A stretch of DNA of 64,000 nt from an uncultured bacterium. Lineage in GTDB: Bacteria > Nitrospirota > JACRHL01. Shown piece after piece: positions 1 through 64,000 of this stretch. Within the stretch, counting starts at the first letter, position 1. Every line of letters starts with the position of its first letter. The notes under the pieces are model-generated. The model was not told the origin of the DNA and did no database searches. It worked only from the letters and a program-made list of their open reading frames with translations. Where the stretch lies: the NCBI GenBank assembly GCA_965371175.1, contig CBDUXI010000003.1, positions 20,493 to 84,492 of the forward strand, given 5' to 3'. A program made the position numbers and the translations under genes.

Positions 1-692
1 CCCGTTATCTGGGCATCCCCCGTTTCCAGAAGGAATCCGAGGTCATGGGAGATGGGGGTCCAGGCACCGCCACCGGCCTTGCCTGGACCCCGGTGGGAGG
101 CGACCTGATCCACATTGAAGCCACCCTGGTAAAGGGCAAGGGGCAACTGATCCTGACCGGGCAATTGGGCGACGTCATGAAAGAATCGGCCCAGGCCGCC
201 TATACCTGCGTGCGTTCCCGCGCCAAGGAACTGGGCATCGATCACAAGGCACTGACAGAGAACGACATTCACATCCACGTGCCTGCGGGCGCCATTCCCA
301 AGGACGGCCCCAGTGCGGGGGTGACCATGGCCAGCGCCATCGCGTCGGTGCATACGGGTAAGCCGGTGCGTCGTCCGGTGGCCATGACCGGCGAGGTGAC
401 CCTGCGTGGCCACGTGCTGCCGGTGGGGGGGGTTAAGGAGAAGGTGCTGGCGGCCAAACGGGCCGGGATTACCGAAATCATCATGCCCCAGGAAAACGAA
501 AAGGACCTGGCCGACATCCCCCGGGAGGTGCGTGCCGGTATTGAATTCACCTTCGCCACCACGTTGGACGACGTATTTGCCGTGGCGTTTGAAAACATGC
601 CCGGAACGAAACGGCCTGCTTCGCTGGTAAAGAAGGGGCCACCTCCGGGCAACGATCGGCCCGATCCCCGCGAGCATCCGCTTCCCGTCTGA
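1..692 (+). CDS. lon: ATP-dependent Lon protease, C-terminal proteolytic domain (5' end lies outside the window)
   Basis: Frame is open from position 3. GLAWT, the catalytic Ser in PKDGPSAG, and Lys in LPVGGVKEK match the LonA peptidase S16 domain closely. Confidence 0.9.
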
Positions 693-766
693 TTCTTTTG
701 TGGCGGTTAGACCCGGAATGCCGGGACGCAATAACATGGGCACCATGCCTTCACCATTTCCTGTGA

Positions 767-1759
767 GTGCGTAGTTTAATGGGTGCGGAGTTCGAGTTTA
801 TTTCCCGGATACAGGACATGGCACCCAGCGCCGGGTCCGACGCCGTGGTCATTGGCATCGGGGACGATTGCGCGGTATTGGCCCCCACCCATGGATGGGA
901 CCAGCTGATCTCCACCGACATGCTGATTGAGGGGGTTCACTTTGATCCGGACACCATTTCGCTGGTCGACCTGGGGCACAAGGCGCTGGCCGTCAATCTG
1001 AGCGATCTGGCCGCCATGGGGGGGGTTGCCCGTACGGCCACCCTGTCTTTGGGCCTGCCGGGGGTACCCCATGAATATCTGCCGCTGGTGCAGGGGTTTC
1101 TGGATCTGGCAGCGGTCCACGGAGTGAGGCTGGTGGGGGGTGATACCTGTGCGTCTCCCACAGGGATCTTGATTAGCGTGGGGGTGGGCGGTGAGGTGCC
1201 TGGGGGTACGGCCATCACCCGTGCAGGAGCCTGTCCAGGGGATCAGCTGTTTGTCACCGGTAGCATGGGGGACAGCGCCGCGGGGCTGTCCATTTTATCC
1301 GGAGCACAGCCCGGCGGCGATGACGATGCCACAAAACTGGTCGCCCGCCATACGCGTCCGACCCCCCGCTTGAGTACGGGCGCACGGCTCAGGGAACTGT
1401 CGACGCACGCCATGATCGACATATCTGACGGGTTGCTGGCCGATCTGGGCCATATTGCCCAGGCAAGCGCGGTGGGGATTCAGGTGAATGCAGAGGCGGT
1501 GCCGGTCTCTGTGCCGCTATCTGGAATGTGCAAAAAGTGGGGGGTCAGCCCCCTGAAATTTGCGCTCGGCGGTGGCGAGGATTACGAGTTGGCCTTTGCC
1601 ATACCTGCAAATCAAGCCACGTCGGTTGCCGAACTTGCCGATGCGGAAGGGCTGTCCGTCACTTGCATCGGTCAGGTGGTGGAAGGGGCCGGTGTGACCC
1701 TGCTTAAGGACGGTAAACAGGTGACGCCCCCGGTGCCGGGCTACGAGCACTTTTCATGA
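767..1759 (+). CDS. thiL: Thiamine-monophosphate kinase
   Basis: N-terminal GEFEFISRI motif and AIR-synthase-related fold (ISTDMLIEGVHF, GGDT). 330 aa, typical for ThiL. Confidence 0.85.
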   Translation: MRSLMGAEFEFISRIQDMAPSAGSDAVVIGIGDDCAVLAPTHGWDQLISTDMLIEGVHFDPDTISLVDLGHKALAVNLSDLAAMGGVARTATLSLGLPGVPHEYLPLVQGFLDLAAVHGVRLVGGDTCASPTGILISVGVGGEVPGGTAITRAGACPGDQLFVTGSMGDSAAGLSILSGAQPGGDDDATKLVARHTRPTPRLSTGARLRELSTHAMIDISDGLLADLGHIAQASAVGIQVNAEAVPVSVPLSGMCKKWGVSPLKFALGGGEDYELAFAIPANQATSVAELADAEGLSVTCIGQVVEGAGVTLLKDGKQVTPPVPGYEHFS

Positions 1760-2223
1760 AGAAGGTGACGTTGCGGGAGCGGCTGAAGTCCGTGCTCACC
1801 ATGGGAGAGTCTCCCAGAAAGCTGGCGCTGGCCTTTGCGGTCGGGGTGCTGATTGCCTTTACCCCCCTGTTCGGGGTGCATACCCTGATGGCGGTGGTGG
1901 CCGCGTGGATGTTTCGGCTGAACCCCATGGCCCTGTTTGCAGGGGCGTTTATCACCAACCCGTGGACGGTTGTGCCGATTTACGGGGCCTGTCTGTGGCT
2001 GGGCATTGAGTTATGGCCCCCGGCGCAGGGTCTGCCTCCCCTGCAACTTTCTGATATCAGTCTGACGGCGTTTCTGACCCAGTTGAAGCCGTACCTGATG
2101 CCGCTGGTGGTGGGAACGGCTGTTGCGGGGATCGTATGCGCCATGATCGGGTATGTGGTGGTGGTGCGGCTGGTGACGAATTACCGGCGTCGTCCGGAAC
2201 CGCAACAGGCGACTTCGGACTAA
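1756..2223 (+). CDS. DUF2062-family membrane protein
   Basis: Start overlaps the thiL stop by 4 bp. ALAFAVGVLIAFTPLFGVHTLMAVVAAWMFRLN is the DUF2062 signature. Hydrophobic throughout. Confidence 0.6.
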   Translation: MKKVTLRERLKSVLTMGESPRKLALAFAVGVLIAFTPLFGVHTLMAVVAAWMFRLNPMALFAGAFITNPWTVVPIYGACLWLGIELWPPAQGLPPLQLSDISLTAFLTQLKPYLMPLVVGTAVAGIVCAMIGYVVVVRLVTNYRRRPEPQQATSD

Positions 2224-2231
2224 AATCGCGT

Positions 2232-4388
2232 CTACTCGTCAGCCAGGCGGGTATTGACCCACTGCTCCGCCGCAAGGAAGCCGCCGCTGGCCTGGTCCAG
2301 AGCGCGGGCGGTTCCGGTCAAGGCCTCCCGGGCTTGTTGCACATCATCCGGGCTGCTGTCACCACCGCCGAAGACGGGGTCCAGCCCGGTGTAGAGGGTC
2401 ACCATGATGTCGTAAAGTGTGTGGGCCATTTCCCAGTCACGCTGGAAATTCGGATCGGGTGTGGTGGTGCCAAATTCGGTTACCTGTTTTTTCAGCACAT
2501 CGGCCAGTTTACCTAGCGGGCTGCCCTGCCGATCCACGGCCACCTGGGCAAGCTCCATCAGCTTGGGCAGGAACGACGTTGAGATTCTGGGTGGCAGCGC
2601 AAGGCAGGTGGTCAGGGCTTCCTCCAGACGTCGGGGGCTTTCCTCGTCGTGGTCGGTTACCAGGGCTACACGGGAGAGCGCAAACAGGGCGCCTGCCTTG
2701 ATCTCCGGTCCCACGGTACCTTCCTCGTACAGGTCTGCCGCATCGGTCAGGGTTTGATAGGCTGCCTCCGACTCCCCCTGGGCCAGTTGTATTTCCCCCA
2801 GATAGGTGGCGGCCTGGGCCGCAAACGCCCGGTTTTTGACGGCACGCAGGAGTGGCAACGCTTCTTCAAAGCTTTCCCGGGCTGCGTCCAGATCGCGGTC
2901 CTCGAACTGCAACAGGCCCAGGTGGTAACCGACGGAGCTTGCGCCAAATTGCTCACCGATTTCACGGAAGGTGGCAAGGGCCGCGATAAACTTTGCCTTG
3001 GCTGCCTCCCGGTCGCCCAGGCGCACGTACAGAAGGCCTGCGTAATCCTGCGCCAGCGCCACTTCATGGAACCGGTCCACCTCTTCACCGGCGGCAATAC
3101 CTGCACTCATCCATGCAAGCCCTTCGGATATCATGCCCCGGTCGGTAAACAGATGAAACAGGGTCAGGGAAAAATGCAGTACCAGTTGGCTGTCTTCCTC
3201 CACATCGACGCCGTCCTGTTGCATCCGCGTCACCGCCCACGAGAAAGCGGCACGCAGATTGACCCACTCCTGCGTCATATAGCGGAGCGCCTCGCTCAGC
3301 TTGCCCTCGTCCATCATGTTTTTGCATTCGTTGACCATCTGGTGCAGGTGCATGGCCACCTGTTCGCGGTAGGCCTCGGCACGGTTTCCCGTCACGGCCT
3401 GCGCGTATTCACGGACCGCAGCATGGAGGTAGTGGCGCTCTCCCGCCACCTCGCACAGCCCGGTTTTGATCAATAATGCCGCCGCTTCCTCCCAATCGCC
3501 GCCATAGGTGGCGGACAGGGTGACGCCTGTGGCACCGCCGACAAAGCCGTGGAGCAGACCCATGAGCCGGATGGCCTCTTCGTTCAGGTCGTCACCGGCG
3601 ATGGCCAGGGCCAACCGGAGTCCGTGAGGAAGGTCGACGCCGTCTGCCAGCGGACAACTATCAAACCCTTCCTCAATTAAGTGGGTCCAGCGCGGCGGGC
3701 GGCACCAGGTGCTGGTGAGGCGAATGGCCAGCGGGTTGCCATCGAGTTTGACGAGTACATCGGCCAGCGCCGTATCGTCCTGTTCCGGGCTGGTGCTGAC
3801 TGAATCGGGCAAGTGAGCGCAAAAGACGTCAAACGCGTCGTTATCCGGCAACGCTCCCAGTGTGTATCCGGGGGTATCGGCAAGCGGCGCGCGGCTGACA
3901 ATCAGGTGGTGTACGCTGTCCACATTGCCAAACCGTTCAAATAGAAAGGCGCGTATCTCTGTTGCCTTATGGGCGGCCATTTCGTCCATCTGGTCCCAGA
4001 TTAACAGTACTTTGCGACCCGCAAGGGTTTCCTCCAGGGGGCGGGTTTCGTTCAGTCTGAAGGCGAGTACCAGGGTGCCCATGAGCGATGCGACTTCCCC
4101 GGCGCCGTCCATATTCAGATAAAATACGCCGTGGGGGAACAGTCCTTTTTCGAGGGCCTTGTGGCCGACCGCGCGGCACAATTCCGACTTGCCGATCCCG
4201 GCGGGACCCGTCAGATGGCTGACCCGCTCCTGCGTAAGCACCTTCAGCACGGCTTCGATGTCCGTATCACGGCCGCAAAAGGCACGACTGACGGGGCGCA
4301 GGTTGTGAGGGATTGGGCTGTTCATGTCTGTTCCTGGACGTCTGAATTTTAAAATGGGGCTGCGGGCAGCCTGATCCCGTATCGGCAC
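2232..4388 (-). CDS. STAND-class NTPase (NB-ARC/NACHT-like P-loop) with C-terminal TPR repeats; no recognisable N-terminal effector or DNA-binding domain
   Basis: Walker A GPAGIGKSE about 50 aa from the N-terminus. Walker B VLLIWDQMDE. The C-terminal half has repeated TPR-like helices (AQDYAGLLYVRLGD, AATYLGEIQLAQGESEAA). Alternative start at 4325 (MNSPIP). Confidence 0.7.
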   Translation of the reverse strand: MPIRDQAARSPILKFRRPGTDMNSPIPHNLRPVSRAFCGRDTDIEAVLKVLTQERVSHLTGPAGIGKSELCRAVGHKALEKGLFPHGVFYLNMDGAGEVASLMGTLVLAFRLNETRPLEETLAGRKVLLIWDQMDEMAAHKATEIRAFLFERFGNVDSVHHLIVSRAPLADTPGYTLGALPDNDAFDVFCAHLPDSVSTSPEQDDTALADVLVKLDGNPLAIRLTSTWCRPPRWTHLIEEGFDSCPLADGVDLPHGLRLALAIAGDDLNEEAIRLMGLLHGFVGGATGVTLSATYGGDWEEAAALLIKTGLCEVAGERHYLHAAVREYAQAVTGNRAEAYREQVAMHLHQMVNECKNMMDEGKLSEALRYMTQEWVNLRAAFSWAVTRMQQDGVDVEEDSQLVLHFSLTLFHLFTDRGMISEGLAWMSAGIAAGEEVDRFHEVALAQDYAGLLYVRLGDREAAKAKFIAALATFREIGEQFGASSVGYHLGLLQFEDRDLDAARESFEEALPLLRAVKNRAFAAQAATYLGEIQLAQGESEAAYQTLTDAADLYEEGTVGPEIKAGALFALSRVALVTDHDEESPRRLEEALTTCLALPPRISTSFLPKLMELAQVAVDRQGSPLGKLADVLKKQVTEFGTTTPDPNFQRDWEMAHTLYDIMVTLYTGLDPVFGGGDSSPDDVQQAREALTGTARALDQASGGFLAAEQWVNTRLADE

Positions 4389-4531
4389 CCCGCGAGGTCT
4401 CCTTTACGGTGGAGCCCGATTGCCACGTGCAACACCTTGTTCGTCAAAAACACGACATGGTAGCATGACGTATGTAGGGCGGCGCACGCATTTAGCGTGT
4501 GTGAGCGGTTTACCCTCTGTAAGGAGACAGC

Positions 4532-4762
4532 GTGGAAGACATCAACATGTCGGAAAAATTTCGCAGCGGGTGCAAAAAGTTCGGGATTACCGATGATATC
4601 GTCGAGGCGGCGCTGACGCGCAGTGCCCTCACCCCGGAAGAGTTACTGACCATCGACACCACCACCTCGGACCGCAATTTCAAGGTGTCTTACCTGAACA
4701 AGGCGGGCGAGAAGAAGTGGATTCACCTGTTCATGGTGGTCCCCAAAGCCGCCGTCGCGTAG
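4532..4762 (+). CDS. Hypothetical 76-aa protein
   Basis: GTG start preceded by AAGGAG at -12. Divergent from the STAND gene. No recognisable family. Confidence 0.35.
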   Translation: MEDINMSEKFRSGCKKFGITDDIVEAALTRSALTPEELLTIDTTTSDRNFKVSYLNKAGEKKWIHLFMVVPKAAVA

Positions 4763-4784
4763 GCGGCGGATATTACGGCACCGG

Positions 4785-5019
4785 CTTCGTTGCTGTTCGG
4801 AAAAAAACACTCAACGTAGCACGCTACGCCTCTCGTTTTTCCCCTTCGCGCGCCTCGCATCTGCCGCAATCTCCACCGCCTCCCCGGCAGCGGATATGCT
4901 GCCATCTCCTTCGTTGCTGCTTGTGGAAAAATCCTCGACGTAGAAGACTACGCCTCCGGTTTTTTCTCCGCGCGCGCCTCGGATATGACAACATCTCCAC
5001 CGCCTCCCCTGATTGTCAT
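4785..5019. repeat. Imperfect tandem direct repeat, two units of about 105-115 bp at roughly 80% identity
   Basis: Unit 1 about 4785-4884 and unit 2 about 4908-5019 align: cttcgttgctg...ggaaaaa...cgacgtag...ctacgcctc...ttttt...cgcgcgcctcg...atctccaccgcctcccc. Confidence 0.6.
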
Positions 5020-5027
5020 TCCCGCAT

Positions 5028-5047
5028 ACGCGGGAATCCAGAAGGGG
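5028..5047. repeat. Palindrome ATTCCC-N8-GGGAAT (attcccgcatacgcgggaat), REP/dRS3-like hairpin element
   Basis: Perfect 8-bp inverted repeat with a 4-nt loop. Flanked by tgtc...ccagaa. Only one copy in this window. Confidence 0.45.
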
Positions 5048-5213
5048 TCACGCCGGGTGCCGGTTCAGCGCCCGATCATGTGGACACAGTGTCTTGCCGT
5101 GGTTTTCATGCCACAGGCCTGGTGATGGCCGGGAACTGGATTCCAGGCTTTCGCGGGAATGACCAAAAGAAGGGGTGAAGGCAGGGCGGTCAACCGCCCC
5201 ACGAAATCCGCAG

Positions 5214-6575
5214 CTAGTTATTGAGCCCGGCCAGGGGGGCCGGGATGCGTCCGCCACGGGCGATCAGGGCGGCGGAAGAGCCGGAATGGACCGGCATCAC
5301 CGGCGCTTCGCCCAGCAGCCCGCCAAAGCGCACCATGTCGCCCACTTTCCGGCCCGGTGCCGGGATCAGCCGCACCGCCGTGGTCTTGCGGTTGATGACG
5401 CCGATGGCGGCCTCGTCGGCAATGATGGCCGAGATGGTTTCCGGGGGCGTGTCGCCCGGCACGGCAATCATGTCCAGCCCCACGGAACAGACGGCAGTCA
5501 TGGCCTCCAGCTTGTCAATGGTCAGCGCCCCTTCCGCTGCGCGGCGGATCATGACGGCATCTTCACTGACCGGGATAAACGCGCCGGACAGCCCCCCCAC
5601 GTGGCTGGAGGCAAACGCACCGCCTTTTTTTACCGCATCGTTCAACATGGCAAGCGCCGCGGTGGAGCCGTGGGTGCCCACCTGGGCCAGCCCGATGCGC
5701 TCCAGAATTTCCCCCACGGAATCCCCCACCTTGTCGGTGGGCGCAAGGGACAAATCCAGAATACCGAACGATACCCCCAGGCGGCGGGACAGCTCCCTGC
5801 CCACAAGCTCCCCTGCGCGGGTGATCTGGAAGGCGGCTTTTTTGATGATGGAGGCCACCTCTCCCAGATCGGCGTCCTCTGCGCCGGTGAGTGCCCGGGC
5901 CACCACGCCGGGGCCGCTGATGCCCACATTAAGGCTGGTTTCCGGCTCGCCGGTACCGTGAAAGGCACCCGCCATGAACGGGTTGTCCCCCACGCAGTTG
6001 GCAAACACCACCAGCTTGGCGCAAGCGATGCCGTTTTCATCTTTGGTGCGCCGGGCCGCCTCCACAATCACCTGCCCCATGGTGGCGATCACATCCATGT
6101 TGATGCCCGCATGGGTGGAGGCCACGTTCACGCTGGCGCACACACGCCCGGTTTCGGCCAACACGGCAGGCAGGGCGGCAAGAAACGTCTCTTCTGCGCG
6201 GGTGGTGCCTTTTTCCACCAGGGCGGAAAAACCACCGATGAAATCCACCCCCACGTCTGCCGCCGCTTGGTCCATGGCCTGACCCAGCTGCACGAAGTCA
6301 TCTTCGTTTGGGTCTGCCATCAGGTTGGCCACCGGGGTGACCGCCACCCTGGCGTTGACGATGGGCACGCCGTATTCACCGGAAATTTTTTCGGCTTCGG
6401 GCTTTAAATTTTTGGCCTTGCCACGGATGCGTGCGCCCACTTTCTCTGCCACCTGGCGCGGGTCGGGACCCGCGCAATCTTGAAGGTTGAGGCCCATGGT
6501 GACCGTGCGGATATCCAGGTGGGCCTCCTGGACCATGCCGAGGGACTCAAAAATTTCCTGTATGGTCAGTGACAC
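5214..6575 (-). CDS. UPF0210 / DUF711 family protein
   Basis: Motifs [32 protein letters not shown] and GGRIPAPL match the conserved COG2848 family. About 450 aa. Confidence 0.85.
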
Positions 6576-6583
6576 GGTGGTGC

Positions 6584-6886
6584 TTATACCCGGTGCATGG
6601 CGCGGAAAATATCCTCCCGCTGCACCCGTATTTCCACCCCGATTTCCTCCCCCAGGGCAGCAAGGCGGGTGCGGATGGTATCGAACGGTGGGCTGTCCGC
6701 GCTCAGATCGGCCACCGCCACCATGGCAAACAGGTCGCCCCGAAGGACGGTCTGGGAAATATCGATCAGGTTGGCATGGGCGTCCGCCAGCACGCTGGTG
6801 ACCCGTGAGACGATGCCCACCTTGTCCACCCCCTGCACGGTGACGACGATGCGCCCCGCCGGATTGGCCGCATCTTTTTTATTCAT
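6584..6886 (-). CDS. ACT-domain protein, UPF0237 family (conserved partner of UPF0210)
   Basis: [22 protein letters not shown]...[13 protein letters not shown]. 100 aa. Sits directly upstream of the UPF0210 gene on the same strand. Confidence 0.8.
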
Positions 6887-8385
6887 GAGTCCAGCCCTTC
6901 GCGGGCCAGGGTGATGGCACGGACCATGGCCTGCGCCTTGTTTTCGGTTTCTTCAAACTCGCTGTCCGGGTCGGAGTCGGCCACGATTCCGGCCCCGGAT
7001 TGCAGGTAGGCCACGCCATTTTTGATCAGCACGGTGCGAATGTTGATGGCCATGTCGGAACTGCCGTCAAAGGCAAAATAGCCGACCGCGCCGCCGTACA
7101 GCCCGCGGGGGGACGGCTCCAGTTCTGCAATGATCTGCATGGCGCGAATCTTGGGTGCGCCCGAAAGAGTCCCCGCAGGGAAACAGGAGATCAGCACGTC
7201 GTAGGCGTCCAGCCCTGGCTTTAAGTCGCCGCCCACATGGGATACCAGGTGCATGACGTGGGAGTAGCGCTCCACCACCATAAATTCATCCACCTTTACG
7301 CTGCCGATGGTGGCCACCCGGCCCACGTCGTTGCGGCCCAGGTCGACCAGCATCAAATGTTCGGCGCACTCCTTGGGGTCGGCGGCCAACTCCTTTTCCA
7401 GGTCTTGATCGGCTTCGGCATTTTTGCCCCGTGGCCGGGTGCCTGCGATGGGACGCACGTCCACCCGCCCCCCCTGGGTACGCACCAGTATCTCTGGCGA
7501 AGCCCCCACCACATGGTGATCGTCCCGATGCAGGTAATACATATACGGCGACGGGTTTACCCGCCGCAAGGCCCGGTAAAGGTCCAGCGGGGAGCAGCCC
7601 AGATCAGTGGTGAAGCGCTGGGACAGCACCACCTGAAACACGTCGCCTGCGCGGATATATTCCTTGGCACGGGCCACCATGTCGCAATACCGCGCCCGCC
7701 CCATGTTGGAGGAGATGGTGACGGCTTTCGTTGCGGCGGCAGACGGCTCAGGCCGATCCAGCGGGGCGTTCAGCCGTTTGACGGTGTCGTCGATGGTCTG
7801 CACCGCTTCGTCGTAGGCGGCCTTCAGGTCGGTCCCGTCAGTGTGCACATTGGCGACCACCTGAATCACCTGGCGGGCGGCGTCGAACACCACCAGCCGG
7901 TCGGTAATCAAAAAGCAGAAGTCATCCAGCCCCAGGCCACAGGTTTCGGGATCGGTCAGATTGACCGGAATGTCGTCAAAAAAGCGCACCATGTCGTAGG
8001 CCACATACCCCACCGCACCACCGGCAAACGGTGGCAGCCCGTCCACCTGCACCGGGGTGAACTGCTGCATATAGGCGCGCACGGCGGTCAGCGGGTTGCC
8101 TTCGTATTCAAGCGGGGCCGACTTGCCATCGTGGGTCACGGTGACCGTCTCGCCCCGACCGGTGATGATCACCTTGGGGTCGCTCCCCAAAAATGAATAG
8201 CGCGCCCACTTCTCCCCGCCTTCCACACTTTCCAGCAGAAAACTGTTGGTGCTTGTCGCTTTCAGCTTCATGAAGGCGGACACCGGCGTATCCATGTCGG
8301 CAGTGATCTCCCGGTAGACGGGAATCAGGTTGCCGCGCTTGGCGAGCGTTTCAAACGTTTTAAAATCGGGGTGATGGGTGGCCAC
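6883..8385 (-). CDS. trpE: Anthranilate synthase component I
   Basis: 500 aa with chorismate-binding signatures (LLESVEGGEKWARYSF, GYVAYD, SPE..VR, GAVGY). No adjacent trpG. Confidence 0.9.
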   Translation of the reverse strand: MATHHPDFKTFETLAKRGNLIPVYREITADMDTPVSAFMKLKATSTNSFLLESVEGGEKWARYSFLGSDPKVIITGRGETVTVTHDGKSAPLEYEGNPLTAVRAYMQQFTPVQVDGLPPFAGGAVGYVAYDMVRFFDDIPVNLTDPETCGLGLDDFCFLITDRLVVFDAARQVIQVVANVHTDGTDLKAAYDEAVQTIDDTVKRLNAPLDRPEPSAAATKAVTISSNMGRARYCDMVARAKEYIRAGDVFQVVLSQRFTTDLGCSPLDLYRALRRVNPSPYMYYLHRDDHHVVGASPEILVRTQGGRVDVRPIAGTRPRGKNAEADQDLEKELAADPKECAEHLMLVDLGRNDVGRVATIGSVKVDEFMVVERYSHVMHLVSHVGGDLKPGLDAYDVLISCFPAGTLSGAPKIRAMQIIAELEPSPRGLYGGAVGYFAFDGSSDMAINIRTVLIKNGVAYLQSGAGIVADSDPDSEFEETENKAQAMVRAITLAREGLDS

Positions 8386-8400
8386 AGCGTCCGCCTGTCT

Positions 8401-8874
8401 CTAGCTCAGACCCTGCACGGCACCTAGAACCTCCTGGGCGTGGCCTTTCACTTTCACCTTGGGCCATGCGTGGGCAACGCGCCCGTCCTTATCGATCACG
8501 AAGGTGGACCGAACGATGCCCATATAGGTGCGCCCGTAATTCTTTTTTTCCGCCCAGACGCCGTACGCCGTAAGCATGGTGTGGTCCGGGTCGGACAGCA
8601 GCGGGAAGTTCAGGTTCTGTTTGGCAATAAATTTTTCGTGGGAGGTGATGGAGTCGGCGCTCACCCCGAACACGGCGGCACCGGCCTTTTTAAACTCGGC
8701 CGCCAGATCGCGAAAATCGCACGCCTCGATGGTGCAGCCGGGGGTGCTGTCCTTGGGATAAAAATAAAGCACCACCGGATGGCCTTTCAGGCTGTCCAGC
8801 GACACGTTGCCGCCGGTGCTTACGGCAAGGTCAAAGGTTGGGGCGGAATCGCCCACCTGGGGCATTTGGCTCAT
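8401..8874 (-). CDS. bcp: Peroxiredoxin Bcp (thiol peroxidase)
   Basis: VVLYFYPKDSTPGCTIEACDFRD is the AhpC/TSA family signature. Confidence 0.85.
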   Translation of the reverse strand: MSQMPQVGDSAPTFDLAVSTGGNVSLDSLKGHPVVLYFYPKDSTPGCTIEACDFRDLAAEFKKAGAAVFGVSADSITSHEKFIAKQNLNFPLLSDPDHTMLTAYGVWAEKKNYGRTYMGIVRSTFVIDKDGRVAHAWPKVKVKGHAQEVLGAVQGLS

Positions 8875-8881
8875 GGTGTAC

Positions 8882-9715
8882 CTATTGTCCTGTTGAAGTT
8901 GCAGGGGCGCTTTGGGGCGTATCGTCCAGCCAGCTTTTTTGGCCGCACACGCAGATAAACGGGCTGTCCGTGCCGCCCAGTACGGTCAGGTGAGCCCGGG
9001 TTAACACGTCTTGGTCGGTGCCGGTATCGCCGTAAGCTTCCCGCTCTTCGTCAAACACCGCCTGCTGGAGGGTTTCCACCGCCTCGCTCGGTTTTACGCC
9101 GATAAAGTGCTCTTTTAAAATAGGGTCGTCCATGGCGGCAAGTTTGGCGGCGTTTCTTCTCACTAACAGCTTGATGGCCATGGAAGAGCCGGATTTGAAG
9201 GCCCCGGCGCGGATGCACTTGCGGCGGGCTTTGCCGGGTTTGACGGTCCATTCTTCAATGGCCGCTTTGGAATGGGCCATGGCCCCGTAGGTGACCAGTT
9301 GGTGGGCCAGATTAAAGAAGGTGGAGTACGACACGATGGTGCTGCAGTCGAAGCGTTCTTCCAACAACGGGAGCGGATCGAACGACAGCCGGTTGGAGTT
9401 TTCAATTTGCTCCGTTGTGGCCATATGCGCCGGGAACCCCACATCGCCCATGGCGGTGGCGTAAAACAGGGTGTCAAATTTTTTCCCCGAGGCCTTTTCG
9501 ATATCGTCCCAACAGGCCGGGTCGGAAATGTCGCCAAACAGCACGGTATCGGCGCCGTCGATGGCCAACTCCTCATTCTTTCTGCCGTACCAGACGACGG
9601 TGATGTGGGCCGCGTTGCCAAACTTCTGCCGTACTGCATTGATGGCGGCGCTGCCCGCCACCCCTGTGCCACCGATTACCAGATACCGTTTCATTCTTCG
9701 TTTTGCCCTTTGCAC
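8882..9715 (-). CDS. NAD(P)-binding Rossmann-fold oxidoreductase, possibly enoyl-reductase-like
   Basis: N-terminal YLVIGGTGVAGSAAI dinucleotide-binding motif. Y-x6-K (YGAMAHSK) resembles FabI/FabL-type enoyl reductases. Likely start at 9694 (MKRYLV). Confidence 0.45.
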   Translation of the reverse strand: MQRAKRRMKRYLVIGGTGVAGSAAINAVRQKFGNAAHITVVWYGRKNEELAIDGADTVLFGDISDPACWDDIEKASGKKFDTLFYATAMGDVGFPAHMATTEQIENSNRLSFDPLPLLEERFDCSTIVSYSTFFNLAHQLVTYGAMAHSKAAIEEWTVKPGKARRKCIRAGAFKSGSSMAIKLLVRRNAAKLAAMDDPILKEHFIGVKPSEAVETLQQAVFDEEREAYGDTGTDQDVLTRAHLTVLGGTDSPFICVCGQKSWLDDTPQSAPATSTGQ

Positions 9716-9837
9716 TGGCCACGCTCTTTCCCGCGCGGGGGTTGTTCCGGTCGTGTACTATAACAACCCCCAAGCATACCCCGAACAGGGCTTTATCAGC
9801 CGGGATCAGGTCGAATTTTAGTATAAAGCGATTTTTC

Positions 9838-10047
9838 ATGAGCCCGGACGACGTATTTGGCATTGGTATTTTTTCCTTTTTCGTACTGACGGTGGCGGTC
9901 TTTTTTTACGTGGCCCACATGTTCATAAACAAAACCGGTACCCCGATCAAACCGGGGGAAAAGGCCATCATGATCGGGTCGGTGGTAGGGGTGCTGCTGG
10001 TGCTGGTGTACGCCGTGTTCGCCTTTATCTTCAAAATCATTATCTAG
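9838..10047 (+). CDS. Small hydrophobic membrane protein (69 aa)
   Basis: Two predicted TM helices. Directly upstream of the cytochrome c gene. Confidence 0.3.
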   Translation: MSPDDVFGIGIFSFFVLTVAVFFYVAHMFINKTGTPIKPGEKAIMIGSVVGVLLVLVYAVFAFIFKIII

Positions 10048-10069
10048 TCTGGGCGGGAACGGTCTTTTC

Positions 10070-10546
10070 ATGAGCCGATTGCAGCGTGTCATCACCCAGT
10101 GGAACAAACTGAAGCAGGGGGAGCGGGTTCTTTTTTTTATGGTGGGGGTGTTGTTGGTGTTCGGCTTTGTGTTCTGGCTGCTGGCCATTACCCACGTGAC
10201 CGACATCATGCGGGTGCGGGACATTTATGAGGAGAGCCCCGAGGCCGACGAAGGGTACGAAATGGTCCGCTCCCACGGCTGCCGCAACTGTCATCAGGTC
10301 ATGAAAATAGGCGAGTGGGGCCTGGCTCCGGGGCTGGATGGCGAGGGCACCCGGCGCACTTATACCTGGATTCGTGCCTATCTGGAAGACCCCATGCGGC
10401 AGATGCAGGGCAGAAGCCTGCACGACGGCAACTACGCCACCGATTTTTCCGAACTGTCGGCCCATGAAAAGAACCGGATGACCACCTTCCTGTTTGCCCT
10501 GAAGGCCATGCCCGGCTCCGCCAACTACGGCTCGCCGCCGGAGTAG
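10070..10546 (+). CDS. Membrane-anchored monohaem cytochrome c
   Basis: N-terminal TM helix and one CxxCH haem-binding motif (CRNCH). Confidence 0.6.
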   Translation: MSRLQRVITQWNKLKQGERVLFFMVGVLLVFGFVFWLLAITHVTDIMRVRDIYEESPEADEGYEMVRSHGCRNCHQVMKIGEWGLAPGLDGEGTRRTYTWIRAYLEDPMRQMQGRSLHDGNYATDFSELSAHEKNRMTTFLFALKAMPGSANYGSPPE

Positions 10547-10636
10547 ATGGCTGCCGCTGTGAGTGCGGGCGTTGACCCCGGCGGGGGGGGGCGGATAGGC
10601 TTGTTCTTTCACCCGTTCTTATAAAGGTTGTCGTCG

Positions 10637-10879
10637 ATGCAGATTGTCGTAAACGGTGCCGCCCGCAAGGTGGCCGCAGACAGCACGGTGGCCTCACTGC
10701 TTGCCGAGCTTGAAATCCGCCCGGAAATGGTGGCGGTGGAGCACAACCGGGACATTCTGGGCCGGGAAAAATTTGCCGAGGCCCGACTGGGCGATGGCGA
10801 CACCATCGAGATTATTCAATTCGTGGGCGGCGGTGCTGCCTGCACGTATGTAAAGCAAGGAGTTCGGTTCCATGGCTGA
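10637..10879 (+). CDS. thiS: Sulfur-carrier protein ThiS with a 14-residue extension beyond the Gly-Gly terminus
   Basis: MQIVVNG...[13 protein letters not shown] follows the ThiS pattern, but the ORF continues [14 protein letters not shown] before the stop. Immediately upstream of thiG. Confidence 0.65.
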
Positions 10880-11651
10880 CGAACTGGTTATTGGCGGCAT
10901 TACTTTCCGCTCCCGCCTGTGGGTGGGCACCGGCAAATACCGGGATTTCGATGAGACCCGTGAGGCCATCGAAGCCTCCGGTGCCGATGTGGTGACCGTG
11001 GCGGTACGGCGGGTGAACGTGACTGATCCGAACCAGGAAAACCTGCTGGATTACCTGGATCCTAAGGTATACAAAATTCTGCCCAACACCGCTGGCTGTT
11101 ACACGGCGGAAGAGGCCATTCGCACCGCCAGACTGGCCCGCGCCGCCGGCGTGTCCGACATGGTGAAGCTGGAGGTGATTGGCGACGAAAAAACCTTGTT
11201 CCCGGATAACGAAGCCACTCTGGAAGCGGCGGAAGTGCTGGTCAAGGAAGGGTTCATCGTGTTGCCGTACATGACGGACGATCCGATCATGGCCAGAAAG
11301 TTTGAGGATGTGGGCTGCGCCGCCGTCATGCCGCTGGCCGCGCCCATTGGTTCGGGGCTGGGTGTCTGCAACCCGTACACGATTGAAATCATCAAGCGCC
11401 ATGCAAATGTGCCGGTGATTGTGGATGCGGGGGTGGGTACCGCTTCCGACGTGGCCGTGGCCATGGAGCTGGGGGTGGATGCGGTGTTGCTCAATACCGC
11501 TATTGCCGGGGCCAAAGATCCCATTCGCATGGCCCGCGCCATGCGCCATGGGGTGATGGCAGGCCGGGAGGCGTATCTTGCCGGGCGTATCGAAAAAAAG
11601 CTGTACGCCACCGCCAGTTCGCCCCTGAAAGGTATGATTGCCTCCGCCTGA
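10872..11651 (+). CDS. thiG: Thiazole synthase
   Basis: [21 protein letters not shown]. Full-length match to ThiG. Confidence 0.9.
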
Positions 11652-12318
11652 CAGGCAAGTCATACGCTCCCTCGTGAAGGATAGCGCCACACAACTGTCC
11701 CCCCTGTATCTGATTACCGACCGCGCTCAGGTGCCCGGAGGCGACCTGAACGGCTGCCTTGCCGCGGCGCTGGCCGCTGGGGTGCGGCTGGTGCAACTAC
11801 GCGAAAAAGACCTGTCTGTGCGCGATCTACTGGCGCTGGCTAAGGCAGTGCGTGCCCTCACCCAAAAATTTGGCGCAAAATTGCTGATCAACAGCCGTGC
11901 CGATGTGGCGCTTGCCGTGGGTGCCGACGGGGTGCACCTGCCCAGTCACAATCCGCCGGTGGACGACATGCGAAAAATGCTGGGCGAGCACGCCCTGATC
12001 GGCGTGTCCACCCATAGCGCTTTCGAGGTGGAGGCGGCCCAAACCTCCGGGGCCGATTTCGTGACGTTCGGCCCGATATTCGATACGCCCTCCAAACGGG
12101 GCATGGGCAGCCCCACCGGAGTGGATGCGCTAAAAAAAGTGGTTGGGCACACCGTGCCGGTATTTGCCCTGGGCGGTATCCACCTGCCCCAGCTGCCTGC
12201 GGTGATGGACAGCGGCTGCCACGGGGTGGCGATGATTTCGGAATTGATGGCTGCCGCCAACCCGGAACAGGCTGCCCGCGCCCTTGTGGCGGCCATCGGT
12301 TCGGGCGAAAATTTGTAA
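11638..12318 (+). CDS. thiE: Thiamine-phosphate synthase
   Basis: LYLITDR plus TIM-barrel TMP-synthase motifs (GADGVHL, GVSTHS, FGPIF). Start overlaps the end of thiG. Confidence 0.8.
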
Positions 12319-12456
12319 CTGCATGAAAAATAACAAATTACCAATCTGAGGCCATTTGACCGATTTCCAACTGCCTCGTATGCTTGAATCTGGTGGTGGT
12401 ATCACCGATAAGAGATATGGGGAGTGGTTTTTCCGCTTGGGGTGGGAGGAGGTTTG

Positions 12457-14199
12457 ATGGCCAATTCACGACCCGGAAAAGGTGGCGCAGGCAGCGAGCA
12501 CACCGTCAGGGACAGCGGTGCCAAGGGCGGCGCGGTCGATTACGAGCGGGAAATCCAGAAGCTGCGGCTTCAGTTGCAGTCCATGGAGTCGGAACTCAGG
12601 CACCTGTTCCCGGTGCGTAACCAGCTCGATCAGGCCTACACCCAGAATCAGAAGCTCGCCAGCGTACTGGAGGAATCCCGCGCCCGGATCGAGGCGTTGC
12701 GGGAAGAGGTGGAAAAGCTCTCCCTGCCCCCCAATCCGTACGGATTTTTCTCCTCCATCAACGACGACGACGGCACCATCAACATCTATGTGTCGGGTCG
12801 CAAGATGAAGGTGCACGTGCACCCGGAAATTGATGTGAACAGCATGCAGCTGGGTCAGGAACTGGTGCTCAACGAGGCGTTTAACGTGGTGGAGGTCAAA
12901 GGCTTCCAGGTGCAGGGCGAGGTGGTGTACGTCAAGGAAGTGCTGGACGACGACCGGGCCATTGTTTCCTTGCGCGCAGATGAAGAGCGGGTGGTGCGCT
13001 TTAGCGAGCGGCTCAAAGCCGAGCACCTGCGGGTGGGCGACCATGTGCTGCTGGACACCCGCTCCGGCTATCTGCTGGAAAAGCTGCCCAAGTGCGAGGC
13101 CGAAGAACTGGTCATCGAGGAAGTGCCCGACGTGGATTACACCCGCATCGGCGGGCTGCGGGATCAGATCGAAGAGATCAAGGACGCGGTGGAGTTGCCG
13201 TTTTTGCACCCGGAACTGTTTCGCGAACATAAGCTTTTGCCCCCCAAGGGGATTTTGCTGTACGGCCCTCCGGGGTGCGGCAAGACCCTGATCGCAAAGG
13301 CTGTGGCCAACGCCATCGCCCAGAAGGTGAGCTCCCAGCCGGATAAGGAGCGGCGCAGCTTCTTCTTGCACATCAAGGGGCCGGAACTGCTGAACAAATA
13401 TGTGGGCGAGTCGGAACGCAAGATCCGCGAGATTTTCCAGAAGGCCAAGGAAAAAGCCGACCGGGGCGTGCCGGTGATCATCTTCTTTGACGAGATGGAC
13501 TCCCTGTTCCGTACCCGTGGTGCGGGTATTTCCTCGGACATGGAATCGACCATCGTGCCCCAGTTTCTGGCCGAAATCGACGGGGTGGAGCGCCTGCGCA
13601 ACGTGATTGTCATTGGTGCCACCAATCGGCAGGATTTGATCGACCCGGCTGTGCTGCGCCCCGGACGGCTGGATATCAAAATCCGGGTGGACCGTCCGGA
13701 CCGGGACGGCGCACGGGATATTTTTCTGAAATATCTCACCACCGATCTGCCGATTCACGCGGGTGCCCGGATCAAAAAAGGGGAAAAACCGGAAAGTGTG
13801 GTGGCCCGCATGATCGATCAGGTGGTGGACGACATGTATGCCGATACCGAGGAAAACGAGTTTCTGGAGGTGACCTACGCCAACGGCGAGCGGGAAGTTT
13901 GCTACTTTAAGGATTTTGCCTCCGGCGCGATGATCGAAGGCATTGTGGCCCGAGCCAAAAAATACGCCATCAAGCGCGCCATCGAAACCGGCGAAAAAGG
14001 GATCAAGGTGGACGATCTGCTCGCGGCCATGCGGCAGGAGTATCGGGAAAACGAGGACCTACCCAACAACACCAACCCGGACGACTGGGCCAAGATTGCC
14101 GGTAAAAAGGGCGAGCGGATCGTCAACATCCGCACCATTATCGACCACGCTCAGAACGGCAAGGAAATCACCCCCGTCTCGGCCGGGCACTACCTCTAG
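12457..14199 (+). CDS. mpa: Proteasome-associated AAA+ ATPase (ARC/Mpa)
   Basis: N-terminal coiled coil, an inter-domain region, one AAA module ([15 protein letters not shown]), and a C-terminus ...GHYL comparable to the actinobacterial GQYL. Start at 12457 has GGAGG at -11. Confidence 0.88.
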
Positions 14200-14233
14200 G
14201 GTTGCCGCCCTAAGGCGCGTGGAAATTTAGATC

Positions 14234-15718
14234 ATGTCTGTTCGCCCCTTTTTTTTTGGCAGTGAAACCGAGTTCGGTATTTCCTGTCTGGACCCGCGCG
14301 AACAGAATCACATTACCAATTCATTGAGGCTGGTCAGCTTTCTGCCCAACCCGGCATCTCCCGATTGCCTGTGGGATTACGAGGGGGAAAACCCTCTCCT
14401 TGATCTGTTCGGCAACCGCATGGACGGGGAGCGGGAAGACCCGGACCCGTATGCCAACCGGTCCCTCAACAAACCGCTGGCCAACGGCGGGCGGCTGTAT
14501 GTGGACGGGGCGCACCCGGAATATTCATCCCCCGAGGTGACCGATCCGCTGGATCTGGTGCGCTACGAGAGCGCAGGCGAGCAGATTGCCGATGCCTGCC
14601 GCAAAAACGCCGACCGGGCGCTGGGGCAGGCCCATTTCTGCCTGCACAAGAACAACTCGGACGGCAAGGGCAACAGCTACGGCTATCACGAAAATTACCT
14701 GGTCCCCAAATCCGTGTCGGTACACGCTCTGATGGAGGCGATCATTCCGTTCTTGATTACCCGCCAGATATTCTGCGGCGCAGGCAAGGTGGGCACCGAG
14801 AACGGGCGGGAAAAAACCCACTATCAACTCTCGCAGCGGGCCGACTTTTTTGAAACCCTGGCCGAACTCAACACCATGGTTAGAAGGCCGTTGTTCAACA
14901 CCCGCAACGAACCCCACGCCGATCCCAAAGAATGGCTGCGCCTGCACGTGATTCCGGCGGATTCCAACATGAGCCAGGTGTCCACCTTCCTGAAAGTGGG
15001 TACCCTGGCCCTGGTGCTGCGTCTGGTGGAAGAAGGGGCGCTGGAAAATGTGCCCCGGATCAAAAAACCGGTGGCGTCGTTCGGGGCGATTTCGCACGAT
15101 CTGACCATCAAAAAACCGGTGGCGATGGACAACGCCGCCCCCATGACCGCAGTGGAGATTCAGCGAATTTATCTGGAGGCGGCAAAAAAATATGCGGACC
15201 AGAATCCGCTGCCCGGCAGCTTTCCGCAAGTGCTTGTGCGCTGGGAGGAATCACTGGATGCTCTGGAGGTCGATCCGTTCGGGCTGTCCCGCACGGCCGA
15301 CTGGGCCATCAAATACCGCATGATTGATACTTATCTGGCGGCGAAAGGGCTGGACTGGAGCGCAGCGCAGGCCAAGGCCATGGACCTTCAGTATCACGAC
15401 ATCAATCCCGAAAAGGGGTTGTACCACACCGTGCGTGCGCGGGGTATGGTGGAGGAACTGGTGACACAGGAGGAAATTTCCGCCGCCATGAGTACGCCGC
15501 CGGAAGATACCCGGGCATGGTTCCGGGGGACGTGTCTTGCCCGGTTTGGCAAAGCGGTTTACGGTGTTAGCTGGGGGTCGGTGCTATTGCATACGGGGGA
15601 GAAGGTGAGTCGCATCCCCACCCTGAACCCGTTTCGGGGGACCAAGGCCATCGCCGGACCTCTTTTGGACAGTTGCTCCACACCGGAGGAACTGATCGAT
15701 AAACTGGAGCAGGGATGA
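14234..15718 (+). CDS. dop: Pup deamidase/depupylase Dop (glutamine-synthetase-like PafA/Dop family)
   Basis: 494 aa. GSETEFG N-terminal motif of the PafA/Dop family. Longer than the downstream paralogue, consistent with the Dop-loop insertion. Position between mpa and pup matches actinobacterial synteny. Confidence 0.75.
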   Translation: MSVRPFFFGSETEFGISCLDPREQNHITNSLRLVSFLPNPASPDCLWDYEGENPLLDLFGNRMDGEREDPDPYANRSLNKPLANGGRLYVDGAHPEYSSPEVTDPLDLVRYESAGEQIADACRKNADRALGQAHFCLHKNNSDGKGNSYGYHENYLVPKSVSVHALMEAIIPFLITRQIFCGAGKVGTENGREKTHYQLSQRADFFETLAELNTMVRRPLFNTRNEPHADPKEWLRLHVIPADSNMSQVSTFLKVGTLALVLRLVEEGALENVPRIKKPVASFGAISHDLTIKKPVAMDNAAPMTAVEIQRIYLEAAKKYADQNPLPGSFPQVLVRWEESLDALEVDPFGLSRTADWAIKYRMIDTYLAAKGLDWSAAQAKAMDLQYHDINPEKGLYHTVRARGMVEELVTQEEISAAMSTPPEDTRAWFRGTCLARFGKAVYGVSWGSVLLHTGEKVSRIPTLNPFRGTKAIAGPLLDSCSTPEELIDKLEQG

Positions 15719-15734
15719 ACAGAGCAGGTAGTCA

Positions 15735-15929
15735 ATGAGCCAGAAGAAAAAAACATCCAGCAAACCGCAGGAAAAAGAGACAGATAAAGAGAGCGCCAAG
15801 GCCTCCGTCACCGAAAAGGGGGAGGAACTTGCCGAGGACATGGACAAACTCATCGATGAGATTGATGATGTGCTCGAAAAGAACGCCGAAGAGTTTGTCA
15901 AAAACTATGTGCAGAAGGGGGGCCAGTGA
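15735..15929 (+). CDS. pup: Prokaryotic ubiquitin-like protein Pup
   Basis: 64 aa, highly acidic and low-complexity. C-terminus ...EEFVKNYVQKGGQ matches the Pup consensus. The stop overlaps the prcB GTG start. Confidence 0.85.
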   Translation: MSQKKKTSSKPQEKETDKESAKASVTEKGEELAEDMDKLIDEIDDVLEKNAEEFVKNYVQKGGQ

Positions 15930-16711
15930 GCCACAACCCGTTCGGTCCCGCACTCGGTTCCAGCTTTTACGATTATCTGGTCGCGGAGCGCCCCGACCTG
16001 CTGCCGATGGCGCGGGTCAGCGCAGGGGATACCGGCACCCTGCCGGTAAACCACGGCACCACGGTGCTGGCCATGACCTATGCCGACGGGGTGGTCGTGG
16101 CCGGTGATCGCATGGCCTCGGACGGCATGTCGGTTTCCAGCCGCCGCATGGACAAGGTGATTGCCGTCGATAATTATTCGGCGGTGGCCATTTCCGGCGC
16201 TGTGGGTCCATGCCTCGAAATGGCCAAGCTGTTTCTGACCGAGCTGGAATATTACGAAAAAATCGAGGGCCGGTCTCTATCTCTGGCGGGCAAGGCCAAC
16301 AAACTGGGGCAGATGGTGCGCGGCAACCTGCCACTGGCCATGCAGGGGCTGGCGGTGATCCCCCTGTTTGCCGGATACGACCTGGAGCGTACCTGCGGCC
16401 GGGTGTTCAAATACGATGCGGCGGGTGGCCGCAACGAAGAGCCGGATTTTGTCACCACCGGCTCCGGTGGCGGACACGCACGGGGGGCGCTCAAAAAAAG
16501 TTTTCAGGAACAGTTGTCCGAGGCGGATGCCGTCAAGGTGGCGCTGGACGCCCTGTTTGACGCGGCGGAAGAAGATCTGGCCACGGCAGGCCCCGATCCG
16601 ATCCGGGGGATTTATCCTTCGGTGCTGGTCATCGACCGGGACGGTATCCGTAACTTGCCCGATGATGACGTGGCGGCCCACTTTCAGGGCGGCCCCAAGG
16701 GGAAACGGTAG
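15926..16711 (+). CDS. prcB: 20S proteasome beta subunit with propeptide
   Basis: Propeptide followed by HG|TTVLAMTY, placing the catalytic Thr1 after autoprocessing. Ntn-hydrolase fold. Confidence 0.88.
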   Translation: MSHNPFGPALGSSFYDYLVAERPDLLPMARVSAGDTGTLPVNHGTTVLAMTYADGVVVAGDRMASDGMSVSSRRMDKVIAVDNYSAVAISGAVGPCLEMAKLFLTELEYYEKIEGRSLSLAGKANKLGQMVRGNLPLAMQGLAVIPLFAGYDLERTCGRVFKYDAAGGRNEEPDFVTTGSGGGHARGALKKSFQEQLSEADAVKVALDALFDAAEEDLATAGPDPIRGIYPSVLVIDRDGIRNLPDDDVAAHFQGGPKGKR

Positions 16712-16713
16712 CC

Positions 16714-17397
16714 ATGTCTGCACCGTACTACGTCTCTCCCGAACAGCTCATGCGCGACAAGGCGGAGTTCGCCAAGGCGGGCATTGCCCGCGGGCGCGCC
16801 ATCGTGGTCATGCGGACGCAGGAGGGCGTCCTGTTTGTGGCCCACAATCCGGGGGTGTCCCTGTACAAGATATCGGAAGTCTACGACCGCATCGGCTTTG
16901 CCGGAGCGGGCAGGTACAGCGAGTTTGAGGCATTAAGGAAAGCCGGGGTGCGCCATGCGGATGTGACCGGCTACAGCTATAGCCGGGAGGACGTGACGGC
17001 CAAATCGCTGGCCAACGGCTATTCCCAGATGCTGGGGGATGCTTTCGCCCGGGAAATAAAGCCCATGGAAGTGGAGCTTGTGGTGGCCGAAGTGTCCGCA
17101 GCCCCTGAAGATGATGAGATCTATCGCATCTCCTTCGACGGTTCCATCTCCGGTGAGGGCCACTTCAGCGTGGTGGGCGGGGATGCCGACCGGGTGCTGG
17201 GGGCACTGTCCAAACAACACAGCCAAGTGGCAGAGATGGGGCCGTCCCTGATCCAGTGCAAAACCGCACTGGAGGCCGGGGGGGAAGATAACCTGACCGC
17301 CGCAGACCTGGAGGTGGGACTGATTGAACGGGGCCGGGCTGGCCGCGCCTTCCGCAGGCTCGATAGCGCAGAGGTTATCGCTCTGCTTTCGGGGTAA
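16714..17397 (+). CDS. prcA: 20S proteasome alpha subunit
   Basis: 227 aa. Proteasome alpha-type sequence (YVSPEQLMRDKAEFA...). Immediately follows prcB. Confidence 0.85.
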   Translation: MSAPYYVSPEQLMRDKAEFAKAGIARGRAIVVMRTQEGVLFVAHNPGVSLYKISEVYDRIGFAGAGRYSEFEALRKAGVRHADVTGYSYSREDVTAKSLANGYSQMLGDAFAREIKPMEVELVVAEVSAAPEDDEIYRISFDGSISGEGHFSVVGGDADRVLGALSKQHSQVAEMGPSLIQCKTALEAGGEDNLTAADLEVGLIERGRAGRAFRRLDSAEVIALLSG

Positions 17398-17402
17398 CCG
17401 CC

Positions 17403-18776
17403 GTGCGCCGCCGAATTCTGGGATTGGAAACGGAATTTGGCCTGACTTTTTTCCCCAGCGGAAAATCGTACCTGCCGATGGAAAAAGTCATCGGCTATCT
17501 GTTTGAAGAAGTCATCCCCACCGGCTGGCCGTCCAATGCCTTTCTGGTCAACGGCGCCCGGTTTTATCAGGACACCGGCTGCCATCCGGAATATGCCACC
17601 CCGGAGTGCGCCACGGTCAAGAGCGTGGTGGCCCACGACAAGGCGGGAGAGCGGCTGCTGGAGTCGCGTCTGGCTCCGGCCCAGGCCCGGCTGGCCGAAG
17701 AGGGGTTTGTGGGCACCCTGTACGCCTATAAAAACAACACCGATACCATGGGCAACACCTACGGCTGCCACGAAAATTATCTGGTGGACCGCAAGCTCGA
17801 TTTCTGGCGGCTGGCGGAGCATATGATTCCGTATTTTGTCACCCGCCAGATGTATACCGGCGCGGGCAAGGTATACAAGGCGGCGGGCCAGAGTGGCTTT
17901 GCCATTTCCCAGCGGGCCGTCCATATTCACGAGGCATCCTCCTCCTCCACCACCAGCTCGCGCAGCATCATCAACACCCGGGACGAGCCCCACGCCGACG
18001 CGGAGCGGTTCCGGCGGCTGCACATCATTGCGGGCGACTCCAACATGAGCGAGTACACCACCTACCTGAAAATGGGCATCACCAGCGTGCTGCTCACCGC
18101 CATGGAGGAGGGGGCCATGTTTCCCATCCTCACGCTGGACGATCCGGTGGATGCCCTGCGCCAGGTTTCTGTGGACCTGCGGATGAAACAGCCGCTACTG
18201 CTTGCCAGCGGCGGAAAGATGACCGCTCTGGAGATACAGTGGGCCTACCTGGAGGCGGCGGAGCGGCATTTTTCCACTTTGGAAAAAGGGGTGTTCCGCA
18301 ACCTGCTGACCCAGTGGCGGGAAGTACTGGATGCGCTGGAGACCAATCCGAAACAGCTGGCCGACCGGGTGGACTGGATCGCCAAGCGGGAGTTGATGCG
18401 CGCCTTCATGCGGCGGGACGGGTGCGACTGGTCCGACCCGCGCATTGCCATGATTGATTTGCAATACCACGATATCGACCGCAGCCGGGGGCTGTACTAC
18501 CTGCTGGAGCGGGACAAAAAAATGGTGCGGGTGGTTGCCGAGTCCGAGGTGACCCGCGCCCTTCACCACCCCCCTGCCGACACCCGCGCCCACATCCGCG
18601 GGCAGTTTATCCGCTTTGCCAAGGAGGCGGGCCGCCCGTACAGCGTGGACTGGACCTACCTGAAGCTGTCCGGTTATTTCGAGGAGACAATCCTCTGCAC
18701 CGACCCGTTTGTCAGCCGCGACCCACGGGTGGAAGAGCTGGTCACCACCGCCACCGGTGATTTGTACGATATTTAA
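17403..18776 (+). CDS. pafA: Pup--protein ligase PafA
   Basis: 457 aa. LGLETEFG motif. Paralogue of the dop product but shorter (no Dop loop). GTG start. Confidence 0.78.
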   Translation: MRRRILGLETEFGLTFFPSGKSYLPMEKVIGYLFEEVIPTGWPSNAFLVNGARFYQDTGCHPEYATPECATVKSVVAHDKAGERLLESRLAPAQARLAEEGFVGTLYAYKNNTDTMGNTYGCHENYLVDRKLDFWRLAEHMIPYFVTRQMYTGAGKVYKAAGQSGFAISQRAVHIHEASSSSTTSSRSIINTRDEPHADAERFRRLHIIAGDSNMSEYTTYLKMGITSVLLTAMEEGAMFPILTLDDPVDALRQVSVDLRMKQPLLLASGGKMTALEIQWAYLEAAERHFSTLEKGVFRNLLTQWREVLDALETNPKQLADRVDWIAKRELMRAFMRRDGCDWSDPRIAMIDLQYHDIDRSRGLYYLLERDKKMVRVVAESEVTRALHHPPADTRAHIRGQFIRFAKEAGRPYSVDWTYLKLSGYFEETILCTDPFVSRDPRVEELVTTATGDLYDI

Positions 18777-18816
18777 AAGGTCGGAAACGCCGCCTTGCCA
18801 TTTGGGTTAACCGGCC

Positions 18817-19257
18817 TTAATAAATCCCCGCGTCCCGTTGCAGCTTGCGCACATAGGCGATGATGTCCGTCATGTCGGACGTGTTCACGCCACCCACTTT
18901 GGGCATGTTGCCAAATTTCCAGTGGTGGGCCCGCACCCCGGTGGCGGCGGCCCGGTAAAAGGCCTCGTTCGGGTGGTGGTTCGGTTCGTAAATCTTGTGG
19001 ACCAGCGACGGTCCTTTATCGGAACCCGCGGCGGCACTGCCGTGGCAACGGGCGCAGTTTTTGTTAAACAGGGTTTCGCCCATTGCCACCTGCTCGTCGC
19101 CGGTTACCGGCTTGCCCTGCGCCACGCCAGGGGGCGGCGCGTCCGACTTGTTGCAGGCGGAAAGGGCGAACAGCGACCCCAGTGCCACAGCCAGAAACAG
19201 GGTCCGCCATTTTGGCCTTTGTGGTGTGTCCGGTTGATATGCCTTGTGTGCCCACAT
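18817..19257 (-). CDS. Cytochrome c lipoprotein (class I, monohaem)
   Basis: Signal peptide with lipobox LSAC. One CxxCH motif (CARCHG). Confidence 0.6.
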   Translation of the reverse strand: MWAHKAYQPDTPQRPKWRTLFLAVALGSLFALSACNKSDAPPPGVAQGKPVTGDEQVAMGETLFNKNCARCHGSAAAGSDKGPSLVHKIYEPNHHPNEAFYRAAATGVRAHHWKFGNMPKVGGVNTSDMTDIIAYVRKLQRDAGIY

Positions 19258-19297
19258 AAAATAGATTCCTCTTCCTTCTCATGGAGAATGTGTCAGC

Positions 19298-19420
19298 ATG
19301 CCCAAAGCGAAACCCCCCAAGCAACAGAAATCCGAGGCCAAAAAGGCGCTCATCATTCTGATTGTGGCCACCGCCTTCTTTGTTTTTGCCCTGGTTAACT
19401 ACTTTCGGATCGAGGGGTGA
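19298..19420 (+). CDS. Small membrane peptide (40 aa)
   Basis: Lys-rich N-terminus followed by one TM helix. Its stop overlaps the start of the next small ORF. Confidence 0.2.
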   Translation: MPKAKPPKQQKSEAKKALIILIVATAFFVFALVNYFRIEG

Positions 19421-19635
19421 AGTATCCGTTTCACACCGCCTGGCTGCTGATTTTTTTTGCGGGCATCATCGTCACGGCGATCTATGACGACGTGATCTAC
19501 CCCATGGACGACGGCCTCATCTCCATCGGCATGGTGCTGTTGTTTGTGGTGACGCTGGGCACGTTGATCTCCCGGGCCAACCGGGATGAGTTGCGCCGCA
19601 AGGCAAAGGAAAAAGCAGACAAGGAGCCGTCTTAA
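19417..19635 (+). CDS. Small membrane protein (72 aa)
   Basis: Two TM helices and a basic C-terminal tail. Confidence 0.25.
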   Translation: MKYPFHTAWLLIFFAGIIVTAIYDDVIYPMDDGLISIGMVLLFVVTLGTLISRANRDELRRKAKEKADKEPS

Positions 19636-20123
19636 GGATCGGCGGGGGGGGGCGCAGGGGGGTCGGGGCGTCCGGGCTCGTCAAAATCTTCCGGCTTTAA
19701 ATTTTCCAGCCACGCATCCAGATCTTCCGAGCGATTTTTCTTCAGTACGCGGGTATCCACAAACACCGGGCACTCGGCCCGTAGTGCCAGGGCAATGGCG
19801 TCGCTGGGGCGGGCGTCCACGGTGACTTCCCCTTCCCCCCGCATCAGGTGGACCTTGGCATAAAAGGTGTTGTCGCGCAGGTCGTGGATCACCACGGACA
19901 GGGTTTTTGCCCCCAGGGTTTCCACCACATCGTTCAGCAGGTCGTGGGTCATGGGACGGGGCGGGGTGACGTGCTCCATGGCAAGGCCAATGGCGTTGGC
20001 TTCGGACTTGCCCACCCAGATCGGCAGCACGTCTTTCTCTTCATCGTCTTTCAGGAGCACGATGTAGGCCTGATTATACGGGTCCACCATCAACCCCTGT
20101 ACGTTTACCTGAACGATTGCCAT
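19632..20123 (-). CDS. Bifunctional-nuclease (BFN/DUF151) domain protein
   Basis: LKDDEEKDVLPIWVGKSEANAI...THDLL matches the DUF151 family. Confidence 0.6.
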   Translation of the reverse strand: MAIVQVNVQGLMVDPYNQAYIVLLKDDEEKDVLPIWVGKSEANAIGLAMEHVTPPRPMTHDLLNDVVETLGAKTLSVVIHDLRDNTFYAKVHLMRGEGEVTVDARPSDAIALALRAECPVFVDTRVLKKNRSEDLDAWLENLKPEDFDEPGRPDPPAPPPADP

Positions 20124-20335
20124 GTGACTTCCATTCTCGCTGGAGGAACCATGGATTCACTCTACCACTAAATCCACGGGTATGGCCGGGTTTGTTGAGC
20201 TTGCCCCTGCACGCCGAGTACACTCGCTGCCACGGTATTTTGATCACGGAGCGACGGGCGGGGCGCCTGTCTGAAAGGGATAAGCAAGTGAAGCGCAAGG
20301 ATGATGGCGGCCACATTTCCCGGCGGTTGCAGGAG

Positions 20336-20782
20336 ATGGGTGTGGACCTGCCCGATTGCCCCGCCCCGCTGGGGGCGTATGTGCCCGCCCTGGCCGTGGG
20401 CGACTTGATCTACACCAGCGGCATGTTGCCGCTTACGGACGGAGATCTGGCCTACGTCGGACCCGTTGGCTCCGTACACACTGTGGACGCGGGCGCAGCG
20501 GCGGCGAAGCTGTGCGCACAAAACGCGGTGGCGGCCATTGCCGGACTGCTGGGCGGTGTGGCGGGGCTGGACCGGGTCACGCGGGTCGTGCAGGTGACCG
20601 GCCACATCCTGTGCCTGCCCGACTTTGCCGAGCAGCCGGCGGTGCTGAACGGCGCTTCCGAGTGGCTGGCCGAACTGTTTGGAGAACAAGGTCGGCATAC
20701 CCGCCTGGCCCTGGGCGCTCACGCCCTGCCCAAAAACGCCACGGTGGAGTTGGCAATGGTTGTCCAGGTTGCCACCCACTGA
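20336..20782 (+). CDS. ridA: RidA/YjgF-family enamine/imine deaminase
   Basis: YjgF/chorismate-mutase-like fold motifs (PAPLGAYVPA, RVTRVVQVTGH, ARLALGAHALPKNATVEL). Start ambiguous (20288 GTG or 20336 ATG). Confidence 0.7.
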   Translation: MGVDLPDCPAPLGAYVPALAVGDLIYTSGMLPLTDGDLAYVGPVGSVHTVDAGAAAAKLCAQNAVAAIAGLLGGVAGLDRVTRVVQVTGHILCLPDFAEQPAVLNGASEWLAELFGEQGRHTRLALGAHALPKNATVELAMVVQVATH

Positions 20783-21788
20783 CTTTGGCAATACCGCCGA
20801 CCGGCTGCTTGTGGCCCTGTCCGCAGCGCACGGGGCGTTTGTTCCCGGCAGCCGCCTTGGCAAGGAGCTGGGGGTATCACGCACCGCCGTGTGGAAACAG
20901 GTCCGGTCGCTCAAGGCGGAAGGGTATCTGATTGAATCCCGCCCCCGGCAAGGGTACCGGCTGACCGGCAGGCCCGACGCCATCTCCCGCAGAGAGCTTG
21001 CGGCACAATTTGATACCCGCTGGCTGGGGCGGCATCTGGTGGTGCTGGAACAGGTTGATTCCACCAACCGGTACGGCATGGAGGACGCGTCGTTGCCCCA
21101 CGGTACGGTGGTGGTGGCCGGTCGCCAGAGTGCGGGTCGCGGGCGGCTGGGGCGGAGTTGGGAAACCCCGCCGGGCACGGTACCGTTTTCCGTGGTGCTG
21201 AGCCCCCAATCACCCCCGGAGCGTCTGCAGTTGATCACCCTGGCCACGGCGGTGGGGATGGCGGACGGGATTTTCGAGGCGACCGGCATCGACGTGGAAA
21301 TCAAATGGCCCAACGACCTGCTGGTGGGCGGCAAAAAAATCGCCGGCATCCTGACCGAAGCGCGCACCGACCCGGATCGGGTGGTGCGGGCGGTGGTGGG
21401 CGTGGGGCTGAATATTGCCACCCGGAAAAAGGATTTTCCCGCTGACGTGCGTGCACACGCCACCTCTCTGGCCGTGGCCTCCGGGGACAGCACGCCGTTG
21501 TTGTCGGTACTCGGGCAGGTGCTGGGCCACCTGGAGCGGGTGTATGACGAAGTGCTGACCGGTGGGGCGGATGAAATATCGGCCATGCTGGCCCGTTACC
21601 GGGACCGTTGCACCACCATTGGCCTTGCGGTCACGGTGACCGACAGAGACGGCCAGCCCCACACGGGTACGGCAGTGGGCGTGGACGACAACGGGGCGTT
21701 GCTGGTGGAAGGGCCGAACGGGGTGACCACGCCTTTTTATTCGGGGGATGTGACCTTGGCAAAGGCCAGCCCGGAGGCGGGCAGATGA
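20769..21788 (+). CDS. birA: Bifunctional biotin--[acetyl-CoA-carboxylase] ligase / biotin operon repressor
   Basis: N-terminal winged HTH (SRLGKELGVSRTAVWKQVRSL) and the BPL catalytic core (GRQSAGRGRLGRSWETP). Start uncertain (20769 TTG or 20811 GTG). Confidence 0.8.
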   Translation: MPPTDFGNTADRLLVALSAAHGAFVPGSRLGKELGVSRTAVWKQVRSLKAEGYLIESRPRQGYRLTGRPDAISRRELAAQFDTRWLGRHLVVLEQVDSTNRYGMEDASLPHGTVVVAGRQSAGRGRLGRSWETPPGTVPFSVVLSPQSPPERLQLITLATAVGMADGIFEATGIDVEIKWPNDLLVGGKKIAGILTEARTDPDRVVRAVVGVGLNIATRKKDFPADVRAHATSLAVASGDSTPLLSVLGQVLGHLERVYDEVLTGGADEISAMLARYRDRCTTIGLAVTVTDRDGQPHTGTAVGVDDNGALLVEGPNGVTTPFYSGDVTLAKASPEAGR

Positions 21789-22567
21789 ATCCGGATCAGG
21801 GAAAACAAAGCCTGCTTGCTGTCGATGCGGGGAACACCAGCGTGACCGTCGGCGTGTTTTCCGGGGACAGCTTGAGTTGGCGCGAGCAGGTTCCCCACGA
21901 CCAGTTGGAGGCGCTTGCCCGACGGATTGACTCCCGACTGCCGGCGGCCGGGTGGCGGGGCGCGGTGGTGGCCAGTGTCGTGCCGTCGCTGGATCGCTCG
22001 CTGAAAGCATTTTGCCAACAGATTACCGGCCTGAAGCCGGTGTTCATCGACCATCGGTTCGATCTGGGAATCACCATTGAAACCGATGCACCCGCGCAGA
22101 CCGGAGCCGACCGGCTGGTGAACGCGGCGGCGGCCTGGCACCTGTACGGTGGACCGCTGGTGGTGGTGGACGTGGGAACGGCGGTGACCGTATGCGCGGT
22201 GACTGCAACCGGACGCTATCTGGGCGGGGCCATTGCGCCGGGGCCGACCACGAGCTTATCCGCCCTCTCCAGCCGGGCCGAAAAACTGCCCCAGGTGTCT
22301 TTGCGCGCCCCGTCCGGCCCCATTGGCGCCAATACGCAAGAGGCCATGCGGGTGGGGGTGGTGATCGGATTTGCCGGTCTGGTGGACCGGCTGGTGACCG
22401 ACACCGCCCTCGCGCTTGAACAGGGGGGCAAAAAAAAGGGGGACAAGGTGCAGGTGTTTGTGACCGGGGGGGATGCAACGCTACTGGTTCCGCATCTGCG
22501 TACGGCCTGCAAGCCGGTGGACGACCTGCTGCTGCTTGGCCTGAGACTGTTATTTGACCGGGCGTGA
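21785..22567 (+). CDS. coaX: Type III pantothenate kinase
   Basis: LLAVDAGNTSVTVGV and GADRLVNAAAA motifs. Overlaps the birA stop by 4 bp. birA-coaX is a common pairing. Confidence 0.8.
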   Translation: MNPDQGKQSLLAVDAGNTSVTVGVFSGDSLSWREQVPHDQLEALARRIDSRLPAAGWRGAVVASVVPSLDRSLKAFCQQITGLKPVFIDHRFDLGITIETDAPAQTGADRLVNAAAAWHLYGGPLVVVDVGTAVTVCAVTATGRYLGGAIAPGPTTSLSALSSRAEKLPQVSLRAPSGPIGANTQEAMRVGVVIGFAGLVDRLVTDTALALEQGGKKKGDKVQVFVTGGDATLLVPHLRTACKPVDDLLLLGLRLLFDRA

Positions 22568-22585
22568 AGTGGCCTGTGGGCCGCC

Positions 22586-23020
22586 CTACCAGGTGACCCG
22601 TAACACCTCTCGCAGGTCGCTGCGCCCGGCGATATCTTTGGCCCGGAAGTAGCCCATCCCTCCGGGGGTGCGGGTGATATATTCCAGGCCTTCCTGCAGG
22701 GAGGTTACGTTTTTCGGGGGGGTGCCGCCTTCCCGGAAGATGCGTTTGATCCAGTAGATCTTGAAGTCCCGCTCGGACATGCCCAGTACCCGGCGCAAAA
22801 AATCGCTCTGTATGGAGGTGCCTTCGGGAAATCCGGTTGGCGCGATTTTCACTTCGCCCCAGAAAGTCAGGGTGCCCAGATAAATTTGCTTTACCTCATC
22901 GGTCGAAAGGGCGCTCGTCGGTGCCTGGGCGTTGACCACCATGACGATTTCCCCCGCCCATGAACTGGCCGCTCCCGCAAGGAAAAACACCGCGGCCCAC
23001 GCACAAATAATTGTTCGCAT
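22586..23020 (-). CDS. Periplasmic PBP-like (phosphate-binding-like) protein
   Basis: Signal peptide (MRTIICAWAAVFFLAGAASSWA). Short PBP-superfamily-like domain. Downstream of the porin O/P gene. Confidence 0.4.
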   Translation of the reverse strand: MRTIICAWAAVFFLAGAASSWAGEIVMVVNAQAPTSALSTDEVKQIYLGTLTFWGEVKIAPTGFPEGTSIQSDFLRRVLGMSERDFKIYWIKRIFREGGTPPKNVTSLQEGLEYITRTPGGMGYFRAKDIAGRSDLREVLRVTW

Positions 23021-23071
23021 GCGTAAAGCCCGCCTACAGAAACTGCCCATTTGGTGCATCTCCTCAGCCAT

Positions 23072-24178
23072 TTAAAACGAGAAGGCCCATTGTGCGGCGG
23101 CTTCGTTGTAGCTGCCGTCGAAATCATCGTCGATGGCGCGGTACTCGGCTTTGAGTGCGGTGCGATAGTCGATGTCGAAGCGTATGCCAACCACGGTTAC
23201 GGTGGTTTCCCGGTCGACTGCCGGGGTGGTGACGCCGATGGCATCGAAATACGGGTCACTTTCCGCGTCCAGCGTGCTGTAGCGTACATATGGCATGACC
23301 TGCTCTTTGACCCGGTAGCCCAACTGGGTGTACCAGCCCACGGTATCCGTGCTGACGCTCGCCAGATTTTCATGTTGCCAGGCGTAGTATTCGCCCAGGA
23401 ACTCCACCCGGTCCGACAGGTAGGCCACATCCACCCCCCAGATGATCTGATCGATTTCGTCGTCCAGCGGGCCGCCCGTATCGGTGATCAGCACGGTGCC
23501 TGTCTGCCCGAACAGGCCGACTTGCAGGCCTTCCAGGGCGGCGGGGCTGAACGACAGGTTGGCGGAAACGGCCTTTTGGTTATCCGGGTCGCTGCCGCTG
23601 CCGGGGTCGAGTTCCAGCAACTCGGGTGTGACGCTCAGATCTCCGGAGAGCGCTGCGCCGTTGCCGAACATCACCCCCAACCTCACGTTGCCTGCGTCGG
23701 TGGAAAACCGGCTGTCCCACCACAGACCGACCATGTGCATCGGCAGGACCCCGTGCTCATCCTCGAATTCAAGGAAAAACGGTCGGCCGATCGTGGTATG
23801 CAGCTGGGCGCCGTGGTGGTAGGCCAGGTTCCAGTAGCCCAGCAGGTTATGAAAGCGCCCGGCCCGCACCTTGTGGTGGTTGTTCAGGGCGTAGCTGATT
23901 TGCAGCCGTTCCAGATCGGTGATGGCCTCCCCGTCGTCCAGTTCGGTGACCAGTTCCGCCAGCATGTCCATGCGGTCGCTGAGCTGCTCGGCGACGTAGA
24001 AATCCAGATGCCCCAGAGAAAATCCGTTGTTGCTGCCGCCAGTGGCCCCACCCATTTCGGTGGCTGTATAGGAGACGTCGGCAAAGCCGTTCAACTCAAA
24101 GGCGTGGGCTGTGCCCGGGCCCGTCAGCCAGAAAACGAACGCGGCAGCCAGTATCCAGGCTGTACTCGGTCTGTTCAT
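23072..24178 (-). CDS. Outer-membrane porin, phosphate-selective porin O/P family
   Basis: Signal peptide, Gly- and aromatic-rich beta-strand pattern, and a C-terminal ...WAFSF outer-membrane sorting signal. Confidence 0.65.
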   Translation of the reverse strand: MNRPSTAWILAAAFVFWLTGPGTAHAFELNGFADVSYTATEMGGATGGSNNGFSLGHLDFYVAEQLSDRMDMLAELVTELDDGEAITDLERLQISYALNNHHKVRAGRFHNLLGYWNLAYHHGAQLHTTIGRPFFLEFEDEHGVLPMHMVGLWWDSRFSTDAGNVRLGVMFGNGAALSGDLSVTPELLELDPGSGSDPDNQKAVSANLSFSPAALEGLQVGLFGQTGTVLITDTGGPLDDEIDQIIWGVDVAYLSDRVEFLGEYYAWQHENLASVSTDTVGWYTQLGYRVKEQVMPYVRYSTLDAESDPYFDAIGVTTPAVDRETTVTVVGIRFDIDYRTALKAEYRAIDDDFDGSYNEAAAQWAFSF

Positions 24179-24379
24179 CTGCCACCCCCTCCATAGGATT
24201 TTTACCGGGCCGGTACGGCCGCGATAAGTTCTTTTTGGTTATGACCTGCTTGGCTCAAGGCGCGTGCGCCTGTCGATTATGTATTTCAGGGAATTATTCT
24301 TCCCAGTCTTGGAATACGGCGCTCCCTTGTTGCACCTGACCGGGCGGGGCGCAACACCGTTGTAGGGTATAGCAACCAA

Positions 24380-24766
24380 TTGAAAATAAACAAGTTATCC
24401 GATGAATGTAGCATGCGGCATCTTCCTTGCTATCTGTATCCGGGTACAGGGAGAGTATGTGTTTTTGCCACGTTTGTGTGTGGGAGGTCAAATATTCGGA
24501 TGATTGAAAATGAAAAAACGCAGCGTATCCAGCGGATGAAGCAGGCGTTGCAGGATCATTTTTTGCGCTTCAAGGCACTGCGTAAGGAGGGTCGGAACGA
24601 GGAGGCGCTACGCCAGTTTAACGTGACCCTGAAGGCGGCCAGCGAGTTGATGGAGACATCCACCCTGCTGTTGAAGGATATTGCAGATCGCCACAGTGAA
24701 CTTGCCGAACCGGAATTACCGGGCGGCAAGCTTTTGCATTTCCCCAAGTCCCGGCATAATCACTGA
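24380..24766 (+). CDS. Hypothetical helical protein (likely an 89-aa product starting at 24500) in a lower-GC islet
   Basis: ORF sits in an AT-richer segment. No recognisable family. Convergent with cheB. Confidence 0.3.
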   Translation: MKINKLSDECSMRHLPCYLYPGTGRVCVFATFVCGRSNIRMIENEKTQRIQRMKQALQDHFLRFKALRKEGRNEEALRQFNVTLKAASELMETSTLLLKDIADRHSELAEPELPGGKLLHFPKSRHNH

Positions 24767-24791
24767 CGCAGGATTTGGGCGGATTGCCTGG

Positions 24792-25871
24792 TTAGCCTGG
24801 CTGGGGGACGGGTTGGTCCGTTGCAGACAGACGCGCAAGGATTTCCCTCGTCATCTCTTCCATGGATACCTGTATGGCCCCCGCGTCCGCGCTCGCCTCC
24901 GGCATCTGACAGACCAGACAGTCATCCGGCGTCTGGGTGAGTACGACCCCTCCCTGTCCAATCAGCGCACGGGTGCCCGCTACGCCGTCTTCCCCCATGC
25001 CGGACAGGACCACGCCGATGCCGTCTGCGGGGCAGGCTGCGGCCAGGCTGTGTAACAGCCCGTCGGCCGACGGGCTGGCGGCCGGGTTGTCCGCATCGGC
25101 CATGTAGACGGTTAAACCCGCCGCCTCTTGTTTGACCTCAATGTTTTTTCCACCCTGCCCCACCAGCACGGTGCCAGGGGTGAGGCGCTCTTCCTGCCCG
25201 GCCTCCCTGACGGGGAGCGCACACACGGCATTCAGCCGTTCTGCAAGCAGGCTGGTATACGCTTCCGGCAACGTTTGCGCCACCACCACCGCGGCCTCCA
25301 GGTTTTCGGGCAGCGAGGCCACCAGGCGCATCAGGGTATATGGGCCGCCCGCGCCCGCGCACAGCCCGATCACCTTCATTCCGTTGCTGTTGCCGTTGCC
25401 GTTTGGCGTATGGGGAGGTGGTGTCGGCGCGGAATCCATGAGCATGGAAATCAACGCTTTACGGGTTGCCCCGCCTCCCACGGCGCGGACTTTTTCGATT
25501 AATCTCGGCGCCAGCTTACGCATGGCTAGGGAACTACCCGATTTGGTCTTGGGCAGGTAACCGACCACGCCTTCCGCAAAGGCGGCAAGCACGTCCGTGC
25601 CCCCTTGATGGTTTGGCGTACCCAGGCCAATGACCGGAGTGGGGAACAGTTTCATCAGTTCACGCAGCATGTTGGCGCACGCCCCATCGGGCACTTCCAG
25701 ATCCATGATAATCACATCTGGTGTCAGGTTGCGGGTCATGTGCAGTCCCTGGTCGGGCTCCGTCGCCTGCCCCGTTATTTCGATATCGGGCGCACCGGCC
25801 AACATCTGGACGATGGCGGTGCGTACAACGGCGTTGGCATCCACAATCAGGACACGTATTGGTTTGGCCAT
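24792..25871 (-). CDS. cheB: Chemotaxis response regulator, protein-glutamate methylesterase
   Basis: N-terminal REC domain (IRVLIVDANAVVR...IIMDLEVP) and a C-terminal CheB methylesterase domain. Confidence 0.85.
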   Translation of the reverse strand: MAKPIRVLIVDANAVVRTAIVQMLAGAPDIEITGQATEPDQGLHMTRNLTPDVIIMDLEVPDGACANMLRELMKLFPTPVIGLGTPNHQGGTDVLAAFAEGVVGYLPKTKSGSSLAMRKLAPRLIEKVRAVGGGATRKALISMLMDSAPTPPPHTPNGNGNSNGMKVIGLCAGAGGPYTLMRLVASLPENLEAAVVVAQTLPEAYTSLLAERLNAVCALPVREAGQEERLTPGTVLVGQGGKNIEVKQEAAGLTVYMADADNPAASPSADGLLHSLAAACPADGIGVVLSGMGEDGVAGTRALIGQGGVVLTQTPDDCLVCQMPEASADAGAIQVSMEEMTREILARLSATDQPVPQPG

Positions 25872-25899
25872 CCGTTTACAATCCTTTCAGGCTGATTCT

Positions 25900-26742
25900 T
25901 TAGCGCTCGCCCACGGCGTATCGGCGGGCATTTTTTGCCCCCTCTTTTTTGGCGCGTTGTTCGGCCTGCTTGCGCGAGTCGGTCCGCTTTCTGCGGATAT
26001 GGGCAATTTTGCCCTTGATGCGCAGCACCGCCTGAGAGTGCAACTGGGATACCCGTGATTCGGTAATGCCCAATATGCTGCCGATTTCGCGCATGGTCAG
26101 TTCTTCGTAGTAGTAGAGGGTAATGACCAGCCGCTCTTTTTTGGGCAACTGCTCAATGGCCTCTCCCAGCAGATTCCACATGTCCTGCTGAATCAGGTCG
26201 GAAAGCGGGTCCGGTGTGGAGTCCTGGGACAGGCACTCCAGAATATTGACCTCCCGGTTGGTGTCCACGCCCAGGTCGTCCAGACTCAGTACCGCTGTAT
26301 GGGACACCTGCTGCAAGGTTTTGTGCAGGGTTGCAAGGGGGATGTCCATTTCGGTGGCGACTTCTTCTTCGCTGGCAGGGCGTCCCAGCTTTTGCTCCAG
26401 TTTCTGATAGACACCGCGCAGCTTGGAGGCCTTTTCCCGAATGCTCCGGGGCACCCAGTCCATGGCGCGCACTTCGTCCAGCATGGCGCCGCGGATGCGA
26501 AATTCGGCATAGGTCTTAAAGAGTGTTTCCCGGTTCGGGTCGTACTTGGTCATGGCGTCCATGAGCCCGATGACCCCTACGTTAATGATGTCGTCCACAT
26601 CCAGGTGCGCCGGAAGGCGCGAGGCCAGCCGGTTGGCCATGATGCGAATTTTGGGTGCGAACTCCTCGATCAGGCGTTCCTGCACTTCCAAAGTAATGTG
26701 TTTGACACCCACACCGTAATCCTGCTTTGCAGCTTTTGCCAC
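25900..26742 (-). CDS. fliA: FliA/WhiG-family RNA polymerase sigma factor (sigma-28-like)
   Basis: Sigma-70 regions 2 and 4 (LTMREIGSILGITESRVSQLHSQAV) typical of FliA. Has an unusual roughly 35-aa basic C-terminal tail. Confidence 0.7.
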   Translation of the reverse strand: MAKAAKQDYGVGVKHITLEVQERLIEEFAPKIRIMANRLASRLPAHLDVDDIINVGVIGLMDAMTKYDPNRETLFKTYAEFRIRGAMLDEVRAMDWVPRSIREKASKLRGVYQKLEQKLGRPASEEEVATEMDIPLATLHKTLQQVSHTAVLSLDDLGVDTNREVNILECLSQDSTPDPLSDLIQQDMWNLLGEAIEQLPKKERLVITLYYYEELTMREIGSILGITESRVSQLHSQAVLRIKGKIAHIRRKRTDSRKQAEQRAKKEGAKNARRYAVGER

Positions 26743-27120
26743 CGGCTTTCCTCCTGAATTCGAATTTGCGGGGGTTCCCTCTCCCGCGAAATAACTGACT
26801 GCTCCTGCTGATAGTGGCCGTGCCGTCTATCAGCCCCTCTACAAAAAACGTTCCGCTGCAAAGTTGCTGCGGGTCCGACGCGCTGGCCAGACAGAGAGCA
26901 ATCGGGATGCCAGAGTGCGGGTAAGTGAAAGCAATAACAGGAGATACCCCGCATGAATACTGGGAGGAAATTTTTTTTTAAAGTTTTCCTGACAAGCTGT
27001 GCCGGGCGATCAAACGGGCGCTTGTCACGCTGGATAACATGAACCGTGGCCCTGCATCGTCGAAAATTTGACGCTTTTGTCCTTCAGGGTTGCACCACGG
27101 CTCCCTGTGCGTGGAGAATG

Positions 27121-28311
27121 GAGGCTTGCCTGTCTTTAACAAGGGAGTACCGGTTGTCTACACCCACACCCACCCACCCGGATGTATTGATTCTGGGGGG
27201 GGGCATCATCGGCATGCTTACCGCTGTGGAACTTGCCCGCAAGGGGGTGCAGGTGACGGTGCTGGAGCGGGGCCGGCCCATGCGCGAGTCGTCCTGGGCC
27301 GGTGCCGGCATCCTGTCGCCCATCTATCCGTGGAAGTATCCGGACGCCTTGAGCATTCTGGTCAACCGCAGCCTGGCGCTTTATCCGCAGATGATGGAGC
27401 GCTTGCAGGCCCTCTCCGGGGTGGACCCGGAGCACCGCAAAACCGGGCTGATCATGCCCGTGTTCCGGTCTTCGGAATGGTTTTCCATGGACGGGGTGGA
27501 CCCGTGGCGCCGCAGGTTTGGCTGGCAGGTGGAGCGGCTGACGGGATCTGAGGCCCGGCAGGTGGAGCCGTGCCTGGCGAAGAAGGTGGTGGGTGCGCTG
27601 TATTTTCCAGAAGTGGGTCAGGTGAGAAATCCGCGCCTTGCCCGCGCTGTGGAGGCCACGGCCCGCGTGCTGGGGGTGGATATTCGCTACGGGGAAGAGG
27701 TGATTGACCTGTCTGTAAAGGGCGGGCGGGTGTCCACCGTGACCACCAACAACGGCAAACTTCGGGCCGACAAGGTGTTGGTTGCCGCCGGTAGCTGGAG
27801 TGGAGAATTACTTAAAAAAGCGGGTTATACGCTGCCGATCCAGCCGGTGAAAGGGCAGATTCTGTTGCTCAAAACCGCTCCCGGCACCCTGACCCGCATC
27901 GTCAAGCATGCAGACGCCTATCTGGTGCCCCGCGCCGATGGGCGCATTTTAGTGGGGGCCACCATGGAGATGGCCGGATTTGACCGGCGCACCACCCTGT
28001 CGGCCCTGTACACCCTTTCCGGGGCACTGTTGACCATGGCGCCGTGCCTTGCCGACGCACAGGTGGAGCAGCACTGGATGGGGTTTCGTCCGGGCACTCC
28101 GGACGGGTTGCCGTATCTGGGGCAGGTGCCGGGTTACGACAACCTGTATGTGGCCGCAGGTCACTATCGGAATGGGGTGGTGCTGGCTCCGGTGACCGCC
28201 GAGGCCATGAGTTGCCTGCTCACCGACGATGCGCTAACGGTGCCGCTGGGGGCGTTTGCCGTGCAGCGGGAAGTTCAGGCGTCGGCAGAGGTCGGGCTGC
28301 CGACTCCCTAG
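27121..28311 (+). CDS. thiO: Glycine oxidase (FAD-dependent)
   Basis: [14 protein letters not shown]-binding motif and DAO-family length. The open frame extends upstream to 27046, so the true start is uncertain. Confidence 0.72.
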
Positions 28312-30701
28312 CTGTCGTCGCCCGACAGGGGGCGGTACTGCAAGTAATAAAACATCTCCAGATAGCGCAGGGTTTCGCGCCGCTCCAGATCGGAAACAAA
28401 GCGCCAGTAGCCGTATACCTTCGATAAGGTCAGCAACCGCTCGGCATACAGATCCCAGGTGTAGCGGCTGTGGACCCGGTCCACCCCGGCTGTGGAAATT
28501 TCGTCCCAACGGGCGGGTTTTTTGCGGGTGTTGGCAAAAAAGTCGGCCAGTTGTTCCGCCACCTGTTGCGGGTGGTTGGGGTCGATGTGAAATCCGGAAA
28601 CACCGTCTTCGATGATCTCCAGCGGGCCGCCGTAGCAGGTGGCAAACGTGGGCAGGCCGGACACCATGGCCTCGATCACGGTCAGGCCAAACGCCTCAAA
28701 CAGGGCGGGCTGCACGAACGCCCCGCGCCGGTCGGCAATCAACCGGTACAACTCCCCCGCCTGGGGCTTGGAAAGGTGGACCGCCAGCCAGCGGGCATTT
28801 CCATCCAGATTGTGCTGGTCAAAAATTTCGTGCATGCGGGCGGCCTCGGCGGCCTCTTCTTCGTCGGCGCACGATTCGGGGGTGATATGGCCACCGATAA
28901 TGATCAGGTTGGCCTCGGCCCTGAGCGCCTCGTTTTTGGCGAACAGTTCGGCCAGCCCGGTCAGGTTTTTAATACGGTCCAGCCGCGCCATACTCAGGAT
29001 GATCGGCTTGTCCGGATCGAGCAGGCAGCCCCGGTGGGGAACGTCTGTTTTTTCGTCAAACAGCAGTGCGCGGATCTCCGGGTGCAGCCCGGTCAGGCGC
29101 TTGCCCGACTCGGTCCACGGATAGTAGGTATCGGTAGCCGCACCGGGAGAGACGATGTTGAACTTGGGATCGAACAGATCGATGCCGTTCACCACCCGGT
29201 ACAGCCCCGGCATGGTGAAGCTGGAATAGCTTTCGTACTGGCCCACCGTGTCTTCGGTCCCGGCAATCTCCTGATAGGTGCTGGTAATGATAAAATCGGC
29301 CATGTTCATGGCAATCAGGTCGGCGGTGAACTGGGTGGAAAAATGGTAGTGGTCGTCGTTGTTCTGCCAGTACAGATCGGACAGCACATACTTGGATTTT
29401 TCCAGCGCGTGGGCCACATTGCACTGGGTCACCTCCAGCCGGTGGGCGAGGATCGAGGCCACCATGTTGCCGTCGGAATAGTTGCCGATGACCAGGTCGG
29501 GCCGGTGGCCCATTTCGGCCAGCAGTTCCCGCTCCACCTCCACGGCAAACCGTTCCAGGTACGGCCATACGTTGAAGCGGCTGATCCACTGGGGCACCAC
29601 CTCGCCGCTCTTTTCCCGGAACGGCACCCGCAGAATATCGGTGTATTCGCAGCCGAGTATTCGCTCCAATCGTACGTTGCTGTTGGTGCCTTCGGCGTTG
29701 GGAATCAGGCGGGTGACGATCAGGATGCGGGGTTTCACGTCCACCCCCTGCTCCTCGAACCAGCGGCACATGTGGGTCTCCAGCGCCCGCACCTGATCGA
29801 GAATGTAGACTACCTGCCCACCGGTATCGGGCCGGCCCAGTACGCCGTCCTGACCGAACCAGCCGTGGGGGGAAATCACGGCAATCTGAAAGATCATCGG
29901 AATGCGCGATAAAAATCGTTCCAGTGAGGGGGCGTCCGGCGCTTCCAGCAGATCGACCAGCAAATCCAGGGTTTCCAGCACCCGTTTGGCCTTGCCGCCC
30001 CAACCGGGCTCAAAGCCCATGGCCTGCAGTTCCATGGCCAGTTGTTGCCACGGGGTCTCCGGTGGCTGTTTTTTTACATAGGCCACTGCATCACGCAGAT
30101 TGTCTTCCAGCACCGAAAGGTCGCTGATGCGGTCGTTGAGCATCAACGAACGACCGTCCACCTGGTGCAGTTTCAAAAAGTTCAGGAGTTGCTCCCCGGC
30201 CGCTTCCCGGTCGCGGAACATCTGGCTGGCCAGGTGCCGGTTTAAAAATTCCACGCCGCGCCCGATGCTCTTGGACTTGGTCATTTTGGGGAAGCCCCGG
30301 TTGAACGGGCCGATATCGATCTCGAGCACCCGGTCGTTGTAGGGGGCGTCGCCCTGAATGTTTTGTTCCTTGAGCTTCAGGTACGATTGCACATCAAGGG
30401 TTTCGGAGATCATTTCCTCCACGTATACCCGGATGTAGTGCCAACGGGCGATACGGGTGCGTACGGCAAAGCAGATCCAGTTGGGTCCGACCACCGCTTC
30501 CTGGATCTGGTGAAACCACTTGTCCAGTTGTGGGTCGGAGATGCATACGCCCGCCTCCGGGTGCGTGCTGCAAAAACCGTCGATGGCATCCAGCACGTCG
30601 CCACGGAGCAAAAAAGGGCGCTCCATCGCCACCAGATGCTGGAATAGCGGATATAAAATGTCCCGGCGCTGGGCCAGGGCGGACTCAAACTTGGCAGACA
30701 C
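28308..30701 (-). CDS. Sucrose synthase
   Basis: 797 aa. N-terminal SuS domain followed by a GT-B glycosyltransferase domain ([16 protein letters not shown]). Co-linear with plant and bacterial SuS. Confidence 0.9.
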
Positions 30702-30725
30702 GGTATGTAGTAACTCCTTGTTTGG

Positions 30726-32900
30726 TTACTTTTCGGCAGATTGGGCCACCGGGTCCAGAAATCCGTAGTGAGAAATTCCTTCCAGGATGCCCCGGGCGTA
30801 GCTGTTGTCGGCGAAATAGATCCGTGGCTGCCCTTTCAGGACCGCAAGTTCCGGGCTGTAGTTGCCCACCACCACCCCCATGGTGTTGCCGCGCAACATT
30901 TCCTCATCGTTGCCGGAATCGCCTGCCACCAGCACCCGACTGACCGGAATTTCCCACTTGTCGGCCAGATACCGGATGGCTTTGCCTTTGCTTGCCCGTA
31001 CCGGCAGGATATCCAGATACCGGCCGTGGGAGAACACGGCGGTAAAGCGCAGCCCCGCCACCCGGAGGCGCTGGCGCACTTCCCTTTCAATCTCCTGGCC
31101 TTTTTCTTCGGAGGCGTCCTCGTCGACAAAGTAGCTCACCTTATACGGGCGTTGGCCCTCTTTGCCCTGCAAGCGCAGCCCCGGCATATCTTTCAGGGTG
31201 GCGACGACGCCGTCCCGGTCCCAGTTGTAGCGGATGTGGCTGGCCCACCCCTCGGCCGGATCCAGGTGGGGGCCTTCGTGGATTTCGGTGCCCACGCTGG
31301 TGATCAGAATGTCGGGTTGGGGAATGTTGTGTTCCTGCAGAACTTCCTGGGTCAATTCCACGGAGCGTCCCGTGGCCACCACAAACCCCAGCTTGTCGCG
31401 CTCCCGTTTGATTACGCCGAGAAGCCTTGCCAATGCCTCGCCATCACCCACCAGGGTGTTGTCGATATCACACACCAGCAGCCGGTCCAGTTGCAGCAGC
31501 CGCCCCCGGTGAGCTTCCGACCTTTTTCTGGGCAGCCCCTTCGGACGCAGCCTCTTGATCATGGATTCGACCTCCTTTACATAGCGTTTCACGTGGGCGT
31601 CCCAGGTGTAGTGGCGGCGCACGCCAGAGCGGCCCGCGTCGGAAAACCGGCGCCACTGGGCGCGGTCGGCGAGCATATTTTCAATCTTTTTTGCGATATC
31701 CGCCGGATCCAGGGCGTCCACCAGAAAACCGTTTTTACAGTTGGCGATGATGTCCTGCGGGCCGCCGTCGTTGGTGGCCACGATGGGCAGGCCGGAGGCG
31801 GCGGATTCGATCAGGGTGAGCCCGAACGGTTCGGTGAGTGCGGCGTTGACGAACACGCCCCGGCGTCGTACCGCCAGCCGGTACAGGTCGGGCACGTCAT
31901 CTGTCGTGTGATGCTTGGGCATGGCCACCGTGCCGTACAGGTCGAACTTGTCGATATCGAGCATCAACTGGGTCAGCTCTTTTCTGGACGAATCGTCCAG
32001 GTTCCGTACGTCGTCCCGGTTTCCGGCCACGATCACCAGATTGGCGGTATCCCGCAAACGATTGGACCGGGCAAACGCCTGCACCAGGCGGCGCAGGTTC
32101 TTGCGCGGATCGGGCCGGGCAAGGGCCAGCACCATGGGCCGTCTGGGATGGGCCAGAAAACGGTCCACCTGCCACTGGATGGGGGGGCGTTTCCAGCTGC
32201 GGGTGGGGGGTGTAAACCGGCTGGTATCGGTGCCCGGCGGAATCACCACCAAACGCGTGTCGTAGGCGTTCAGGTACTGGCCCCACTGGGTTTTGGCTTC
32301 CTGCCGGGTGGAGCAGATGACCGTATCTGCATGCTCGAATACCCGTGCCTCGGTGGCGATGCGCTGCTTGAGCCGGTATTGTCGCTCAATGCGTTCGGCC
32401 GATTCGCCGGAAGCCAGCAGCCGTTCCCGTTTGGTGCGGCCCAGAGAGTGGCCGGTGTGAAACTGGGGGATGCCCAGAAAGCGGGACAGTTCACGGCCCA
32501 CATACCCGGCGTCGGCATAGTGACTGTGAAACAGGTGCGGGGTGTGCCGCTGACGGCGCAAAAAGCTTACGGTACGGTCGGCAAACTCATCCAGATATGG
32601 CCACAGCATCTCTTTTTTGATGTACCGGTTTGGCCCGCACTGGATGCGTACGATGCGCGCTCCGTCCGCACCCAGCGGTTCAATGGGTACGGCGTAGTCG
32701 TCACTGACCCCTTCATCGATCACCAGCCGGGTGAACAGATCCACCTGGGCCACCTTGGGGTGGCGGGCGAGAAACCGGGCCATCTCCAGCAGATAGGTGG
32801 TTTGCCCACCGGTATCCGGGTCACGGCCCAGTTCCGGCTCTTCGGCACGGATCAGCCCGTGGATGGAGAGCAGGGCGATATACAGGCCGTGATCGGTCAT
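30726..32900 (-). CDS. Sucrose-phosphate synthase with a fused C-terminal sucrose-phosphatase-like (HAD) domain
   Basis: N-terminal GT-B domain (DTGGQTTYLLE). The C-terminal domain has an LLVCDIDNTL HAD motif I. Confidence 0.85.
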   Translation of the reverse strand: MTDHGLYIALLSIHGLIRAEEPELGRDPDTGGQTTYLLEMARFLARHPKVAQVDLFTRLVIDEGVSDDYAVPIEPLGADGARIVRIQCGPNRYIKKEMLWPYLDEFADRTVSFLRRQRHTPHLFHSHYADAGYVGRELSRFLGIPQFHTGHSLGRTKRERLLASGESAERIERQYRLKQRIATEARVFEHADTVICSTRQEAKTQWGQYLNAYDTRLVVIPPGTDTSRFTPPTRSWKRPPIQWQVDRFLAHPRRPMVLALARPDPRKNLRRLVQAFARSNRLRDTANLVIVAGNRDDVRNLDDSSRKELTQLMLDIDKFDLYGTVAMPKHHTTDDVPDLYRLAVRRRGVFVNAALTEPFGLTLIESAASGLPIVATNDGGPQDIIANCKNGFLVDALDPADIAKKIENMLADRAQWRRFSDAGRSGVRRHYTWDAHVKRYVKEVESMIKRLRPKGLPRKRSEAHRGRLLQLDRLLVCDIDNTLVGDGEALARLLGVIKRERDKLGFVVATGRSVELTQEVLQEHNIPQPDILITSVGTEIHEGPHLDPAEGWASHIRYNWDRDGVVATLKDMPGLRLQGKEGQRPYKVSYFVDEDASEEKGQEIEREVRQRLRVAGLRFTAVFSHGRYLDILPVRASKGKAIRYLADKWEIPVSRVLVAGDSGNDEEMLRGNTMGVVVGNYSPELAVLKGQPRIYFADNSYARGILEGISHYGFLDPVAQSAEK

Positions 32901-33853
32901 ATGCGGCTTGTTTCGGGGGCATCCCTGCCCGCTTCCCAGGCGGCGGTAAACGGCGTGTAAAAACCGGGATCATCCGGGCAGGCGCCCCGCTGCCCACAGA
33001 TGGCCGCAGCAAAGTGTGCCGCACGGGGCAGGGTGGTCTGTGGCGGCCAGCCGGACAGCAACCCGAAGATCAGCACGGCGGCAAAGCCGTCTCCCGCGCC
33101 CACCGTATCGACGAGGTTCACTGGTGGGGCAGGCACATGGGTGGATCCGTTTTCGGCATGCCAGGTGGCCCCGTTTTCGGCGGCGGTGATGCACAGGCCG
33201 TCCAGGTCAAAGCGTGTCAGCCATGCGGCCGGATCGGCTTTTTTCCCGGCAAAAAAGAGACCGGTCAGAATGCCAAACTCTTCGTCGTTGAGCTTGGCCA
33301 CGGTGGCGGCGGACAGAGCGGCGAGGGCGGTGTCCTGTGTCCAGCAGCTGTCCCTTAAATTGATGTCCAGAAAACGCACGCCGTCAGTGGCTTCTGCCGC
33401 GCTCAAGATGGCCTTTCGGCTTTCCGGAGCACGCAGGGCGAGAGAGCCGAAATAGGCGAGTTCAGCAGGAAAACCACTTAATTTTGCGTTCAGGGCGGTG
33501 GCGTCGATGTGGTCGTAGGCCTGTTCCGGCAGGATGCGAAACGTGTGGCCGCCTGCGCCGTCCAGGGTAATTTGCACCTGCCCGGTGGGGCGGTCGGCAT
33601 CTTCCTGGAGCCAGCCGGTTTCCATGCCGTGTCCGGTCATGGCGGTGCGGACCTGCTCTCCCAGGTCATCTTTTCCCACCCGGCTGACAAACCGGGGCGC
33701 AAGGCCAAGTCCCCTCAAGTGCCACGCCACGTTAAACGGAGCACCGCCCAGATGCGCCCCGTCCGGAAAGCAGTCGAACAGAACCTCTCCCATTATGAGG
33801 ACGCGCCATGCATTGGCCTGATGCTGACCTTGGGATGGAGATGAGTCTCGCAT
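32897..33853 (-). CDS. Fructokinase (PfkB-family carbohydrate kinase)
   Basis: MGEVLFDCFPD...GGAPFNVA and a C-terminal DTVGAGDGF ribokinase-family signature. Probable start at 33790. Confidence 0.8.
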   Translation of the reverse strand: MRDSSPSQGQHQANAWRVLIMGEVLFDCFPDGAHLGGAPFNVAWHLRGLGLAPRFVSRVGKDDLGEQVRTAMTGHGMETGWLQEDADRPTGQVQITLDGAGGHTFRILPEQAYDHIDATALNAKLSGFPAELAYFGSLALRAPESRKAILSAAEATDGVRFLDINLRDSCWTQDTALAALSAATVAKLNDEEFGILTGLFFAGKKADPAAWLTRFDLDGLCITAAENGATWHAENGSTHVPAPPVNLVDTVGAGDGFAAVLIFGLLSGWPPQTTLPRAAHFAAAICGQRGACPDDPGFYTPFTAAWEAGRDAPETSRI

Positions 33854-33922
33854 GTGACTGTTTATACTAAACTAATCGTTGGTGGTTTTCATTTTTTGCC
33901 GGGCAGGCAGGCAGTTTGGGGG

Positions 33923-34906
33923 CTATTCTCCTGTTTTTTCAGGGATGAAAATGCGCTCGACGTTGGCCATTATGGTGTCATCCAGCCGTTCTGACAGGGC
34001 GATTGCCCCCATATTTTCTGCCACCTGCCCGGAACTTGTGGCACCGGTAATGACGCTGCTTATCCGCCTGTTTGTCAGGCACCAGGCAATGGCCAGACAT
34101 GCAGGGGTGGTTTGCAGCTGCGCGGCCATATTGGCCAGCTGATCCACCTGCCGCAGCCGTTCCGGTCCCTGATCGCCGCCGATGTGCTGACGTACCCATG
34201 CTTGCCCGCGAAACTCGGCGCGGGAGCCTTTTGGTACGGCTCCCCCCCGGTACTTGCCGGACAGCACCCCGCCGTACAGGGGCGAAAAAGTGGTCAGGCC
34301 CAGGCCGAATTCGTCGCACAGGGGCGCAAGCTGGGTGTCCACCTGTTCCGTCTCCAGCAGGCTGTACGGGGGCTGCTCTGCGGAAGGCGGGGTCAGATGG
34401 TGACGATCTGCTATTTCATACGCCTCCCGCACCCGCTCCGGCGGCCAGAATGAGGTGCCCCAGTAGAGCACCCTGCCCTGCCGGATCAGCACGTCCATGG
34501 CGCGTACGGTTTCTTCTACCGGGGTGTGGAGATCGGGCCGGTGACAAAACAGGATGTCTACATAGTCTACCCCCAGCCGCGAAAGGGAGCCAGACAGCCC
34601 GTCCATGATGTGCTTTCTGGACAGCCCGCGCTGATTGGGCAGATCGCCGCCGTAGAACACCTTGGTGGAGAGCACCAGCGTGTCGCGCCGCCAGCCGTTT
34701 TTTTTGAGGGTGCGCCCGAGGATGCGCTCGGCCTCGCCGTCGGCATACCCTTCGCCGGTGTCGAACAGGTTCACTCCGGCGTCGTAGGCTGCGGTCAGAC
34801 AGGCTGTGGCCACATCCTCCCCCACCTGTTTGCCAAAAGTGGTCCACGATCCCAGCGACAGGGCGGAAACCAGCAGGCCTGATTTTCCTAAACGACGATA
34901 CTCCAC
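33923..34906 (-). CDS. Aldo/keto reductase (Kv-beta-like family)
   Basis: MEYRRLGKSGLLVSALSLGSW...DTGEGYADGEAE. Full AKR fold at 327 aa. Confidence 0.85.
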   Translation of the reverse strand: MEYRRLGKSGLLVSALSLGSWTTFGKQVGEDVATACLTAAYDAGVNLFDTGEGYADGEAERILGRTLKKNGWRRDTLVLSTKVFYGGDLPNQRGLSRKHIMDGLSGSLSRLGVDYVDILFCHRPDLHTPVEETVRAMDVLIRQGRVLYWGTSFWPPERVREAYEIADRHHLTPPSAEQPPYSLLETEQVDTQLAPLCDEFGLGLTTFSPLYGGVLSGKYRGGAVPKGSRAEFRGQAWVRQHIGGDQGPERLRQVDQLANMAAQLQTTPACLAIAWCLTNRRISSVITGATSSGQVAENMGAIALSERLDDTIMANVERIFIPEKTGE

Positions 34907-35175
34907 GGGGACCTAAAAAAATTGTGCAAAGGAGAAATACATCCCCAGTGCGGTGCCGAAGGTGACCAGCAGTTTGGCCCAGATGGGCAGGGACAGCAGC
35001 CAGTCCAGAAAAGAGGGTTGTGTACTCATGGGTCGATGGTAGGGGGCCGGGCGGAAGGGGTCAAGGGGTGGGCCCTGGCGGAGTCGCCCGCCGTTTGGCC
35101 TGTTCGCTCGGCCCGTTCGATCGGATTGTGCGGAAAATAAAAAAGAGCCAGCCTGTAAGACCCGCCCTTTTAAAA

Positions 35176-35252
35176 TGGTAGCGGCGCAGGGATTCGAACC
35201 CCGGACACGCGGATTATGATTCCGCTGCTCTAACCAACTGAGCTACGCCGCC
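35176..35252 (-). tRNA. tRNA-Met (anticodon CAT; elongator-like, or possibly Ile-lysidine type)
   Basis: The reverse complement folds as a cloverleaf: GGCGGCGTAGCTCAGTTGGTTAGAGCAGCGGAATCATAATCCGCGTGTCCGGGGTTCGAATCCCTGCGCCGCTACCA. It has a 7/7 acceptor stem, a CAT anticodon in a 7-nt loop, TTCGAATCC in the T-arm, and an encoded CCA. Confidence 0.85.
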
Positions 35253-35314
35253 AAAGAAGAGGCCAGAATGTACCGCACGCCCCCCCTCTTCGTCAATGAA
35301 ACAGGGGGGCGGGG

Positions 35315-36370
35315 TTACGCCGAAGTGACCATCTTAAACGGCGTGTCCGCAGCGGTTTGGGCGGGCGCTTCCGGCGTATCGCAGATGGCCGAGGTGAAGC
35401 CTAAATCGTCAATCATCTGCCTGTCTTCCTGTGCGCTACGGCCTGCGGTGGTGAGGTAATTGCCCACCATGCAGGCATTTGCTCCCGCATGGAACGCCCA
35501 GCTTTGCAACTCGCGCATGTTGGCCTCCCGGCCCCCGGCCAGCATCAGGTTGGCGATGGGCAGCAGCATGCGGTAGACGGCGATGGTTTTGATGCACTCC
35601 ATGGCGGACAGCGGTTGCATGTTTTCCAGCGGCGTGCCGGCGATGGGGTTTAAAAAGTTCATGGGCAGCACGTCGGTGCCCACGTCGCGCAGGCTCAGGG
35701 CCAGCTCCACCCGCTGTTCGGGCGATTCGCCCATGCCAAAAATACCGCCGGAGCAGATGCGAATCCCGGCTTCTTTTAACCGGTTGATGGTATCTAGCCG
35801 GTCGGCAAAGGTGTGGGTGGAGCAGATGTTGCCAAAATGGCTGGGGGCGGTTTCCAGGTTGTGGTTATAGGTGCGGACCCCGGCTTCCTTAAGGCGCACG
35901 GCAATCTCGGTGCTGGGCACATGCCCCAAAGAGCCGTCGATATGGCCTTTGCCTTTGGCGGTCAGCTCTTCGATGCGGGCGATCAGGGCATCCAGTTCCG
36001 GTCCATTTTGGAGCCCTTTCCAGGCGGCGACGATGCCGAACGCCTCGGCCCCGGCATCGAATGCGGCATCTGCCGCTTCGCCAATGGCGTCTGCGTCCAT
36101 CAGCGGGTAGCTTTCCGCCGCCGCGCTATGGTGGGCCGACTGGGCGCAGAAGGCGCAGTCCTCGGCGCAACTGCCGCTCTTGGCGTTGACGATGGCGCAG
36201 GTGTCGATGCGGGTGCCCTTAAACTGCAACCGCACCCGGTTGGCGGCGCCGATCAGGTCCATCAGGTCGGCGGAGGCGGTGTCGATGCCGATCAGGCGGC
36301 AGCCGTCCTCGTAGCTTAAAAGCTCCCCGGCCAGTACCCGCGCTTCAAATGTCCGGATGGTGTCCCGCAT
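35315..36370 (-). CDS. bioB: Biotin synthase (radical SAM)
   Basis: CAEDCAFC radical-SAM cluster motif and the BioB fold (NHNLETAP, GGIFGMGE). Confidence 0.85.
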   Translation of the reverse strand: MRDTIRTFEARVLAGELLSYEDGCRLIGIDTASADLMDLIGAANRVRLQFKGTRIDTCAIVNAKSGSCAEDCAFCAQSAHHSAAAESYPLMDADAIGEAADAAFDAGAEAFGIVAAWKGLQNGPELDALIARIEELTAKGKGHIDGSLGHVPSTEIAVRLKEAGVRTYNHNLETAPSHFGNICSTHTFADRLDTINRLKEAGIRICSGGIFGMGESPEQRVELALSLRDVGTDVLPMNFLNPIAGTPLENMQPLSAMECIKTIAVYRMLLPIANLMLAGGREANMRELQSWAFHAGANACMVGNYLTTAGRSAQEDRQMIDDLGFTSAICDTPEAPAQTAADTPFKMVTSA

Positions 36371-36473
36371 GGCAATCCCTTTTATATAAAGCCTGTTTCA
36401 GGCAGGTTTTGCAGTGTATCAGTGGCACAGGTCATGATCAACCTGTGCGGGCGGGCAGGTTAACCATGCATTT

Positions 36474-37349
36474 TTATGCGCCGGAAAAATTCATCCGCCG
36501 GTAGCGAGCCAGCAGGTGCGGGTAGTGCCGTTTAAGCATGGCGGCAAACACCGGCCACGCCGCCCGCCGTAGCGATATCCGGTGGCGGACGACAAATTTT
36601 GCTCCGGCCCGGCGGGCAGCGTGATCCAGCCTTGCCAATTCTTTTTTACCATCGTTGATGCCGGGCAGGATGGGCATGCAGAACAGCCCCACCGGCACCC
36701 CCCGGCGGGACAGTTCCCGCACCGCATCCAGCCGCGCTTTGGGGGTGGCGGCCTTGGGTTCCAGCTTGCGGATCAGGGCGGTATCCAAAGAGATAAGGCT
36801 CATGTGTACGGTCAGATCGGAGCGCCGGGCGATGGTCGCCAGCAGTTCGGCATCATCCACAATAAGGGGGCTTTTGGTGGTCAGGGTGAGGGTGAGCCCG
36901 GAAAAAGCGGCCAGCTTTTCCAGAATGCGCCGGGTCAGCCGGTAGCGCCGTTCTGCCGGTTGATACGGATCGGTCACCGTGCCGATGGCAATTTCCTCGC
37001 CTGCAAAGTGACAGGCTTTTAAATTTTTGACCACCCGCCGTTCCGCCCCCAGCTTGACGTAGATTTCCCGCTCAAACAGATACGGATCGTCCTGGCCTAA
37101 AAAGGCGTGGGTGTAGCGGGCGTAGCAGTAGGTGCAGCCGATTTCGCAGCCCCGGTACGGGTTGATGGTCCAGCCAAACGGCAGCCCCTTCTTTTTTGCG
37201 CCGGGGGACTGACCGATGATCTGGCGGCAGGTGATTTCCTGGTAGTTCACCTGTGGCCCGTGGGCGGCCAGGATTTCCCCCACGGGGATCGACCCGCCTT
37301 CCGGGCGGCGGGGCAGGTTGGCAAGTAGCGGCAGGTTGTTCACAAACAT
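36474..37349 (-). CDS. Radical-SAM protein, SplB/'DNA repair photolyase'-like family (COG1533)
   Basis: CEIGCTYCYAR CxxxCxxC motif. The frame is open to 37493, but the plausible start is MFVNN at 37349. Confidence 0.65.
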   Translation of the reverse strand: MFVNNLPLLANLPRRPEGGSIPVGEILAAHGPQVNYQEITCRQIIGQSPGAKKKGLPFGWTINPYRGCEIGCTYCYARYTHAFLGQDDPYLFEREIYVKLGAERRVVKNLKACHFAGEEIAIGTVTDPYQPAERRYRLTRRILEKLAAFSGLTLTLTTKSPLIVDDAELLATIARRSDLTVHMSLISLDTALIRKLEPKAATPKARLDAVRELSRRGVPVGLFCMPILPGINDGKKELARLDHAARRAGAKFVVRHRISLRRAAWPVFAAMLKRHYPHLLARYRRMNFSGA

Positions 37350-37424
37350 ATGTTTGTATTTGGCGCGCCGCCAAGTCAAGGGGAATACTGGTGTAGCCTG
37401 TGTGCCCGGCCCTATAATCGATTC

Positions 37425-38496
37425 CATGAATACGTTAGCCATTGCGTCCGTCCACAAACAGGCGGGGGCGAATTTTATCGAGATGGACGGCACTCAGGTC
37501 GTCGCCGGATACGGCGACGAATCCGCTGTGGACGCCCAGCGCCGGATCAAAAAAGCAGGCGGTTTGATCGACCGCAGCTACCGGGGCAAATTGCGGGTGG
37601 AAGGGCCGGACGCCGAGGCGCTTATTCAGAGCCTGTCTGCCGCCGATGTGGCCAGGCAGGCGGTGGGCACGGTGCAGCCCAATGCCATCTGCACCGGCCA
37701 CGGAAAGGCCCAGAGCCTCTTTGACGGCTATCGTTTTGACGATTATTTTTTGCTGGATCTGGACCCGGTGCTCACCGGCTCCACCCACGCCTTTCTGGAC
37801 AAATACACCATTATTCGGGATGCGGCCACCGCCGACGTGAGTGCCGATTTTGGCCACGTGGGGCTGTACGGGCCGGAAGCACAAAAGGTGCTGGCCACGG
37901 CATTGGGGATCGAAACTGCTGATTTGCCCGCTCCGGCGGGAAAATTTACCTGCCCGGACAGCGCGGTGATCGCCGCCACGGATGAGTTTGGCGTGGCGGG
38001 TTTTGAGGTGATCGTGCCGGTGGCGGATTTTTCCCCCCTGTGGGAAAAGCTGGTACAGGCCGGAGCGCCGTTGGGGGTGACGCCGTTCGGGTTTGATGCG
38101 CTGGAGGCGTTTCGCATCGCCCATGGGCGTGCCCGCTACGGGGTGGAGGTGGATGAGGAGGTGTTGCTACTGGAGGCCGGGTTTGCCGATTCCGTGGCGT
38201 TCGACAAAGGCTGCTATATCGGCCAGGAAACGTTGTCGCGCATCGTCTTTCGCGGGCAGTTGAACCGCAAGCTGTGTGGTCTGGTGATCGACGGCCCGGT
38301 GCCGGATGCAGGGGCCGTCGTCAACTACGACGGGGCAGAGGTGGGCCTGGTCAAAAGCGCAGCCGAAACCCCGGATGGGGTGGTGGCGCTGGCCTCCCTG
38401 AAACGTGCCTGCTGGGAGCCGGGCACCGTCGTTGCCGTGGGGGAGGCTACCGCTACCGTGGCCGATCTACCCGCACTGACAACCGCCAGCGCGTAA
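37425..38496 (+). CDS. ygfZ: Folate-binding aminomethyltransferase-like protein (YgfZ / GcvT-family)
   Basis: GCV_T-like N-terminal domain. The C-terminal motif KGCYIGQE is diagnostic of the YgfZ family. Confidence 0.7.
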
Positions 38497-38498
38497 AT

Positions 38499-39674
38499 TT
38501 AGCCGGGTAGCGGCACATCTGTGCACAGGGCGGCAAGTGCTGTGCCCGCCGCCAACGCTTCCCGCCCTTTGGGCAGCACCACAAACCCGTTCGCCACGCT
38601 TGGTACCACGGTGGCCCGCAGGCCGTCCGGGGTGACCCGTAGTTCGGCGTTGGCCAGCAGCGGCATGGGCCGGTGTTCGTCGTGGGGGGCGGCAAGCTCT
38701 GCGGTAAACCAGGCGGGTTCCCAGTCGGTTTTTCCGGCCAGACGATGAACCAGCGGTGTCACCAAAAGCGCGCACAAAGACGGCAACCCGCCCGGCATAC
38801 CGGGCAGCGACAGCAGGATTTGATTTTTATTGATCCCCAGCCGCAGGCTTTGCCCCGGCCTTGCATTCAGGCCGTCTAAAATTAGCTTAAAACCGGCCTG
38901 TTCGATGGCCTTTCCGGTCACGTCCCGCACCCCCCTGGCGGTGCCCCCAGTGGTGAGGATCAACGGTGCATCGGTGGACAAAATGGCTGTTGCGATGGCC
39001 TCCGCCTCGTCCGGCGCGGGGGGCAGAACAAGCGCCACGCCCCCGGCTTTTTGTACGGCCATGGCCAGCCGCACGGCGTTGCCGTTTACCGTGTCGCCCG
39101 CATCCGTCAGTTCGCTACCGGTCGCCAGAATCGCCACCTGCGGGCGGGTGTATACCTCGATCCGGGTCTCTCCCAGATCGGCCAGCCAGCCCGCCTGATG
39201 GGCGCGGACGGGCGCGCCTTGCCGGATCAGTTCTTTCCCCTTTGCAATCTGTCCCCCGGTCGGAATGGCCGGGACGTTCATGGCCTGAATCACCCGCACC
39301 TGATCGCCGGCAGGTTCGGCCTGGCCCCCGGCAGGTTCCGTATGTTCCACCGGCACCACCCCGGCACATCCCGCAGGCAGCGGGCCACCGGTGGCCACCC
39401 GTACGGCCTCATTTTTTTTGGGGGCTGGGGGCGGGGCATCTCCCGGCAGGCTGGTGGCGGTAACCAGATAGGTTGCCCCGTCCTGCAGACCGGTATTGGC
39501 CAGCCCGTCCACCCGGGCCGTCACGTGGGGCGGCAGCGATTTTTTGGCGGTTACGGTCTGTGCAGCCACCCGCTCCGCCGCCGCTAAAATATCGATCGTT
39601 TCTTTTTTTGGCGTGGGGGCCGGCAGGCGTTCACCGGCAACGGGGGACAGGTCGGCCAGCGGCAGTTTTTCCAT
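38499..39674 (-). CDS. moeA: Molybdopterin molybdenumtransferase
   Basis: MoeA N-terminal, MoCF-biosynthesis (ILATGSEL...GGTARG) and C-terminal domains. Frame open to 39761; likely start MEKLPL at 39674. Confidence 0.8.
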   Translation of the reverse strand: MEKLPLADLSPVAGERLPAPTPKKETIDILAAAERVAAQTVTAKKSLPPHVTARVDGLANTGLQDGATYLVTATSLPGDAPPPAPKKNEAVRVATGGPLPAGCAGVVPVEHTEPAGGQAEPAGDQVRVIQAMNVPAIPTGGQIAKGKELIRQGAPVRAHQAGWLADLGETRIEVYTRPQVAILATGSELTDAGDTVNGNAVRLAMAVQKAGGVALVLPPAPDEAEAIATAILSTDAPLILTTGGTARGVRDVTGKAIEQAGFKLILDGLNARPGQSLRLGINKNQILLSLPGMPGGLPSLCALLVTPLVHRLAGKTDWEPAWFTAELAAPHDEHRPMPLLANAELRVTPDGLRATVVPSVANGFVVLPKGREALAAGTALAALCTDVPLPG

Positions 39675-39687
39675 CACGCCCGGCCCG

Positions 39688-40602
39688 TCAGGGGGCCGTT
39701 CGCAGGGCGTCCAGGGCGCGCTGGTGGTAGTCCAGTTTGCTTCTGGCCTTGCGCTCGGCAAACACGGCGATCAGGTTTTTAACCGTACGCTCCAGAATGT
39801 ACCGGGTGGCCACCGGCTCCAGGTAACGCTCGTCGAACGACACCCCCATGCTGCGCAGCAGTTTGGCGCAGCCGTCCTGATCAATGAGCCGTCCCCGGTG
39901 GAACGGGTCGATGATGCGCATCTCGTCCCCGTCGTCGTACTTGACCAGAAAATGCCCCGGCATGCCGATGCCGTAAATGGGCAGGCTCAGCCGTTGGGCC
40001 AGCACCAGATAGAGGGACGACAGGCTGATGGGGATGCCTTTTCGGGTTTCCAGCACCGAGTGCAGATAGGAATTTTCCGGGTTGTAATAGTCGCCGGTAT
40101 TGCCGCAGAACCCCTGCTCTTCAAACAGGTAGCGGGACAGGCGGCGCAGCATGACATCCGCCCCGTCGCCGGGGTCCAGTTTCAGCATCAAATCTTCGGT
40201 CATGCGCCCGATGCGGGCGGCCACCTGCTTTTCGTCCAGTTCGGGCGTGTGCAGCCGGGAAAGCAGGATCAGCCCTTCCTCCAGCCCGTTCCTTCCCCTT
40301 TTTGCAAACTGCCGGATGTCGTGAATGACGAGTTCGGAAGACAACTCCTGTACCAGCGCGCCTGCCCGTTCGCTCAGCGGTTCCTGGCCCCGCTCCACCG
40401 CATCTTTCAAGGCGGGCAGGGCGGATACGCCAATGTCGCGCAGATGGTCGGAGATGGCCTCCCCCACCCGTGGGTCTTCATCTTCCAGCAGGGTGATCAG
40501 GGCCAGAATGCGGGCGTTTTCACGGTATTCATGCGGTGCCCCTGCGGGCGGGTCTGTGACGCCTTGGGGGCGGGTGGCTAGTGGGTCCATACGGGGCATC
40601 AT
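39688..40602 (-). CDS. Transglutaminase-like / SirB1-family (UPF0162) protein with N-terminal HEAT-like repeats
   Basis: ...GIPISLSSLYLVLAQRLSLPIYGIGMPGHFLVKY matches the COG2912 transglutaminase-like core. Confidence 0.55.
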   Translation of the reverse strand: MMPRMDPLATRPQGVTDPPAGAPHEYRENARILALITLLEDEDPRVGEAISDHLRDIGVSALPALKDAVERGQEPLSERAGALVQELSSELVIHDIRQFAKRGRNGLEEGLILLSRLHTPELDEKQVAARIGRMTEDLMLKLDPGDGADVMLRRLSRYLFEEQGFCGNTGDYYNPENSYLHSVLETRKGIPISLSSLYLVLAQRLSLPIYGIGMPGHFLVKYDDGDEMRIIDPFHRGRLIDQDGCAKLLRSMGVSFDERYLEPVATRYILERTVKNLIAVFAERKARSKLDYHQRALDALRTAP

Positions 40603-40615
40603 AGGGACCGGCAGG

Positions 40616-43114
40616 TCAGGGAGTCAACGCGGTCTCTGACGCTTTTGTTGGGGAAAAATTCTTTAGCCGGAGGGAATTGGACACCACGGACACAGAGGAA
40701 AACGCCATGGCGAAGGCGGCAATGACCGGCGACAGCAGGATACCGAAAAATGGATACAGGACTCCGGCGGCTATGGGAATGCCCAATATGTTGTAGCCAA
40801 ACGCCCAGAACAGATTCTGGCGGATGATGCGCATGCTGCGACGGGACAGTTCAATCGCGGTCACCACCAGCCGCACATCGCCCCGCATCAGGGTGATGTC
40901 GGCGGCTTCCATCGCCACGTCGGTGCCGGTGCCGATGGCCATGCCGATGTCGGCTTTGGCCAGCGCCGGGGCATCGTTGATGCCGTCCCCCACCATGGCC
41001 ACCACTTCCCCCGCCTGTTGCAGCCGGGCCACTTGTTGGGCTTTGTCGCCCGGCAGCACCTCGGCCAGGACTTCATTGATGCCAAGGGTGTTTGCAATGG
41101 CCGTGGCGGTGCCCTGGTGATCGCCGGTAATCATGACCACCTTCAGCCCCATTTTGTGCAGGGCGGCGACGGTCTCGAATGCTTCGGGACGGGGCGAGTC
41201 GGTGACGGCAAACAGGCCGAGGGGCTGCCCCTCCACAGCGACAAGGAGCGGGGTTTTTCCCTGGGCCGAAAACCGTTCCACATGGGGCTGGAACCAGCCG
41301 GTATCGATGCCGGCATCGGTCATCAGGCGTATATTTCCGATGAGTACAGCTTTGCCCGCCGCCGTGGCCGTGACCCCGCGCCCCGGTACGGCATCGAATT
41401 TTTCCACGCGGGCAGGTGTCACCTTGTGCCGTTCGGCTTCTGCCATGATGGCCTGGGCCAGCGGGTGTTCCGAGGCACCCTCTACGCCGTGTGCGATGGC
41501 CAGCAGTTCCTCTTTGGTGCCCGTGTTTACCAGGGTGTCGGTGACCTTCGGCACCCCTTCGGTCAGGGTGCCGGTCTTGTCGAACACCACGGTGGTGACC
41601 TTGTGGGCCTGCTCCAGGCTTTCCCCACCTTTGATCAACACGCCCATTTGCGCCCCCCGACCGGTGCCCACCATGATGGCGGTGGGGGTGGCCAGCCCCA
41701 GGGCGCACGGGCAGGCGATAATCAGCACGGCCACCGCCGCCACCATGGCGTGAATCAAGGCCGGGGTGGGACCGGCTACGGCCCAGACGGCAAACGTGAG
41801 CGCCGCCACCCCCAGCACGATGGGTACAAAAATACCCGCCACCTTATCGGCCACCCGCTGGATCGGTGCCTTGGACCCCTGTGCCCGGCGGACCATTTCG
41901 ATAATGCCGGCAAGGGCGGTATCAGCCCCCACCCGGGTGGCGCAAAAGTGAAATGCGCCGGTCTTGTTGAAGGTGCCGCCGGTGACCGTATCGCCCGCTT
42001 TTTTTTCTACCGGGATCGGCTCGCCGGTGAGCATGGACTCATCCACCGCCGAATAGCCGTCGGTCACCTGCCCGTCCACGGGGATTTTTTCTCCGGGGCG
42101 CACGGCCACGGTATCGCCCACCAGCACTGCATCCAGCGGGATGGAAACCTCCTTGCCGCCCTTGATGACGGTGGCCTGTCTGGGGGCAAGGCCCATCAGT
42201 TTTTTGATGGCATCCGACGTATGCCCCTTGGCGCGGGCCTCCAACGTACGGCCCAGAAGAATGAGGGTGACGATGACCGCCGCCGTATCAAAATAGACAT
42301 GGGGCGCAGAGCCTGCCTGGGCAAACAGACCGGGGGCCAGGGCCGCTACCGCCGAATAGCCGTAGGCGGCGCTGGTGCCCACCACCACCAAAGTGTTCAT
42401 GTCGGTGCCGCCATGCCTTGCGGCGGCCCATGCGGCCCTGTAGAACGGCCATGCGGCCCAGAACTGCACCGGGGTGGCCAAGGCCAGCAGCCACAGGGGG
42501 CGGCCGGGGATGGCGGAGACAAACGGAAACAGGGCGGGCATGCTGCCCACAAAAATCAGCACCGCAAGCCCCGCCGATACGAACAGGCGCACGGTCAGGG
42601 CGTGTCGGTGGGCCGCCTGCCGGGCGGCCTCGGCATCTTCCACGTCGCCCGCATCTCCTGCCTGTTCGGGCACTTCGTAGCCTGCCCGTCCAATGGCGGC
42701 GACAAGGTCTGCGCGGCGTGCGAACGGCAGGTGAGTGATGCGTCCGCTTTCGCTGCCGTAGTTCACCTGAGCGGAAACCACCCCCTCCACCTTGCCCAGC
42801 ACCTTTTCGATGCGGGCAGAACAGGCGGCGCAGCTCATGCCGGAAATGGGCAGATCGGTGGTCACCGTGCCCACGTCGTAGCCGGTGCGGCGTACGGCTT
42901 CCACAAGCTCGCCGGGGGATATTGCCGCCGGATCGTAAAGGATCGTGGCCGACTCGTTGCCGTAGTTCACCTGGGCGGACAATATACCGTCGGTACGCGA
43001 TAACACCTTTTCGATGCGGGCGGCGCAGGCGGCGCAGGTCATGCCGGTGATGGGCAGTCGGAGTTCCTGCCCGGTGTGGGTGGAAAGTGTCGCAGATGCC
43101 GTCGTCGAGGTCAT
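40616..43114 (-). CDS. copA: Copper-translocating P1B-type ATPase with two N-terminal heavy-metal-associated (HMA) domains
   Basis: Two [12 protein letters not shown] / [15 protein letters not shown] motifs, the CPC transmembrane metal site, DKTGTLT phosphorylation motif, and GDGINDAP. Confidence 0.9.
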
Positions 43115-43484
43115 TTCTTCATTCTACACCCGGCCGACCGTTCTACATTTGGCTATTGCGGACCCGTGGGTTTCCCCGGACAGGGCAACGAATTTCCCAC
43201 CTTGGGGTGGGGCAGGGGATGCATCACCGAACCGCTTTGCCCCAGCCCCGGCATCGAATCGTAAAAAAACAATATAAAACAATGTATTAACCGCATCGTC
43301 AAAAAAATGACAAAGCGGCACGGGGCTTGCTACATACCCTCCCTGGTAACACGTTTGTTTGTGGACCCATTCTGTCCGGGCAACCCGTTCGCGAGGACGG
43401 CACGCAAAGGATACGGGTCTCCACCCGATTGGGGGAGGAGACGGCTGACCTGCCAGTTAAGTCCGCGCTGTTGGAGTTGTATCC

Positions 43485-43622
43485 ATGCGCGAAGTAACGC
43501 ACATCGCTGGAAAGTACATGTTGGACCTGGCCGCCAAGTCGCGGATCATTTTTATGTTTATGGGATTCAGCGTCGTGGCGCTGATGTGGGCTGATCGGTA
43601 CACCCTGACCCTGATGGGGTAA
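43485..43622 (+). CDS. Possible 45-aa hydrophobic peptide
   Basis: Short ORF in the AT-rich copA upstream region. One predicted TM segment. Speculative. Confidence 0.15.
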   Translation: MREVTHIAGKYMLDLAAKSRIIFMFMGFSVVALMWADRYTLTLMG

Positions 43623-43628
43623 AGTCCC

Positions 43629-43769
43629 ATGCAGGTGGCCAGAAACGCTTTCGTTCTGACCGTCACCATCTTGTTAACCCAACTGGTGGTGATGGCCGTC
43701 TGGTACGGTACCCCCCCGTGGCTGAAGGTGGCGGTGCAACTGCCCGGACTGATTGCCGGGATCCGTTGA
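43629..43769 (+). CDS. Possible 46-aa hydrophobic peptide
   Basis: Immediately follows the previous small ORF. One TM segment (VLTVTILLTQLVVMAVWYG). Speculative. Confidence 0.15.
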   Translation: MQVARNAFVLTVTILLTQLVVMAVWYGTPPWLKVAVQLPGLIAGIR

Positions 43770-43785
43770 CCCCTTTCACCCCTCT

Positions 43786-44340
43786 CTAACTTCCGGTTAA
43801 CTCTTTTCGTACCCTGATCTTGGTGTCGATGAACACCTTGTGGGGGACGTGTATCAAATCCGCCACCCGGCGCACCAGCCCCTCTTCGTGCTTTTCCATC
43901 TCGGCGTCGGCAAACACCACCCGCCAGAGCAGCTCGATCACATGGTTTTTCTGCTCGGGACTGAACCCCTTGTCGATCAGGTGGGTGAACTGAAACAGGG
44001 AAGTGGCCTCTTTGGCCTCGGCCTGGGCGAGTGTAATCAGCTCCGCCGTTTCGGTGTCGGTCAGGCCGAATTTGCCTTTTATGGCATCGGTGACCGCCTG
44101 CCGTTCCTCATCCCTGACCGTGCTGTCGGCCCGGGTGACCTCGATGAGCAGCGCTGCCGTGGCCAGCTTTAAGGCGTGATCGGTGGCCTCTTTGGAGGTG
44201 ATGGCCGCAGATTCGGCCATGTTGTCGTTAAAGAATCGCTGGATGGTCTTGAGCATGGACGCGGTGCCTTTTTCCGGGTGGGTCAAACCGTAAATATGGT
44301 GACCCGGAAGCGTGGATTTGTCGAGGGGGACGGGCAACAA
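43786..44340 (-). CDS. TerB-like (tellurite-resistance TerB family) domain protein
   Basis: All-helical, with paired acidic residues (EERQAVTDAIKGKFGLTDTE, EQKNHVIELLWRVVFADAEMEKHEE) typical of TerB. Likely start at 44256. Confidence 0.45.
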   Translation of the reverse strand: MLPVPLDKSTLPGHHIYGLTHPEKGTASMLKTIQRFFNDNMAESAAITSKEATDHALKLATAALLIEVTRADSTVRDEERQAVTDAIKGKFGLTDTETAELITLAQAEAKEATSLFQFTHLIDKGFSPEQKNHVIELLWRVVFADAEMEKHEEGLVRRVADLIHVPHKVFIDTKIRVRKELTGS

Positions 44341-44411
44341 AAATAGATTATGAAATGGGCAATTTACACCGAAAAGAAGGGAGGTGGAGCGATTAGAAAG
44401 TAAGGAGCCGG

Positions 44412-44984
44412 ATGGGTAAATATGTTGCAGATCCGCTTGCGATCCTGCGTAAGCGCAAATTTCCCGGCATTGTGATGCTAAACGGTGAACTGGATGTTAC
44501 CTGGGTGAACGACCGGGCCGCCGCCCTCATGGGCAAGCCCCACTGTGCAGAAGAGGTGGAGGCGCACCCGTTGATGCACGACGTGGTGCGTTTGGCCGCC
44601 GACCTGCTTGAGGCCAGAGAAAAAGACGACGAAAAAGTGGCTGTGGCAGTGCATCTGGACGGGGATCATACCTACGGCTTGCGGGCGACATTCATGACCC
44701 CGCCGGACAGCCCGGACGGGGCTTCACGCATGGTGCTGGTCTACATCGATACCGTCAGCCTGGAACGGGAGGTGGACTTTGACGCCGCCCGCCGCCTGTA
44801 CCATATTTCGCGTCGGGAGCAGGATGTGGTGCGCATGCTCTATTACGGCAAATCCAACCGCGACATTGCCGATCTGCTGTTTATTTCCGAATACACGGTC
44901 AAGGACCACATCAAGGCCATCATGTCCAAGATGGACGCCAAATCCCGTTCCGAGGTGCTCTACAAGTTGAGCGTGGCGGCTTAA
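44412..44984 (+). CDS. LuxR-family transcriptional regulator with an N-terminal PAS-like sensor domain
   Basis: C-terminal GerE/LuxR HTH (SRREQDVVRMLYYGKSNRDIADLLFISEYTVKDHIKAIMSKM). Confidence 0.7.
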   Translation: MGKYVADPLAILRKRKFPGIVMLNGELDVTWVNDRAAALMGKPHCAEEVEAHPLMHDVVRLAADLLEAREKDDEKVAVAVHLDGDHTYGLRATFMTPPDSPDGASRMVLVYIDTVSLEREVDFDAARRLYHISRREQDVVRMLYYGKSNRDIADLLFISEYTVKDHIKAIMSKMDAKSRSEVLYKLSVAA

Positions 44985-45001
44985 CCCCTAAAAAACTGCC
45001 C

Positions 45002-46453
45002 TTAGCGGGAGCGTTTGTCCTTATCCCGGTGGCGCACGTCGAATTTTAACGGGGTGCCGGTAAAGTCGAAAGCCGTACGCAGTCCGTTTTCCAGATAGCG
45101 CTGATACGGCCCGGTCAGCCCGTCCGGCTGGTTGGTGAACAGCACGATGCGCGGCGGCGCGGCCTTTACCTGGGTGGCGTAGTAAATACGCACCCGCCGT
45201 CCCCGCAGCCGGGGCGGCTCCTGGCGGTTCACCAGATGTTCCACCGCCCGGTTCAACTCGCCGGTGGGAATGCGCCGCCGGAACGCTACGGCCACCTTGT
45301 TGATGGCGGTAAAAAGTTGGCCCATGTTGTGCCCCGACAAGCCCGAAATACGCACCACGGGCGCATGGGCCAGAAACGGAAACAGGCGCTCCATTTCGCT
45401 GGTGATGGCACTCAGCGCCTCGGCGTTGCCTTTTTTGGTGTCCCACTTATTGATCCCCAGCACGCAGCCGCGCCGGGCCTGAATGATCTGGCCTGCAATC
45501 TTGGTATCCAGATCGGTCACCCCTTCGGTGGCGTCCATGAGCAGTACGGCCACTTCTGAGCGCTTGAGCGCACTCATGGTGCGCGACACGCTGGCCCGTT
45601 CGATCCCCTTGTCGATGCGGCCCCGGCGGCGGATACCGGCGGTATCGATAAACAGGTATGGGGTGTCCCCAAAGCTCACTTCCGAATCGATGGCGTCGCG
45701 GGTGGTGCCGGGGATGTCGCTCACCACCAGCCGGTCTTCCCCCAGCAGCCGGTTGATCAGGGTGGATTTGCCCACGTTGGGGCGGCCCACCACCGCCACC
45801 CGCACCATCGGTTCGCCTTTGTCCTCACCCTCGGCATCTGCATCCGGCAGGGGGGTTTTTGGCAGAAGAAATTCCAGCTCGTCGTACAGCAAATCCAGCC
45901 CCCGGCTGTGCTCTGCCGAGATCGGAATGACCGGGTCGAACCCCAGGGCGCTGGCGGAAAACGCCTCCTGCTCCAGAATATCGGAGTCGGCCTTGTTGAC
46001 CAGGTGCAACACCGTCGGCTTGCTCTTGCGGATAATGATCGACAGTTCCTGATCCGCCGGGGTCAGACCGTCTCTGGCGTCGGTCATGAACAGCACGATA
46101 TCGGCCTGTTCCAGGGTGGCCAGGCTCTGGTCGCCCACGTCTTTTTTTAACGGGTCGCTCTGCTCCGGGTCTACCCCGCCGGTATCGATGAGGGTAAAGC
46201 GCAGCCGGTCCCAGGTGATGTCTCGATAGTGGCGGTCGCGGGTGACGCCGGGGGTGTCCATCACAATGGCCACGCGTCGGCCCGCCAGCCGGTTGAACAG
46301 GGTGGATTTGCCCACATTGGGGCGACCGACGATGGCGATCACCGGCAGCGGGTCCGGGGTCTGGCTGGGCTTTTGGGGCGTGGTCACAAAAAATGCCGAA
46401 AAAAAGGCGAGAGCAAAAGAGATGAAAAGTATCACGAACCTGCCGTGCTGCAC
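45002..46453 (-). CDS. der: Ribosome-biogenesis GTPase Der (EngA), two GTPase domains plus a KH-like domain
   Basis: Two G domains (GRPNVGKST twice). The ORF carries about 37 extra hydrophobic N-terminal residues; the real start may be internal. Confidence 0.9.
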   Translation of the reverse strand: MQHGRFVILFISFALAFFSAFFVTTPQKPSQTPDPLPVIAIVGRPNVGKSTLFNRLAGRRVAIVMDTPGVTRDRHYRDITWDRLRFTLIDTGGVDPEQSDPLKKDVGDQSLATLEQADIVLFMTDARDGLTPADQELSIIIRKSKPTVLHLVNKADSDILEQEAFSASALGFDPVIPISAEHSRGLDLLYDELEFLLPKTPLPDADAEGEDKGEPMVRVAVVGRPNVGKSTLINRLLGEDRLVVSDIPGTTRDAIDSEVSFGDTPYLFIDTAGIRRRGRIDKGIERASVSRTMSALKRSEVAVLLMDATEGVTDLDTKIAGQIIQARRGCVLGINKWDTKKGNAEALSAITSEMERLFPFLAHAPVVRISGLSGHNMGQLFTAINKVAVAFRRRIPTGELNRAVEHLVNRQEPPRLRGRRVRIYYATQVKAAPPRIVLFTNQPDGLTGPYQRYLENGLRTAFDFTGTPLKFDVRHRDKDKRSR

Positions 46454-46566
46454 AATTGATACGGCCCTTTCGCCCTTGAAGAAGCGCCGCTTTCCGTGCT
46501 AGATTTCGCCGGTTGGGCGGGACCATCCGTCGCCCGTAAATCGCCCCTTTTTGCCCCCTGTTTTTC

Positions 46567-49047
46567 GTGACCGCTTACCAGCCCCATATCATCGAACCAA
46601 AATGGCAGGCCCGCTGGCAGGAGGACCGCGCCTTTGCCGTGGCCGACGACGATCGCCCCACGTTTTACTGTCTGGAGATGTTCCCGTACCCGTCGGGAAA
46701 CATCCACATGGGGCACGTGCGCAACTATGCCATTGGTGATGTGATCGCCCGCTACCAGCGCATGTGCGGCTACAACGTGCTGCACCCCATGGGCTGGGAT
46801 GCCTTCGGCCTGCCGGCGGAAAACGCCGCCATCAAACACAATCTGCCGCCGGACGAGTGGACCCGCAGCAACATCGAACACATGAAGGGGCAGATGCAGC
46901 CGCTGGGGCTGTCGTACGACTGGGACCGGGAACTGGCCACCTGCAACCCGGACTATTACAAATGGAACCAGTGGTTCTTTTTGCAGCTTTTTGAAAAAGG
47001 CATCGCCTACCGCAAAAGCAGCCAGGTGAACTGGTGTGTCCCATGCGACACGGTGCTGGCCAACGAGCAGGTGGTGGACGGCCTGTGCTGGCGCTGCGAC
47101 ACGCAGGTGACCGCCAAACAGCTGGACCAGTGGTGCCTCAAAATCACCGATTACGCCCAGGAACTGCTGGACGATCTGGACACCCTGACCGAATGGCCGG
47201 AACGGGTGGTGACCATGCAAAGAAACTGGATCGGGCGCTCCGAAGGGGTGGAGATCGACTTTTCTCTCGATGATCCGGTGCCCATGACAGCGGGTGACAT
47301 GACCCGGCTGACGGTCTACACCACCCGGCCCGATACCGTTATGGGGGTCACCTTTCTGTCGGTGGCCGCCGACCACCCGCTGGCGCAGGATGCGGCTGGG
47401 GACAATCCGAAGCTCGCTGAATTTATTGAAGAATGCCGGGGGCACGGGGTGTCCGAGGCGGCCATGGAAACCATGGAAAAGCGCGGCATGGATACGGGCC
47501 GCATGGCCACCCACCCGATCACCAGCGAAAAAATACCGGTGTATGTGGCGAACTTTGTGCTGATGGCCTACGGCACCGGCGCGGTGATGGCGGTGCCGGC
47601 CCACGACCAGCGGGATTTTGAGTTCGCAAAAAAATACGATATCCCCATCAAGGTGGTCATTCAGCCCAAAGGCGAAAAGGTCGATGCCGCCAGCATGGAT
47701 GCGGCGTATACCGGCCCCGGCAGCATGTGTAGCTCCGGCGGGTTCGACGGGCTGGACAACGAAACGGGCAAAAACAAGGTGGCGGACCTGCTGGAAAAAA
47801 CCGGCCACGGCACCCGCAAGGTCAACTTTCGCCTGCGGGACTGGGGCATTAGCCGCCAGCGTTACTGGGGCACGCCGATCCCGGTGGTGCACTGCGCTGC
47901 CTGCGGCATCGTGCCGGTGCCGGAAAAATCGCTGCCGGTGGCGCTGCCCACCGGGGTGACCCTGCCAAAAAAAGGCTCTCTTTTAGCGCAGGACCCGGCC
48001 TTTTACGAGACAACTTGTCCCAAGTGCCAAAACAAAGCCCGGCGAGAGACCGACACCATGGACACTTTTGTGGACTCGTCCTGGTATTTCGCCCGCTTCA
48101 CCTGTCAGGGGACGGATCAGGCCGATCAGGGGATGATCGACCCCAAAGCCGCCGACCGCTGGCTGCCGGTGGATCAGTACATCGGCGGCATTGAGCACGC
48201 CATCTTGCACCTGCTGTATGCGCGCTTTTTTACCAAGCTGATGCGCGATGCCGGGCTGACTAAAGTGTCCGAGCCGTTCAAACGCCTGCTGACCCAGGGC
48301 ATGGTGATTAAAGACGGCTCAAAAATGAGCAAGAGCAAAGGCAACGTGGTGGACCCGGGCTCGCTGCTGGAGCGCTACGGGGCCGACACCGCCCGCCTGT
48401 TCATCCTGTTTGCCGCGCCGCCGGAGCGGGATCTGGAGTGGTCCGACTCCGGCGTGGAAGGGTCGTACCGGTTTTTAAAGCGGGTGTGGGCGCTGGCGCA
48501 GGAGTTGCCGGATGAAGATGTGCCGGACGAGCTGTCGGACGCGGGACTTGCCTTGCGGCGGGTGACCCATCGCACCATCGACAAGGTGACGTCTGATATT
48601 AAGCGGGGCTATCAGTTCAATACCGCCATTGCCGCCATGATGGAGCAGGTGAACGCCGTCACCACCTTCAAGAAGAATATGGGGGAGGAAAAGAATCCGG
48701 GAGATGCTGGCGTACTGGCCGAGTCGGTCCGCTCCCTGATCGTGCTGCTGGCCCCGTTTGCCCCGCACATGGCCGAGGAGTTGTGGGAACAGACGGGCGG
48801 CACCGGGCTGCTGTGCAATCAGCCGTGGCCCAAAGCCGATCCGGTCTGGCTGGTGTCCGATACCGTCACCATCGTGGTGCAGGTGATGGGCAAGGTGCGC
48901 GACCGCATCGAAGTGGCTGCCGATGCCGATGAAGAGAGCGTCAAAAGCGCCGCCCTGGCTTGTGAAAACGTGCAGACCCACATGCATGGCAAACTGCCGC
49001 GCCGGGTGATCTATGTGCCGGGCAAACTGGTGAACGTGGTCGTTTGA
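46567..49047 (+). CDS. leuS: Leucine--tRNA ligase
   Basis: 826 aa. HMGH and KMSKS class-I signatures. Classic LeuS N-terminus. Confidence 0.95.
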   Translation: MTAYQPHIIEPKWQARWQEDRAFAVADDDRPTFYCLEMFPYPSGNIHMGHVRNYAIGDVIARYQRMCGYNVLHPMGWDAFGLPAENAAIKHNLPPDEWTRSNIEHMKGQMQPLGLSYDWDRELATCNPDYYKWNQWFFLQLFEKGIAYRKSSQVNWCVPCDTVLANEQVVDGLCWRCDTQVTAKQLDQWCLKITDYAQELLDDLDTLTEWPERVVTMQRNWIGRSEGVEIDFSLDDPVPMTAGDMTRLTVYTTRPDTVMGVTFLSVAADHPLAQDAAGDNPKLAEFIEECRGHGVSEAAMETMEKRGMDTGRMATHPITSEKIPVYVANFVLMAYGTGAVMAVPAHDQRDFEFAKKYDIPIKVVIQPKGEKVDAASMDAAYTGPGSMCSSGGFDGLDNETGKNKVADLLEKTGHGTRKVNFRLRDWGISRQRYWGTPIPVVHCAACGIVPVPEKSLPVALPTGVTLPKKGSLLAQDPAFYETTCPKCQNKARRETDTMDTFVDSSWYFARFTCQGTDQADQGMIDPKAADRWLPVDQYIGGIEHAILHLLYARFFTKLMRDAGLTKVSEPFKRLLTQGMVIKDGSKMSKSKGNVVDPGSLLERYGADTARLFILFAAPPERDLEWSDSGVEGSYRFLKRVWALAQELPDEDVPDELSDAGLALRRVTHRTIDKVTSDIKRGYQFNTAIAAMMEQVNAVTTFKKNMGEEKNPGDAGVLAESVRSLIVLLAPFAPHMAEELWEQTGGTGLLCNQPWPKADPVWLVSDTVTIVVQVMGKVRDRIEVAADADEESVKSAALACENVQTHMHGKLPRRVIYVPGKLVNVVV

Positions 49048-49550
49048 TGTTTTCTCGATCCACTTTTTTTGGGTTGGCGGCGCTCCTGTGCCTGGGGCTT
49101 TTGTCCGGGTGCGGCGGCTACCAATGGGTGACCGATCGTGGCATTGCCGGGACCAGCACTCAGGTGACGGTGCCGGTGTTCATCAATGAAACCCCGGAGC
49201 CGTTTCTGGCCGAAATTCTGACCGCTGCGGTACGCTCCCGGTTTCTGGCCGGGGGGGTGCGCGTGGCCCCTTCGGGCTTACCTGCGCTAAATGGGCGTAT
49301 CATGCGCGTGGCCGATGCGGTGCTGGCGTTTGATGCGGACGGTATCGCCAGCCATCGCCGGGTGGTGGTGACGGTGCGGGTGGCGCTGGCAGGTGGTTCG
49401 GGAGATATCTGGACGGACCGGCCGTTCGTGGGGTCGGCGGAATATCCGGTCACCAGCGATCCCACCTTCAACCGGGACGCCAGGGACCGGGCGCTGGAGG
49501 AAGCGGCCACGGGCATTGCAAACCAGCTGTTACTGGCGCTGGATACTTAA
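49044..49550 (+). CDS. lptE: LPS-assembly lipoprotein LptE
   Basis: Lipobox LLSGC. Canonical position between leuS and holA. Confidence 0.6.
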   Translation: MMFSRSTFFGLAALLCLGLLSGCGGYQWVTDRGIAGTSTQVTVPVFINETPEPFLAEILTAAVRSRFLAGGVRVAPSGLPALNGRIMRVADAVLAFDADGIASHRRVVVTVRVALAGGSGDIWTDRPFVGSAEYPVTSDPTFNRDARDRALEEAATGIANQLLLALDT

Positions 49551-49565
49551 AGGGAGAGTAAGTAA

Positions 49566-50543
49566 ATGGCCGTGTCCGGAAACATTCCAATCGACCCGAT
49601 CCGGCCGGTCTACCTGATTCACGGGCCGGAAGAGTTGCTGCGCCGGGAGGCGGTAAAAACCATCACCGACGCGGTGCTGGATCCGTCCATGGCCGATTTC
49701 AATCTGGATAAATTCGACGGCGGCAGTTGCAAGGTGGAAGAAGTGGTGGCCGCCGCCCAGATGCTGCCGGTGATGGCTACGCGGCGGCTGGTGATCCTGC
49801 GCTTTGTGGAGCGTATCAAGGCCGAGAAGCTGGCACCGCTGGCTGACTACCTGACCGACCCGTCCCCCACCACCTGCCTGATTTTTGAAGGCGAAAAGGC
49901 CGACATGCGCCGGGCACCGTTTTCCAGCGTTAAAAAAGTGGGGGCCGTGGTGCCGTGTCAGGCCCTGTACGAAAGGGACGCGCAGGGCTGGCTCACGCGT
50001 CGGGCGCGGGCGCTGGGTTGCGCCATCGAGCCGGATGCCGCGCGCTTTCTGGTGGCCTATGCGGGCACCCATCTGGCCACCCTGGATGCCGAACTGGAAA
50101 AGGCCGCGGCCTATGCCGGGGCCGATGCACGCATCGATCTGGATGTGGTGGAAGAGACGGTGGGCCGCCACCGGGTGCATACGGTATTTGAACTGACCGA
50201 CGCCCTGGGGGCAAAGCAGACCGGACGGGCGCTGGCCGCACTGGGTACGCTGCTGGATGCGGGGGAGGCACCGTTAAAGGTACAGGGCATGATTGTGCGG
50301 CACTATCGCATGTTGTGGCGCACGGTCGAGGCGCTAAACGCCGGAGAGCGAAACCTGGCTGCCGCCGTCGGCGTGGCACCGTTTGTGGCCAACAAGCTTG
50401 CCGGGCAGGCGCGCCATTATTCCGACAAAAAAATAGGCAAAGCGTTTACCCGCTTTGCCCAGGTGGATTCCGATTTGAAGGGGGGTGCCGCATCGCCCCG
50501 GCGTACGCTCGAGGACGAGGTGCTGAGCCTGTGCCGCGCATAG
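49566..50543 (+). CDS. holA: DNA polymerase III delta subunit
   Basis: 325 aa. Matches the DNA pol III delta N-terminal pattern (VYLIHGPEELL). Confidence 0.7.
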   Translation: MAVSGNIPIDPIRPVYLIHGPEELLRREAVKTITDAVLDPSMADFNLDKFDGGSCKVEEVVAAAQMLPVMATRRLVILRFVERIKAEKLAPLADYLTDPSPTTCLIFEGEKADMRRAPFSSVKKVGAVVPCQALYERDAQGWLTRRARALGCAIEPDAARFLVAYAGTHLATLDAELEKAAAYAGADARIDLDVVEETVGRHRVHTVFELTDALGAKQTGRALAALGTLLDAGEAPLKVQGMIVRHYRMLWRTVEALNAGERNLAAAVGVAPFVANKLAGQARHYSDKKIGKAFTRFAQVDSDLKGGAASPRRTLEDEVLSLCRA

Positions 50544-50584
50544 GCGAGGCGACAGGGGGCGCGGCCGGCCCGCTCCGGGCGAAA

Positions 50585-50848
50585 CTAGCCCAGGGCGTTG
50601 ACCATTTTGGTCAGGCGCGAAACCTTGCGGGAGGCGGTGTTCTTTTTCAGCACACCTTTTCCGGCGGCGCGGGCAAGATAAGAGGTGGCGACAGTCAGGT
50701 CGGCTTTGGCTGCGGCCTTGTCCTTCTTCTCCACCGATCCCTCCAGCTTCTTGAGGACGGTGCGCAGGGCAGAAATGGTGCTGCGGTTGCGGTCCCGGCG
50801 GACGATAGACTGACGGGCGCGCTTGGCTGCTGAGGCGTGATTGGCCAT
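50585..50848 (-). CDS. rpsT: 30S ribosomal protein S20
   Basis: MANHASAAKRARQS... N-terminus characteristic of S20. 87 aa. Confidence 0.9.
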   Translation of the reverse strand: MANHASAAKRARQSIVRRDRNRSTISALRTVLKKLEGSVEKKDKAAAKADLTVATSYLARAAGKGVLKKNTASRKVSRLTKMVNALG

Positions 50849-50937
50849 AAAAATCCTTAAAACGGTTCTTTTTACCGCGTCACCGGCACACCGGGCGCGT
50901 TCGGGAAAACCCTTAATTTATTGGGTAAAGGGTCTCC

Positions 50938-52533
50938 GTGTCAATGGAAAAGTCCACTAACGGCCCTAAAAAAGAGCGGGGCGAGACCGAAAAGGTGGCC
51001 CGTGCTGCCGGGACCATCGGTCTGTTCACCTTTGGCAGCCGGGTGCTGGGCTTTATTCGCGATGTGGTGGTGGCGCGGGCGTTTGGCGCATCACTGGTGG
51101 CGGACGCCTTTTTTGTCGCCCTGCGTATTCCCAATATGCTGCGGGAGTTGCTGGCCGAAGGCTCCATGAGCGCGGCGTTTGTACCGGTATTTACCGAAAA
51201 ACTGACGCAAGATACCAGAGAGCGGGCGTGGGCGCTGGCCAGCCGCGTATTTACCGTGCTGCTGGTGGTGCTGGTGGTGGTGACCTGTCTGGGGATTCTG
51301 GCCGCGCCGTTGATCGTGCGGTTGATCGCGCCGGGCTTTACCGACGCGGGCGGACAGCGGGAATTGACCGTGCTGCTCACCCGCATCATGTTCCCATATC
51401 TGTTGTTTATCGGCCTTGCGGCCCTGGCCATGGGCATCCTGAACTCCCTGCGGGCGTTTGCCCTGCCGGCGCTTTCGCCCATGTGCCTGAATATTTCCAT
51501 CATCGCCTGCGCCCTGTGGCTGGCACCGGGCATGGATACCCCGGCTTTGGGGCTGGCCATCGGGGTGCTGGTGGGTGGCATTGCTCAACTTGCCATCCAG
51601 CTGCCGGGGCTGGCTTCCCACAAGATGATGCCGCGCCTTGCCTGGGCACCGAAAGACCCGGACGTGCGCCGCATCGGCAAACTGATTCTGCCCATGCTGT
51701 TTGGCCTGTCGGTGACCCAGGTCAACCTGCTGGTGAACACCTTGCTGGCCTCTTTTCTGCAAGAAGGGTCGGTGAGTTTTCTGTACTACGGCATCCGCCT
51801 GATTCACTTTCCCCTGGGCATTTTTGGTGTGGCCCTGGCCACCGCCATTTTGCCCAGCCTGTCGGCCAGTGCGGCAAAGGGTGATCTGGCCGCAGTGGGC
51901 AGGGGTTTTTCCGACGGCTTGCGGCTGATCCTGTTTATTACGATTCCGGCCATGCTGGGGTTGATCGTGCTCTCCTCCCCCATTGTGCAGACCCTGTTTG
52001 AGCGGGGCGCGTTTGACGCCGCCGACACCGTGGGGGTGGCCGCCGCCGTATCGGCCTATGCCACCGGCCTGTGGGCGTTTGCCGGGGTGCGTATCACCGC
52101 CTCGGCCTATTACGCTATGAAAGATACGGCCACGCCGGTTAAGGTGGCGGCGGTCGCCATGATTACCAACATCATCCTGAATCTGGCGCTCATGGGGCCG
52201 CTGGGGCATGCGGGGCTGGCCCTGGCCACGGCCATCGCCGCCATGGTGAACCTGGGGCTGCTGGTCTTCCTGGTGCGTAAAAAACTGCCGGAGGCGCAGT
52301 TGTCGCGCGTGCTTCCCAGTTTGGGCCGAACGCTGGCCGCAGGCGCTGTCATGACGGCCTTTTGCCTGTGGGTGGCGGGCCAGCCGGTGTGGCAGGACGG
52401 TCTGTTCGCCACCCGGGCGGCGTGGCTGTGCGCGGCCGTATTGGGATCGTCGGTGCTCTATATGGTGACCCATCGGCTGCTGGGGGGGGAAGAGGTGATC
52501 ACCCTCATGAAAGTGGTCCGGCGGCGCAAATAA
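50938..52533 (+). CDS. murJ: Lipid II flippase MurJ (MviN)
   Basis: Polytopic membrane protein. N-terminal LFTFGSRVLGFIRDVVVARAFGA motif of MurJ. Divergent from rpsT. Confidence 0.9.
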   Translation: MSMEKSTNGPKKERGETEKVARAAGTIGLFTFGSRVLGFIRDVVVARAFGASLVADAFFVALRIPNMLRELLAEGSMSAAFVPVFTEKLTQDTRERAWALASRVFTVLLVVLVVVTCLGILAAPLIVRLIAPGFTDAGGQRELTVLLTRIMFPYLLFIGLAALAMGILNSLRAFALPALSPMCLNISIIACALWLAPGMDTPALGLAIGVLVGGIAQLAIQLPGLASHKMMPRLAWAPKDPDVRRIGKLILPMLFGLSVTQVNLLVNTLLASFLQEGSVSFLYYGIRLIHFPLGIFGVALATAILPSLSASAAKGDLAAVGRGFSDGLRLILFITIPAMLGLIVLSSPIVQTLFERGAFDAADTVGVAAAVSAYATGLWAFAGVRITASAYYAMKDTATPVKVAAVAMITNIILNLALMGPLGHAGLALATAIAAMVNLGLLVFLVRKKLPEAQLSRVLPSLGRTLAAGAVMTAFCLWVAGQPVWQDGLFATRAAWLCAAVLGSSVLYMVTHRLLGGEEVITLMKVVRRRK

Positions 52534-52664
52534 TGCGCTGTTTCCCATAATTTGGTTACGGGCCTCATCTCGGTTACATTTACGCGGGTGCCGTTGTTTG
52601 CCGAAAGGAATCGGTGTCACGGGTGATCAGATCAGTACAGGTTAATATCAGGGAAGATTGAGAT

Positions 52665-53948
52665 ATGCGTAAGGTTTGCGTGATTGACGGGGTTCGTACC
52701 CCGTTTACCAAAATGGGCACCGTGCAGGGTACGGCGCGGGCGGTGGACCTGGGCCGGTACGCGGTCACGGAATTGATGGCCCGCAGCGGGGCCGACCCGG
52801 AACAGATTGATGAGCTGGTGGCGGGCAACGTCATTCAGCCGGTGGATGCGGTGAACATCGCCCGGGTGATCGCCCTGCGCTCGCATTTGCCCGAAAAAAT
52901 GCCGGCCTACACGGTGCACCGTAACTGCGCTTCCGGCATTCAGGCCCTGGCCGAAGGGCATATGCTGATCGCCAGCGGCCGCGCCGAGGCGGTGATCTGC
53001 CTGGGCGTGGAATCGATGTCGGACGCACCGTTTCAGGTCAGGCGTGAGATGCGGGCGTGGCTCACCCAGTTGCAGCGTATGCGCAGCATGGGCGCAAAGC
53101 TGGCCCACATTACCAAATTCCCGCTGGGGAAAATTTCCCCCGAGGTGGGCATCATGCTGGGTCTTACCGACCCGGTGAGTACCCTCAACATGGGGCAGAC
53201 CGCCGAGGTGCTGGCCCGTGAGTTTTCCATTTCCAGAAAAGAGCAGGACGAGATGGCGCTGGAGAGCAATCTGCGCACCGCCACCGCCTGGGAGGAAGGG
53301 CGTTTTGCAGGTGAGGTGATGACCACCTTCCCCGGCCCCAAATACAAGCCGGTCCACCGGGACAACGGCTACCGGGCCGATTCCAGCATGGAAAAGCTGG
53401 CCACCCTCAAAACCGTGTTTGACCGGGCTAACGGCACCGTGACGCCGGGCAACAGCTCGCAGCTGACCGACGGGGCGTGCGCGATCCTTCTGGGCAGCGC
53501 CAACTTCGCCAAGAGCATGGGCAGGAAGCCGCTCGGCACCATGGTCGATTTTGCTTTCGGCGGGCTGGCCCCGTCGCGCATGGGGCTGGGGCCGGTCTAT
53601 TCCACCCAGAAGCTGTTTGATGCCAACAAGCTGGACTGGAAGGGCGTCGATCTGGTGGAGTTGAACGAGGCGTTTGCCGCGCAAGCCATTGCCTGTTTGC
53701 GGGCGTGGGACTCCAAAGCGTTTTACAAAAAAGAGATGGGGGGCGTGAGCCCTCCCGGCGCGCCGAACTGGAAAAAGGTCAATGTAAACGGCGGGGCCAT
53801 TGCCCTGGGGCACCCGGTGGGCGCCACGGGCACCCGTCAGGTGCTGACTTTGCTCAGGGAGTTGTCCCGGCAGGGCGGCAAGACGGGCGTCGCCACCTTG
53901 TGCATCGGCGGCGGGCAAGGGGCATCGGTACTGGTGGAGACGGAATAA
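52665..53948 (+). CDS. fadA: Acetyl-CoA C-acyltransferase (3-ketoacyl-CoA thiolase)
   Basis: Thiolase active-site region NCASG, and C-terminal GGGQG.... Confidence 0.85.
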   Translation: MRKVCVIDGVRTPFTKMGTVQGTARAVDLGRYAVTELMARSGADPEQIDELVAGNVIQPVDAVNIARVIALRSHLPEKMPAYTVHRNCASGIQALAEGHMLIASGRAEAVICLGVESMSDAPFQVRREMRAWLTQLQRMRSMGAKLAHITKFPLGKISPEVGIMLGLTDPVSTLNMGQTAEVLAREFSISRKEQDEMALESNLRTATAWEEGRFAGEVMTTFPGPKYKPVHRDNGYRADSSMEKLATLKTVFDRANGTVTPGNSSQLTDGACAILLGSANFAKSMGRKPLGTMVDFAFGGLAPSRMGLGPVYSTQKLFDANKLDWKGVDLVELNEAFAAQAIACLRAWDSKAFYKKEMGGVSPPGAPNWKKVNVNGGAIALGHPVGATGTRQVLTLLRELSRQGGKTGVATLCIGGGQGASVLVETE

Positions 53949-56041
53949 TGGCAAAAAAGAAAACCACCCATTGGACCTACACCGAAGCCGACGGCATCGG
54001 CACCCTGACCCTGGATGTGGCCGGGCAGTCGGTCAATACCTTAAGCGGGCCGGTGCTTGCGGAGCTGGACGGCCATCTGGACAAGGTGGCGGGCAAAAAG
54101 ATTTCCGGGCTGATCATCGCATCGGCCAAGTCCAGTTTTATCGCCGGGGCCGACATCAACGAGATTGCGGGCCTGTCCGACCCCACAAAAGCCACGGCGC
54201 TGGTGGAAAAAGGGCAGCAGGTGTTCCTGAAGCTGGAACGGCTCAAAATCCCCACCGTGGCGGCCATTCACGGGGCCTGCCTGGGGGGCGGGATGGAGCT
54301 GGCGCTGGCCTGCACTGCCCGCATCTGCACCGATCACCCGTCCACCCGCATGGGGCTGCCCGAGGTCAAGCTGGGGATCCACCCGGGCTTTGGCGGCTGC
54401 GTGCGGCTGCCGAAGGTGGTGGGGCTGGAAAAGGCCACCCAGTGGATTCTGACGGGCAAAGCGGTGGCGGCCAAACAGGCCAAACGCGCAGGGCTGGTCT
54501 CTTCTGCGGTGGCCCCTGAGGTGTTGCTGGAGGCGGCAAAAAAACTGGTCCCCAAAGCGCGCAGGGCCAAGCCCAAAACGGGCCTCGTCGGAAAGCTCTT
54601 AACGGGCAACCCCATTGGCCGCAAAATCTTTTTCGATCAGGCGGAAAAACAGCTGAAGCGCAAGGTGAGTAAAGATCACTACCCGGCACCGTTTGCCGCC
54701 CTGAAGGTGCTTCAAACCATTGCTGGAATGGGTGCAGTGCAGGCCCACCGGGTCGAGGCCGAATCGTGCGGCGCACTGATTCCGCTGGGTGCTACAAAAA
54801 ATCTGATCCGGGTGTTCTTTGCTTCCGAGGCGCTCAAGAATCAAGACGCCGCCAAGCTCGGCAAGGCCGATGCCGCCGCCATCAACCGGGTGGTGGTGGT
54901 GGGCGCCGGGGTGATGGGCGCGGGCATCGCCGGGGAGTTCGCCCGCAAAGGCATCTCCGTGCGCTTTGCCGACCTGTCGGATGAGGCGGTCTCCAACGGC
55001 ATGGCGGGCATCGCCAAAAACGCCAAACGGGCCGCCAGAAGTGCAAAAAAAGGCGAGTTTGAGCGCATCATGGGGCGGCTTTCGCCCACCACCGATCTGG
55101 ACCTGCTGGGGCCTGCCGACGCCCTGATTGAGGCGGTACCGGAAAACATGGATATCAAAAAAGCCCTGTTCAAACAGGCACCGCCGCAACTGGGAAAGGG
55201 GGCGCTACTGCTCACCAACACATCGTCCTTGTCGGTCACCCAGATGTTCAAGGGGGTGCCGTCACCGGGTAAAACCGCGGGCATGCATTTCTTTAACCCG
55301 GTGCCGCTGATGCCACTGGTAGAGGTGGTGGTGGGAGACAAAACCTCTCCGGCCACGGTGGCCACGGTGACCGCCCTGTCTGTGCGTATCGGCAAGATGC
55401 CGCTGATCGTGCAGGAATGCCCCGGCTTTCTGGTAAACCGCATCCTCATGCCGTACCTGAACGAGGCCATGATGATGCTGGAGGAGGGCGCCCAGATTGC
55501 CCAGGTGGACAAGGTGCTCAAAAACTTCGGCATGCCCATGGGGGCGTTCCGGCTGGTGGATGAGATCGGCCTGGATGTCTGCTATCACGTTTCCGCCGTG
55601 CTCAGAGAGGGGTATGGCGAGCGCATGACCCCGGCAAAAAGTATGGCGGCCCTGTTCGAGTCGGGCCGCTTCGGCAAAAAAGTGGGCAAGGGACTGTACC
55701 TGTACAAAAACGGCAAATCCGAAGGGGAGGATGCCGCCACCTACAGCCTCATTAAAGAGCGCGGCGCCACCCGCTTTACCGAAGAGGACATTCGCGACCG
55801 GCTGATTCTGTCCATGGTGGCGGAAGGGGCGCGGATTCTGGATGAAGAGATCGTGGAGAGCGCCGAAATGCTGGATGCGGGCATGGTGTTCGGCACCGGT
55901 TTCCCGCCGTTCCGGGGCGGTCTGTTCCGCTATGTGGAAGAGCGTGGACCGGGCCAGGTGCTGGCGGTGCTGGACAAGCTGGCCGAAACCTATGGCGAGC
56001 GGTTTGCCCCGAATGACTGGTTGCGAAAGTTCGCCAAGTAA
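53948..56041 (+). CDS. fadB: Fatty-acid oxidation complex alpha subunit (enoyl-CoA hydratase / 3-hydroxyacyl-CoA dehydrogenase)
   Basis: N-terminal crotonase fold and a central NAD-binding motif (VVGAGVMGAGIA). About 697 aa. Its ATG overlaps the thiolase stop. Confidence 0.85.
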   Translation: MAKKKTTHWTYTEADGIGTLTLDVAGQSVNTLSGPVLAELDGHLDKVAGKKISGLIIASAKSSFIAGADINEIAGLSDPTKATALVEKGQQVFLKLERLKIPTVAAIHGACLGGGMELALACTARICTDHPSTRMGLPEVKLGIHPGFGGCVRLPKVVGLEKATQWILTGKAVAAKQAKRAGLVSSAVAPEVLLEAAKKLVPKARRAKPKTGLVGKLLTGNPIGRKIFFDQAEKQLKRKVSKDHYPAPFAALKVLQTIAGMGAVQAHRVEAESCGALIPLGATKNLIRVFFASEALKNQDAAKLGKADAAAINRVVVVGAGVMGAGIAGEFARKGISVRFADLSDEAVSNGMAGIAKNAKRAARSAKKGEFERIMGRLSPTTDLDLLGPADALIEAVPENMDIKKALFKQAPPQLGKGALLLTNTSSLSVTQMFKGVPSPGKTAGMHFFNPVPLMPLVEVVVGDKTSPATVATVTALSVRIGKMPLIVQECPGFLVNRILMPYLNEAMMMLEEGAQIAQVDKVLKNFGMPMGAFRLVDEIGLDVCYHVSAVLREGYGERMTPAKSMAALFESGRFGKKVGKGLYLYKNGKSEGEDAATYSLIKERGATRFTEEDIRDRLILSMVAEGARILDEEIVESAEMLDAGMVFGTGFPPFRGGLFRYVEERGPGQVLAVLDKLAETYGERFAPNDWLRKFAK

Positions 56042-56144
56042 TAATCTGGCTGCGCAAATTTGCCAAGTAGTTCGCCAAATAATCGTTAAATAACAAGCTT
56101 TTCACGCAGGGCGCGTGGGCACCCGAAATAGAGCGATCCATTCC

Positions 56145-57185
56145 ATGCGGGCAGTGTGTTTTCATCATACAGGCGGGCCGGATGTATTGTCCGTCGAGCA
56201 GGTTCCGGTGCCGGAACCCGGGCCCGGCGAAGTACGGTTACAACTGCGTGCCGCCTCCGTCAACTATCTGGATATCTGGCTCAGATGCGGCGCGCTGCCC
56301 ACTCCCCTGCCCCATATTCCCGGTTGCGATGGGGCGGGCATCGCAGATGCCCTGGGAGACGGGGTGACGGGTGTTGCCGCAGGTAGTCCGTATCTGATCG
56401 CACCGGGCTTGTCGTGCGGCGCGTGTGCCGCTTGCGATGCTGGCGACACATTTTTGTGCCCGGAGTTTTCGATCTTTGGGACTGGCTCCGCGGGCACGGG
56501 CTCCGCAGGCACCTATGCCGATTACGCTGTTGTGCCGGCACAAAACCTGATTCCGGTGCCGGACGGCGTCGATATGCACGCCGCCGCCACCCTGGGGGTA
56601 GCGGGGCTGACCGCATGGCATCAGCTGGTGACCCGGGGCCGGGTGCAGCCGGGAGAGACCGTGCTGGTGCACGGCGCAGGCAGCGGGCTGGGCAGTTTTG
56701 CCATCCAGATCGCCCGCATGCACGGGGCTCGCGTGCTGGCCACGGCGGGGAGTAAAAAAAAATGCGAACAGGCGCTGGCGTTGGGGGTAGATGCCGCTTT
56801 CGACCCCACCCAGGGGAATGTTGCCGCACAGGTGCTGGACGCCACAGACGGCAAGGGGGTGGACGTGCTGTTTGACCACGTGGGGGCGGCGCTGTTTGCC
56901 GCCAACCTGTCGTGTCTGGCTGTGGGTGGCAGGCTGCTGGTTTGCGGCACCACCACTGGCGCAGAGGTGGCATTCAACCTGCGCGACCTGTTTGCCCGCC
57001 AGCAGTCGATTCTGGGGGGCAGACTGGGCAGTACCTGCGAGCTTGCCGAGCTTGCCCGCCATGTGGCGGCGGGAAAAATTCGCCCGGTGATCGACCGGGT
57101 CTTTCCGTTAAGTGATGCGGCAGCGGCCCACGCAACCATGGAAGAACGCGCACACTTCGGCAAAATCGTCCTTGAAATGGTTTAA
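56145..57185 (+). CDS. Zinc-type alcohol dehydrogenase / quinone oxidoreductase (MDR family)
   Basis: MRAVCFHHTGGPDVLSVE and the HGAGSGLGSFAIQIA cofactor motif. Confidence 0.75.
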   Translation: MRAVCFHHTGGPDVLSVEQVPVPEPGPGEVRLQLRAASVNYLDIWLRCGALPTPLPHIPGCDGAGIADALGDGVTGVAAGSPYLIAPGLSCGACAACDAGDTFLCPEFSIFGTGSAGTGSAGTYADYAVVPAQNLIPVPDGVDMHAAATLGVAGLTAWHQLVTRGRVQPGETVLVHGAGSGLGSFAIQIARMHGARVLATAGSKKKCEQALALGVDAAFDPTQGNVAAQVLDATDGKGVDVLFDHVGAALFAANLSCLAVGGRLLVCGTTTGAEVAFNLRDLFARQQSILGGRLGSTCELAELARHVAAGKIRPVIDRVFPLSDAAAAHATMEERAHFGKIVLEMV

Positions 57186-57250
57186 TGTAGGGGGTGGCCC
57201 GGGGGTCCGGGTGGCTCAGGTTTTGTGGTGCTCAAGTTAAGGAATCAGGA

Positions 57251-57694
57251 ATGTATCAGACCGTTCTCGTCCCCACCGACTTTTCGGATCCGGCCAACGC
57301 AGCGTGGGAGCATGCCGTACAGCTGGCCAAGGTCCACGGCAGTAAGCTGGTGGCCCTGTACGTGGCCGAGCCGGTGTTTTCCCATTACGGCGTGGTGGGG
57401 CTGATTCCGAGCGTAAAGGAACTGGAAGAGCAGAACGACGTATCCTCCCGCCTGGAACTAAAAGAGTTGGCCGAAAAGGCTGAATCCGCCGGACTGTCCA
57501 TGACGGTTGAGGTGGTGAAAGGCAAACCGTGGAAGGCGATTGTGGAGGCGGCGGAAAAATTGAGCGCCGATCTGATTGTCATGGGTACCCACGGGCGTAC
57601 CGGGCTGGTGCATGACACCATCGGCAGCACCGCCGAGCGGGTGGTGCAGCGGGCCAAATGTCCGGTGTTGGTGGTGCGCCCCAAGGGCGGCTAG
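57251..57694 (+). CDS. Universal stress protein (UspA family)
   Basis: VLVPTDFSD...LIVMGTHGRTG...GSTAERVV UspA ATP-binding signature. Confidence 0.8.
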   Translation: MYQTVLVPTDFSDPANAAWEHAVQLAKVHGSKLVALYVAEPVFSHYGVVGLIPSVKELEEQNDVSSRLELKELAEKAESAGLSMTVEVVKGKPWKAIVEAAEKLSADLIVMGTHGRTGLVHDTIGSTAERVVQRAKCPVLVVRPKGG

Positions 57695-57811
57695 AAAAAC
57701 GAGGGGAACGGCCCGGAAGAACTCCGGGACAGGTTCAGCGAGGCAGGCTCAGGTCGTCAGAGCAATGGGAGCCATGTCAACGGGGGGGGCGGTGTGCCAC
57801 CCGGGCGGGAA

Positions 57812-58003
57812 TCAACCGGGCTTGACGACTTTTCCGGTACGGAGGCAGCGGGTGCAGATTTTGACCTTTTTCACTGCGCCGTTAATCACCGCGCGCACGC
57901 GCTGGATGTTCGGATGAAATACCCGCCGGGTGCGCCGCTTGGAGTGGCTGACGTTGTTGCCACTCATTCGGCGTTTGCCACAATAATCACATACGTTTGC
58001 CAT
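57812..58003 (-). CDS. rpmB: 50S ribosomal protein L28
   Basis: 63 aa, [27 protein letters not shown]..., with paired Cys motifs. No adjacent rpmG. Confidence 0.85.
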
Positions 58004-58171
58004 CGGTCACTCTCCAAACCACACCGGAAAACACTGAGTCCGACGCGTCGTACGGGGTTCAGGTGCCCGTACGAAAGGGCCAAAAATGAATCCGGGATCA
58101 TAGCAGAGAAGTTCGGTTATCAACAACCCGTCTGACCATATTTTCTGTCTTTTCCGTGGCGGCGCACGCCT

Positions 58172-60586
58172 ATGAGCGAACTTCCCACGCCGTTACAGGA
58201 GTTGATCGGCCCGCTCACCTTTGCCACAAAAGAGGGTGCCCCCATCGAGCGAATTGGCGGTCTTTCCGCCCTGATTACCGATCGGGTGAGCGCCTGGCGT
58301 GAGGGATTGCCGGACGGCTCCCCCTTAAGTGCACAGGCAGATGCGTGGCTTTCCGGGCTTGCCCGGTACGACCGGTTGCCTCCGGCGGAACGGAAAGTGC
58401 GCCTGAAAACCGTGCTGGCAGGTCTTTCCGCTCTGGGTGAAAAAAAGGTTACCCCAACGCCCGTAGCGACGCGTCCGGTAGCTAAAAAAAACAGTCGATC
58501 CGACGATCTCACTTTCGAGTCCAGCGTGGATGCGCTGCCGGGGGTGGGTGCAAAACGGGTGGAGCAGCTTGCCCGGCTGGGCATTGCCACCGTGGGCGAT
58601 CTGCTGTTGCACCTGCCTGTGCGCTATGAAGATCGCAGCCAGATCACTCCCATTTGCGCCGTGACCCCCGGCACCGTGGTGACCGTGCGGGGCAAGGTGG
58701 TGGAGACAAAACTGAAAACCACCGCCCGGCGGCGGATGAAAATATTTGAAGCCGCCGTGGCCGATACGGCGGGGCTGGGGGGCATGCTGGTGGCCCGCTG
58801 GTTCAACCAGCCGCACCTTGCCCGGCAGGTGAGAGCCGACACCGAATATGTGATGACCGGCAAGGTGGGATACGACCGGGGGGGCACCGGACTGGTGCTG
58901 GAAAACCCGGAATTTGAGCCGTTGGAGGCGGGTGCGGACGGTATTCATACCGGTCGGGTGGTGCCGATTTATCCGCAGACCGAAGGGCTTTCTTCCCGGC
59001 AAATGCGCCGCTGGGTGGCCGTAGCGCTATCCCGTATCGAGGTGCCCGACCCGCTGCCGGAATCGTTACGCAACCGGCTGGGTTTACCGGCACGGCATCC
59101 GGCGCTGGTGATGGTGCACCGACCGGAAAAAATGGACGAGATACAAGCCGGTACCCGCAGGCTGGCGTTTGAGGAATTTCTATTTTTGCAGGTGGGGCTG
59201 GCGGTCAAAAAAAGAAAAGCGGCAAAACGCCACACCCGCGCCATCTTTCGTAATCGGCCCGGCGCGCTGGAGCGGGCCTTGATGGCCCGCCTGCCGTTTG
59301 ATTTGACCCCGGCACAAAAAAGGGTGGTGGCGCAGATTACCGCCGACCTGTCCCGACCGACGCCCATGCACCGGCTGCTCCAGGGAGACGTGGGCTGCGG
59401 CAAGACGGTGGTGGCGCTCATTGCGCTGCTGCGGGCTGTGGACAACGGCTGGCAGGGAGCCATCATGGCCCCCACCGAGGTGCTGGCGGCCCAGCATTTT
59501 AAAAAAATGCAGGCCCAGCTTTCCGGCATGGACGTGCCCATGGCGTTGTTGGTGAGCGGGGCGAAGGCCAAGGCGAAAACCGTAAGCGCCATTGCCGATG
59601 GCCGGGTGCGTATCGTGGTGGGCACCCAGGCGCTGATCCAGCAAAAGGTGGCGTTCCACAAACTGGGGCTGGTGGTGGTGGACGAGCAGCACCGCTTCGG
59701 CGTGCGCCAGCGGGCACTGATTGGTGCCAAGGGGGATGCCCCCCACACCCTCATCATGACTGCCACGCCCATCCCCCGCAGTCTGGCCATGACCGTATAT
59801 GGCGATCTGGACCTGTCGGTGATCGATGCCCCGCCGCCGGGGCGGGCGCCCATCGATACGCGCCTGGTTTACGAAAACCGCCGGGATGTGGTTTATGCGG
59901 CGGTCAAAAAAGAAGTGGAGGCCGGGCGCCAGGCCTATGTGGTGCACCCGCTGGTGGAAGAATCCGAAAAGCTGGACCTGCGCGCCGCCACCAATGCACT
60001 GGAAGAACTGGCTGCCGGACCGCTTGCCGGGGTGTCCATGGGGCTGCTACATGGGCGCATGACCAGTGACGAAAAGGCGCAGGTGATGGAAAAATTTGCC
60101 AGCGGAGAAATACAGGTGCTGGTCACCACCACGGTGGTGGAGGTGGGGGTGGATGTGGCTGCCGCCACCATCATGGTGGTGGAGCACGCGGAGCGGTTCG
60201 GGCTGGCCCAGTTGCATCAATTGCGCGGGCGGGTCGGGCGCGGCGGTTTTGCCGGGCGCTGCTTTCTGGTGGCATCCCACGCGGTATCCACAGACGGCAA
60301 GGCGCGGCTGAAGGCCATTGTGGAGAGCACGGACGGGTTCAAAATCGCCGAGCGCGATCTGGAAATTCGCGGCCCCGGCGAGCTGTTCGGCCAGCGTCAA
60401 TCCGGGGTGCCGGAGTTGCGCGTGGCCAATCTGATCCGGGACGCCGCCCTGCTTTCTGTAGCCAGAGAGGCGGCGCGGGAGGTGCTGGAGGCCGACCCGG
60501 ACTTGAGTCAGCCTGCACACCGGCTGCTCAAGGCCACCGTGGTCGGAATGTGGCGGCATCATCTGAAGTGGGGCGCGGTGGGATAG
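58172..60586 (+). CDS. recG: ATP-dependent DNA helicase RecG
   Basis: N-terminal wedge domain, then SF2 helicase motifs (GDVGCGKT, DEQHRFG, TATPIPRS). Confidence 0.9.
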   Translation: MSELPTPLQELIGPLTFATKEGAPIERIGGLSALITDRVSAWREGLPDGSPLSAQADAWLSGLARYDRLPPAERKVRLKTVLAGLSALGEKKVTPTPVATRPVAKKNSRSDDLTFESSVDALPGVGAKRVEQLARLGIATVGDLLLHLPVRYEDRSQITPICAVTPGTVVTVRGKVVETKLKTTARRRMKIFEAAVADTAGLGGMLVARWFNQPHLARQVRADTEYVMTGKVGYDRGGTGLVLENPEFEPLEAGADGIHTGRVVPIYPQTEGLSSRQMRRWVAVALSRIEVPDPLPESLRNRLGLPARHPALVMVHRPEKMDEIQAGTRRLAFEEFLFLQVGLAVKKRKAAKRHTRAIFRNRPGALERALMARLPFDLTPAQKRVVAQITADLSRPTPMHRLLQGDVGCGKTVVALIALLRAVDNGWQGAIMAPTEVLAAQHFKKMQAQLSGMDVPMALLVSGAKAKAKTVSAIADGRVRIVVGTQALIQQKVAFHKLGLVVVDEQHRFGVRQRALIGAKGDAPHTLIMTATPIPRSLAMTVYGDLDLSVIDAPPPGRAPIDTRLVYENRRDVVYAAVKKEVEAGRQAYVVHPLVEESEKLDLRAATNALEELAAGPLAGVSMGLLHGRMTSDEKAQVMEKFASGEIQVLVTTTVVEVGVDVAAATIMVVEHAERFGLAQLHQLRGRVGRGGFAGRCFLVASHAVSTDGKARLKAIVESTDGFKIAERDLEIRGPGELFGQRQSGVPELRVANLIRDAALLSVAREAAREVLEADPDLSQPAHRLLKATVVGMWRHHLKWGAVG

Positions 60587-60630
60587 CCCCCCGTGGATTT
60601 TTTCTGCCGTCATGTCGTAGGATGACACCC

Positions 60631-61200
60631 ATGGGCAACCGTTTACGCACATGGGCTATTGCCACCAGCCTGCTGTTTGGCATGGTCGGGTGTACCGCCC
60701 TTCTGCCCGTGCCGGATTCGTCGGACATGCTGACGGACGACAAGCACGGCATTACCCGGCAGGTGGGGGAGCTTACCGCCACCGTGCGGGTGACAGGGTG
60801 GCGACCGGAGCCGTTGTACCGGCTGGAGCAACTGGTGACCCCGTTGTATGTGGAACTTCGAAACAACGGCACCACCCCGGTGCTGTTTGACCTGAAAAAC
60901 ATCGTATTGGTGGATGATGAGGGCACCCTCTACCGCCCGGTGCCGCCTGCGCGCCTGGAAGGCATGCTGTCCGGCCCCAGCGCACCTCCCGTGGGGCCGG
61001 GGGTCCAACTGGACCCATCTTTGTATCCGTACGATACCGACTTTGCCGCCACCCTGGGGGCACTTACCTCCGGCCCGGTGGAGCCCGGCACCCAGATACG
61101 CGGCGCGGTCTATTTTCAGCGAGCGGTGGCCGCCCGGGAACTGACGCTCAGACTCACGGTGGGGGAAGATACCCAGTCGTTCCGCTTCCGTGTCCGCTAA
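60631..61200 (+). CDS. Hypothetical lipoprotein
   Basis: Signal peptide with a lipobox (FGMVGC). No family assignment. Alternative start at 60622. Confidence 0.4.
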   Translation: MGNRLRTWAIATSLLFGMVGCTALLPVPDSSDMLTDDKHGITRQVGELTATVRVTGWRPEPLYRLEQLVTPLYVELRNNGTTPVLFDLKNIVLVDDEGTLYRPVPPARLEGMLSGPSAPPVGPGVQLDPSLYPYDTDFAATLGALTSGPVEPGTQIRGAVYFQRAVAARELTLRLTVGEDTQSFRFRVR

Positions 61201-62155
61201 CCTGATTTCTCTTACAAGCGCCCGCCGCAAGCGTCTGGCTTCGGTGGATGTGGGCACCAACACCCTGCGCTATCTGGTGGCCGAAGTGGATCAGGACCAC
61301 CGCATTACCGAACAGACCAGCGGCCGGAAAATGACCCGGTTGGGAGAAGGCATCATCGACACCGGACGCCTGTCCGATGCGGCCATGGACCGCTCTTTGA
61401 CGGCACTTTCCACATTTGCCGAAGCCATCAAAAAAGCGGCCCCGGACGAGATGCTGGCGGTGGCCACCAGCGCCGTGCGCGAGGCCCAAAACGGGGCGGA
61501 ATTTGTGCAGCGGGTGCGCGCGGAGACGGGGCTTGAGCTGACCGTGATCAACGGCGGCGAAGAGGCGCGGCTTACGGCCATCGGTGCCGCCTCGGTGCTT
61601 GCCGGTGACCGGAGTAATCTGCTGATTGTGGATATCGGTGGCGGCAGTACCGAGTTTGTTCACATGACGGGCGGGGAGCAGGTGGGTACGGTATCCATCC
61701 CGCTGGGGGTGGTGACCGCCACCGAACGCCACGTAAAGCACGACCCGCCCCGGCAACATGAGATGTACGATCTGGATGAAGACGTGCGCACCCACATCGA
61801 CCGGGTGCGAAAGGCGCTGGGCAACGTGGGGGCGGTACGGCTGGTAGCCACCGCCGGTACCCCCACCACCCTGGCGGCCATGGATCAGGAAATGGCCGTG
61901 TACGACCCGGACCGCATCAACAATCACGTCATGACCCTGGGCCGGGTGGAGGAACTGTTCGACCAGATTGCCACCGTGTCCATCGCCAAACGCAGCCGCA
62001 TGACCGGCATTGATCCGGGCCGGGAAGAGCTATTGGTGGCAGGCAGTGCCATTTTGCTGCGCATCATGCACGACTGGCAGTTCGGCGTGGTGACGGTAAG
62101 CGATTTTGGCCTGCGGGAAGGGGTCTTGATCGATTTGTATGAGCGGTCAGACTAG
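61190..62155 (+). CDS. ppx: Ppx/GppA-family phosphatase (exopolyphosphatase / pppGpp phosphohydrolase)
   Basis: ASVDVGTNTLRYLVAEV...DIGGGSTE fits the ASKHA-fold Ppx/GppA pattern. Confidence 0.8.
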   Translation: MSANLISLTSARRKRLASVDVGTNTLRYLVAEVDQDHRITEQTSGRKMTRLGEGIIDTGRLSDAAMDRSLTALSTFAEAIKKAAPDEMLAVATSAVREAQNGAEFVQRVRAETGLELTVINGGEEARLTAIGAASVLAGDRSNLLIVDIGGGSTEFVHMTGGEQVGTVSIPLGVVTATERHVKHDPPRQHEMYDLDEDVRTHIDRVRKALGNVGAVRLVATAGTPTTLAAMDQEMAVYDPDRINNHVMTLGRVEELFDQIATVSIAKRSRMTGIDPGREELLVAGSAILLRIMHDWQFGVVTVSDFGLREGVLIDLYERSD

Positions 62156-62200
62156 GCTGAGACTTGTTTGAACGGGCGGGCGACTAGCGCCGGGCCGGTT

Positions 62201-63595
62201 TTATAACGCCTTCACAATCTGCTCGGCAATGTGCTTGGCGTCGCCGAACAGCATCAGGGTGTTGTCTTCATAGAACAGCGGATTGTCGATGCCCGCATAG
62301 CCGGGGGACAGGCTGCGTTTGACCACCATGACGGTTTTGGCCTTGTCCGCATCCAGAATCGGCATGCCGTAGATGGGGCTGGACGGATCGGTGCGGGCGA
62401 CGGGGTTCACCACGTCGTTGGCACCGATGACGATGGCCACGTCGGTGTCTCTGAACTCCCGGTTGATCTCGTCCAGCTCAAACACCATGTCGTACGGCAC
62501 TTCGGCTTCGGCCAGCAGCACGTTCATGTGGCCGGGCATGCGGCCCGCCACCGGGTGAATGGCAAAACGCACCTGCACCCCGGCCTCGGTCAACAGGTCG
62601 GTCATCTCCTTCACCGCGTGCTGGGCACGCCCCACAGCCATGCCGTAACCGGGCACGATAATCACGTTGCGAGAATTTTTCATCAAAAACGCCGCATCTT
62701 CCGGGCTGCCCGCCTTGGCCCCCTTGTTTGCCGCCTGCTGGGCGGGAGAGCCGCCTCCGTCTGCCGTGCCAAAGCCGCCGAACAGCACGTTCCAGATGGA
62801 GCGGTTCATGGCCTTGCACATGATGTAACTCAGGATCGCACCGGACGATCCCACCAGTGCGCCGGTGATAATCAGCAGGTTGTTGCCCAGGGTAAAGCCG
62901 ATGCCCGCCGCCGCCCACCCGGAGTAGGAGTTCAGCATGGAAACCACCACCGGCATGTCGGCGCCGCCAATGGGCACAATCAACAAAACCCCCAGCGCCA
63001 GGGCAATGCCGATGACCAGCAGGAACAGGCCCAGCGATTGCTGCATGCAGAACTGCACGCTGAACACCACCATGCCAACGCCCAGAGCGGCGTTTAAAAA
63101 ATGCTGCCCGGGGAACGACAGCGGGGCGCTGGAGATGGACCCCTGCAATTTGCCGAAAGCGATGATCGAGCCGGTGAAGGTGATGGCTCCGATAAATGCG
63201 CCGATGACCATTTCGATCAGACTGACCGTGGAAATGCTGCCGTTGGTCACGGCAATGCCGTACTCGGCCGGATCCAGATACGCCGCCACGGCGATCAGCA
63301 CGGCGGCCAGCCCCACCAGAGAGTGCATGGCCGCCACCAGTTCGGGCATGGAGGTCATGGCGATGCGTCTGGCGATCACCCCGCCAATGACGCCGCCCAC
63401 GACAATGGCGCCAATGATGAGCCCATAGTTTTGCACTCCCTGTGCAAGCAGGGTGGTGACGATGGCGATGGCCATGCCAACGATGGCCATCTTGTTGCCC
63501 CGACGGGCCGATTCGGGCGAGGAAAGCCCCTTCAGCGCCAGAATAAACAGCACCGATGCGATCAGATAGGCCAGGCTTGTTGCGTTTTCCGTCAC
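62201..63595 (-). CDS. pntB: NAD(P) transhydrogenase subunit beta
   Basis: Polytopic N-terminal domain plus a C-terminal NADP(H)-binding dIII domain (GYGMAV). 464 aa. Confidence 0.9.
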   Translation of the reverse strand: MTENATSLAYLIASVLFILALKGLSSPESARRGNKMAIVGMAIAIVTTLLAQGVQNYGLIIGAIVVGGVIGGVIARRIAMTSMPELVAAMHSLVGLAAVLIAVAAYLDPAEYGIAVTNGSISTVSLIEMVIGAFIGAITFTGSIIAFGKLQGSISSAPLSFPGQHFLNAALGVGMVVFSVQFCMQQSLGLFLLVIGIALALGVLLIVPIGGADMPVVVSMLNSYSGWAAAGIGFTLGNNLLIITGALVGSSGAILSYIMCKAMNRSIWNVLFGGFGTADGGGSPAQQAANKGAKAGSPEDAAFLMKNSRNVIIVPGYGMAVGRAQHAVKEMTDLLTEAGVQVRFAIHPVAGRMPGHMNVLLAEAEVPYDMVFELDEINREFRDTDVAIVIGANDVVNPVARTDPSSPIYGMPILDADKAKTVMVVKRSLSPGYAGIDNPLFYEDNTLMLFGDAKHIAEQIVKAL

Positions 63596-63616
63596 GAACG
63601 TAGACTCCCAGTACCG

Positions 63617-63967
63617 CTACTTTTTCTTCTTGAACATTTCCAGCATGCGCTGGGTAACCATGAACCCGCCAAACAGGTTGACGCTGGCAAGCAAAATGGC
63701 GATCAGTCCCAACCCGGTGGAAAGGGACATCTCTACCGGTCCCGCAGCTAAAATTGCGCCGACGATAATGACCGCGCTGATGGCGTTGGTGACGCTCATC
63801 AGCGGCGTGTGCAGGGCCGGGGTGACCTTCCAGATCACGTGGTATCCCACAAACACCGCCAGCACGAACACCGTAAGCGCCGTCACAAACGGGGTGTCAT
63901 GACCCCCGGCTCCGGCGGCACTCTGGGCTAAATTTCGGGCCGTATCGATTGCGCTTTGGGCCGACAT
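63617..63967 (-). CDS. pntAB: NAD(P) transhydrogenase alpha subunit part 2 (membrane dII segment)
   Basis: 116-aa membrane protein matching the small PntA2 subunit. AAGGAGA ribosome-binding site upstream. The pntAA gene would lie beyond the window end. Confidence 0.8.
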
Positions 63968-64000
63968 GGCTATTTCTCCTTGCCCTTTTTTTCGGTAAAC

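Follow-up and report, generated by a model that had tools for sequence, protein, structure and literature searches.

Comparison of gene order and composition identified a divergent gene pair in the 64-kb stretch of DNA analysed here (the window) as fixed in one small Nitrospirota group and passed on vertically, not as a mobile insertion. One gene encodes a STAND NTPase and the other an orphan protein of 76 aa. It is tentatively proposed that the two form a clade-specific module in which the STAND nucleotide switch would pass its signal to a separate protein, the most plausible one being that of 76 aa; we regard this reading as quite possible. The features concerned, with positions numbered from the start of the window, were as follows.

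2232–4325, minus strand: gene of the STAND NTPase, read from the ATG at 4325 and encoding 697 aa (ORF, orthologue starts, AGGAA, dN/dS, AF2 model)
3390–4325, minus strand: NOD module (NBD, helical domain and winged-helix domain), aa 1–312 (invariant columns, AfsR NOD profile match, Foldseek)
3132–3389, minus strand: helical arm, aa 313–398, with the conserved motif EWxNLRAAFxWA (alignment and AF2)
2658–3131, minus strand: TPR sensor array, aa 399–556 (Pfam TPR_MalT and TPR_12, AF2 helical hairpins, Foldseek)
2232–2657, minus strand: C-terminal helical cap, aa 557–697, six helices, no known family
4380–4406, minus strand: candidate sigma-28 (FliA)-like promoter of the STAND gene, TAAAGGAG-n12-GCCGATA, i.e. 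TAAAGGAG-n12-GCCGATAC
4436–4467, plus strand: conserved small-gene promoter, CTTGTTC-N13-CATGGTAGCATG, unique in the window
4521–4527, plus strand: Shine–Dalgarno sequence AAGGAGA of the small gene
4532–4762, plus strand: gene of the 76-aa orphan protein, predicted alpha-alpha-beta-beta-beta fold, 31 invariant residues
4749–4996, no strand: 124-nt tandem duplication that follows the small gene, with a bidirectional terminator-like hairpin in each copy

The open frame of the STAND gene spans positions 2232–4388 on the minus strand and encodes 718 aa from a GTG at 4388, the length given in the preliminary description together with a Walker A motif about 50 aa from the N-terminus. The ORF coordinates were correct and the start was not. 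The ATG at 4325, which lies 21 codons 3′ of the GTG and has an AGGAA sequence 7 nt upstream, was the start in all 14 full-length orthologues, the extension from the GTG being used by none of them. The orthologue starts therefore indicate that the protein most likely comprises 697 aa, with Walker A about 40 aa from the N-terminus. The gene was present in single copy with a dN/dS of 0.17–0.19, and on its substitution pattern it is a real gene, not a chance ORF.

The product is a genuine STAND NTPase with a NOD module, an arm and a TPR sensor, and the initial assignment of a P-loop and TPRs was borne out by motifs, Pfam, the AfsR profile match and AF2/Foldseek alike. The NOD module carries a motif set of FxGR, Walker A, Walker B, sensor-1, GNPLAI and a winged-helix His. 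Walker A (GPAGIGKS, 4185–4208, minus strand) contains G40, G43, G45 and K46, all invariant among the 14 orthologues, and the orthologue alignment also showed invariance of the Mg-binding D111 of Walker B (LLIWDQMD, 3984–4007, minus strand), of R145 in sensor-1 (HHLIVSR) and of G196, N197 and P198 in the GxP motif (GNPLAI). The residue after the Walker B Asp was an invariant Gln (DQ, not DD or DE), so that ATP may be hydrolysed slowly or not at all. The MHD-like His of the winged-helix domain, the residue that contacts ADP in STAND proteins, is present in the window protein (YLHAAVRE) and was found in 10 of the 14 orthologues and was replaced by Pro or Glu in the other four; the strands of this domain were placed at aa 291–300 in the AF2 model (pLDDT 91.6, pTM 0.85). 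Pfam searches with the 718-aa ORF gave matches to nSTAND1, AAA_16, NACHT and NB-ARC over aa 35–148, nSTAND1 scoring 27.1 bits, which is exactly the Pfam cut-off, and to TPR_MalT and TPR_12 over aa 417–575.

No HTH, nuclease, protease, other enzyme or defence effector was found in the STAND protein by Pfam, NCBIfam, PADLOC, AlphaFold2 or fold search, in agreement with the preliminary description, which had reported neither an HTH nor an N-terminal nuclease or protease effector. Profile searches revealed no cryptic regulator domain, there was no HTH match in Pfam or NCBIfam at E values up to 1, and only about 15 residues precede the FxGR motif. A PADLOC scan of both proteins returned generic ATPase noise only (best E 0.0037). 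The last ~140 aa matched no family, as had been stated earlier for about 120 C-terminal residues; these do not form a separate domain, as six further helices extend the solenoid of the repeat array in the AF2 model. This cap is the least conserved part of the protein, yet it ends in the conserved motif ARALDxxSGGxxGAExW. A hidden effector domain was rejected, since a search with the C-terminal 141 aa alone recovered only designed helical repeats from the PDB and nothing from Pfam.

The closest relatives of the STAND protein are AfsR and PH0952. A profile of the STAND family aligned with the NOD and TPR regions of AfsR (aa 6–317 and 440–574, E 5e-14), the SARP-NOD-TPR regulator of Streptomyces coelicolor (PDB 8k60, 8jke), which has the same P-x-L-P...FxGR lead-in, GxP and winged-helix motifs and, in the alignment, a Walker B that is likewise followed by a non-acidic residue. 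Identity between the two is only ~25 %, however, and AfsR possesses an N-terminal SARP DNA-binding module (OmpR-type wHTH and BTAD) that the window protein lacks. PH0952 was the best Foldseek match of the STAND model (E 4.5e-12 over 717 columns), with Apaf-1 at 5.9e-8 and Avs3 at 1.2e-6, and the TPR region resembled the TPR domains of LGN, Rap and NprR. The fused DNA-binding domain of the MalT/AfsR/LAL regulators, in MalT a C-terminal LuxR-type HTH, is absent from the window protein, whereas the NOD-arm-TPR order is shared. The next relatives, at ~25 % identity, also carry outputs (LuxR or XRE HTH, adenylate cyclase, Ser/Thr kinase or BTAD). The bacterial STAND ATPases characterised so far act, to our knowledge, either as transcription factors (MalT, AfsR, GutR) or in immunity, as sensors to which an effector is fused (Avs, bNACHT). 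The NOD-arm-TPR layout is also that of PH0952 from Pyrococcus horikoshii (PDB 6mfv). For STAND proteins of this type a closed ADP form with sensor-mediated autoinhibition has been described (PMC6468293), and the common layout implies that the window protein would behave in the same way.

By analogy with the AfsR/MalT/PH0952 class, the STAND protein at rest would be a closed, ADP-bound monomer; binding of a ligand by the TPR sensor would lead to exchange of ADP for ATP and to multimerization. Because there is no fused output domain, the signal would have to be handed to a separate protein, for which the 76-aa protein is the best candidate, either as a recruited output or adaptor or as the sensed ligand.

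The 76-aa ORF is a real gene and not a chance ORF, to judge from its conservation. It had been noted for a good Shine–Dalgarno sequence, and AAGGAG is indeed located 5 nt before the GTG start. It had also been described as belonging to no known family, and neither a sequence nor a fold relative was found: the protein had no match in Pfam, NCBIfam, PADLOC or PDB sequences, no fold relative and no viral structural relative. No recognisable effector, DNA-binding, membrane, toxic or enzyme signature was present, and no signal peptide was seen when the sequence was read by eye; a compact fold was predicted. The invariant residues include the motif TTTSxRNFxVxYxNxAGExKWxHLF. Its dN/dS was 0.11 (at dS 0.62–0.66), and its identity was 61–72 % where that of the STAND protein was 40–45 %; by these measures the small gene is under much stronger constraint than its neighbour. 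When 1.84 billion representatives were searched exhaustively with a profile of the small protein, only three to about four true clusters emerged; the local matches P0092 and P0093, inflated by Sushi and PPC repeats respectively, and the marginal match P0094 were rejected as homologues.

In a set of 5.8 billion proteins the STAND family formed 14 clusters, each of them derived from MAGs of uncultured Nitrospirota, and the small-protein family formed seven. Both were restricted to one and the same clade, that is, Nitrospirota MAGs labelled Leptospirillia, Nitrospirales or Nitrospirae. A survey of the neighbourhoods showed the small gene to be conserved immediately beside every STAND homologue examined, in divergent orientation at all 13 independent loci. 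The preliminary description had placed the pair between housekeeping genes, which family matches confirmed, and had taken it for an accessory insertion, which the conservation of its surroundings contradicts. The order Lon-ThiL-DUF2062-STAND/small-DUF711-ACT-TrpE-Bcp was kept on both sides down to ~41–45 % STAND identity, the core-gene flanks were the same in at least nine lineages, and both GC and GC3 of the pair resembled those of the flanks. The repeat-rich spacer, read earlier as a sign of insertion, proved to be the 124-nt duplication, with its terminator-like hairpins at 4813–4830 and 4937–4954 between convergent genes. The duplication was absent in more distant relatives, in which 17 nt separate the end of the small gene from DUF711.

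The intergenic DNA was otherwise unalignable between lineages and contained two conserved promoter islands, one for each gene. The candidate upstream of the STAND gene was the sole match to TAAA-N14-17-CCGATA in the window (0.14 expected), and its CCGA(T/C)A core was kept in place in 12 of 13 lineages. The sigma-28 consensus is TAAAGTTT-n11-GCCGATAA (PMC2859248), compared with which the spacer of the candidate is 12 nt instead of 11 and the −35 element is TCAAG or TAAGG in several lineages. A promoter of the sigma-28 (FliA) type appears to drive the STAND gene, an assignment made by consensus match only; a FliA/WhiG sigma factor gene is located in the window at 25900–26742. The promoter of the small gene consists of a −35-like TTGTTC (4437–4442) and an extended −10 TGgTAGCAT (4458–4466), the −10 lying within a 10/12 palindrome, and was kept in 10 of 13 lineages with TTGT(T/C)C. 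Its −35 matches that of sigma-70 at three of six positions and for this reason fails a strict sigma-70 scan, which found no promoter in the region 2100–5300. Readings of the conserved intergenic motifs as sigma-54, ECF or Cheo/LexA boxes did not fit by eye.

Within the two-gene module proposed here, the sigma-28-type promoter would link STAND expression to the motility/late-flagellar regulon, and the small gene would be driven by its own strongly conserved extended −10 promoter. The 76-aa protein, which co-occurs with the STAND protein in every genome examined, would have arisen along with it. An output-less STAND protein of the core genome that is always paired with a constrained orphan mini-protein would offer a tractable case for signalling via a separate partner, within the practical limit of a tiny family (~14 clusters) known only from uncultured Nitrospirota MAGs. 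The partnership, if true, would give a new small-protein fold its first function, and the sigma-28-type promoter is a concrete link to the flagellar regulon that is open to testing. A more specific version, which we regard as unlikely, is a split STAND system within the FliA (sigma-28) regulon of the clade, in which a free-standing 76-aa protein of previously unseen fold would replace the fused effector, either recruited by the ATP-bound oligomer or acting as the activating ligand. In such a system the STAND switch would be connected with the control of motility or lifestyle, and not with transcription-factor or immune functions.

The two genes might instead be functionally unrelated neighbours, the STAND-TPR protein being an ATP-gated scaffold or co-regulator with partners elsewhere and the 76-aa protein acting independently. 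Since the neighbourhood of the pair (~20 kb) is syntenic across the clade, adjacency alone is no special evidence for the small gene and could follow from regional synteny; both genes are monocistronic, each having a promoter of its own and facing a convergent gene, and effector-less NOD-TPR relatives exist elsewhere, for example P0035 and P0057 (genes of 124 and 111 aa were called beside the latter). The same reading is favoured by a close relative (L001) whose STAND allele differs by 15 % of residues and whose small protein is identical, giving no sign of co-variation. The STAND dS in this comparison of near-identical strains was 0.47, compared with 0.04–0.08 in the flanks; as dS rose together with dN, accelerated protein evolution or positive selection was rejected, and the substitution pattern is that of a recombinational allele replacement confined to the STAND gene. 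Against independence, two orphan families share the same narrow distribution and co-occur without exception in the 13 loci, the pair is still together at a locus (L006) where synteny breaks on the STAND 3′ side, and the two promoters stand back-to-back at a fixed spacing of ~50 nt in most lineages. On balance it seems doubtful that the two are mere neighbours.

The small gene could also be a regulated target, with the STAND oligomer activating the promoter at 4436–4467 via a separate DNA-binding protein or by direct contact with RNA polymerase. The precedent is AfsR, the closest solved relative: the small gene afsS neighbours afsR and is an AfsR target. The divergent layout, the conserved non-consensus promoter and the location of its −10 are compatible with such a role, as non-consensus, palindrome-bearing promoters are typical of activator or repressor control. 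Here, though, the small protein has no relationship to AfsS and its gene points away from that of the STAND protein, the STAND protein itself has no DNA-binding domain of any kind, and the conserved neighbourhood holds no candidate gene for a DNA-binding partner, which makes regulation of this type quite improbable.

It is very unlikely that the STAND protein acts in anti-phage defence or abortive infection in the manner of Avs, with the small protein as a detached effector or guarded bait. In Avs proteins, too (e.g. Avs3, PDB 8dgc), a TPR-like sensor follows the STAND core; the Foldseek match to Avs3 was noted above. Recombinational allele swaps are common at immunity loci, and the replacement in the close relative was confined to the STAND gene. 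The N-terminus of Avs proteins, however, bears an effector such as a nuclease or protease, and their genes reside in variable defence islands, whereas the window protein has no effector domain and occupies a position among core genes that is fixed across deep divergence. It is a single-copy gene under ordinary purifying selection (dN/dS 0.19), its nearest relatives are signalling regulators and not Avs, and enzyme, membrane and toxin signatures were absent from the small protein, as was any viral structural relative. The defence setting implied by the preliminary description was likewise not supported, as there was no match to a PADLOC model and no defence-island context.

The pair also bears a likeness to BASS/Bell amyloid-signalling pairs, in which an NLR-like ATPase that lacks an effector and has a short N-terminus is encoded beside a small protein, and which require that the N-terminus of the NLR and the C-terminus of the small protein have a motif in common (bioRxiv 10.1101/2020.01.06.895854); it was rejected as such a pair, since no similarity was detected between the STAND N-terminus and the small-protein C-terminus (local alignment score 19, shuffle mean 18.4, sd 3.5) and Pfam did not identify a Bell domain in the small protein. 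As in RNPP/Rap-Phr systems, a TPR receptor is encoded beside a small ORF, and weak Foldseek matches of the TPR region to RapH, NprR and a plasmid Rap protein were obtained; those receptors have no STAND ATPase, however, and their small genes encode secreted pro-peptides, unlike the 76-aa protein with its lack of a signal peptide.

DUF2062 and DUF711 belong to the same syntenic region, so that adjacency by itself speaks as much for them as for the small gene. A metagenome scan for DUF711 returned 79 loci from unrelated phyla with ACT-DUF711 only, together with one locus that was already known.

ORF calling in the window gave a 718-aa ORF at 2232..4388(-), which encodes the STAND signalling ATPase, and a divergent 76-aa ORF at 4532..4762(+). 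In Pfam, P-loop STAND-type models (nSTAND1, AAA_16, NACHT and NB-ARC) matched aa 35-148 of the 718-aa ORF, nSTAND1 scoring 27.1 bits, exactly at the cut-off, and TPR_MalT and TPR_12 matched aa 417-575; no further Pfam domain was detected. NCBIfam added just partial TPR matches (AfsR and HaaT), and a PADLOC scan gave no credible match. Since all 14 full-length orthologues from a 5.8-billion-protein collection start at the ATG at 4325 (Met22 of the ORF), with AGGAA 7 nt upstream, the STAND protein is most likely 697 aa long. The small gene starts with GTG, 5 nt after AAGGAG, and its product had no Pfam match. Substitution rates place both genes under purifying selection (dN/dS 0.17-0.19 for STAND; 0.11 at dS ~0.62-0.66 for the small gene), and neither is a chance ORF.

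As read from the orthologue alignment and translations, the large protein (2232-4325(-)) appears to carry the full set of STAND motifs:

N-terminal region: FxGR, preceded by ~15 residues
Walker A: GPAGIGKS
Walker B: LLIWDQMD, with an invariant Asp and then an invariant Gln
Sensor-1: HHLIVSR
GxP motif: GNPLAI
Winged helix: YLHAAVRE, with the His in 10/14 orthologues

The AlphaFold2 model was confident (pLDDT 91.6, pTM 0.85) and began with an alpha/beta nucleotide-binding domain (NBD) and a helical domain; then came a winged helix, including its beta-hairpin, a long arm, ~8 helical hairpins and six more helices up to the C-terminus. Its first Foldseek match was the STAND-TPR protein PH0952 (6mfv, E 4.5e-12), with Apaf-1, Avs3 and the TPR proteins LGN, Rap and NprR among later matches, and the family profile matched AfsR (E 5e-14) across the NOD (NBD, helical and winged-helix domains) and TPR regions alike. 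The C-terminal 141 aa, searched as a separate profile, matched no Pfam family and solely designed helical repeat proteins; this is the least conserved part of the protein, yet it ends in a conserved motif, ARALDxxSGGxxGAExW. No HTH, enzyme or death-like module was found by Pfam, NCBIfam, PADLOC, AlphaFold2 or the C-terminal profile search and, with so few residues before FxGR, the preliminary description of the protein as effector-less was upheld. The anatomy is thus that of a complete NOD-arm-TPR STAND lacking an output domain. Outputs in the next relatives, signalling STANDs at ~25 % identity, were a LuxR or XRE HTH, a BTAD, an adenylate cyclase or a Ser/Thr kinase; a few of these relatives likewise had none. 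The protein is a new, divergent member of the known superfamily.

The highly constrained mini-protein is co-distributed with the STAND. Searches with tblastn and contig look-ups recovered the small gene divergent from STAND in all 13 independent loci (the window and relatives' loci L001, L016, L003, L009, L010, L006, L013, L014, L017, L018, L099 and L100). Sequence comparison places constraint on the small protein far above that on the STAND: the two proteins were 100 and 85 % identical, respectively, between L001 and the window, and the small protein retained 61-72 % identity in loci where the STAND had 40-45 %. Its 31 invariant columns are concentrated within TTTSxRNFxVxYxNxAGExKWxHLF. Searched exhaustively with a profile, 1.84 billion representatives yielded just three further clusters of the family; Sushi and PPC repeat proteins were rejected as homologues, their matches being inflated by repeats. 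At aa 44-64, the SDRNFKVSYLNKAGEKKW hairpin locally resembles the TDRNFRITYNLTAGQKYY hairpin that recurs in one retrieved protein (P0093, a bacterial pre-peptidase C-terminal domain protein), a likeness that is probably convergent and repeat-inflated. An NLR/Bell amyloid-pair model was excluded because the small protein and the STAND N-terminus share no motif.

The order Lon-ThiL-DUF2062-STAND/small gene-DUF711-ACT-TrpE-Bcp was kept in L001, L003, L009, L010 and L013, in which STAND identity to the window fell from 85 to 40 %, and extended into ThiSGE and Pup-proteasome genes in L001, L003 and L009. Flanks in L014 were as in the window, but the STAND match was partial; part of the order was visible on the shorter contigs L016, L099 and L100, and in L006 it was conserved solely on the small-gene side. 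GC (0.59-0.63) and GC3 (0.71) agreed with the flanks. The family is tiny and uncultured, the named source genomes being MAGs labelled Nitrospirae, Nitrospirota, Nitrospirales or Leptospirillia. By synteny, composition and source, the module thus belongs to the core genome, being specific to the clade yet passed on vertically; the accessory insertion proposed earlier was not borne out.

The L001 flanks were 97-98 % identical to those of the window at the nucleotide level, whereas STAND (10001-12094 in L001) had 83.9 % identity at 2232-4040 and 93.3 % at 4041-4325. Its dS was 0.47 versus 0.04-0.08 in seven genes nearby, and its dN/dS stayed at 0.19; accelerated protein evolution was therefore rejected. 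The pattern points to a recombinational allele replacement limited to STAND, the small gene being untouched.

The small gene and DUF711 converge on a 124-nt tandem duplication (4749-4996), each copy with an A-run/hairpin/T-run resembling a bidirectional terminator; this spacer was missing in distant relatives. The spacer is thus repeat-rich, as first described, but terminator-like hairpins between convergent genes are not evidence of insertion. Perfect short palindromes (e.g. ATTCCCGC-ATAC-GCGGGAAT) follow at 5001-5200, a stretch unalignable with L001, which is elsewhere 98 % identical, and 4749-5213 is a hypervariable spacer.

The 206 nt between STAND and the small gene could not be aligned between lineages apart from two islands, read as separate conserved promoters:

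4436-4467, + strand: island 1, CTTGT(T/C)C-N11-13-CATGKTAGCATG (N13 in the window)
4406..4380, STAND strand (-): island 2, TAAAGGAG-n12-GCCGATAC

Island 1, present in 10/13 lineages and once in the window, is the predicted small-gene promoter, with a weak -35 (TTGTTC) and an extended -10 (TGgTAGCAT); a strict sigma-70 scan missed it because the -35 matches 3/6. Island 2 is close to the sigma-28 consensus, TAAAGTTT-n11-GCCGATAA (PMC2859248), its putative spacer being n12 versus n11. It was the sole match to TAAA-N14-17-CCGATA in the 64 kb (0.14 expected), and its CCGA(T/C)A core was conserved in 12/13 lineages; where its distance to the STAND start was measured, the core lay 44-113 nt upstream. 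The window also encodes a FliA/WhiG sigma factor (25900-26742(-); 266.8 bits, cut-off 189.6), with cheB (24792-25871(-)) after it. A sigma-54-type -24/-12 element (TGGCATCCCGATTGCT, 26897-26912(-)) lies upstream of fliA, and a sigma-54 to sigma-28 flagellar hierarchy is suggested for the host. The small-gene 5' UTR (4473-4531(+)) opens with a stable hairpin, found at the same place in L003, L006, L009, L014 and L016 and in every lineage despite differing sequences, which may be an mRNA-stabilizing or regulatory stem-loop.

Distinctive of the locus are the fixed pairing of a STAND with an orphan mini-protein and possible sigma-28 control. On the model of the MalT, PH0952 and AfsR class (PMC6468293), the STAND would rest as a closed ADP-bound monomer, bind a ligand through its TPR sensor, exchange nucleotide and then multimerize; because no output is fused, its signal would have to pass to a separate protein, for which the 76-aa protein would be the likeliest candidate, as adaptor/output or as ligand. 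This picture of a STAND switch and its partner is favoured tentatively. The main rival, in which synteny is all that keeps the two together, is somewhat unlikely. It is improbable that the small gene is a regulated target, as in an AfsR/afsS-like model, there being no DNA-binding component. An Avs-like defence role, for which just the architecture and the allele swap speak, is very improbable given the core-genome position, the regulator-type relatives and the absence of an effector and of a PADLOC match.

Among other features of the window, a 277-aa ORF (8882-9715(-)) has no Pfam or NCBIfam family and is conserved at 65-72 % identity in all syntenic relatives; in L001, L003, L009, L010 and L013 the order continues past Bcp with an unannotated 265-277-aa gene. 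Further sizeable ORFs without such a family lie at 20168-21586(-) (472 aa), 23051-24196(+) (381 aa) and 30741-32960(+) (739 aa). A c-di-GMP-I riboswitch match (43369-43457(+)) scored 35.6 bits, barely over the Rfam gathering score of 35. Ordinary for this phylum are a sucrose synthase gene (28308-30701(-)) and the Pup-proteasome cluster (12424-18776(+)), which comprises an Mpa-type ATPase, Pup ligase/deamidase paralogues and the alpha and beta subunits of the proteasome.

Follow-up and report, generated by a model that had tools for sequence, protein, structure and literature searches.

The stretch of DNA analysed here, called the window below, is 64,000 nucleotides long and comes from an uncultured bacterium (GCA_965371175.1 CBDUXI010000003.1:20493-84492). 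On its plus strand, positions 12457-18776 hold six co-directional and tightly packed genes in the order mpa/arc, dop, pup, prcB, prcA and pafA. Taken 5' to 3', mpa and dop are separated by 34 nt and dop and pup by 16 nt, pup and prcB overlap by 4 nt, and prcB-prcA and prcA-pafA are 2 and 5 nt apart, in agreement with an earlier sequence-only reading of this DNA, which had called the junctions overlapping or near-touching. The features of the locus are as follows.

12355..12385, plus strand: candidate sigma-70-like promoter, TTGACC-17 nt-TATGCT, in the 138-nt thiE-mpa spacer (consensus scan and conservation)
12457..14199, plus strand: mpa/arc, proteasome-associated AAA+ ATPase, 580 aa (TIGR03689, Pfam and 7px9 matches)
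14234..15718, plus strand: dop, Pup deamidase/depupylase, 494 aa (TIGR03688 and 5lrt matches)
15735..15929, plus strand: pup, prokaryotic ubiquitin-like protein, 64 aa, C-terminus ...NYVQKGGQ (TIGR03687 and Pfam Pup)
15926..16711, plus strand: prcB, 20S proteasome beta subunit with a 44-aa propeptide (TIGR03690, alignment to 1q5q_H and 2fhg_H)
16714..17397, plus strand: prcA, 20S proteasome alpha subunit, 227 aa (TIGR03691, 1q5q_A and 3h6f_A matches)
17403..18776, plus strand: pafA, Pup-protein ligase, 457 aa, GTG start (TIGR03686 and 4b0t matches)

The family-model scores of the six products are far beyond chance. Mpa scores 744.8 bits with the NCBIfam model TIGR03689 pup_AAA (cutoff 504.75) and 639 bits when aligned to 7px9, the Mpa of M. 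tuberculosis. Its Pfam domains are an AAA domain and two proteasomal-ATPase OB domains, Prot_ATP_ID_OB_N and Prot_ATP_ID_OB_C, and alignment to residues 52-95 of the M. tuberculosis protein locates a putative N-terminal coiled-coil region. Walker A (GPPGCGKT, 270), the pore loop (KYVGE, 314) and Walker B (FFDEMD, 343) are all in place. The protein ends in ...AGHYL, so that Tyr is penultimate in a GHYL tail; the mycobacterial tail is GQYL. As the start of mpa, the ATG at 12457 is favoured over the GTG at 12424, because the AGGAGG lying 5' of it is conserved and ATGGCCA is kept in relatives. For the 20S core, PrcB scores 282.6 bits with TIGR03690 20S_bact_beta (NCBIfam cutoff 191.9) and 206 bits against PrcB of the Mycobacterium tuberculosis / Rhodococcus system. 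Its residue 45 aligns with residue 1 of mature PrcB from Rhodococcus (1q5q_H) and M. tuberculosis (2fhg_H), the cleavage motif HG|TT is retained, and the mature chain carries Thr1, Asp17 and Lys33. PrcA is covered over its whole length by TIGR03691 20S_bact_alpha (283 bits, NCBIfam cutoff 139.05), and its alignments to 1q5q_A of Rhodococcus and 3h6f_A of M. tuberculosis reach 215 and 205 bits. The Pfam Proteasome family is also matched by products of the operon.

The tagging components can be recognised in the same way. Pup scores 65.6 bits with TIGR03687 (NCBIfam cutoff 41.45) and 79.8 bits with Pfam Pup; its residues 17-64 align with M. tuberculosis Pup (7px9_G), and the last seven residues, YVQKGGQ, are identical. 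Dop and PafA both match Pfam Pup_ligase PF03136, at 512 bits for Dop and 494 bits for PafA. With the finer models, Dop scores 486.3 bits on TIGR03688, 6 bits under the cutoff of 492.3, against 355.3 for the PafA model, and PafA scores 534 bits on TIGR03686, 17 bits under the cutoff of 551.3, against 394.6 for the Dop model. Such sub-cutoff scores would fit divergence from model seeds that are mainly actinobacterial. Dop matches Acidothermus Dop (5lrt) at 438 bits over residues 8-491 of 494; the Dop-specific loop is present at residues of about 45-80, corresponding to about 45-85 in the 5lrt chain, and is lacking from PafA. Asp91 of Dop, in LYVDGAHPEY, aligns with Acel Asp94. PafA matches Corynebacterium PafA (4b0t) at 329 bits, with an alignment that begins at residue 2; it has the N-terminal motif RRILGLETEFG, and its Asp57 aligns with C. 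glutamicum Asp64 (D57 in M. tuberculosis). Because of the 4b0t alignment, a public PafA gene call of 432 aa (P0001, 100% identity) is judged to start 25 codons late. The two products fit the ligase (PafA) and deamidase/depupylase (Dop) families and both have the active-site Asp, and the corresponding activities are predicted for them. For every component, namely Pup, PafA, Dop, Mpa/ARC and the 20S core, family models, structure matches and key residues agree with the assignment, and the full Mpa-Dop-Pup-PrcB-PrcA-PafA annotation given in the sequence-only reading is upheld.

How are the six genes transcribed? The consensus scan matched the spacer at 12356-12384 with 9 of 12 positions. The window shares a block TTTGACC..N17..TATGCTT with its Nitrospirota relatives L002 and L004 and, in part, with L005, in a thiE-mpa spacer that has otherwise diverged. 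We take this conserved block as the candidate promoter of the spacer. Transcription of the six genes probably starts at this promoter of their own, and the operon ends ahead of the convergently oriented cytochrome c gene. No convincing intrinsic terminator was found 3' of pafA: all 13 matches of the terminator scan lie inside genes.

By homology to the mycobacterial system, a working scheme can be proposed for the products. Pup would be synthesised with a C-terminal Gln (GGQ), which Dop would deamidate to give GGE. PafA, using ATP, would then phosphorylate the gamma-carboxylate of Pup and join Pup to the lysine side chains of targets. The coiled coils of the Mpa hexamer would bind Pup, and Mpa would unfold the substrate with ATP and thread the chain through its pore loops, while its C-terminal tail (GHYL here) would dock on the PrcA ring. 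PrcB would autocleave its 44-residue propeptide, exposing the Thr1 sites at which the chain would be degraded. Dop may also take Pup off targets, which would make the tagging reversible.

One alternative accepts the genes as annotated, but holds that pupylation serves mainly non-degradative regulation, or that most substrates reach the 20S core by routes independent of Pup. It has a precedent in actinobacteria that lack the proteasome and have kept pupylation (PMC3511204). However, mpa, prcB and prcA share a tightly packed cluster here with pup, dop and pafA, and conservation is joint: mpa-dop-prcB-prcA-pafA occur in the same order and span in 60 of the 61 Nitrospirota species loci whose upstream DNA is long enough. 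Mpa moreover keeps the coiled-coil and OB region and the Tyr-containing tail, and PrcB keeps its catalytic residues. We therefore regard this alternative as improbable, and degradation of Pup-tagged proteins as the preferred reading.

There is a further question of concern, namely which bacterium carries this operon. The sequence-only reading had suggested a diderm host, possibly proteobacterial, from a set of surrounding genes, of which the following were identified in the window.

24792-25871, minus strand: CheB
25900-26742, minus strand: sigma-70 family factor
40616-43114, minus strand: CopA-type P-type ATPase
46567-50543, plus strand: LeuS-LptE-HolA
50938-52533, plus strand: MurJ

LptE and MurJ bear out the diderm host. 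Among the named neighbours, CheB, the sigma-70 family factor, the CopA-type ATPase, LptE and MurJ stand, but the proposed OprO/P porin does not, for the ORF at 23072-24178 on the minus strand has no Pfam match at E<=0.01. A Pfam scan of the ORFs of this window found no pafBC, as had been noted before, and no bpa/pafE or PAC2-like gene. The Rfam scan of the window found no rRNA gene, only a tRNA-Met and a marginal c-di-GMP-I match. Protein relatives point to another phylum than Proteobacteria. When GTDB species genomes are ranked by PafA, the top 80 loci all belong to Nitrospirota, and the closest named relatives of PafA and of the unlinked housekeeping protein LeuS are Nitrospirota MAGs, at 71-80% identity. 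For LeuS, encoded 28 kb away, the top named matches are Leptospirillia/Nitrospirota MAGs at 71-73%, and the next is at 58%. In five Nitrospirota MAGs (L001-L005) the six genes have an identical order and both flanks are collinear with the window, with trpE, bcp and thiSGE upstream and cytochrome c, BFN nuclease, RidA, birA and coaX downstream. Identities to these five, the nearest relatives by sequence, are 74-80% for PafA, 78-79% for Mpa, 65-68% for Dop, 70-74% for PrcB and 67-70% for PrcA. A proteobacterial host is thus ruled out by the relatives of PafA and LeuS and by synteny. The host clade lies within Nitrospirota; where it falls inside the phylum is judged from protein similarity and from NCBI MAG labels that disagree, reading Leptospirillia, Nitrospirales or Nitrospirota.

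Was the operon then transferred from Actinobacteria into a proteobacterial or otherwise atypical Gram-negative host? The system is best known from Actinobacteria, the window carries diderm markers such as LptE and MurJ, and published work infers that the ancestor of Nitrospirae received the system from Actinobacteria in ancient times (PMC7947786, PMC3511204). Against such a transfer, the nearest relatives of both PafA and LeuS are in Nitrospirota, the flanks are syntenic on both sides in the five MAGs, and the cluster with its thiGE neighbour is conserved throughout the phylum. The operon also resembles the rest of the window in composition: local GC is 0.58-0.62, the same as in the flanks, and the RSCU distance between operon and remainder is 0.048, with a null of 0.046 +/- 0.008 (p = 0.39). 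Recent horizontal transfer is ruled out by GC, codon usage and phylum-wide conservation, and the earlier statements that local GC matches the flanks and that any acquisition would be old hold good. Any transfer dates from the root of the phylum or close to it, which is already published, and the transfer into an atypical host is very improbable. Just as hard to credit is a chimeric or mis-binned metagenomic assembly joining a Pup-proteasome segment to unrelated diderm DNA, since PafA and LeuS, 28 kb apart, each have a 100% identical match on a public contig of one and the same length, 86,512 bp, the gene neighbourhood on both sides recurs in the independent assemblies L001-L005, and composition is uniform along the window. 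In its favour stands that exact-sequence look-ups of PafA, of the 432-aa public PafA call (P0001) and of LeuS (P0124) gave no recorded gene. Thus the locus is, with high confidence, a canonical and vertically inherited Pup-proteasome operon in an uncultured diderm Nitrospirota bacterium.

The same operon had been considered unusual in its context and rare outside Actinobacteria. This does not hold for the host phylum, where it is near-universal in the sampled loci (60/61). Conservation of Pup-proteasome systems in both Actinobacteria and Nitrospirae has been described (De Mot 2007, Trends Microbiol; Iyer et al. 2008, PMC2588565; Barandun et al. 2012, PMC3511204; PMC7947786), and the Nitrospirae operon has been in the literature since 2007-2008 (De Mot 2007; Iyer 2008, PMC2588565). 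The sequence-only reading had itself set in advance, as the case that would count against it, a lineage in which the operon is standard, and Nitrospirota is such a lineage. Because the host belongs to Nitrospirota and the operon is standard there, the novelty is removed and the annotation is kept. The find is correct but ordinary, and the operon was already known in the phylum.

The distribution across the phylum gives some further detail. The span of the cluster has a median of 6223 bp across Nitrospirota loci, compared with 6320 here, and thiG-thiE lie directly upstream, as in the window, in 54 of the 57 loci long enough to show it. The ThiS ORFs of the phylum have tails beyond the GG end. 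PafA of the window is only about 56-62% identical to that of the Nitrospiria, Manganitrophaceae, Troglogloeales and Nitrospira loci. Some 52 Nitrospiraceae/Nitrospirales loci have dop adjoining prcB, and tblastn together with a six-frame motif search found no pup within +/-10 kb. The idea that pup is missing from Nitrospira genomes was dropped, as these assemblies do contain Pup homologues at other sites; in these lineages pup lies between an H+-pyrophosphatase gene (hppA) and recJ-relA (L081, L083, L084). Where pup is linked to the cluster (n=25), Pup ends in GGE in 20 of the loci; that of the window ends in GGQ.

Compared with the system of Mycobacterium tuberculosis and Rhodococcus, the window shares all six components, their domain architecture and catalytic residues, and the core order dop-pup-prcB-prcA. 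It differs in its diderm Nitrospirota host and in having the six genes contiguous within 6.3 kb, with pafA right after prcA. In M. tuberculosis, pafA lies apart from prcA and is followed by pafBC. The 44-aa PrcB propeptide, the GHYL tail of Mpa and the sub-cutoff scores of Dop and PafA are further differences. The clusters of Leptospirillum and other Nitrospirae (De Mot 2007; PMC2588565; PMC3511204) belong to the same phylum and Gram-negative host type and have the same compact, actinomycete-like form, but the window represents a separate uncultured lineage. With the Nitrospira/Nitrospiraceae cluster it shares the five enzyme and protease genes, their order and the upstream thiSGE; unlike that cluster, it retains pup inside the operon.

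What does the finding mean for the phylum? It confirms that an intact Pup-proteasome system is present, as expected for the phylum, in an uncultured Nitrospirota lineage, and beyond annotation it has little importance; one public gene call, the start of pafA, is corrected. There is mild comparative value in that pup lies in the operon here, versus its relocated position in Nitrospira proper, which could inform evolution after the ancient Actinobacteria-Nitrospirota transfer. A more specific scenario may be offered tentatively, with the odds somewhat against it: the lineage of the window would be a deep clade (PafA about 60% identical to Nitrospiria) that keeps an actinobacterial-like six-gene operon with a Gln-ended Pup, while in Nitrospiraceae pup moved to the hppA-recJ-relA region and the thiSGE-mpa linkage is conserved phylum-wide. 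If this is true and unreported, the acquisition would predate the split of these Nitrospirota classes, and the transcription of pup would have been uncoupled from the rest of the system, in a lineage-specific manner, in nitrite oxidisers.

Six ORFs, all on the + strand, occupy 12457-18776 in the ORF list of the window. Their NCBIfam assignments are as follows.

12457-14199, + strand: mpa/arc, TIGR03689, 744.8 bits (cutoff 504.75)
14234-15718, + strand: dop, TIGR03688, 486.3 bits (cutoff 492.3)
15735-15929, + strand: pup, TIGR03687, 65.6 bits (cutoff 41.45)
15926-16711, + strand: prcB, TIGR03690, 282.6 bits (cutoff 191.9)
16714-17397, + strand: prcA, TIGR03691, 283 bits (cutoff 139.05)
17403-18776, + strand: pafA, TIGR03686, 534 bits (cutoff 551.3)

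Gaps of 34 nt and 16 nt separate mpa from dop and dop from pup, the pup stop overlaps the prcB GTG start by 4 nt, and prcA follows prcB after 2 nt and pafA follows prcA after 5 nt. Both Dop and PafA narrowly miss their equivalog cutoffs, and each is clearly scored higher by its own model than by that of its paralogue (486 versus 355 bits for Dop, 534 versus 395 bits for PafA). Pfam agrees with the assignments of all six products, and each matches a solved actinobacterial counterpart: Mpa matches M. tuberculosis 7px9 (639 bits), Dop Acidothermus 5lrt (438 bits, covering residues 8-491), PafA Corynebacterium 4b0t (329 bits, with the alignment starting at residue 2), PrcB Rhodococcus 2h6j (206 bits) and PrcA Rhodococcus 1q5q (215 bits). 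Residues 17-64 of Pup align with M. tuberculosis Pup, and the YVQKGGQ end is identical in both. NCBIfam, Pfam and the structure matches thus confirm what the sequence-only reading had correctly recognised, that the predicted genes are a complete six-gene Pup-proteasome operon.

The key residues are all preserved. By alignment, PafA Asp57 is the counterpart of C. glutamicum Asp64 and Dop Asp91 that of Acidothermus Asp94, and a Dop-specific loop is found in the second ORF (dop) and not in the sixth (pafA). The PrcB propeptide has 44 residues and ends with HG before TT; Thr45 aligns with mature Thr1, and Asp17 and Lys33 are also there. The motifs of Mpa are GPPGCGKT (Walker A), FFDEMD (Walker B) and KYVGE (pore loop), and the protein ends in AGHYL; the docking motif of mycobacterial Mpa is GQYL. 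How would the system work? The C-terminal residue of the window Pup is Gln, and the need for Dop deamidation of a Gln-ended Pup is established in the mycobacterial system, so deamidation would be required here before ligation. The whole mechanism is drawn by homology: Dop would convert Pup-GGQ to Pup-GGE, PafA would activate the gamma-carboxylate with ATP and ligate it to substrate lysines, the Mpa coiled coils would bind Pup, Mpa would then unfold and translocate the substrate, and PrcAB would degrade it. Dop would also take Pup off, making the tag reversible. A mainly non-degradative role is disfavoured, since the mpa-prcBA genes are intact and co-conserved.

A promoter-consensus scan found a TTGACC-17-TATGCT match within the 138-nt thiE-mpa spacer. 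When this spacer was aligned between the window and the three closest relatives having it, two conserved blocks stood amid diverged sequence, TTTGACC..N17..TATGCTT and AGGAGG followed by ATGGCCA. These blocks support a dedicated candidate promoter for the operon, and they favour the mpa start read earlier, ATG 12457, over GTG 12424. At the other end, the terminator scan gave no convincing intrinsic terminator downstream of pafA, and a convergent cytochrome c gene (18817-19257, - strand) lies 40 nt beyond the pafA end. The public PafA gene call P0001 (432 aa, 100% identical) is 25 codons too short according to the alignment to 4b0t. It starts 25 codons downstream of GTG 17403 and leaves out window 17403-17477; the conserved N-terminal RRILGLETEFG, which aligns from residue 9 of C. 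glutamicum PafA, is thereby lost.

To which lineage does the host belong? After the identical P0001, the protein search gave PafA relatives at 73-81% identity and then at about 58-62%, and the named matches are all Nitrospirota (Nitrospiria, Manganitrophaceae, Troglogloeales, Nitrospira). PafA relatives are encoded by 579 of 599 pattern matches in species-representative genomes. The 80 best loci are all from Nitrospirota MAGs or genomes (80/80), and the five closest, L001-L005 (74-80% identity), are labelled Nitrospirales, Nitrospirota, Leptospirillia, Nitrospirae and Nitrospira sp. The same was seen with a housekeeping gene that is independent of the operon and lies 28 kb from it, LeuS (46567-49047). 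It has one 100% match, on a public contig equal in length (86,512 bp) to the one that carries P0001, and then matches at 67-73% identity, where the named ones are Leptospirillia or Nitrospirota; identity next falls to 58%, a level at which phyla are mixed. When the window genes were compared with the fetched loci by local tblastn, both operon flanks proved collinear with L001-L005, with trpE, bcp, two unassigned ORFs and thiS-thiG-thiE in common upstream, and cytochrome c, a small ORF, a bifunctional nuclease, a RidA-like gene, birA, coaX and two more ORFs downstream. Together, the PafA and LeuS relatives and the collinear flanks identify the predicted host as a Nitrospirota bacterium and no proteobacterium. 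The sequence-only reading had proposed a diderm host, in agreement with the presence of LptE and MurJ, and its suggestion of a possibly proteobacterial one is contradicted by these relatives and the synteny.

Gene order was counted in the 61 Nitrospirota species loci whose sequence reaches 6.4 kb or more beyond pafA on the upstream side. In 60 of them mpa, dop, prcB, prcA and pafA are collinear on one strand, and the cluster has a median span of 6223 bp (range 6048-6622; 6320 bp in the window). Apart from pup, which is short and rich in Lys and Glu, the operon genes have GC and GC3 values within the range seen in 39 other genes of the window. The codon-usage comparison proposed earlier shows no departure from the rest of the window (RSCU distance 0.048; resampling null 0.046 +/- 0.008, p = 0.39). 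Recent horizontal transfer of the operon into a proteobacterium is disfavoured by the Nitrospirota relatives of PafA and LeuS, the flank synteny, the phylum-wide cluster and this ordinary codon usage. A chimeric contig is disfavoured by the same relatives and synteny, the cluster conservation and the uniformity of codon usage.

Immediately upstream of mpa lies thiS-thiG-thiE (10628-12318, + strand), and thiG-thiE is in the same place in 54 of the 57 loci having at least 7.8 kb upstream. The linkage joins a ubiquitin-fold sulfur-carrier pathway to the Pup-proteasome cluster across the phylum. Inherited synteny is the probable reason for it, as mpa is preceded by a conserved promoter-like element of its own. 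ThiS normally ends in FVGGG; the window thiS ORF (10628-10879, + strand) runs 14 aa beyond this end, into the start of thiG. In most Nitrospirota ThiS ORFs GGG is followed by a tail of variable length (1-55 aa), and ThiS is fused in frame to ThiG in four loci (L016, L018, L025, L037). Since ThiS chemistry requires a free GG carboxylate, the tails imply C-terminal processing or an unusual arrangement.

Among the 77 loci having prcB, pup stands between dop and prcB in only 25. Pup ends in GGE in 20 of these and in GGQ in 5, including L002, L003 and L005, which are among the closest relatives of the window. About 52 Nitrospira, Nitrospiraceae and Nitrospirales loci (L020, L026-L080) have no Pup-like ORF within +/-10 kb of the cluster; there dop adjoins prcB in the order mpa-dop-prcB-prcA-pafA (e.g. 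L057, 8256-8279; L044). Has pup been lost in those lineages? Loss was rejected, because pup is present elsewhere in the genome: in Nitrospira sp. YTPLAS18 and Nitrospiraceae assemblies it has an H+-pyrophosphatase gene on one side and recJ-relA on the other (L081, L083 and L084, each at 8001-8204). The clearest case is isolate NOB01, where a single assembly has both the cluster lacking pup (L044) and pup at its other site (L084). In the window's clade, in Manganitrophaceae and in Troglogloeales, pup remains part of the operon.

Elsewhere in the window, a sucrose cluster (28308-33853, - strand) encodes a sucrose synthase of 797 aa, an SPS/SPP fusion of 724 aa and a PfkB-family sugar kinase (fructokinase), which suggests that sucrose is used for storage or as a compatible solute. 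A candidate c-di-GMP-I riboswitch (43369-43457, + strand) in the copA-terB gap scores 35.6 bits in Rfam, against a gathering score of 35, and all + strand ORFs between it and terB are shorter than 50 aa. The OprO/P porin named earlier is not borne out: the 368-aa ORF within 22586-24178 (- strand) that may correspond to it gives no Pfam match at E<=0.01. The sole match of the neighbouring 161-aa ORF is a sub-threshold PBP_like_2 (22 bits), and L001, L003 and L004 have counterparts of the two ORFs. A 718-aa protein (2232-4388, - strand) matches the STAND NTPase (nSTAND1) and TPR families weakly, and none of the fetched Nitrospirota loci has a homologue; its gene, beside conserved core genes, is possibly a variable or defence-type one.

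Is the operon new to this phylum? Iyer et al. 2008 listed nitrospirae among the non-actinobacterial lineages with proteasome-linked Pup (PMC2588565), and later work, including Barandun et al. 2012 (PMC3511204) and PMC7947786, describes the system as conserved in both Actinobacteria and Nitrospirae. A complete Pup-proteasome operon is the rule in Nitrospirota and already published. The sequence-only reading had held that placement in a lineage where the operon is standard would remove its novelty and leave the annotation; the 60/61 loci and this literature bear that out on both counts. The finding thus has little significance beyond annotation, the operon being already known from the phylum.

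What the first reader, a model, noticed from the sequence alone, without database searches (positions are those of the whole stretch)
15735..15929. Pup ends in GGQ and its stop overlaps the prcB start
The C-terminal Gln implies the ligase needs Dop-mediated deamidation to GGE, as in Mycobacterium. Many non-actinobacterial Pup homologues instead encode GGE directly. The GTGA overlap with prcB suggests Pup and the protease are made in coupled stoichiometry.
Basis: partly seen in the sequence, partly recalled or inferred. Interest (0 to 1): 0.55.

Follow-up and report, generated by a model that had tools for sequence, protein, structure and literature searches.

The report
Ordinary Pup gene in proteasome operon
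This is a normal gene for Pup, the bacterial ubiquitin-like tag. It sits in a complete, classically ordered Pup-proteasome operon of a Nitrospirota-type bacterium, and both its Gln ending and its 4-base overlap with the proteasome beta-subunit gene are known, recurrent features.

Summary
Window 15735..15929 (+) encodes a 64-aa Pup (Pfam PF05639 E 2.8e-22; TIGR03687 above its cutoff) ending ...YVQKGGQ. Its CAG-TGA end overlaps the only usable prcB start (GTG 15926) by four bases (GTGA). The gene lies in a compact mpa-dop-pup-prcB-prcA-pafA cluster, and its nearest relatives are Nitrospirota/Leptospirillia MAGs with identical synteny. Two independent assemblies carry the same CAG codon, so it is not a sequencing error.

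A Dop orthologue lies 16 nt upstream. It has the Dop-specific N-terminal segment, and the Asp-containing RLYVD-AHPEY motif aligns with a solved Dop. The inferred route PupQ -> Dop deamidation -> PafA ligation is therefore the textbook one.

The Q/E ending is not a phylum marker. It flips between otherwise identical Pups, and both states occur inside and outside Actinomycetota. The GTGA overlap recurs in Acidimicrobiia/Actinomycetota MAGs with either ending, but one close relative lacks it. prcB has a strong Shine-Dalgarno match made by Pup's own Lys-Gly-Gly codons. Translational coupling is plausible; "coupled stoichiometry" is over-read.

Verdict: a new member of a known kind, of low interest.

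The parts
12424..14199 (+). mpa/arc, the proteasomal AAA+ ATPase (C-terminus ...GHYL). The real start is more likely ATG 12457.
   Evidence: TIGR03689 744.7 bits (cutoff 504.75); Pfam Prot_ATP_ID_OB_N/C plus AAA. The SD upstream of ATG 12457 pairs at -12.8 kcal/mol, against -5.5 for GTG 12424.
14234..15718 (+). dop, the Pup deamidase/depupylase.
   Evidence: TIGR03688 486.3 bits (cutoff 492.3, marginally below), against 355.3 bits on the PafA model. Best solved relatives are Acidothermus Dop 5lrt/4b0r, E 4e-130. The alignment runs through the N-terminal segment that PafA lacks, and RLYVDGAHPEY aligns with RLYVDHAHPEY.
15735..15929 (+). pup, the 64-aa prokaryotic ubiquitin-like protein ending in GGQ (PupQ form).
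   Evidence: PF05639 E 2.8e-22; TIGR03687 65.6 bits. Aligns to Mtb Pup chains 7px9_G and 3m9d_G. 484 homologues found.
15915..15929 (+). Junction AAG GGG GGC CAG TGA. The Lys-Gly-Gly codons form an SD-like AAGGGGGG, 3 nt before the prcB GTG, which overlaps the pup stop (GTGA).
   Evidence: Sequence read directly. The anti-SD duplex is -11.3 kcal/mol, against a window background of -3.6 +/- 2.6.
15926..16711 (+). prcB, the 20S proteasome beta subunit with a 44-aa propeptide; catalytic Thr1 is Thr45 (NHG|TTVLAM).
   Evidence: TIGR03690 282.6 bits (cutoff 191.9). Mature PDB chains 1q5q_H and 2fhg_H begin at query residue 45, and propeptide homology starts at residue 6.
16714..17397 (+). prcA, the 20S proteasome alpha subunit.
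   Evidence: TIGR03691 283 bits (cutoff 139.05).
17403..18776 (+). pafA, the Pup-protein ligase.
   Evidence: TIGR03686 534 bits (cutoff 551.3, marginally below), against 394.6 bits on the Dop model. The best solved relative is C. glutamicum PafA 4b0t, E 4e-97, full length.

Best explanation
The ORF is a genuine pup gene of the PupQ type. It is embedded in a single, compact Pup-proteasome operon (mpa-dop-pup-prcB-prcA-pafA) of a Nitrospirota (Leptospirillia-like) bacterium.

How it most likely works:
1. Pup is translated with a C-terminal Gln.
2. Dop, encoded 16 nt upstream, deamidates the Gln to Glu.
3. PafA phosphorylates the Glu gamma-carboxylate and ligates it to substrate lysines.
4. Mpa binds Pup and feeds the substrates to the PrcAB core.
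5. Dop also removes Pup from substrates.

prcB is translated from GTG 15926. It uses a Shine-Dalgarno-like AAGGGGGG formed by Pup's invariant Lys-Gly-Gly codons, and/or reinitiation by ribosomes terminating at the overlapping TGA.

Shown here: the gene identities, their order, the GGQ ending, the overlap, the SD and the conservation across relatives. Inferred from work on homologues: the deamidation, ligation and degradation chemistry, and the translational coupling.
For: - Family assignments for all six genes.
- The Dop/PafA paralogues are told apart by model scores and by their best solved relatives.
- The Pup C-terminal half is near-identical to Mtb Pup.
- Intergenic gaps are at most 34 nt, and no terminator-like site falls in a gap. 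A promoter-like site lies at 12356-12384, just upstream of mpa.
- Close relatives L083-L090 share the same synteny, including the thiSGE and cytochrome c flanks.
- The GTGA junction is kept in L085/86, L089/90 and L087/88. It is also present in nine of the genome loci L003-L082: eight Acidimicrobiia/Actinomycetota MAGs and one Methylomirabilales MAG, L079.
- The prcB SD pairs at -11.3 kcal/mol.
- Literature: Pup ends in GGQ or GGE depending on species; Dop deamidates PupQ; PafA requires PupE; the gene order is rigidly conserved; Nitrospirae carry the system (PMC3511204, PMC7947786, PMC8223512).
Against: - There are no expression or biochemical data for this organism.
- Dop and PafA score slightly below NCBIfam's curated equivalog cutoffs (486 against 492, and 534 against 551), which reflects divergence from the actinobacterial training set.
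- The overlap is absent in one close relative (L083: TAA stop, prcB GTG 20 nt downstream), so coupling by overlap is not essential.
- In L087/88 an ATG 3 nt after the stop is an alternative prcB start.
Confidence: 0.9

Rival explanations
1. The terminal Gln is an assembly or sequencing artefact, and the real protein ends in GGE.
For: CAG and GAG differ by one base. Close relatives with GGE exist: P0006 and P0008-P0011.
Against: Two independent assemblies (ENA ERZ25073594 and Logan SRR22302347) encode the identical 64-aa protein with CAG. They differ from the window at a neighbouring synonymous site. The next relatives P0001-P0005 and P0007 also end in GGQ.
Confidence: 0.02
2. The GTGA overlap is incidental operon compaction. 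prcB is translated independently from its own SD, with no functional coupling to pup translation and no stoichiometric meaning.
For: The SD upstream of prcB is strong (-11.3 kcal/mol). L083 has lost the overlap while keeping the operon. Roughly two thirds of prcB-adjacent genome loci have short gaps instead of an overlap. From general knowledge, 4-nt overlaps are the commonest overlap class in bacterial operons.
Against: The junction motif SAG-TGA-GCC is conserved from Acidimicrobiia MAGs to this Nitrospirota clade, with either the Q or the E ending. That argues for some retention. The SD sits only 3-4 nt from the start, which is shorter than optimal and favours a contribution from terminating ribosomes.
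Confidence: 0.4
3. The small ORF is not expressed, and the real product lies on the opposite strand (ORFs 15732..15953 or 15584..15901, minus strand).
For: Both antisense ORFs are listed mechanically.
Against: The plus-strand product matches the Pup family at E 2.8e-22, has 484 homologues, and sits in a conserved operon position. Long antisense ORFs are expected by chance in 61% GC DNA.
Confidence: 0.01

Closest known systems
Mycobacterium tuberculosis Pup (PupQ) with Dop, PafA, Mpa and PrcBA
   Same: 64 aa, ending YVQKGGQ. The C-terminal 28 residues are nearly identical. dop lies directly upstream and prcB-prcA directly downstream. The PrcB propeptide carries the SF.D(Y/F)L...PELLP motif. From memory, not tested here, the Mtb pup/prcB pair also overlaps by GTGA.
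   Different: The host is a Nitrospirota-type bacterium. The N-terminal half is Lys-rich rather than Gly/Asp-rich. pafA follows prcA directly, and mpa precedes dop directly, in one cluster. Enzyme identity to actinobacterial homologues is only about 40-60%.
Leptospirillum (Nitrospirae) Pup-proteasome loci described by De Mot 2007, Iyer et al. 2008 and Barandun et al. 2012
   Same: A non-actinobacterial host carrying the complete, canonically ordered locus. The nearest named relatives of the window's Pup are Nitrospirota and Leptospirillia MAGs. The literature proposes horizontal acquisition from Acidimicrobiales-like Actinobacteria (PMC3511204).
   Different: Only one copy is present in this 64-kb window, whereas L. 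ferrooxidans is reported to have two copies of the system. This lineage is known only from metagenome assemblies.
PupE-type loci such as Corynebacterium glutamicum, and the GGE relatives P0006 and P0009 (L087)
   Same: The same Pup family with the same conserved C-terminal helix. dop is retained in L087 as a 494-aa gene.
   Different: The terminal Glu is encoded directly, so no deamidation step is needed before ligation.
Acidimicrobiia/Actinomycetota MAG loci L007, L025, L042, L049, L054, L066, L068, L069
   Same: The same GTGA pup-stop/prcB-start overlap, and a prcB that starts Val-Ser-(His/Arg) from GTGAGCC.
   Different: 40-60% protein identity to the window's enzymes, and both Q and E endings.

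Membership tests
Pup (PF05639 / TIGR03687) | Profile match above the curated cutoffs | tested here: met
   PF05639 79.8 bits (cutoff 27); TIGR03687 65.6 bits (cutoff 41.45).
Pup (PF05639 / TIGR03687) | Small protein of 60-70 aa with a C-terminal Gly-Gly-Gln/Glu | tested here: met
   64 aa ending KGGQ. In 121 homologues the last three positions are G, G and E (86) or Q (35) only.
Pup (PF05639 / TIGR03687) | Conserved Mpa- and PafA-binding C-terminal helix region | tested here: met
   Residues 37-64 align to the Pup chains solved with Mpa, Dop and PafA (7px9_G, 3m9d_G, 7oxy_B, 4bjr_A). 16 invariant columns are shared. This is sequence-level evidence only.
Pup (PF05639 / TIGR03687) | Genomic linkage to dop, pafA, mpa and prcBA | tested here: met
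   mpa-dop-pup-prcB-prcA-pafA are contiguous at 12424-18776.
Pup (PF05639 / TIGR03687) | Covalent conjugation to substrate lysines through the terminal Glu side chain | not testable with these tools
   Requires biochemistry or proteomics.
Dop (TIGR03688) | Equivalog model score above the cutoff, and higher than on the PafA model | tested here: inconclusive
   486.3 bits against a cutoff of 492.3 (6 bits short), but 131 bits above the PafA model.
Dop (TIGR03688) | Dop-specific N-terminal segment and the Asp-containing YVD motif | tested here: met
   Alignment to Acidothermus Dop 5lrt runs through query residues 8-104 with only small gaps, and RLYVDGAHPEY aligns with RLYVDHAHPEY. PafA chains align only from query residue 77 / chain residue 50. 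That the Asp of this motif is the catalytic residue comes from the literature, not from this test.
Dop (TIGR03688) | Deamidase activity on PupQ | not testable with these tools
   Requires an enzyme assay.
PafA (TIGR03686) | Equivalog model score above the cutoff, and higher than on the Dop model | tested here: inconclusive
   534 bits against a cutoff of 551.3, but 139 bits above the Dop model. The best solved relative is C. glutamicum PafA, aligned over its full length.
Translationally coupled gene pair | Same strand, with stop and start overlapping or abutting | tested here: met
   GTGA at 15926-15929.
Translationally coupled gene pair | Arrangement conserved among relatives | tested here: inconclusive
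   Kept in 3 of the 4 closest other lineages (L085/86, L087/88, L089/90) and lost in L083. Also present in nine of the genome loci L003-L082: eight Actinomycetota MAGs and L079. About two thirds of prcB-adjacent loci lack it.
Translationally coupled gene pair | Downstream translation depends on upstream translation | not testable with these tools
   Requires a reporter or nonsense-polarity experiment.

The most novel reading that the evidence does not exclude
The terminal Gln/Glu of Pup may be an unusually fast-flipping switch rather than a lineage trait. Pups that are otherwise up to 100% identical differ only in Q versus E, including within this window's narrow Nitrospirota clade. Meanwhile 14 of the last 20 positions are invariant. 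If the flips are adaptive (switching a Dop-gated activation step on and off) rather than neutral, dense metagenomic sampling of such clades would make the long-standing question 'why encode PupQ at all?' testable by comparative genomics.

A still more speculative reading is also not excluded, though nothing supports it. The G6-G7 run at the junction, with prcB lying in the -1 frame of pup, could allow a low level of Pup-PrcB frameshift fusion.
Probability: 0.12. Interest if true: 0.4.

Novelty: new member of a known kind. Interest (0 to 1): 0.12.

Why it matters
It matters little beyond correct annotation. The window carries a complete, canonical Pup-proteasome system in a Nitrospirota-type lineage known only from metagenomes. 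This adds one more example of the system outside Actinomycetota.

Two small by-products may be useful:
- The Q/E ending is evolutionarily very labile and should not be used as a taxonomic or mechanistic marker of 'Mycobacterium-like' systems.
- Pup's invariant Lys-Gly-Gly codons double as the ribosome-binding site of prcB wherever the two genes abut.

Tried and rejected
- Two literature searches looked for an explicit statement that pup and prcB overlap, or are translationally coupled, in mycobacteria. The word 'overlap' in those papers referred to other things. The Mtb GTGA overlap therefore rests on my memory only.
- My naive string test for GTGA/ATGA next to prcB wrongly flagged L003, L023 and L074, where the prcB frame is different. 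It also missed L069. The frame-aware analysis is the one to trust.
- I looked for a second copy of the system in the window, as reported for Leptospirillum ferrooxidans. There is none.
- I considered Gly-codon choice at the GG motif as evidence for selection on the SD. I rejected it: there are too few codons, and 'orphan' Nitrospira pups with no downstream prcB also use GGG/GGA.
- I did not pursue a specific donor lineage for horizontal transfer. Identities to Acidimicrobiia, Myxococcota and other Nitrospirota loci are all similar, at 40-60%.
- The terminator and promoter scans are near chance level (14 found against 8.9 +/- 3.0 expected, and 5 against 2.3 +/- 1.6). I used them only to note that no site falls in an intergenic gap.

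Full report
**Observation**

The stretch 15735..15929 on the + strand is an ATG-initiated ORF of 64 codons. It encodes MSQKKKTSSKPQEKETDKESAKASVTEKGEELAEDMDKLIDEIDDVLEKNAEEFVKNYVQKGGQ. Its last codons read AAG GGG GGC CAG TGA. A 261-codon ORF starts at GTG 15926, so stop and start share GTGA.

The ORF is not a chance ORF. It matches Pfam Pup (PF05639) at E 2.8e-22 and NCBIfam TIGR03687 at 65.6 bits against a cutoff of 41.45. It has 484 homologues at E <= 1e-3 in the large protein collection, and every one of the 120 listed carries PF05639. Its C-terminal 48 residues align to the M. tuberculosis Pup chains solved in complex with Mpa and the proteasome. The antisense ORFs listed over the same stretch are what 61% GC DNA produces by chance.

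**Surroundings**

Six genes lie head to tail on the + strand:
- mpa/arc, 12424-14199: TIGR03689 745 bits; ends ...GHYL.
- dop, 14234-15718.
- pup, 15735-15929.
- prcB, 15926-16711: TIGR03690 283 bits.
- prcA, 16714-17397: TIGR03691 283 bits.
- pafA, 17403-18776.

The gaps are 34, 16, -4, 2 and 5 nt. None of the terminator-like hits falls in a gap. The next gene downstream is convergent. A promoter-like site (TTGACC-17-TATGCT) lies at 12356-12384, in the only sizeable intergenic region, upstream of mpa. These scans are close to chance level, so they are only suggestive.

The two Pup-ligase-family paralogues can be told apart:
- The upstream one scores 486 bits on the Dop model and 355 bits on the PafA model. 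Its best solved relatives are Acidothermus Dop (5lrt/4b0r, E 4e-130) and M. tuberculosis Dop. The alignment runs through the N-terminal segment that PafA lacks, and RLYVDGAHPEY matches RLYVDHAHPEY.
- The downstream one scores 534 bits on the PafA model and 395 bits on the Dop model. It aligns over its full length to C. glutamicum PafA.

Both fall a few bits short of NCBIfam's curated equivalog cutoffs. I attribute this to divergence from the mostly actinobacterial seed sequences.

PrcB has a 44-residue propeptide and the catalytic Thr at position 45. Mature chains in the PDB begin there.

**Is GTG 15926 the real prcB start?**

In this frame the only start codon upstream of the conserved propeptide is that GTG. 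The next candidates lie 71 and 77 nt downstream of the pup stop (read on L001, a 98-99% identical copy of the locus). Homology to the Rhodococcus PrcB1 propeptide begins at residue 6. Relatives share the N-terminus: VSHNPFGP..., VTSNPFSP..., VKHDPFAP..., VSMDPFSP.... So the overlap is real.

The 20 nt before the GTG pair with a generic anti-Shine-Dalgarno tail at -11.3 kcal/mol. This is the second strongest site I scored (nine candidate starts around the cluster); only the site upstream of ATG 12457, at -12.8, is stronger. The window background is -3.6 +/- 2.6. The pairing element is AAGGGGGG, which is Pup's Lys-Gly-Gly codons. It ends 3 nt before the start.

**Whose genome is it?**

The nearest Pups are named by NCBI as Nitrospirota bacterium and Leptospirillia bacterium MAGs. 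The exact protein occurs only in two metagenome assemblies. Contigs of the nearest relatives share the whole neighbourhood, thiS-thiG-thiE-mpa-dop-pup-prcB-prcA-pafA-cytochrome c-...-birA, which is also the window's arrangement. The pupylation system of Nitrospirae, its canonical gene order and its proposed horizontal origin from Actinobacteria are in the literature (PMC3511204; PMC7947786).

**The GGQ ending**

A sequencing error is very unlikely. L001 and L002 encode the same protein with CAG, while carrying GGG instead of GGC in the neighbouring codon.

GGQ is not a deep trait:
- Among the 120 nearest Pup clusters, 86 end in GGE and 34 in GGQ.
- In the window's own clade, P0001-P0005 and P0007 end in Q, and P0006 and P0008-P0011 end in E.
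- P0036 (Q) and P0058 (E) are identical apart from the last residue.
- 30 of 121 nearest-neighbour pairs disagree in the last residue. Random assortment would give 41%.
- 14 of the last 20 positions are invariant, yet the last one is E or Q and nothing else.

Among 80 genome loci with organism labels, Actinomycetota are 11 Q / 7 E. Non-actinobacterial loci with prcB next door are 6 Q / 6 E. The large excess of E outside Actinomycetota (52 against 10) comes from Nitrospira-type pups that are not next to any pupylation gene.

The GGE relative L087 keeps a full-length dop. That fits Dop's second role as depupylase (PMC3511204). The reviews already state that Pup ends in GGQ or GGE depending on species, and that PupQ must be deamidated by Dop before PafA can use it (PMC3511204, PMC8223512, PMC7947786).

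**The overlap**

An in-frame GTG at -4 occurs in the window and L001, and in the following relatives:
- L085/86 and L089/90, which end in GGQ.
- L087/88, which end in GGE and have an alternative ATG at +3.
- Eight Acidimicrobiia/Actinomycetota MAG loci: L007, L025, L042, L049, L054, L066, L068 and L069, with either ending. Several of them share the junction motif GTGAGCC with the window.
- One Methylomirabilales locus, L079.

It is absent from L083, a close relative with a TAA stop and a prcB start 20 nt later. It is also absent from roughly two thirds of prcB-adjacent loci, which have short gaps instead. The overlap is therefore a recurrent arrangement, probably inherited with the locus, and it is independent of the Q/E state. 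It is compatible with termination-reinitiation coupling, but prcB also has its own strong SD. Nothing here supports a fixed Pup:proteasome ratio.

**Mechanism (inferred from homologues, not shown here)**

PupQ is made. Dop converts the terminal Gln to Glu. PafA activates the gamma-carboxylate with ATP and joins it to substrate lysines. Mpa binds Pup and feeds the substrates to PrcAB. Dop can also remove Pup.

**Comparison and novelty**

This is a member of the Pup family in every testable respect, and the locus is a canonical Pup-proteasome system. The closest well-studied analogue is the M. tuberculosis system, which has the same PupQ ending and the same dop-pup-prcBA order. The closest described non-actinobacterial examples are the Leptospirillum loci. 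I rate it a new member of a known kind and of low interest.

The only mildly new points are the very high lability of the terminal Q/E among near-identical Pups, and the observation that the KGG codons supply the prcB ribosome-binding site.

Noticed in passing
L004-L012, L014, L015, L018-L020, L022, L024, L026-L034, L036, L038, L044, L045, L048, L050 and others (genome loci): Nitrospira/Nitrospiraceae genomes carry a pup gene, almost always ending in GGE with a TAA/TAG stop, that has no mpa, dop, prcB, prcA or pafA within +/-4 kb. In L048 (a complete chromosome, OZ252033.1) and in L011 it sits between an H+-pyrophosphatase gene and recJ. Several Methylomirabilota/Rokubacteria loci behave the same way. 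I did not determine where the ligase and proteasome genes of these genomes lie, or whether they exist.
   Followed up: partly
window 12424-12459: The mechanically listed mpa ORF starts at GTG 12424. ATG 12457 (MANSRPG...) is preceded by a much stronger Shine-Dalgarno match (GGGAGGAGG, -12.8 against -5.5 kcal/mol) and is probably the true start.
   Followed up: partly
window 43369-43457 (+): A match to the c-di-GMP-I riboswitch aptamer (RF01051) at 35.6 bits, just above the gathering score of 35. Its downstream gene was not examined.
   Followed up: no
window 35179-35252 (-): A single tRNA gene (RF00005, 66.4 bits). The anticodon was not determined.
   Followed up: no
window 15917-15926; L001 3038-3047: The pup/prcB junction holds a run of six G (seven in L001, L002, L085 and L087). 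prcB lies in the -1 frame of pup, and that frame is open for about 57 nt upstream of the GTG. A -1 slip on the G run would therefore fuse Pup(1-62) to the PrcB propeptide. There is no evidence that this happens, and the run is forced by the Gly-Gly codons.
   Followed up: no
window 15735-15830: The N-terminal half of this Pup and of its close relatives is Lys-rich (8 Lys in the first 28 residues; 12 in all). The Mtb Pup N-terminus is Gly/Asp-rich instead. Whether this affects Pup self-pupylation or engagement by Mpa is unknown.
   Followed up: no
L039 (contig CAZPDF010000006.1, labelled Candidatus Saccharibacteria): A proteasome-less arrangement. mpa is present, followed by a GGE pup and then a distant Pup-ligase-family gene (about 31% identity to the window's PafA). 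No prcBA is present in the locus. The taxonomic label of this MAG may be unreliable.
   Followed up: no
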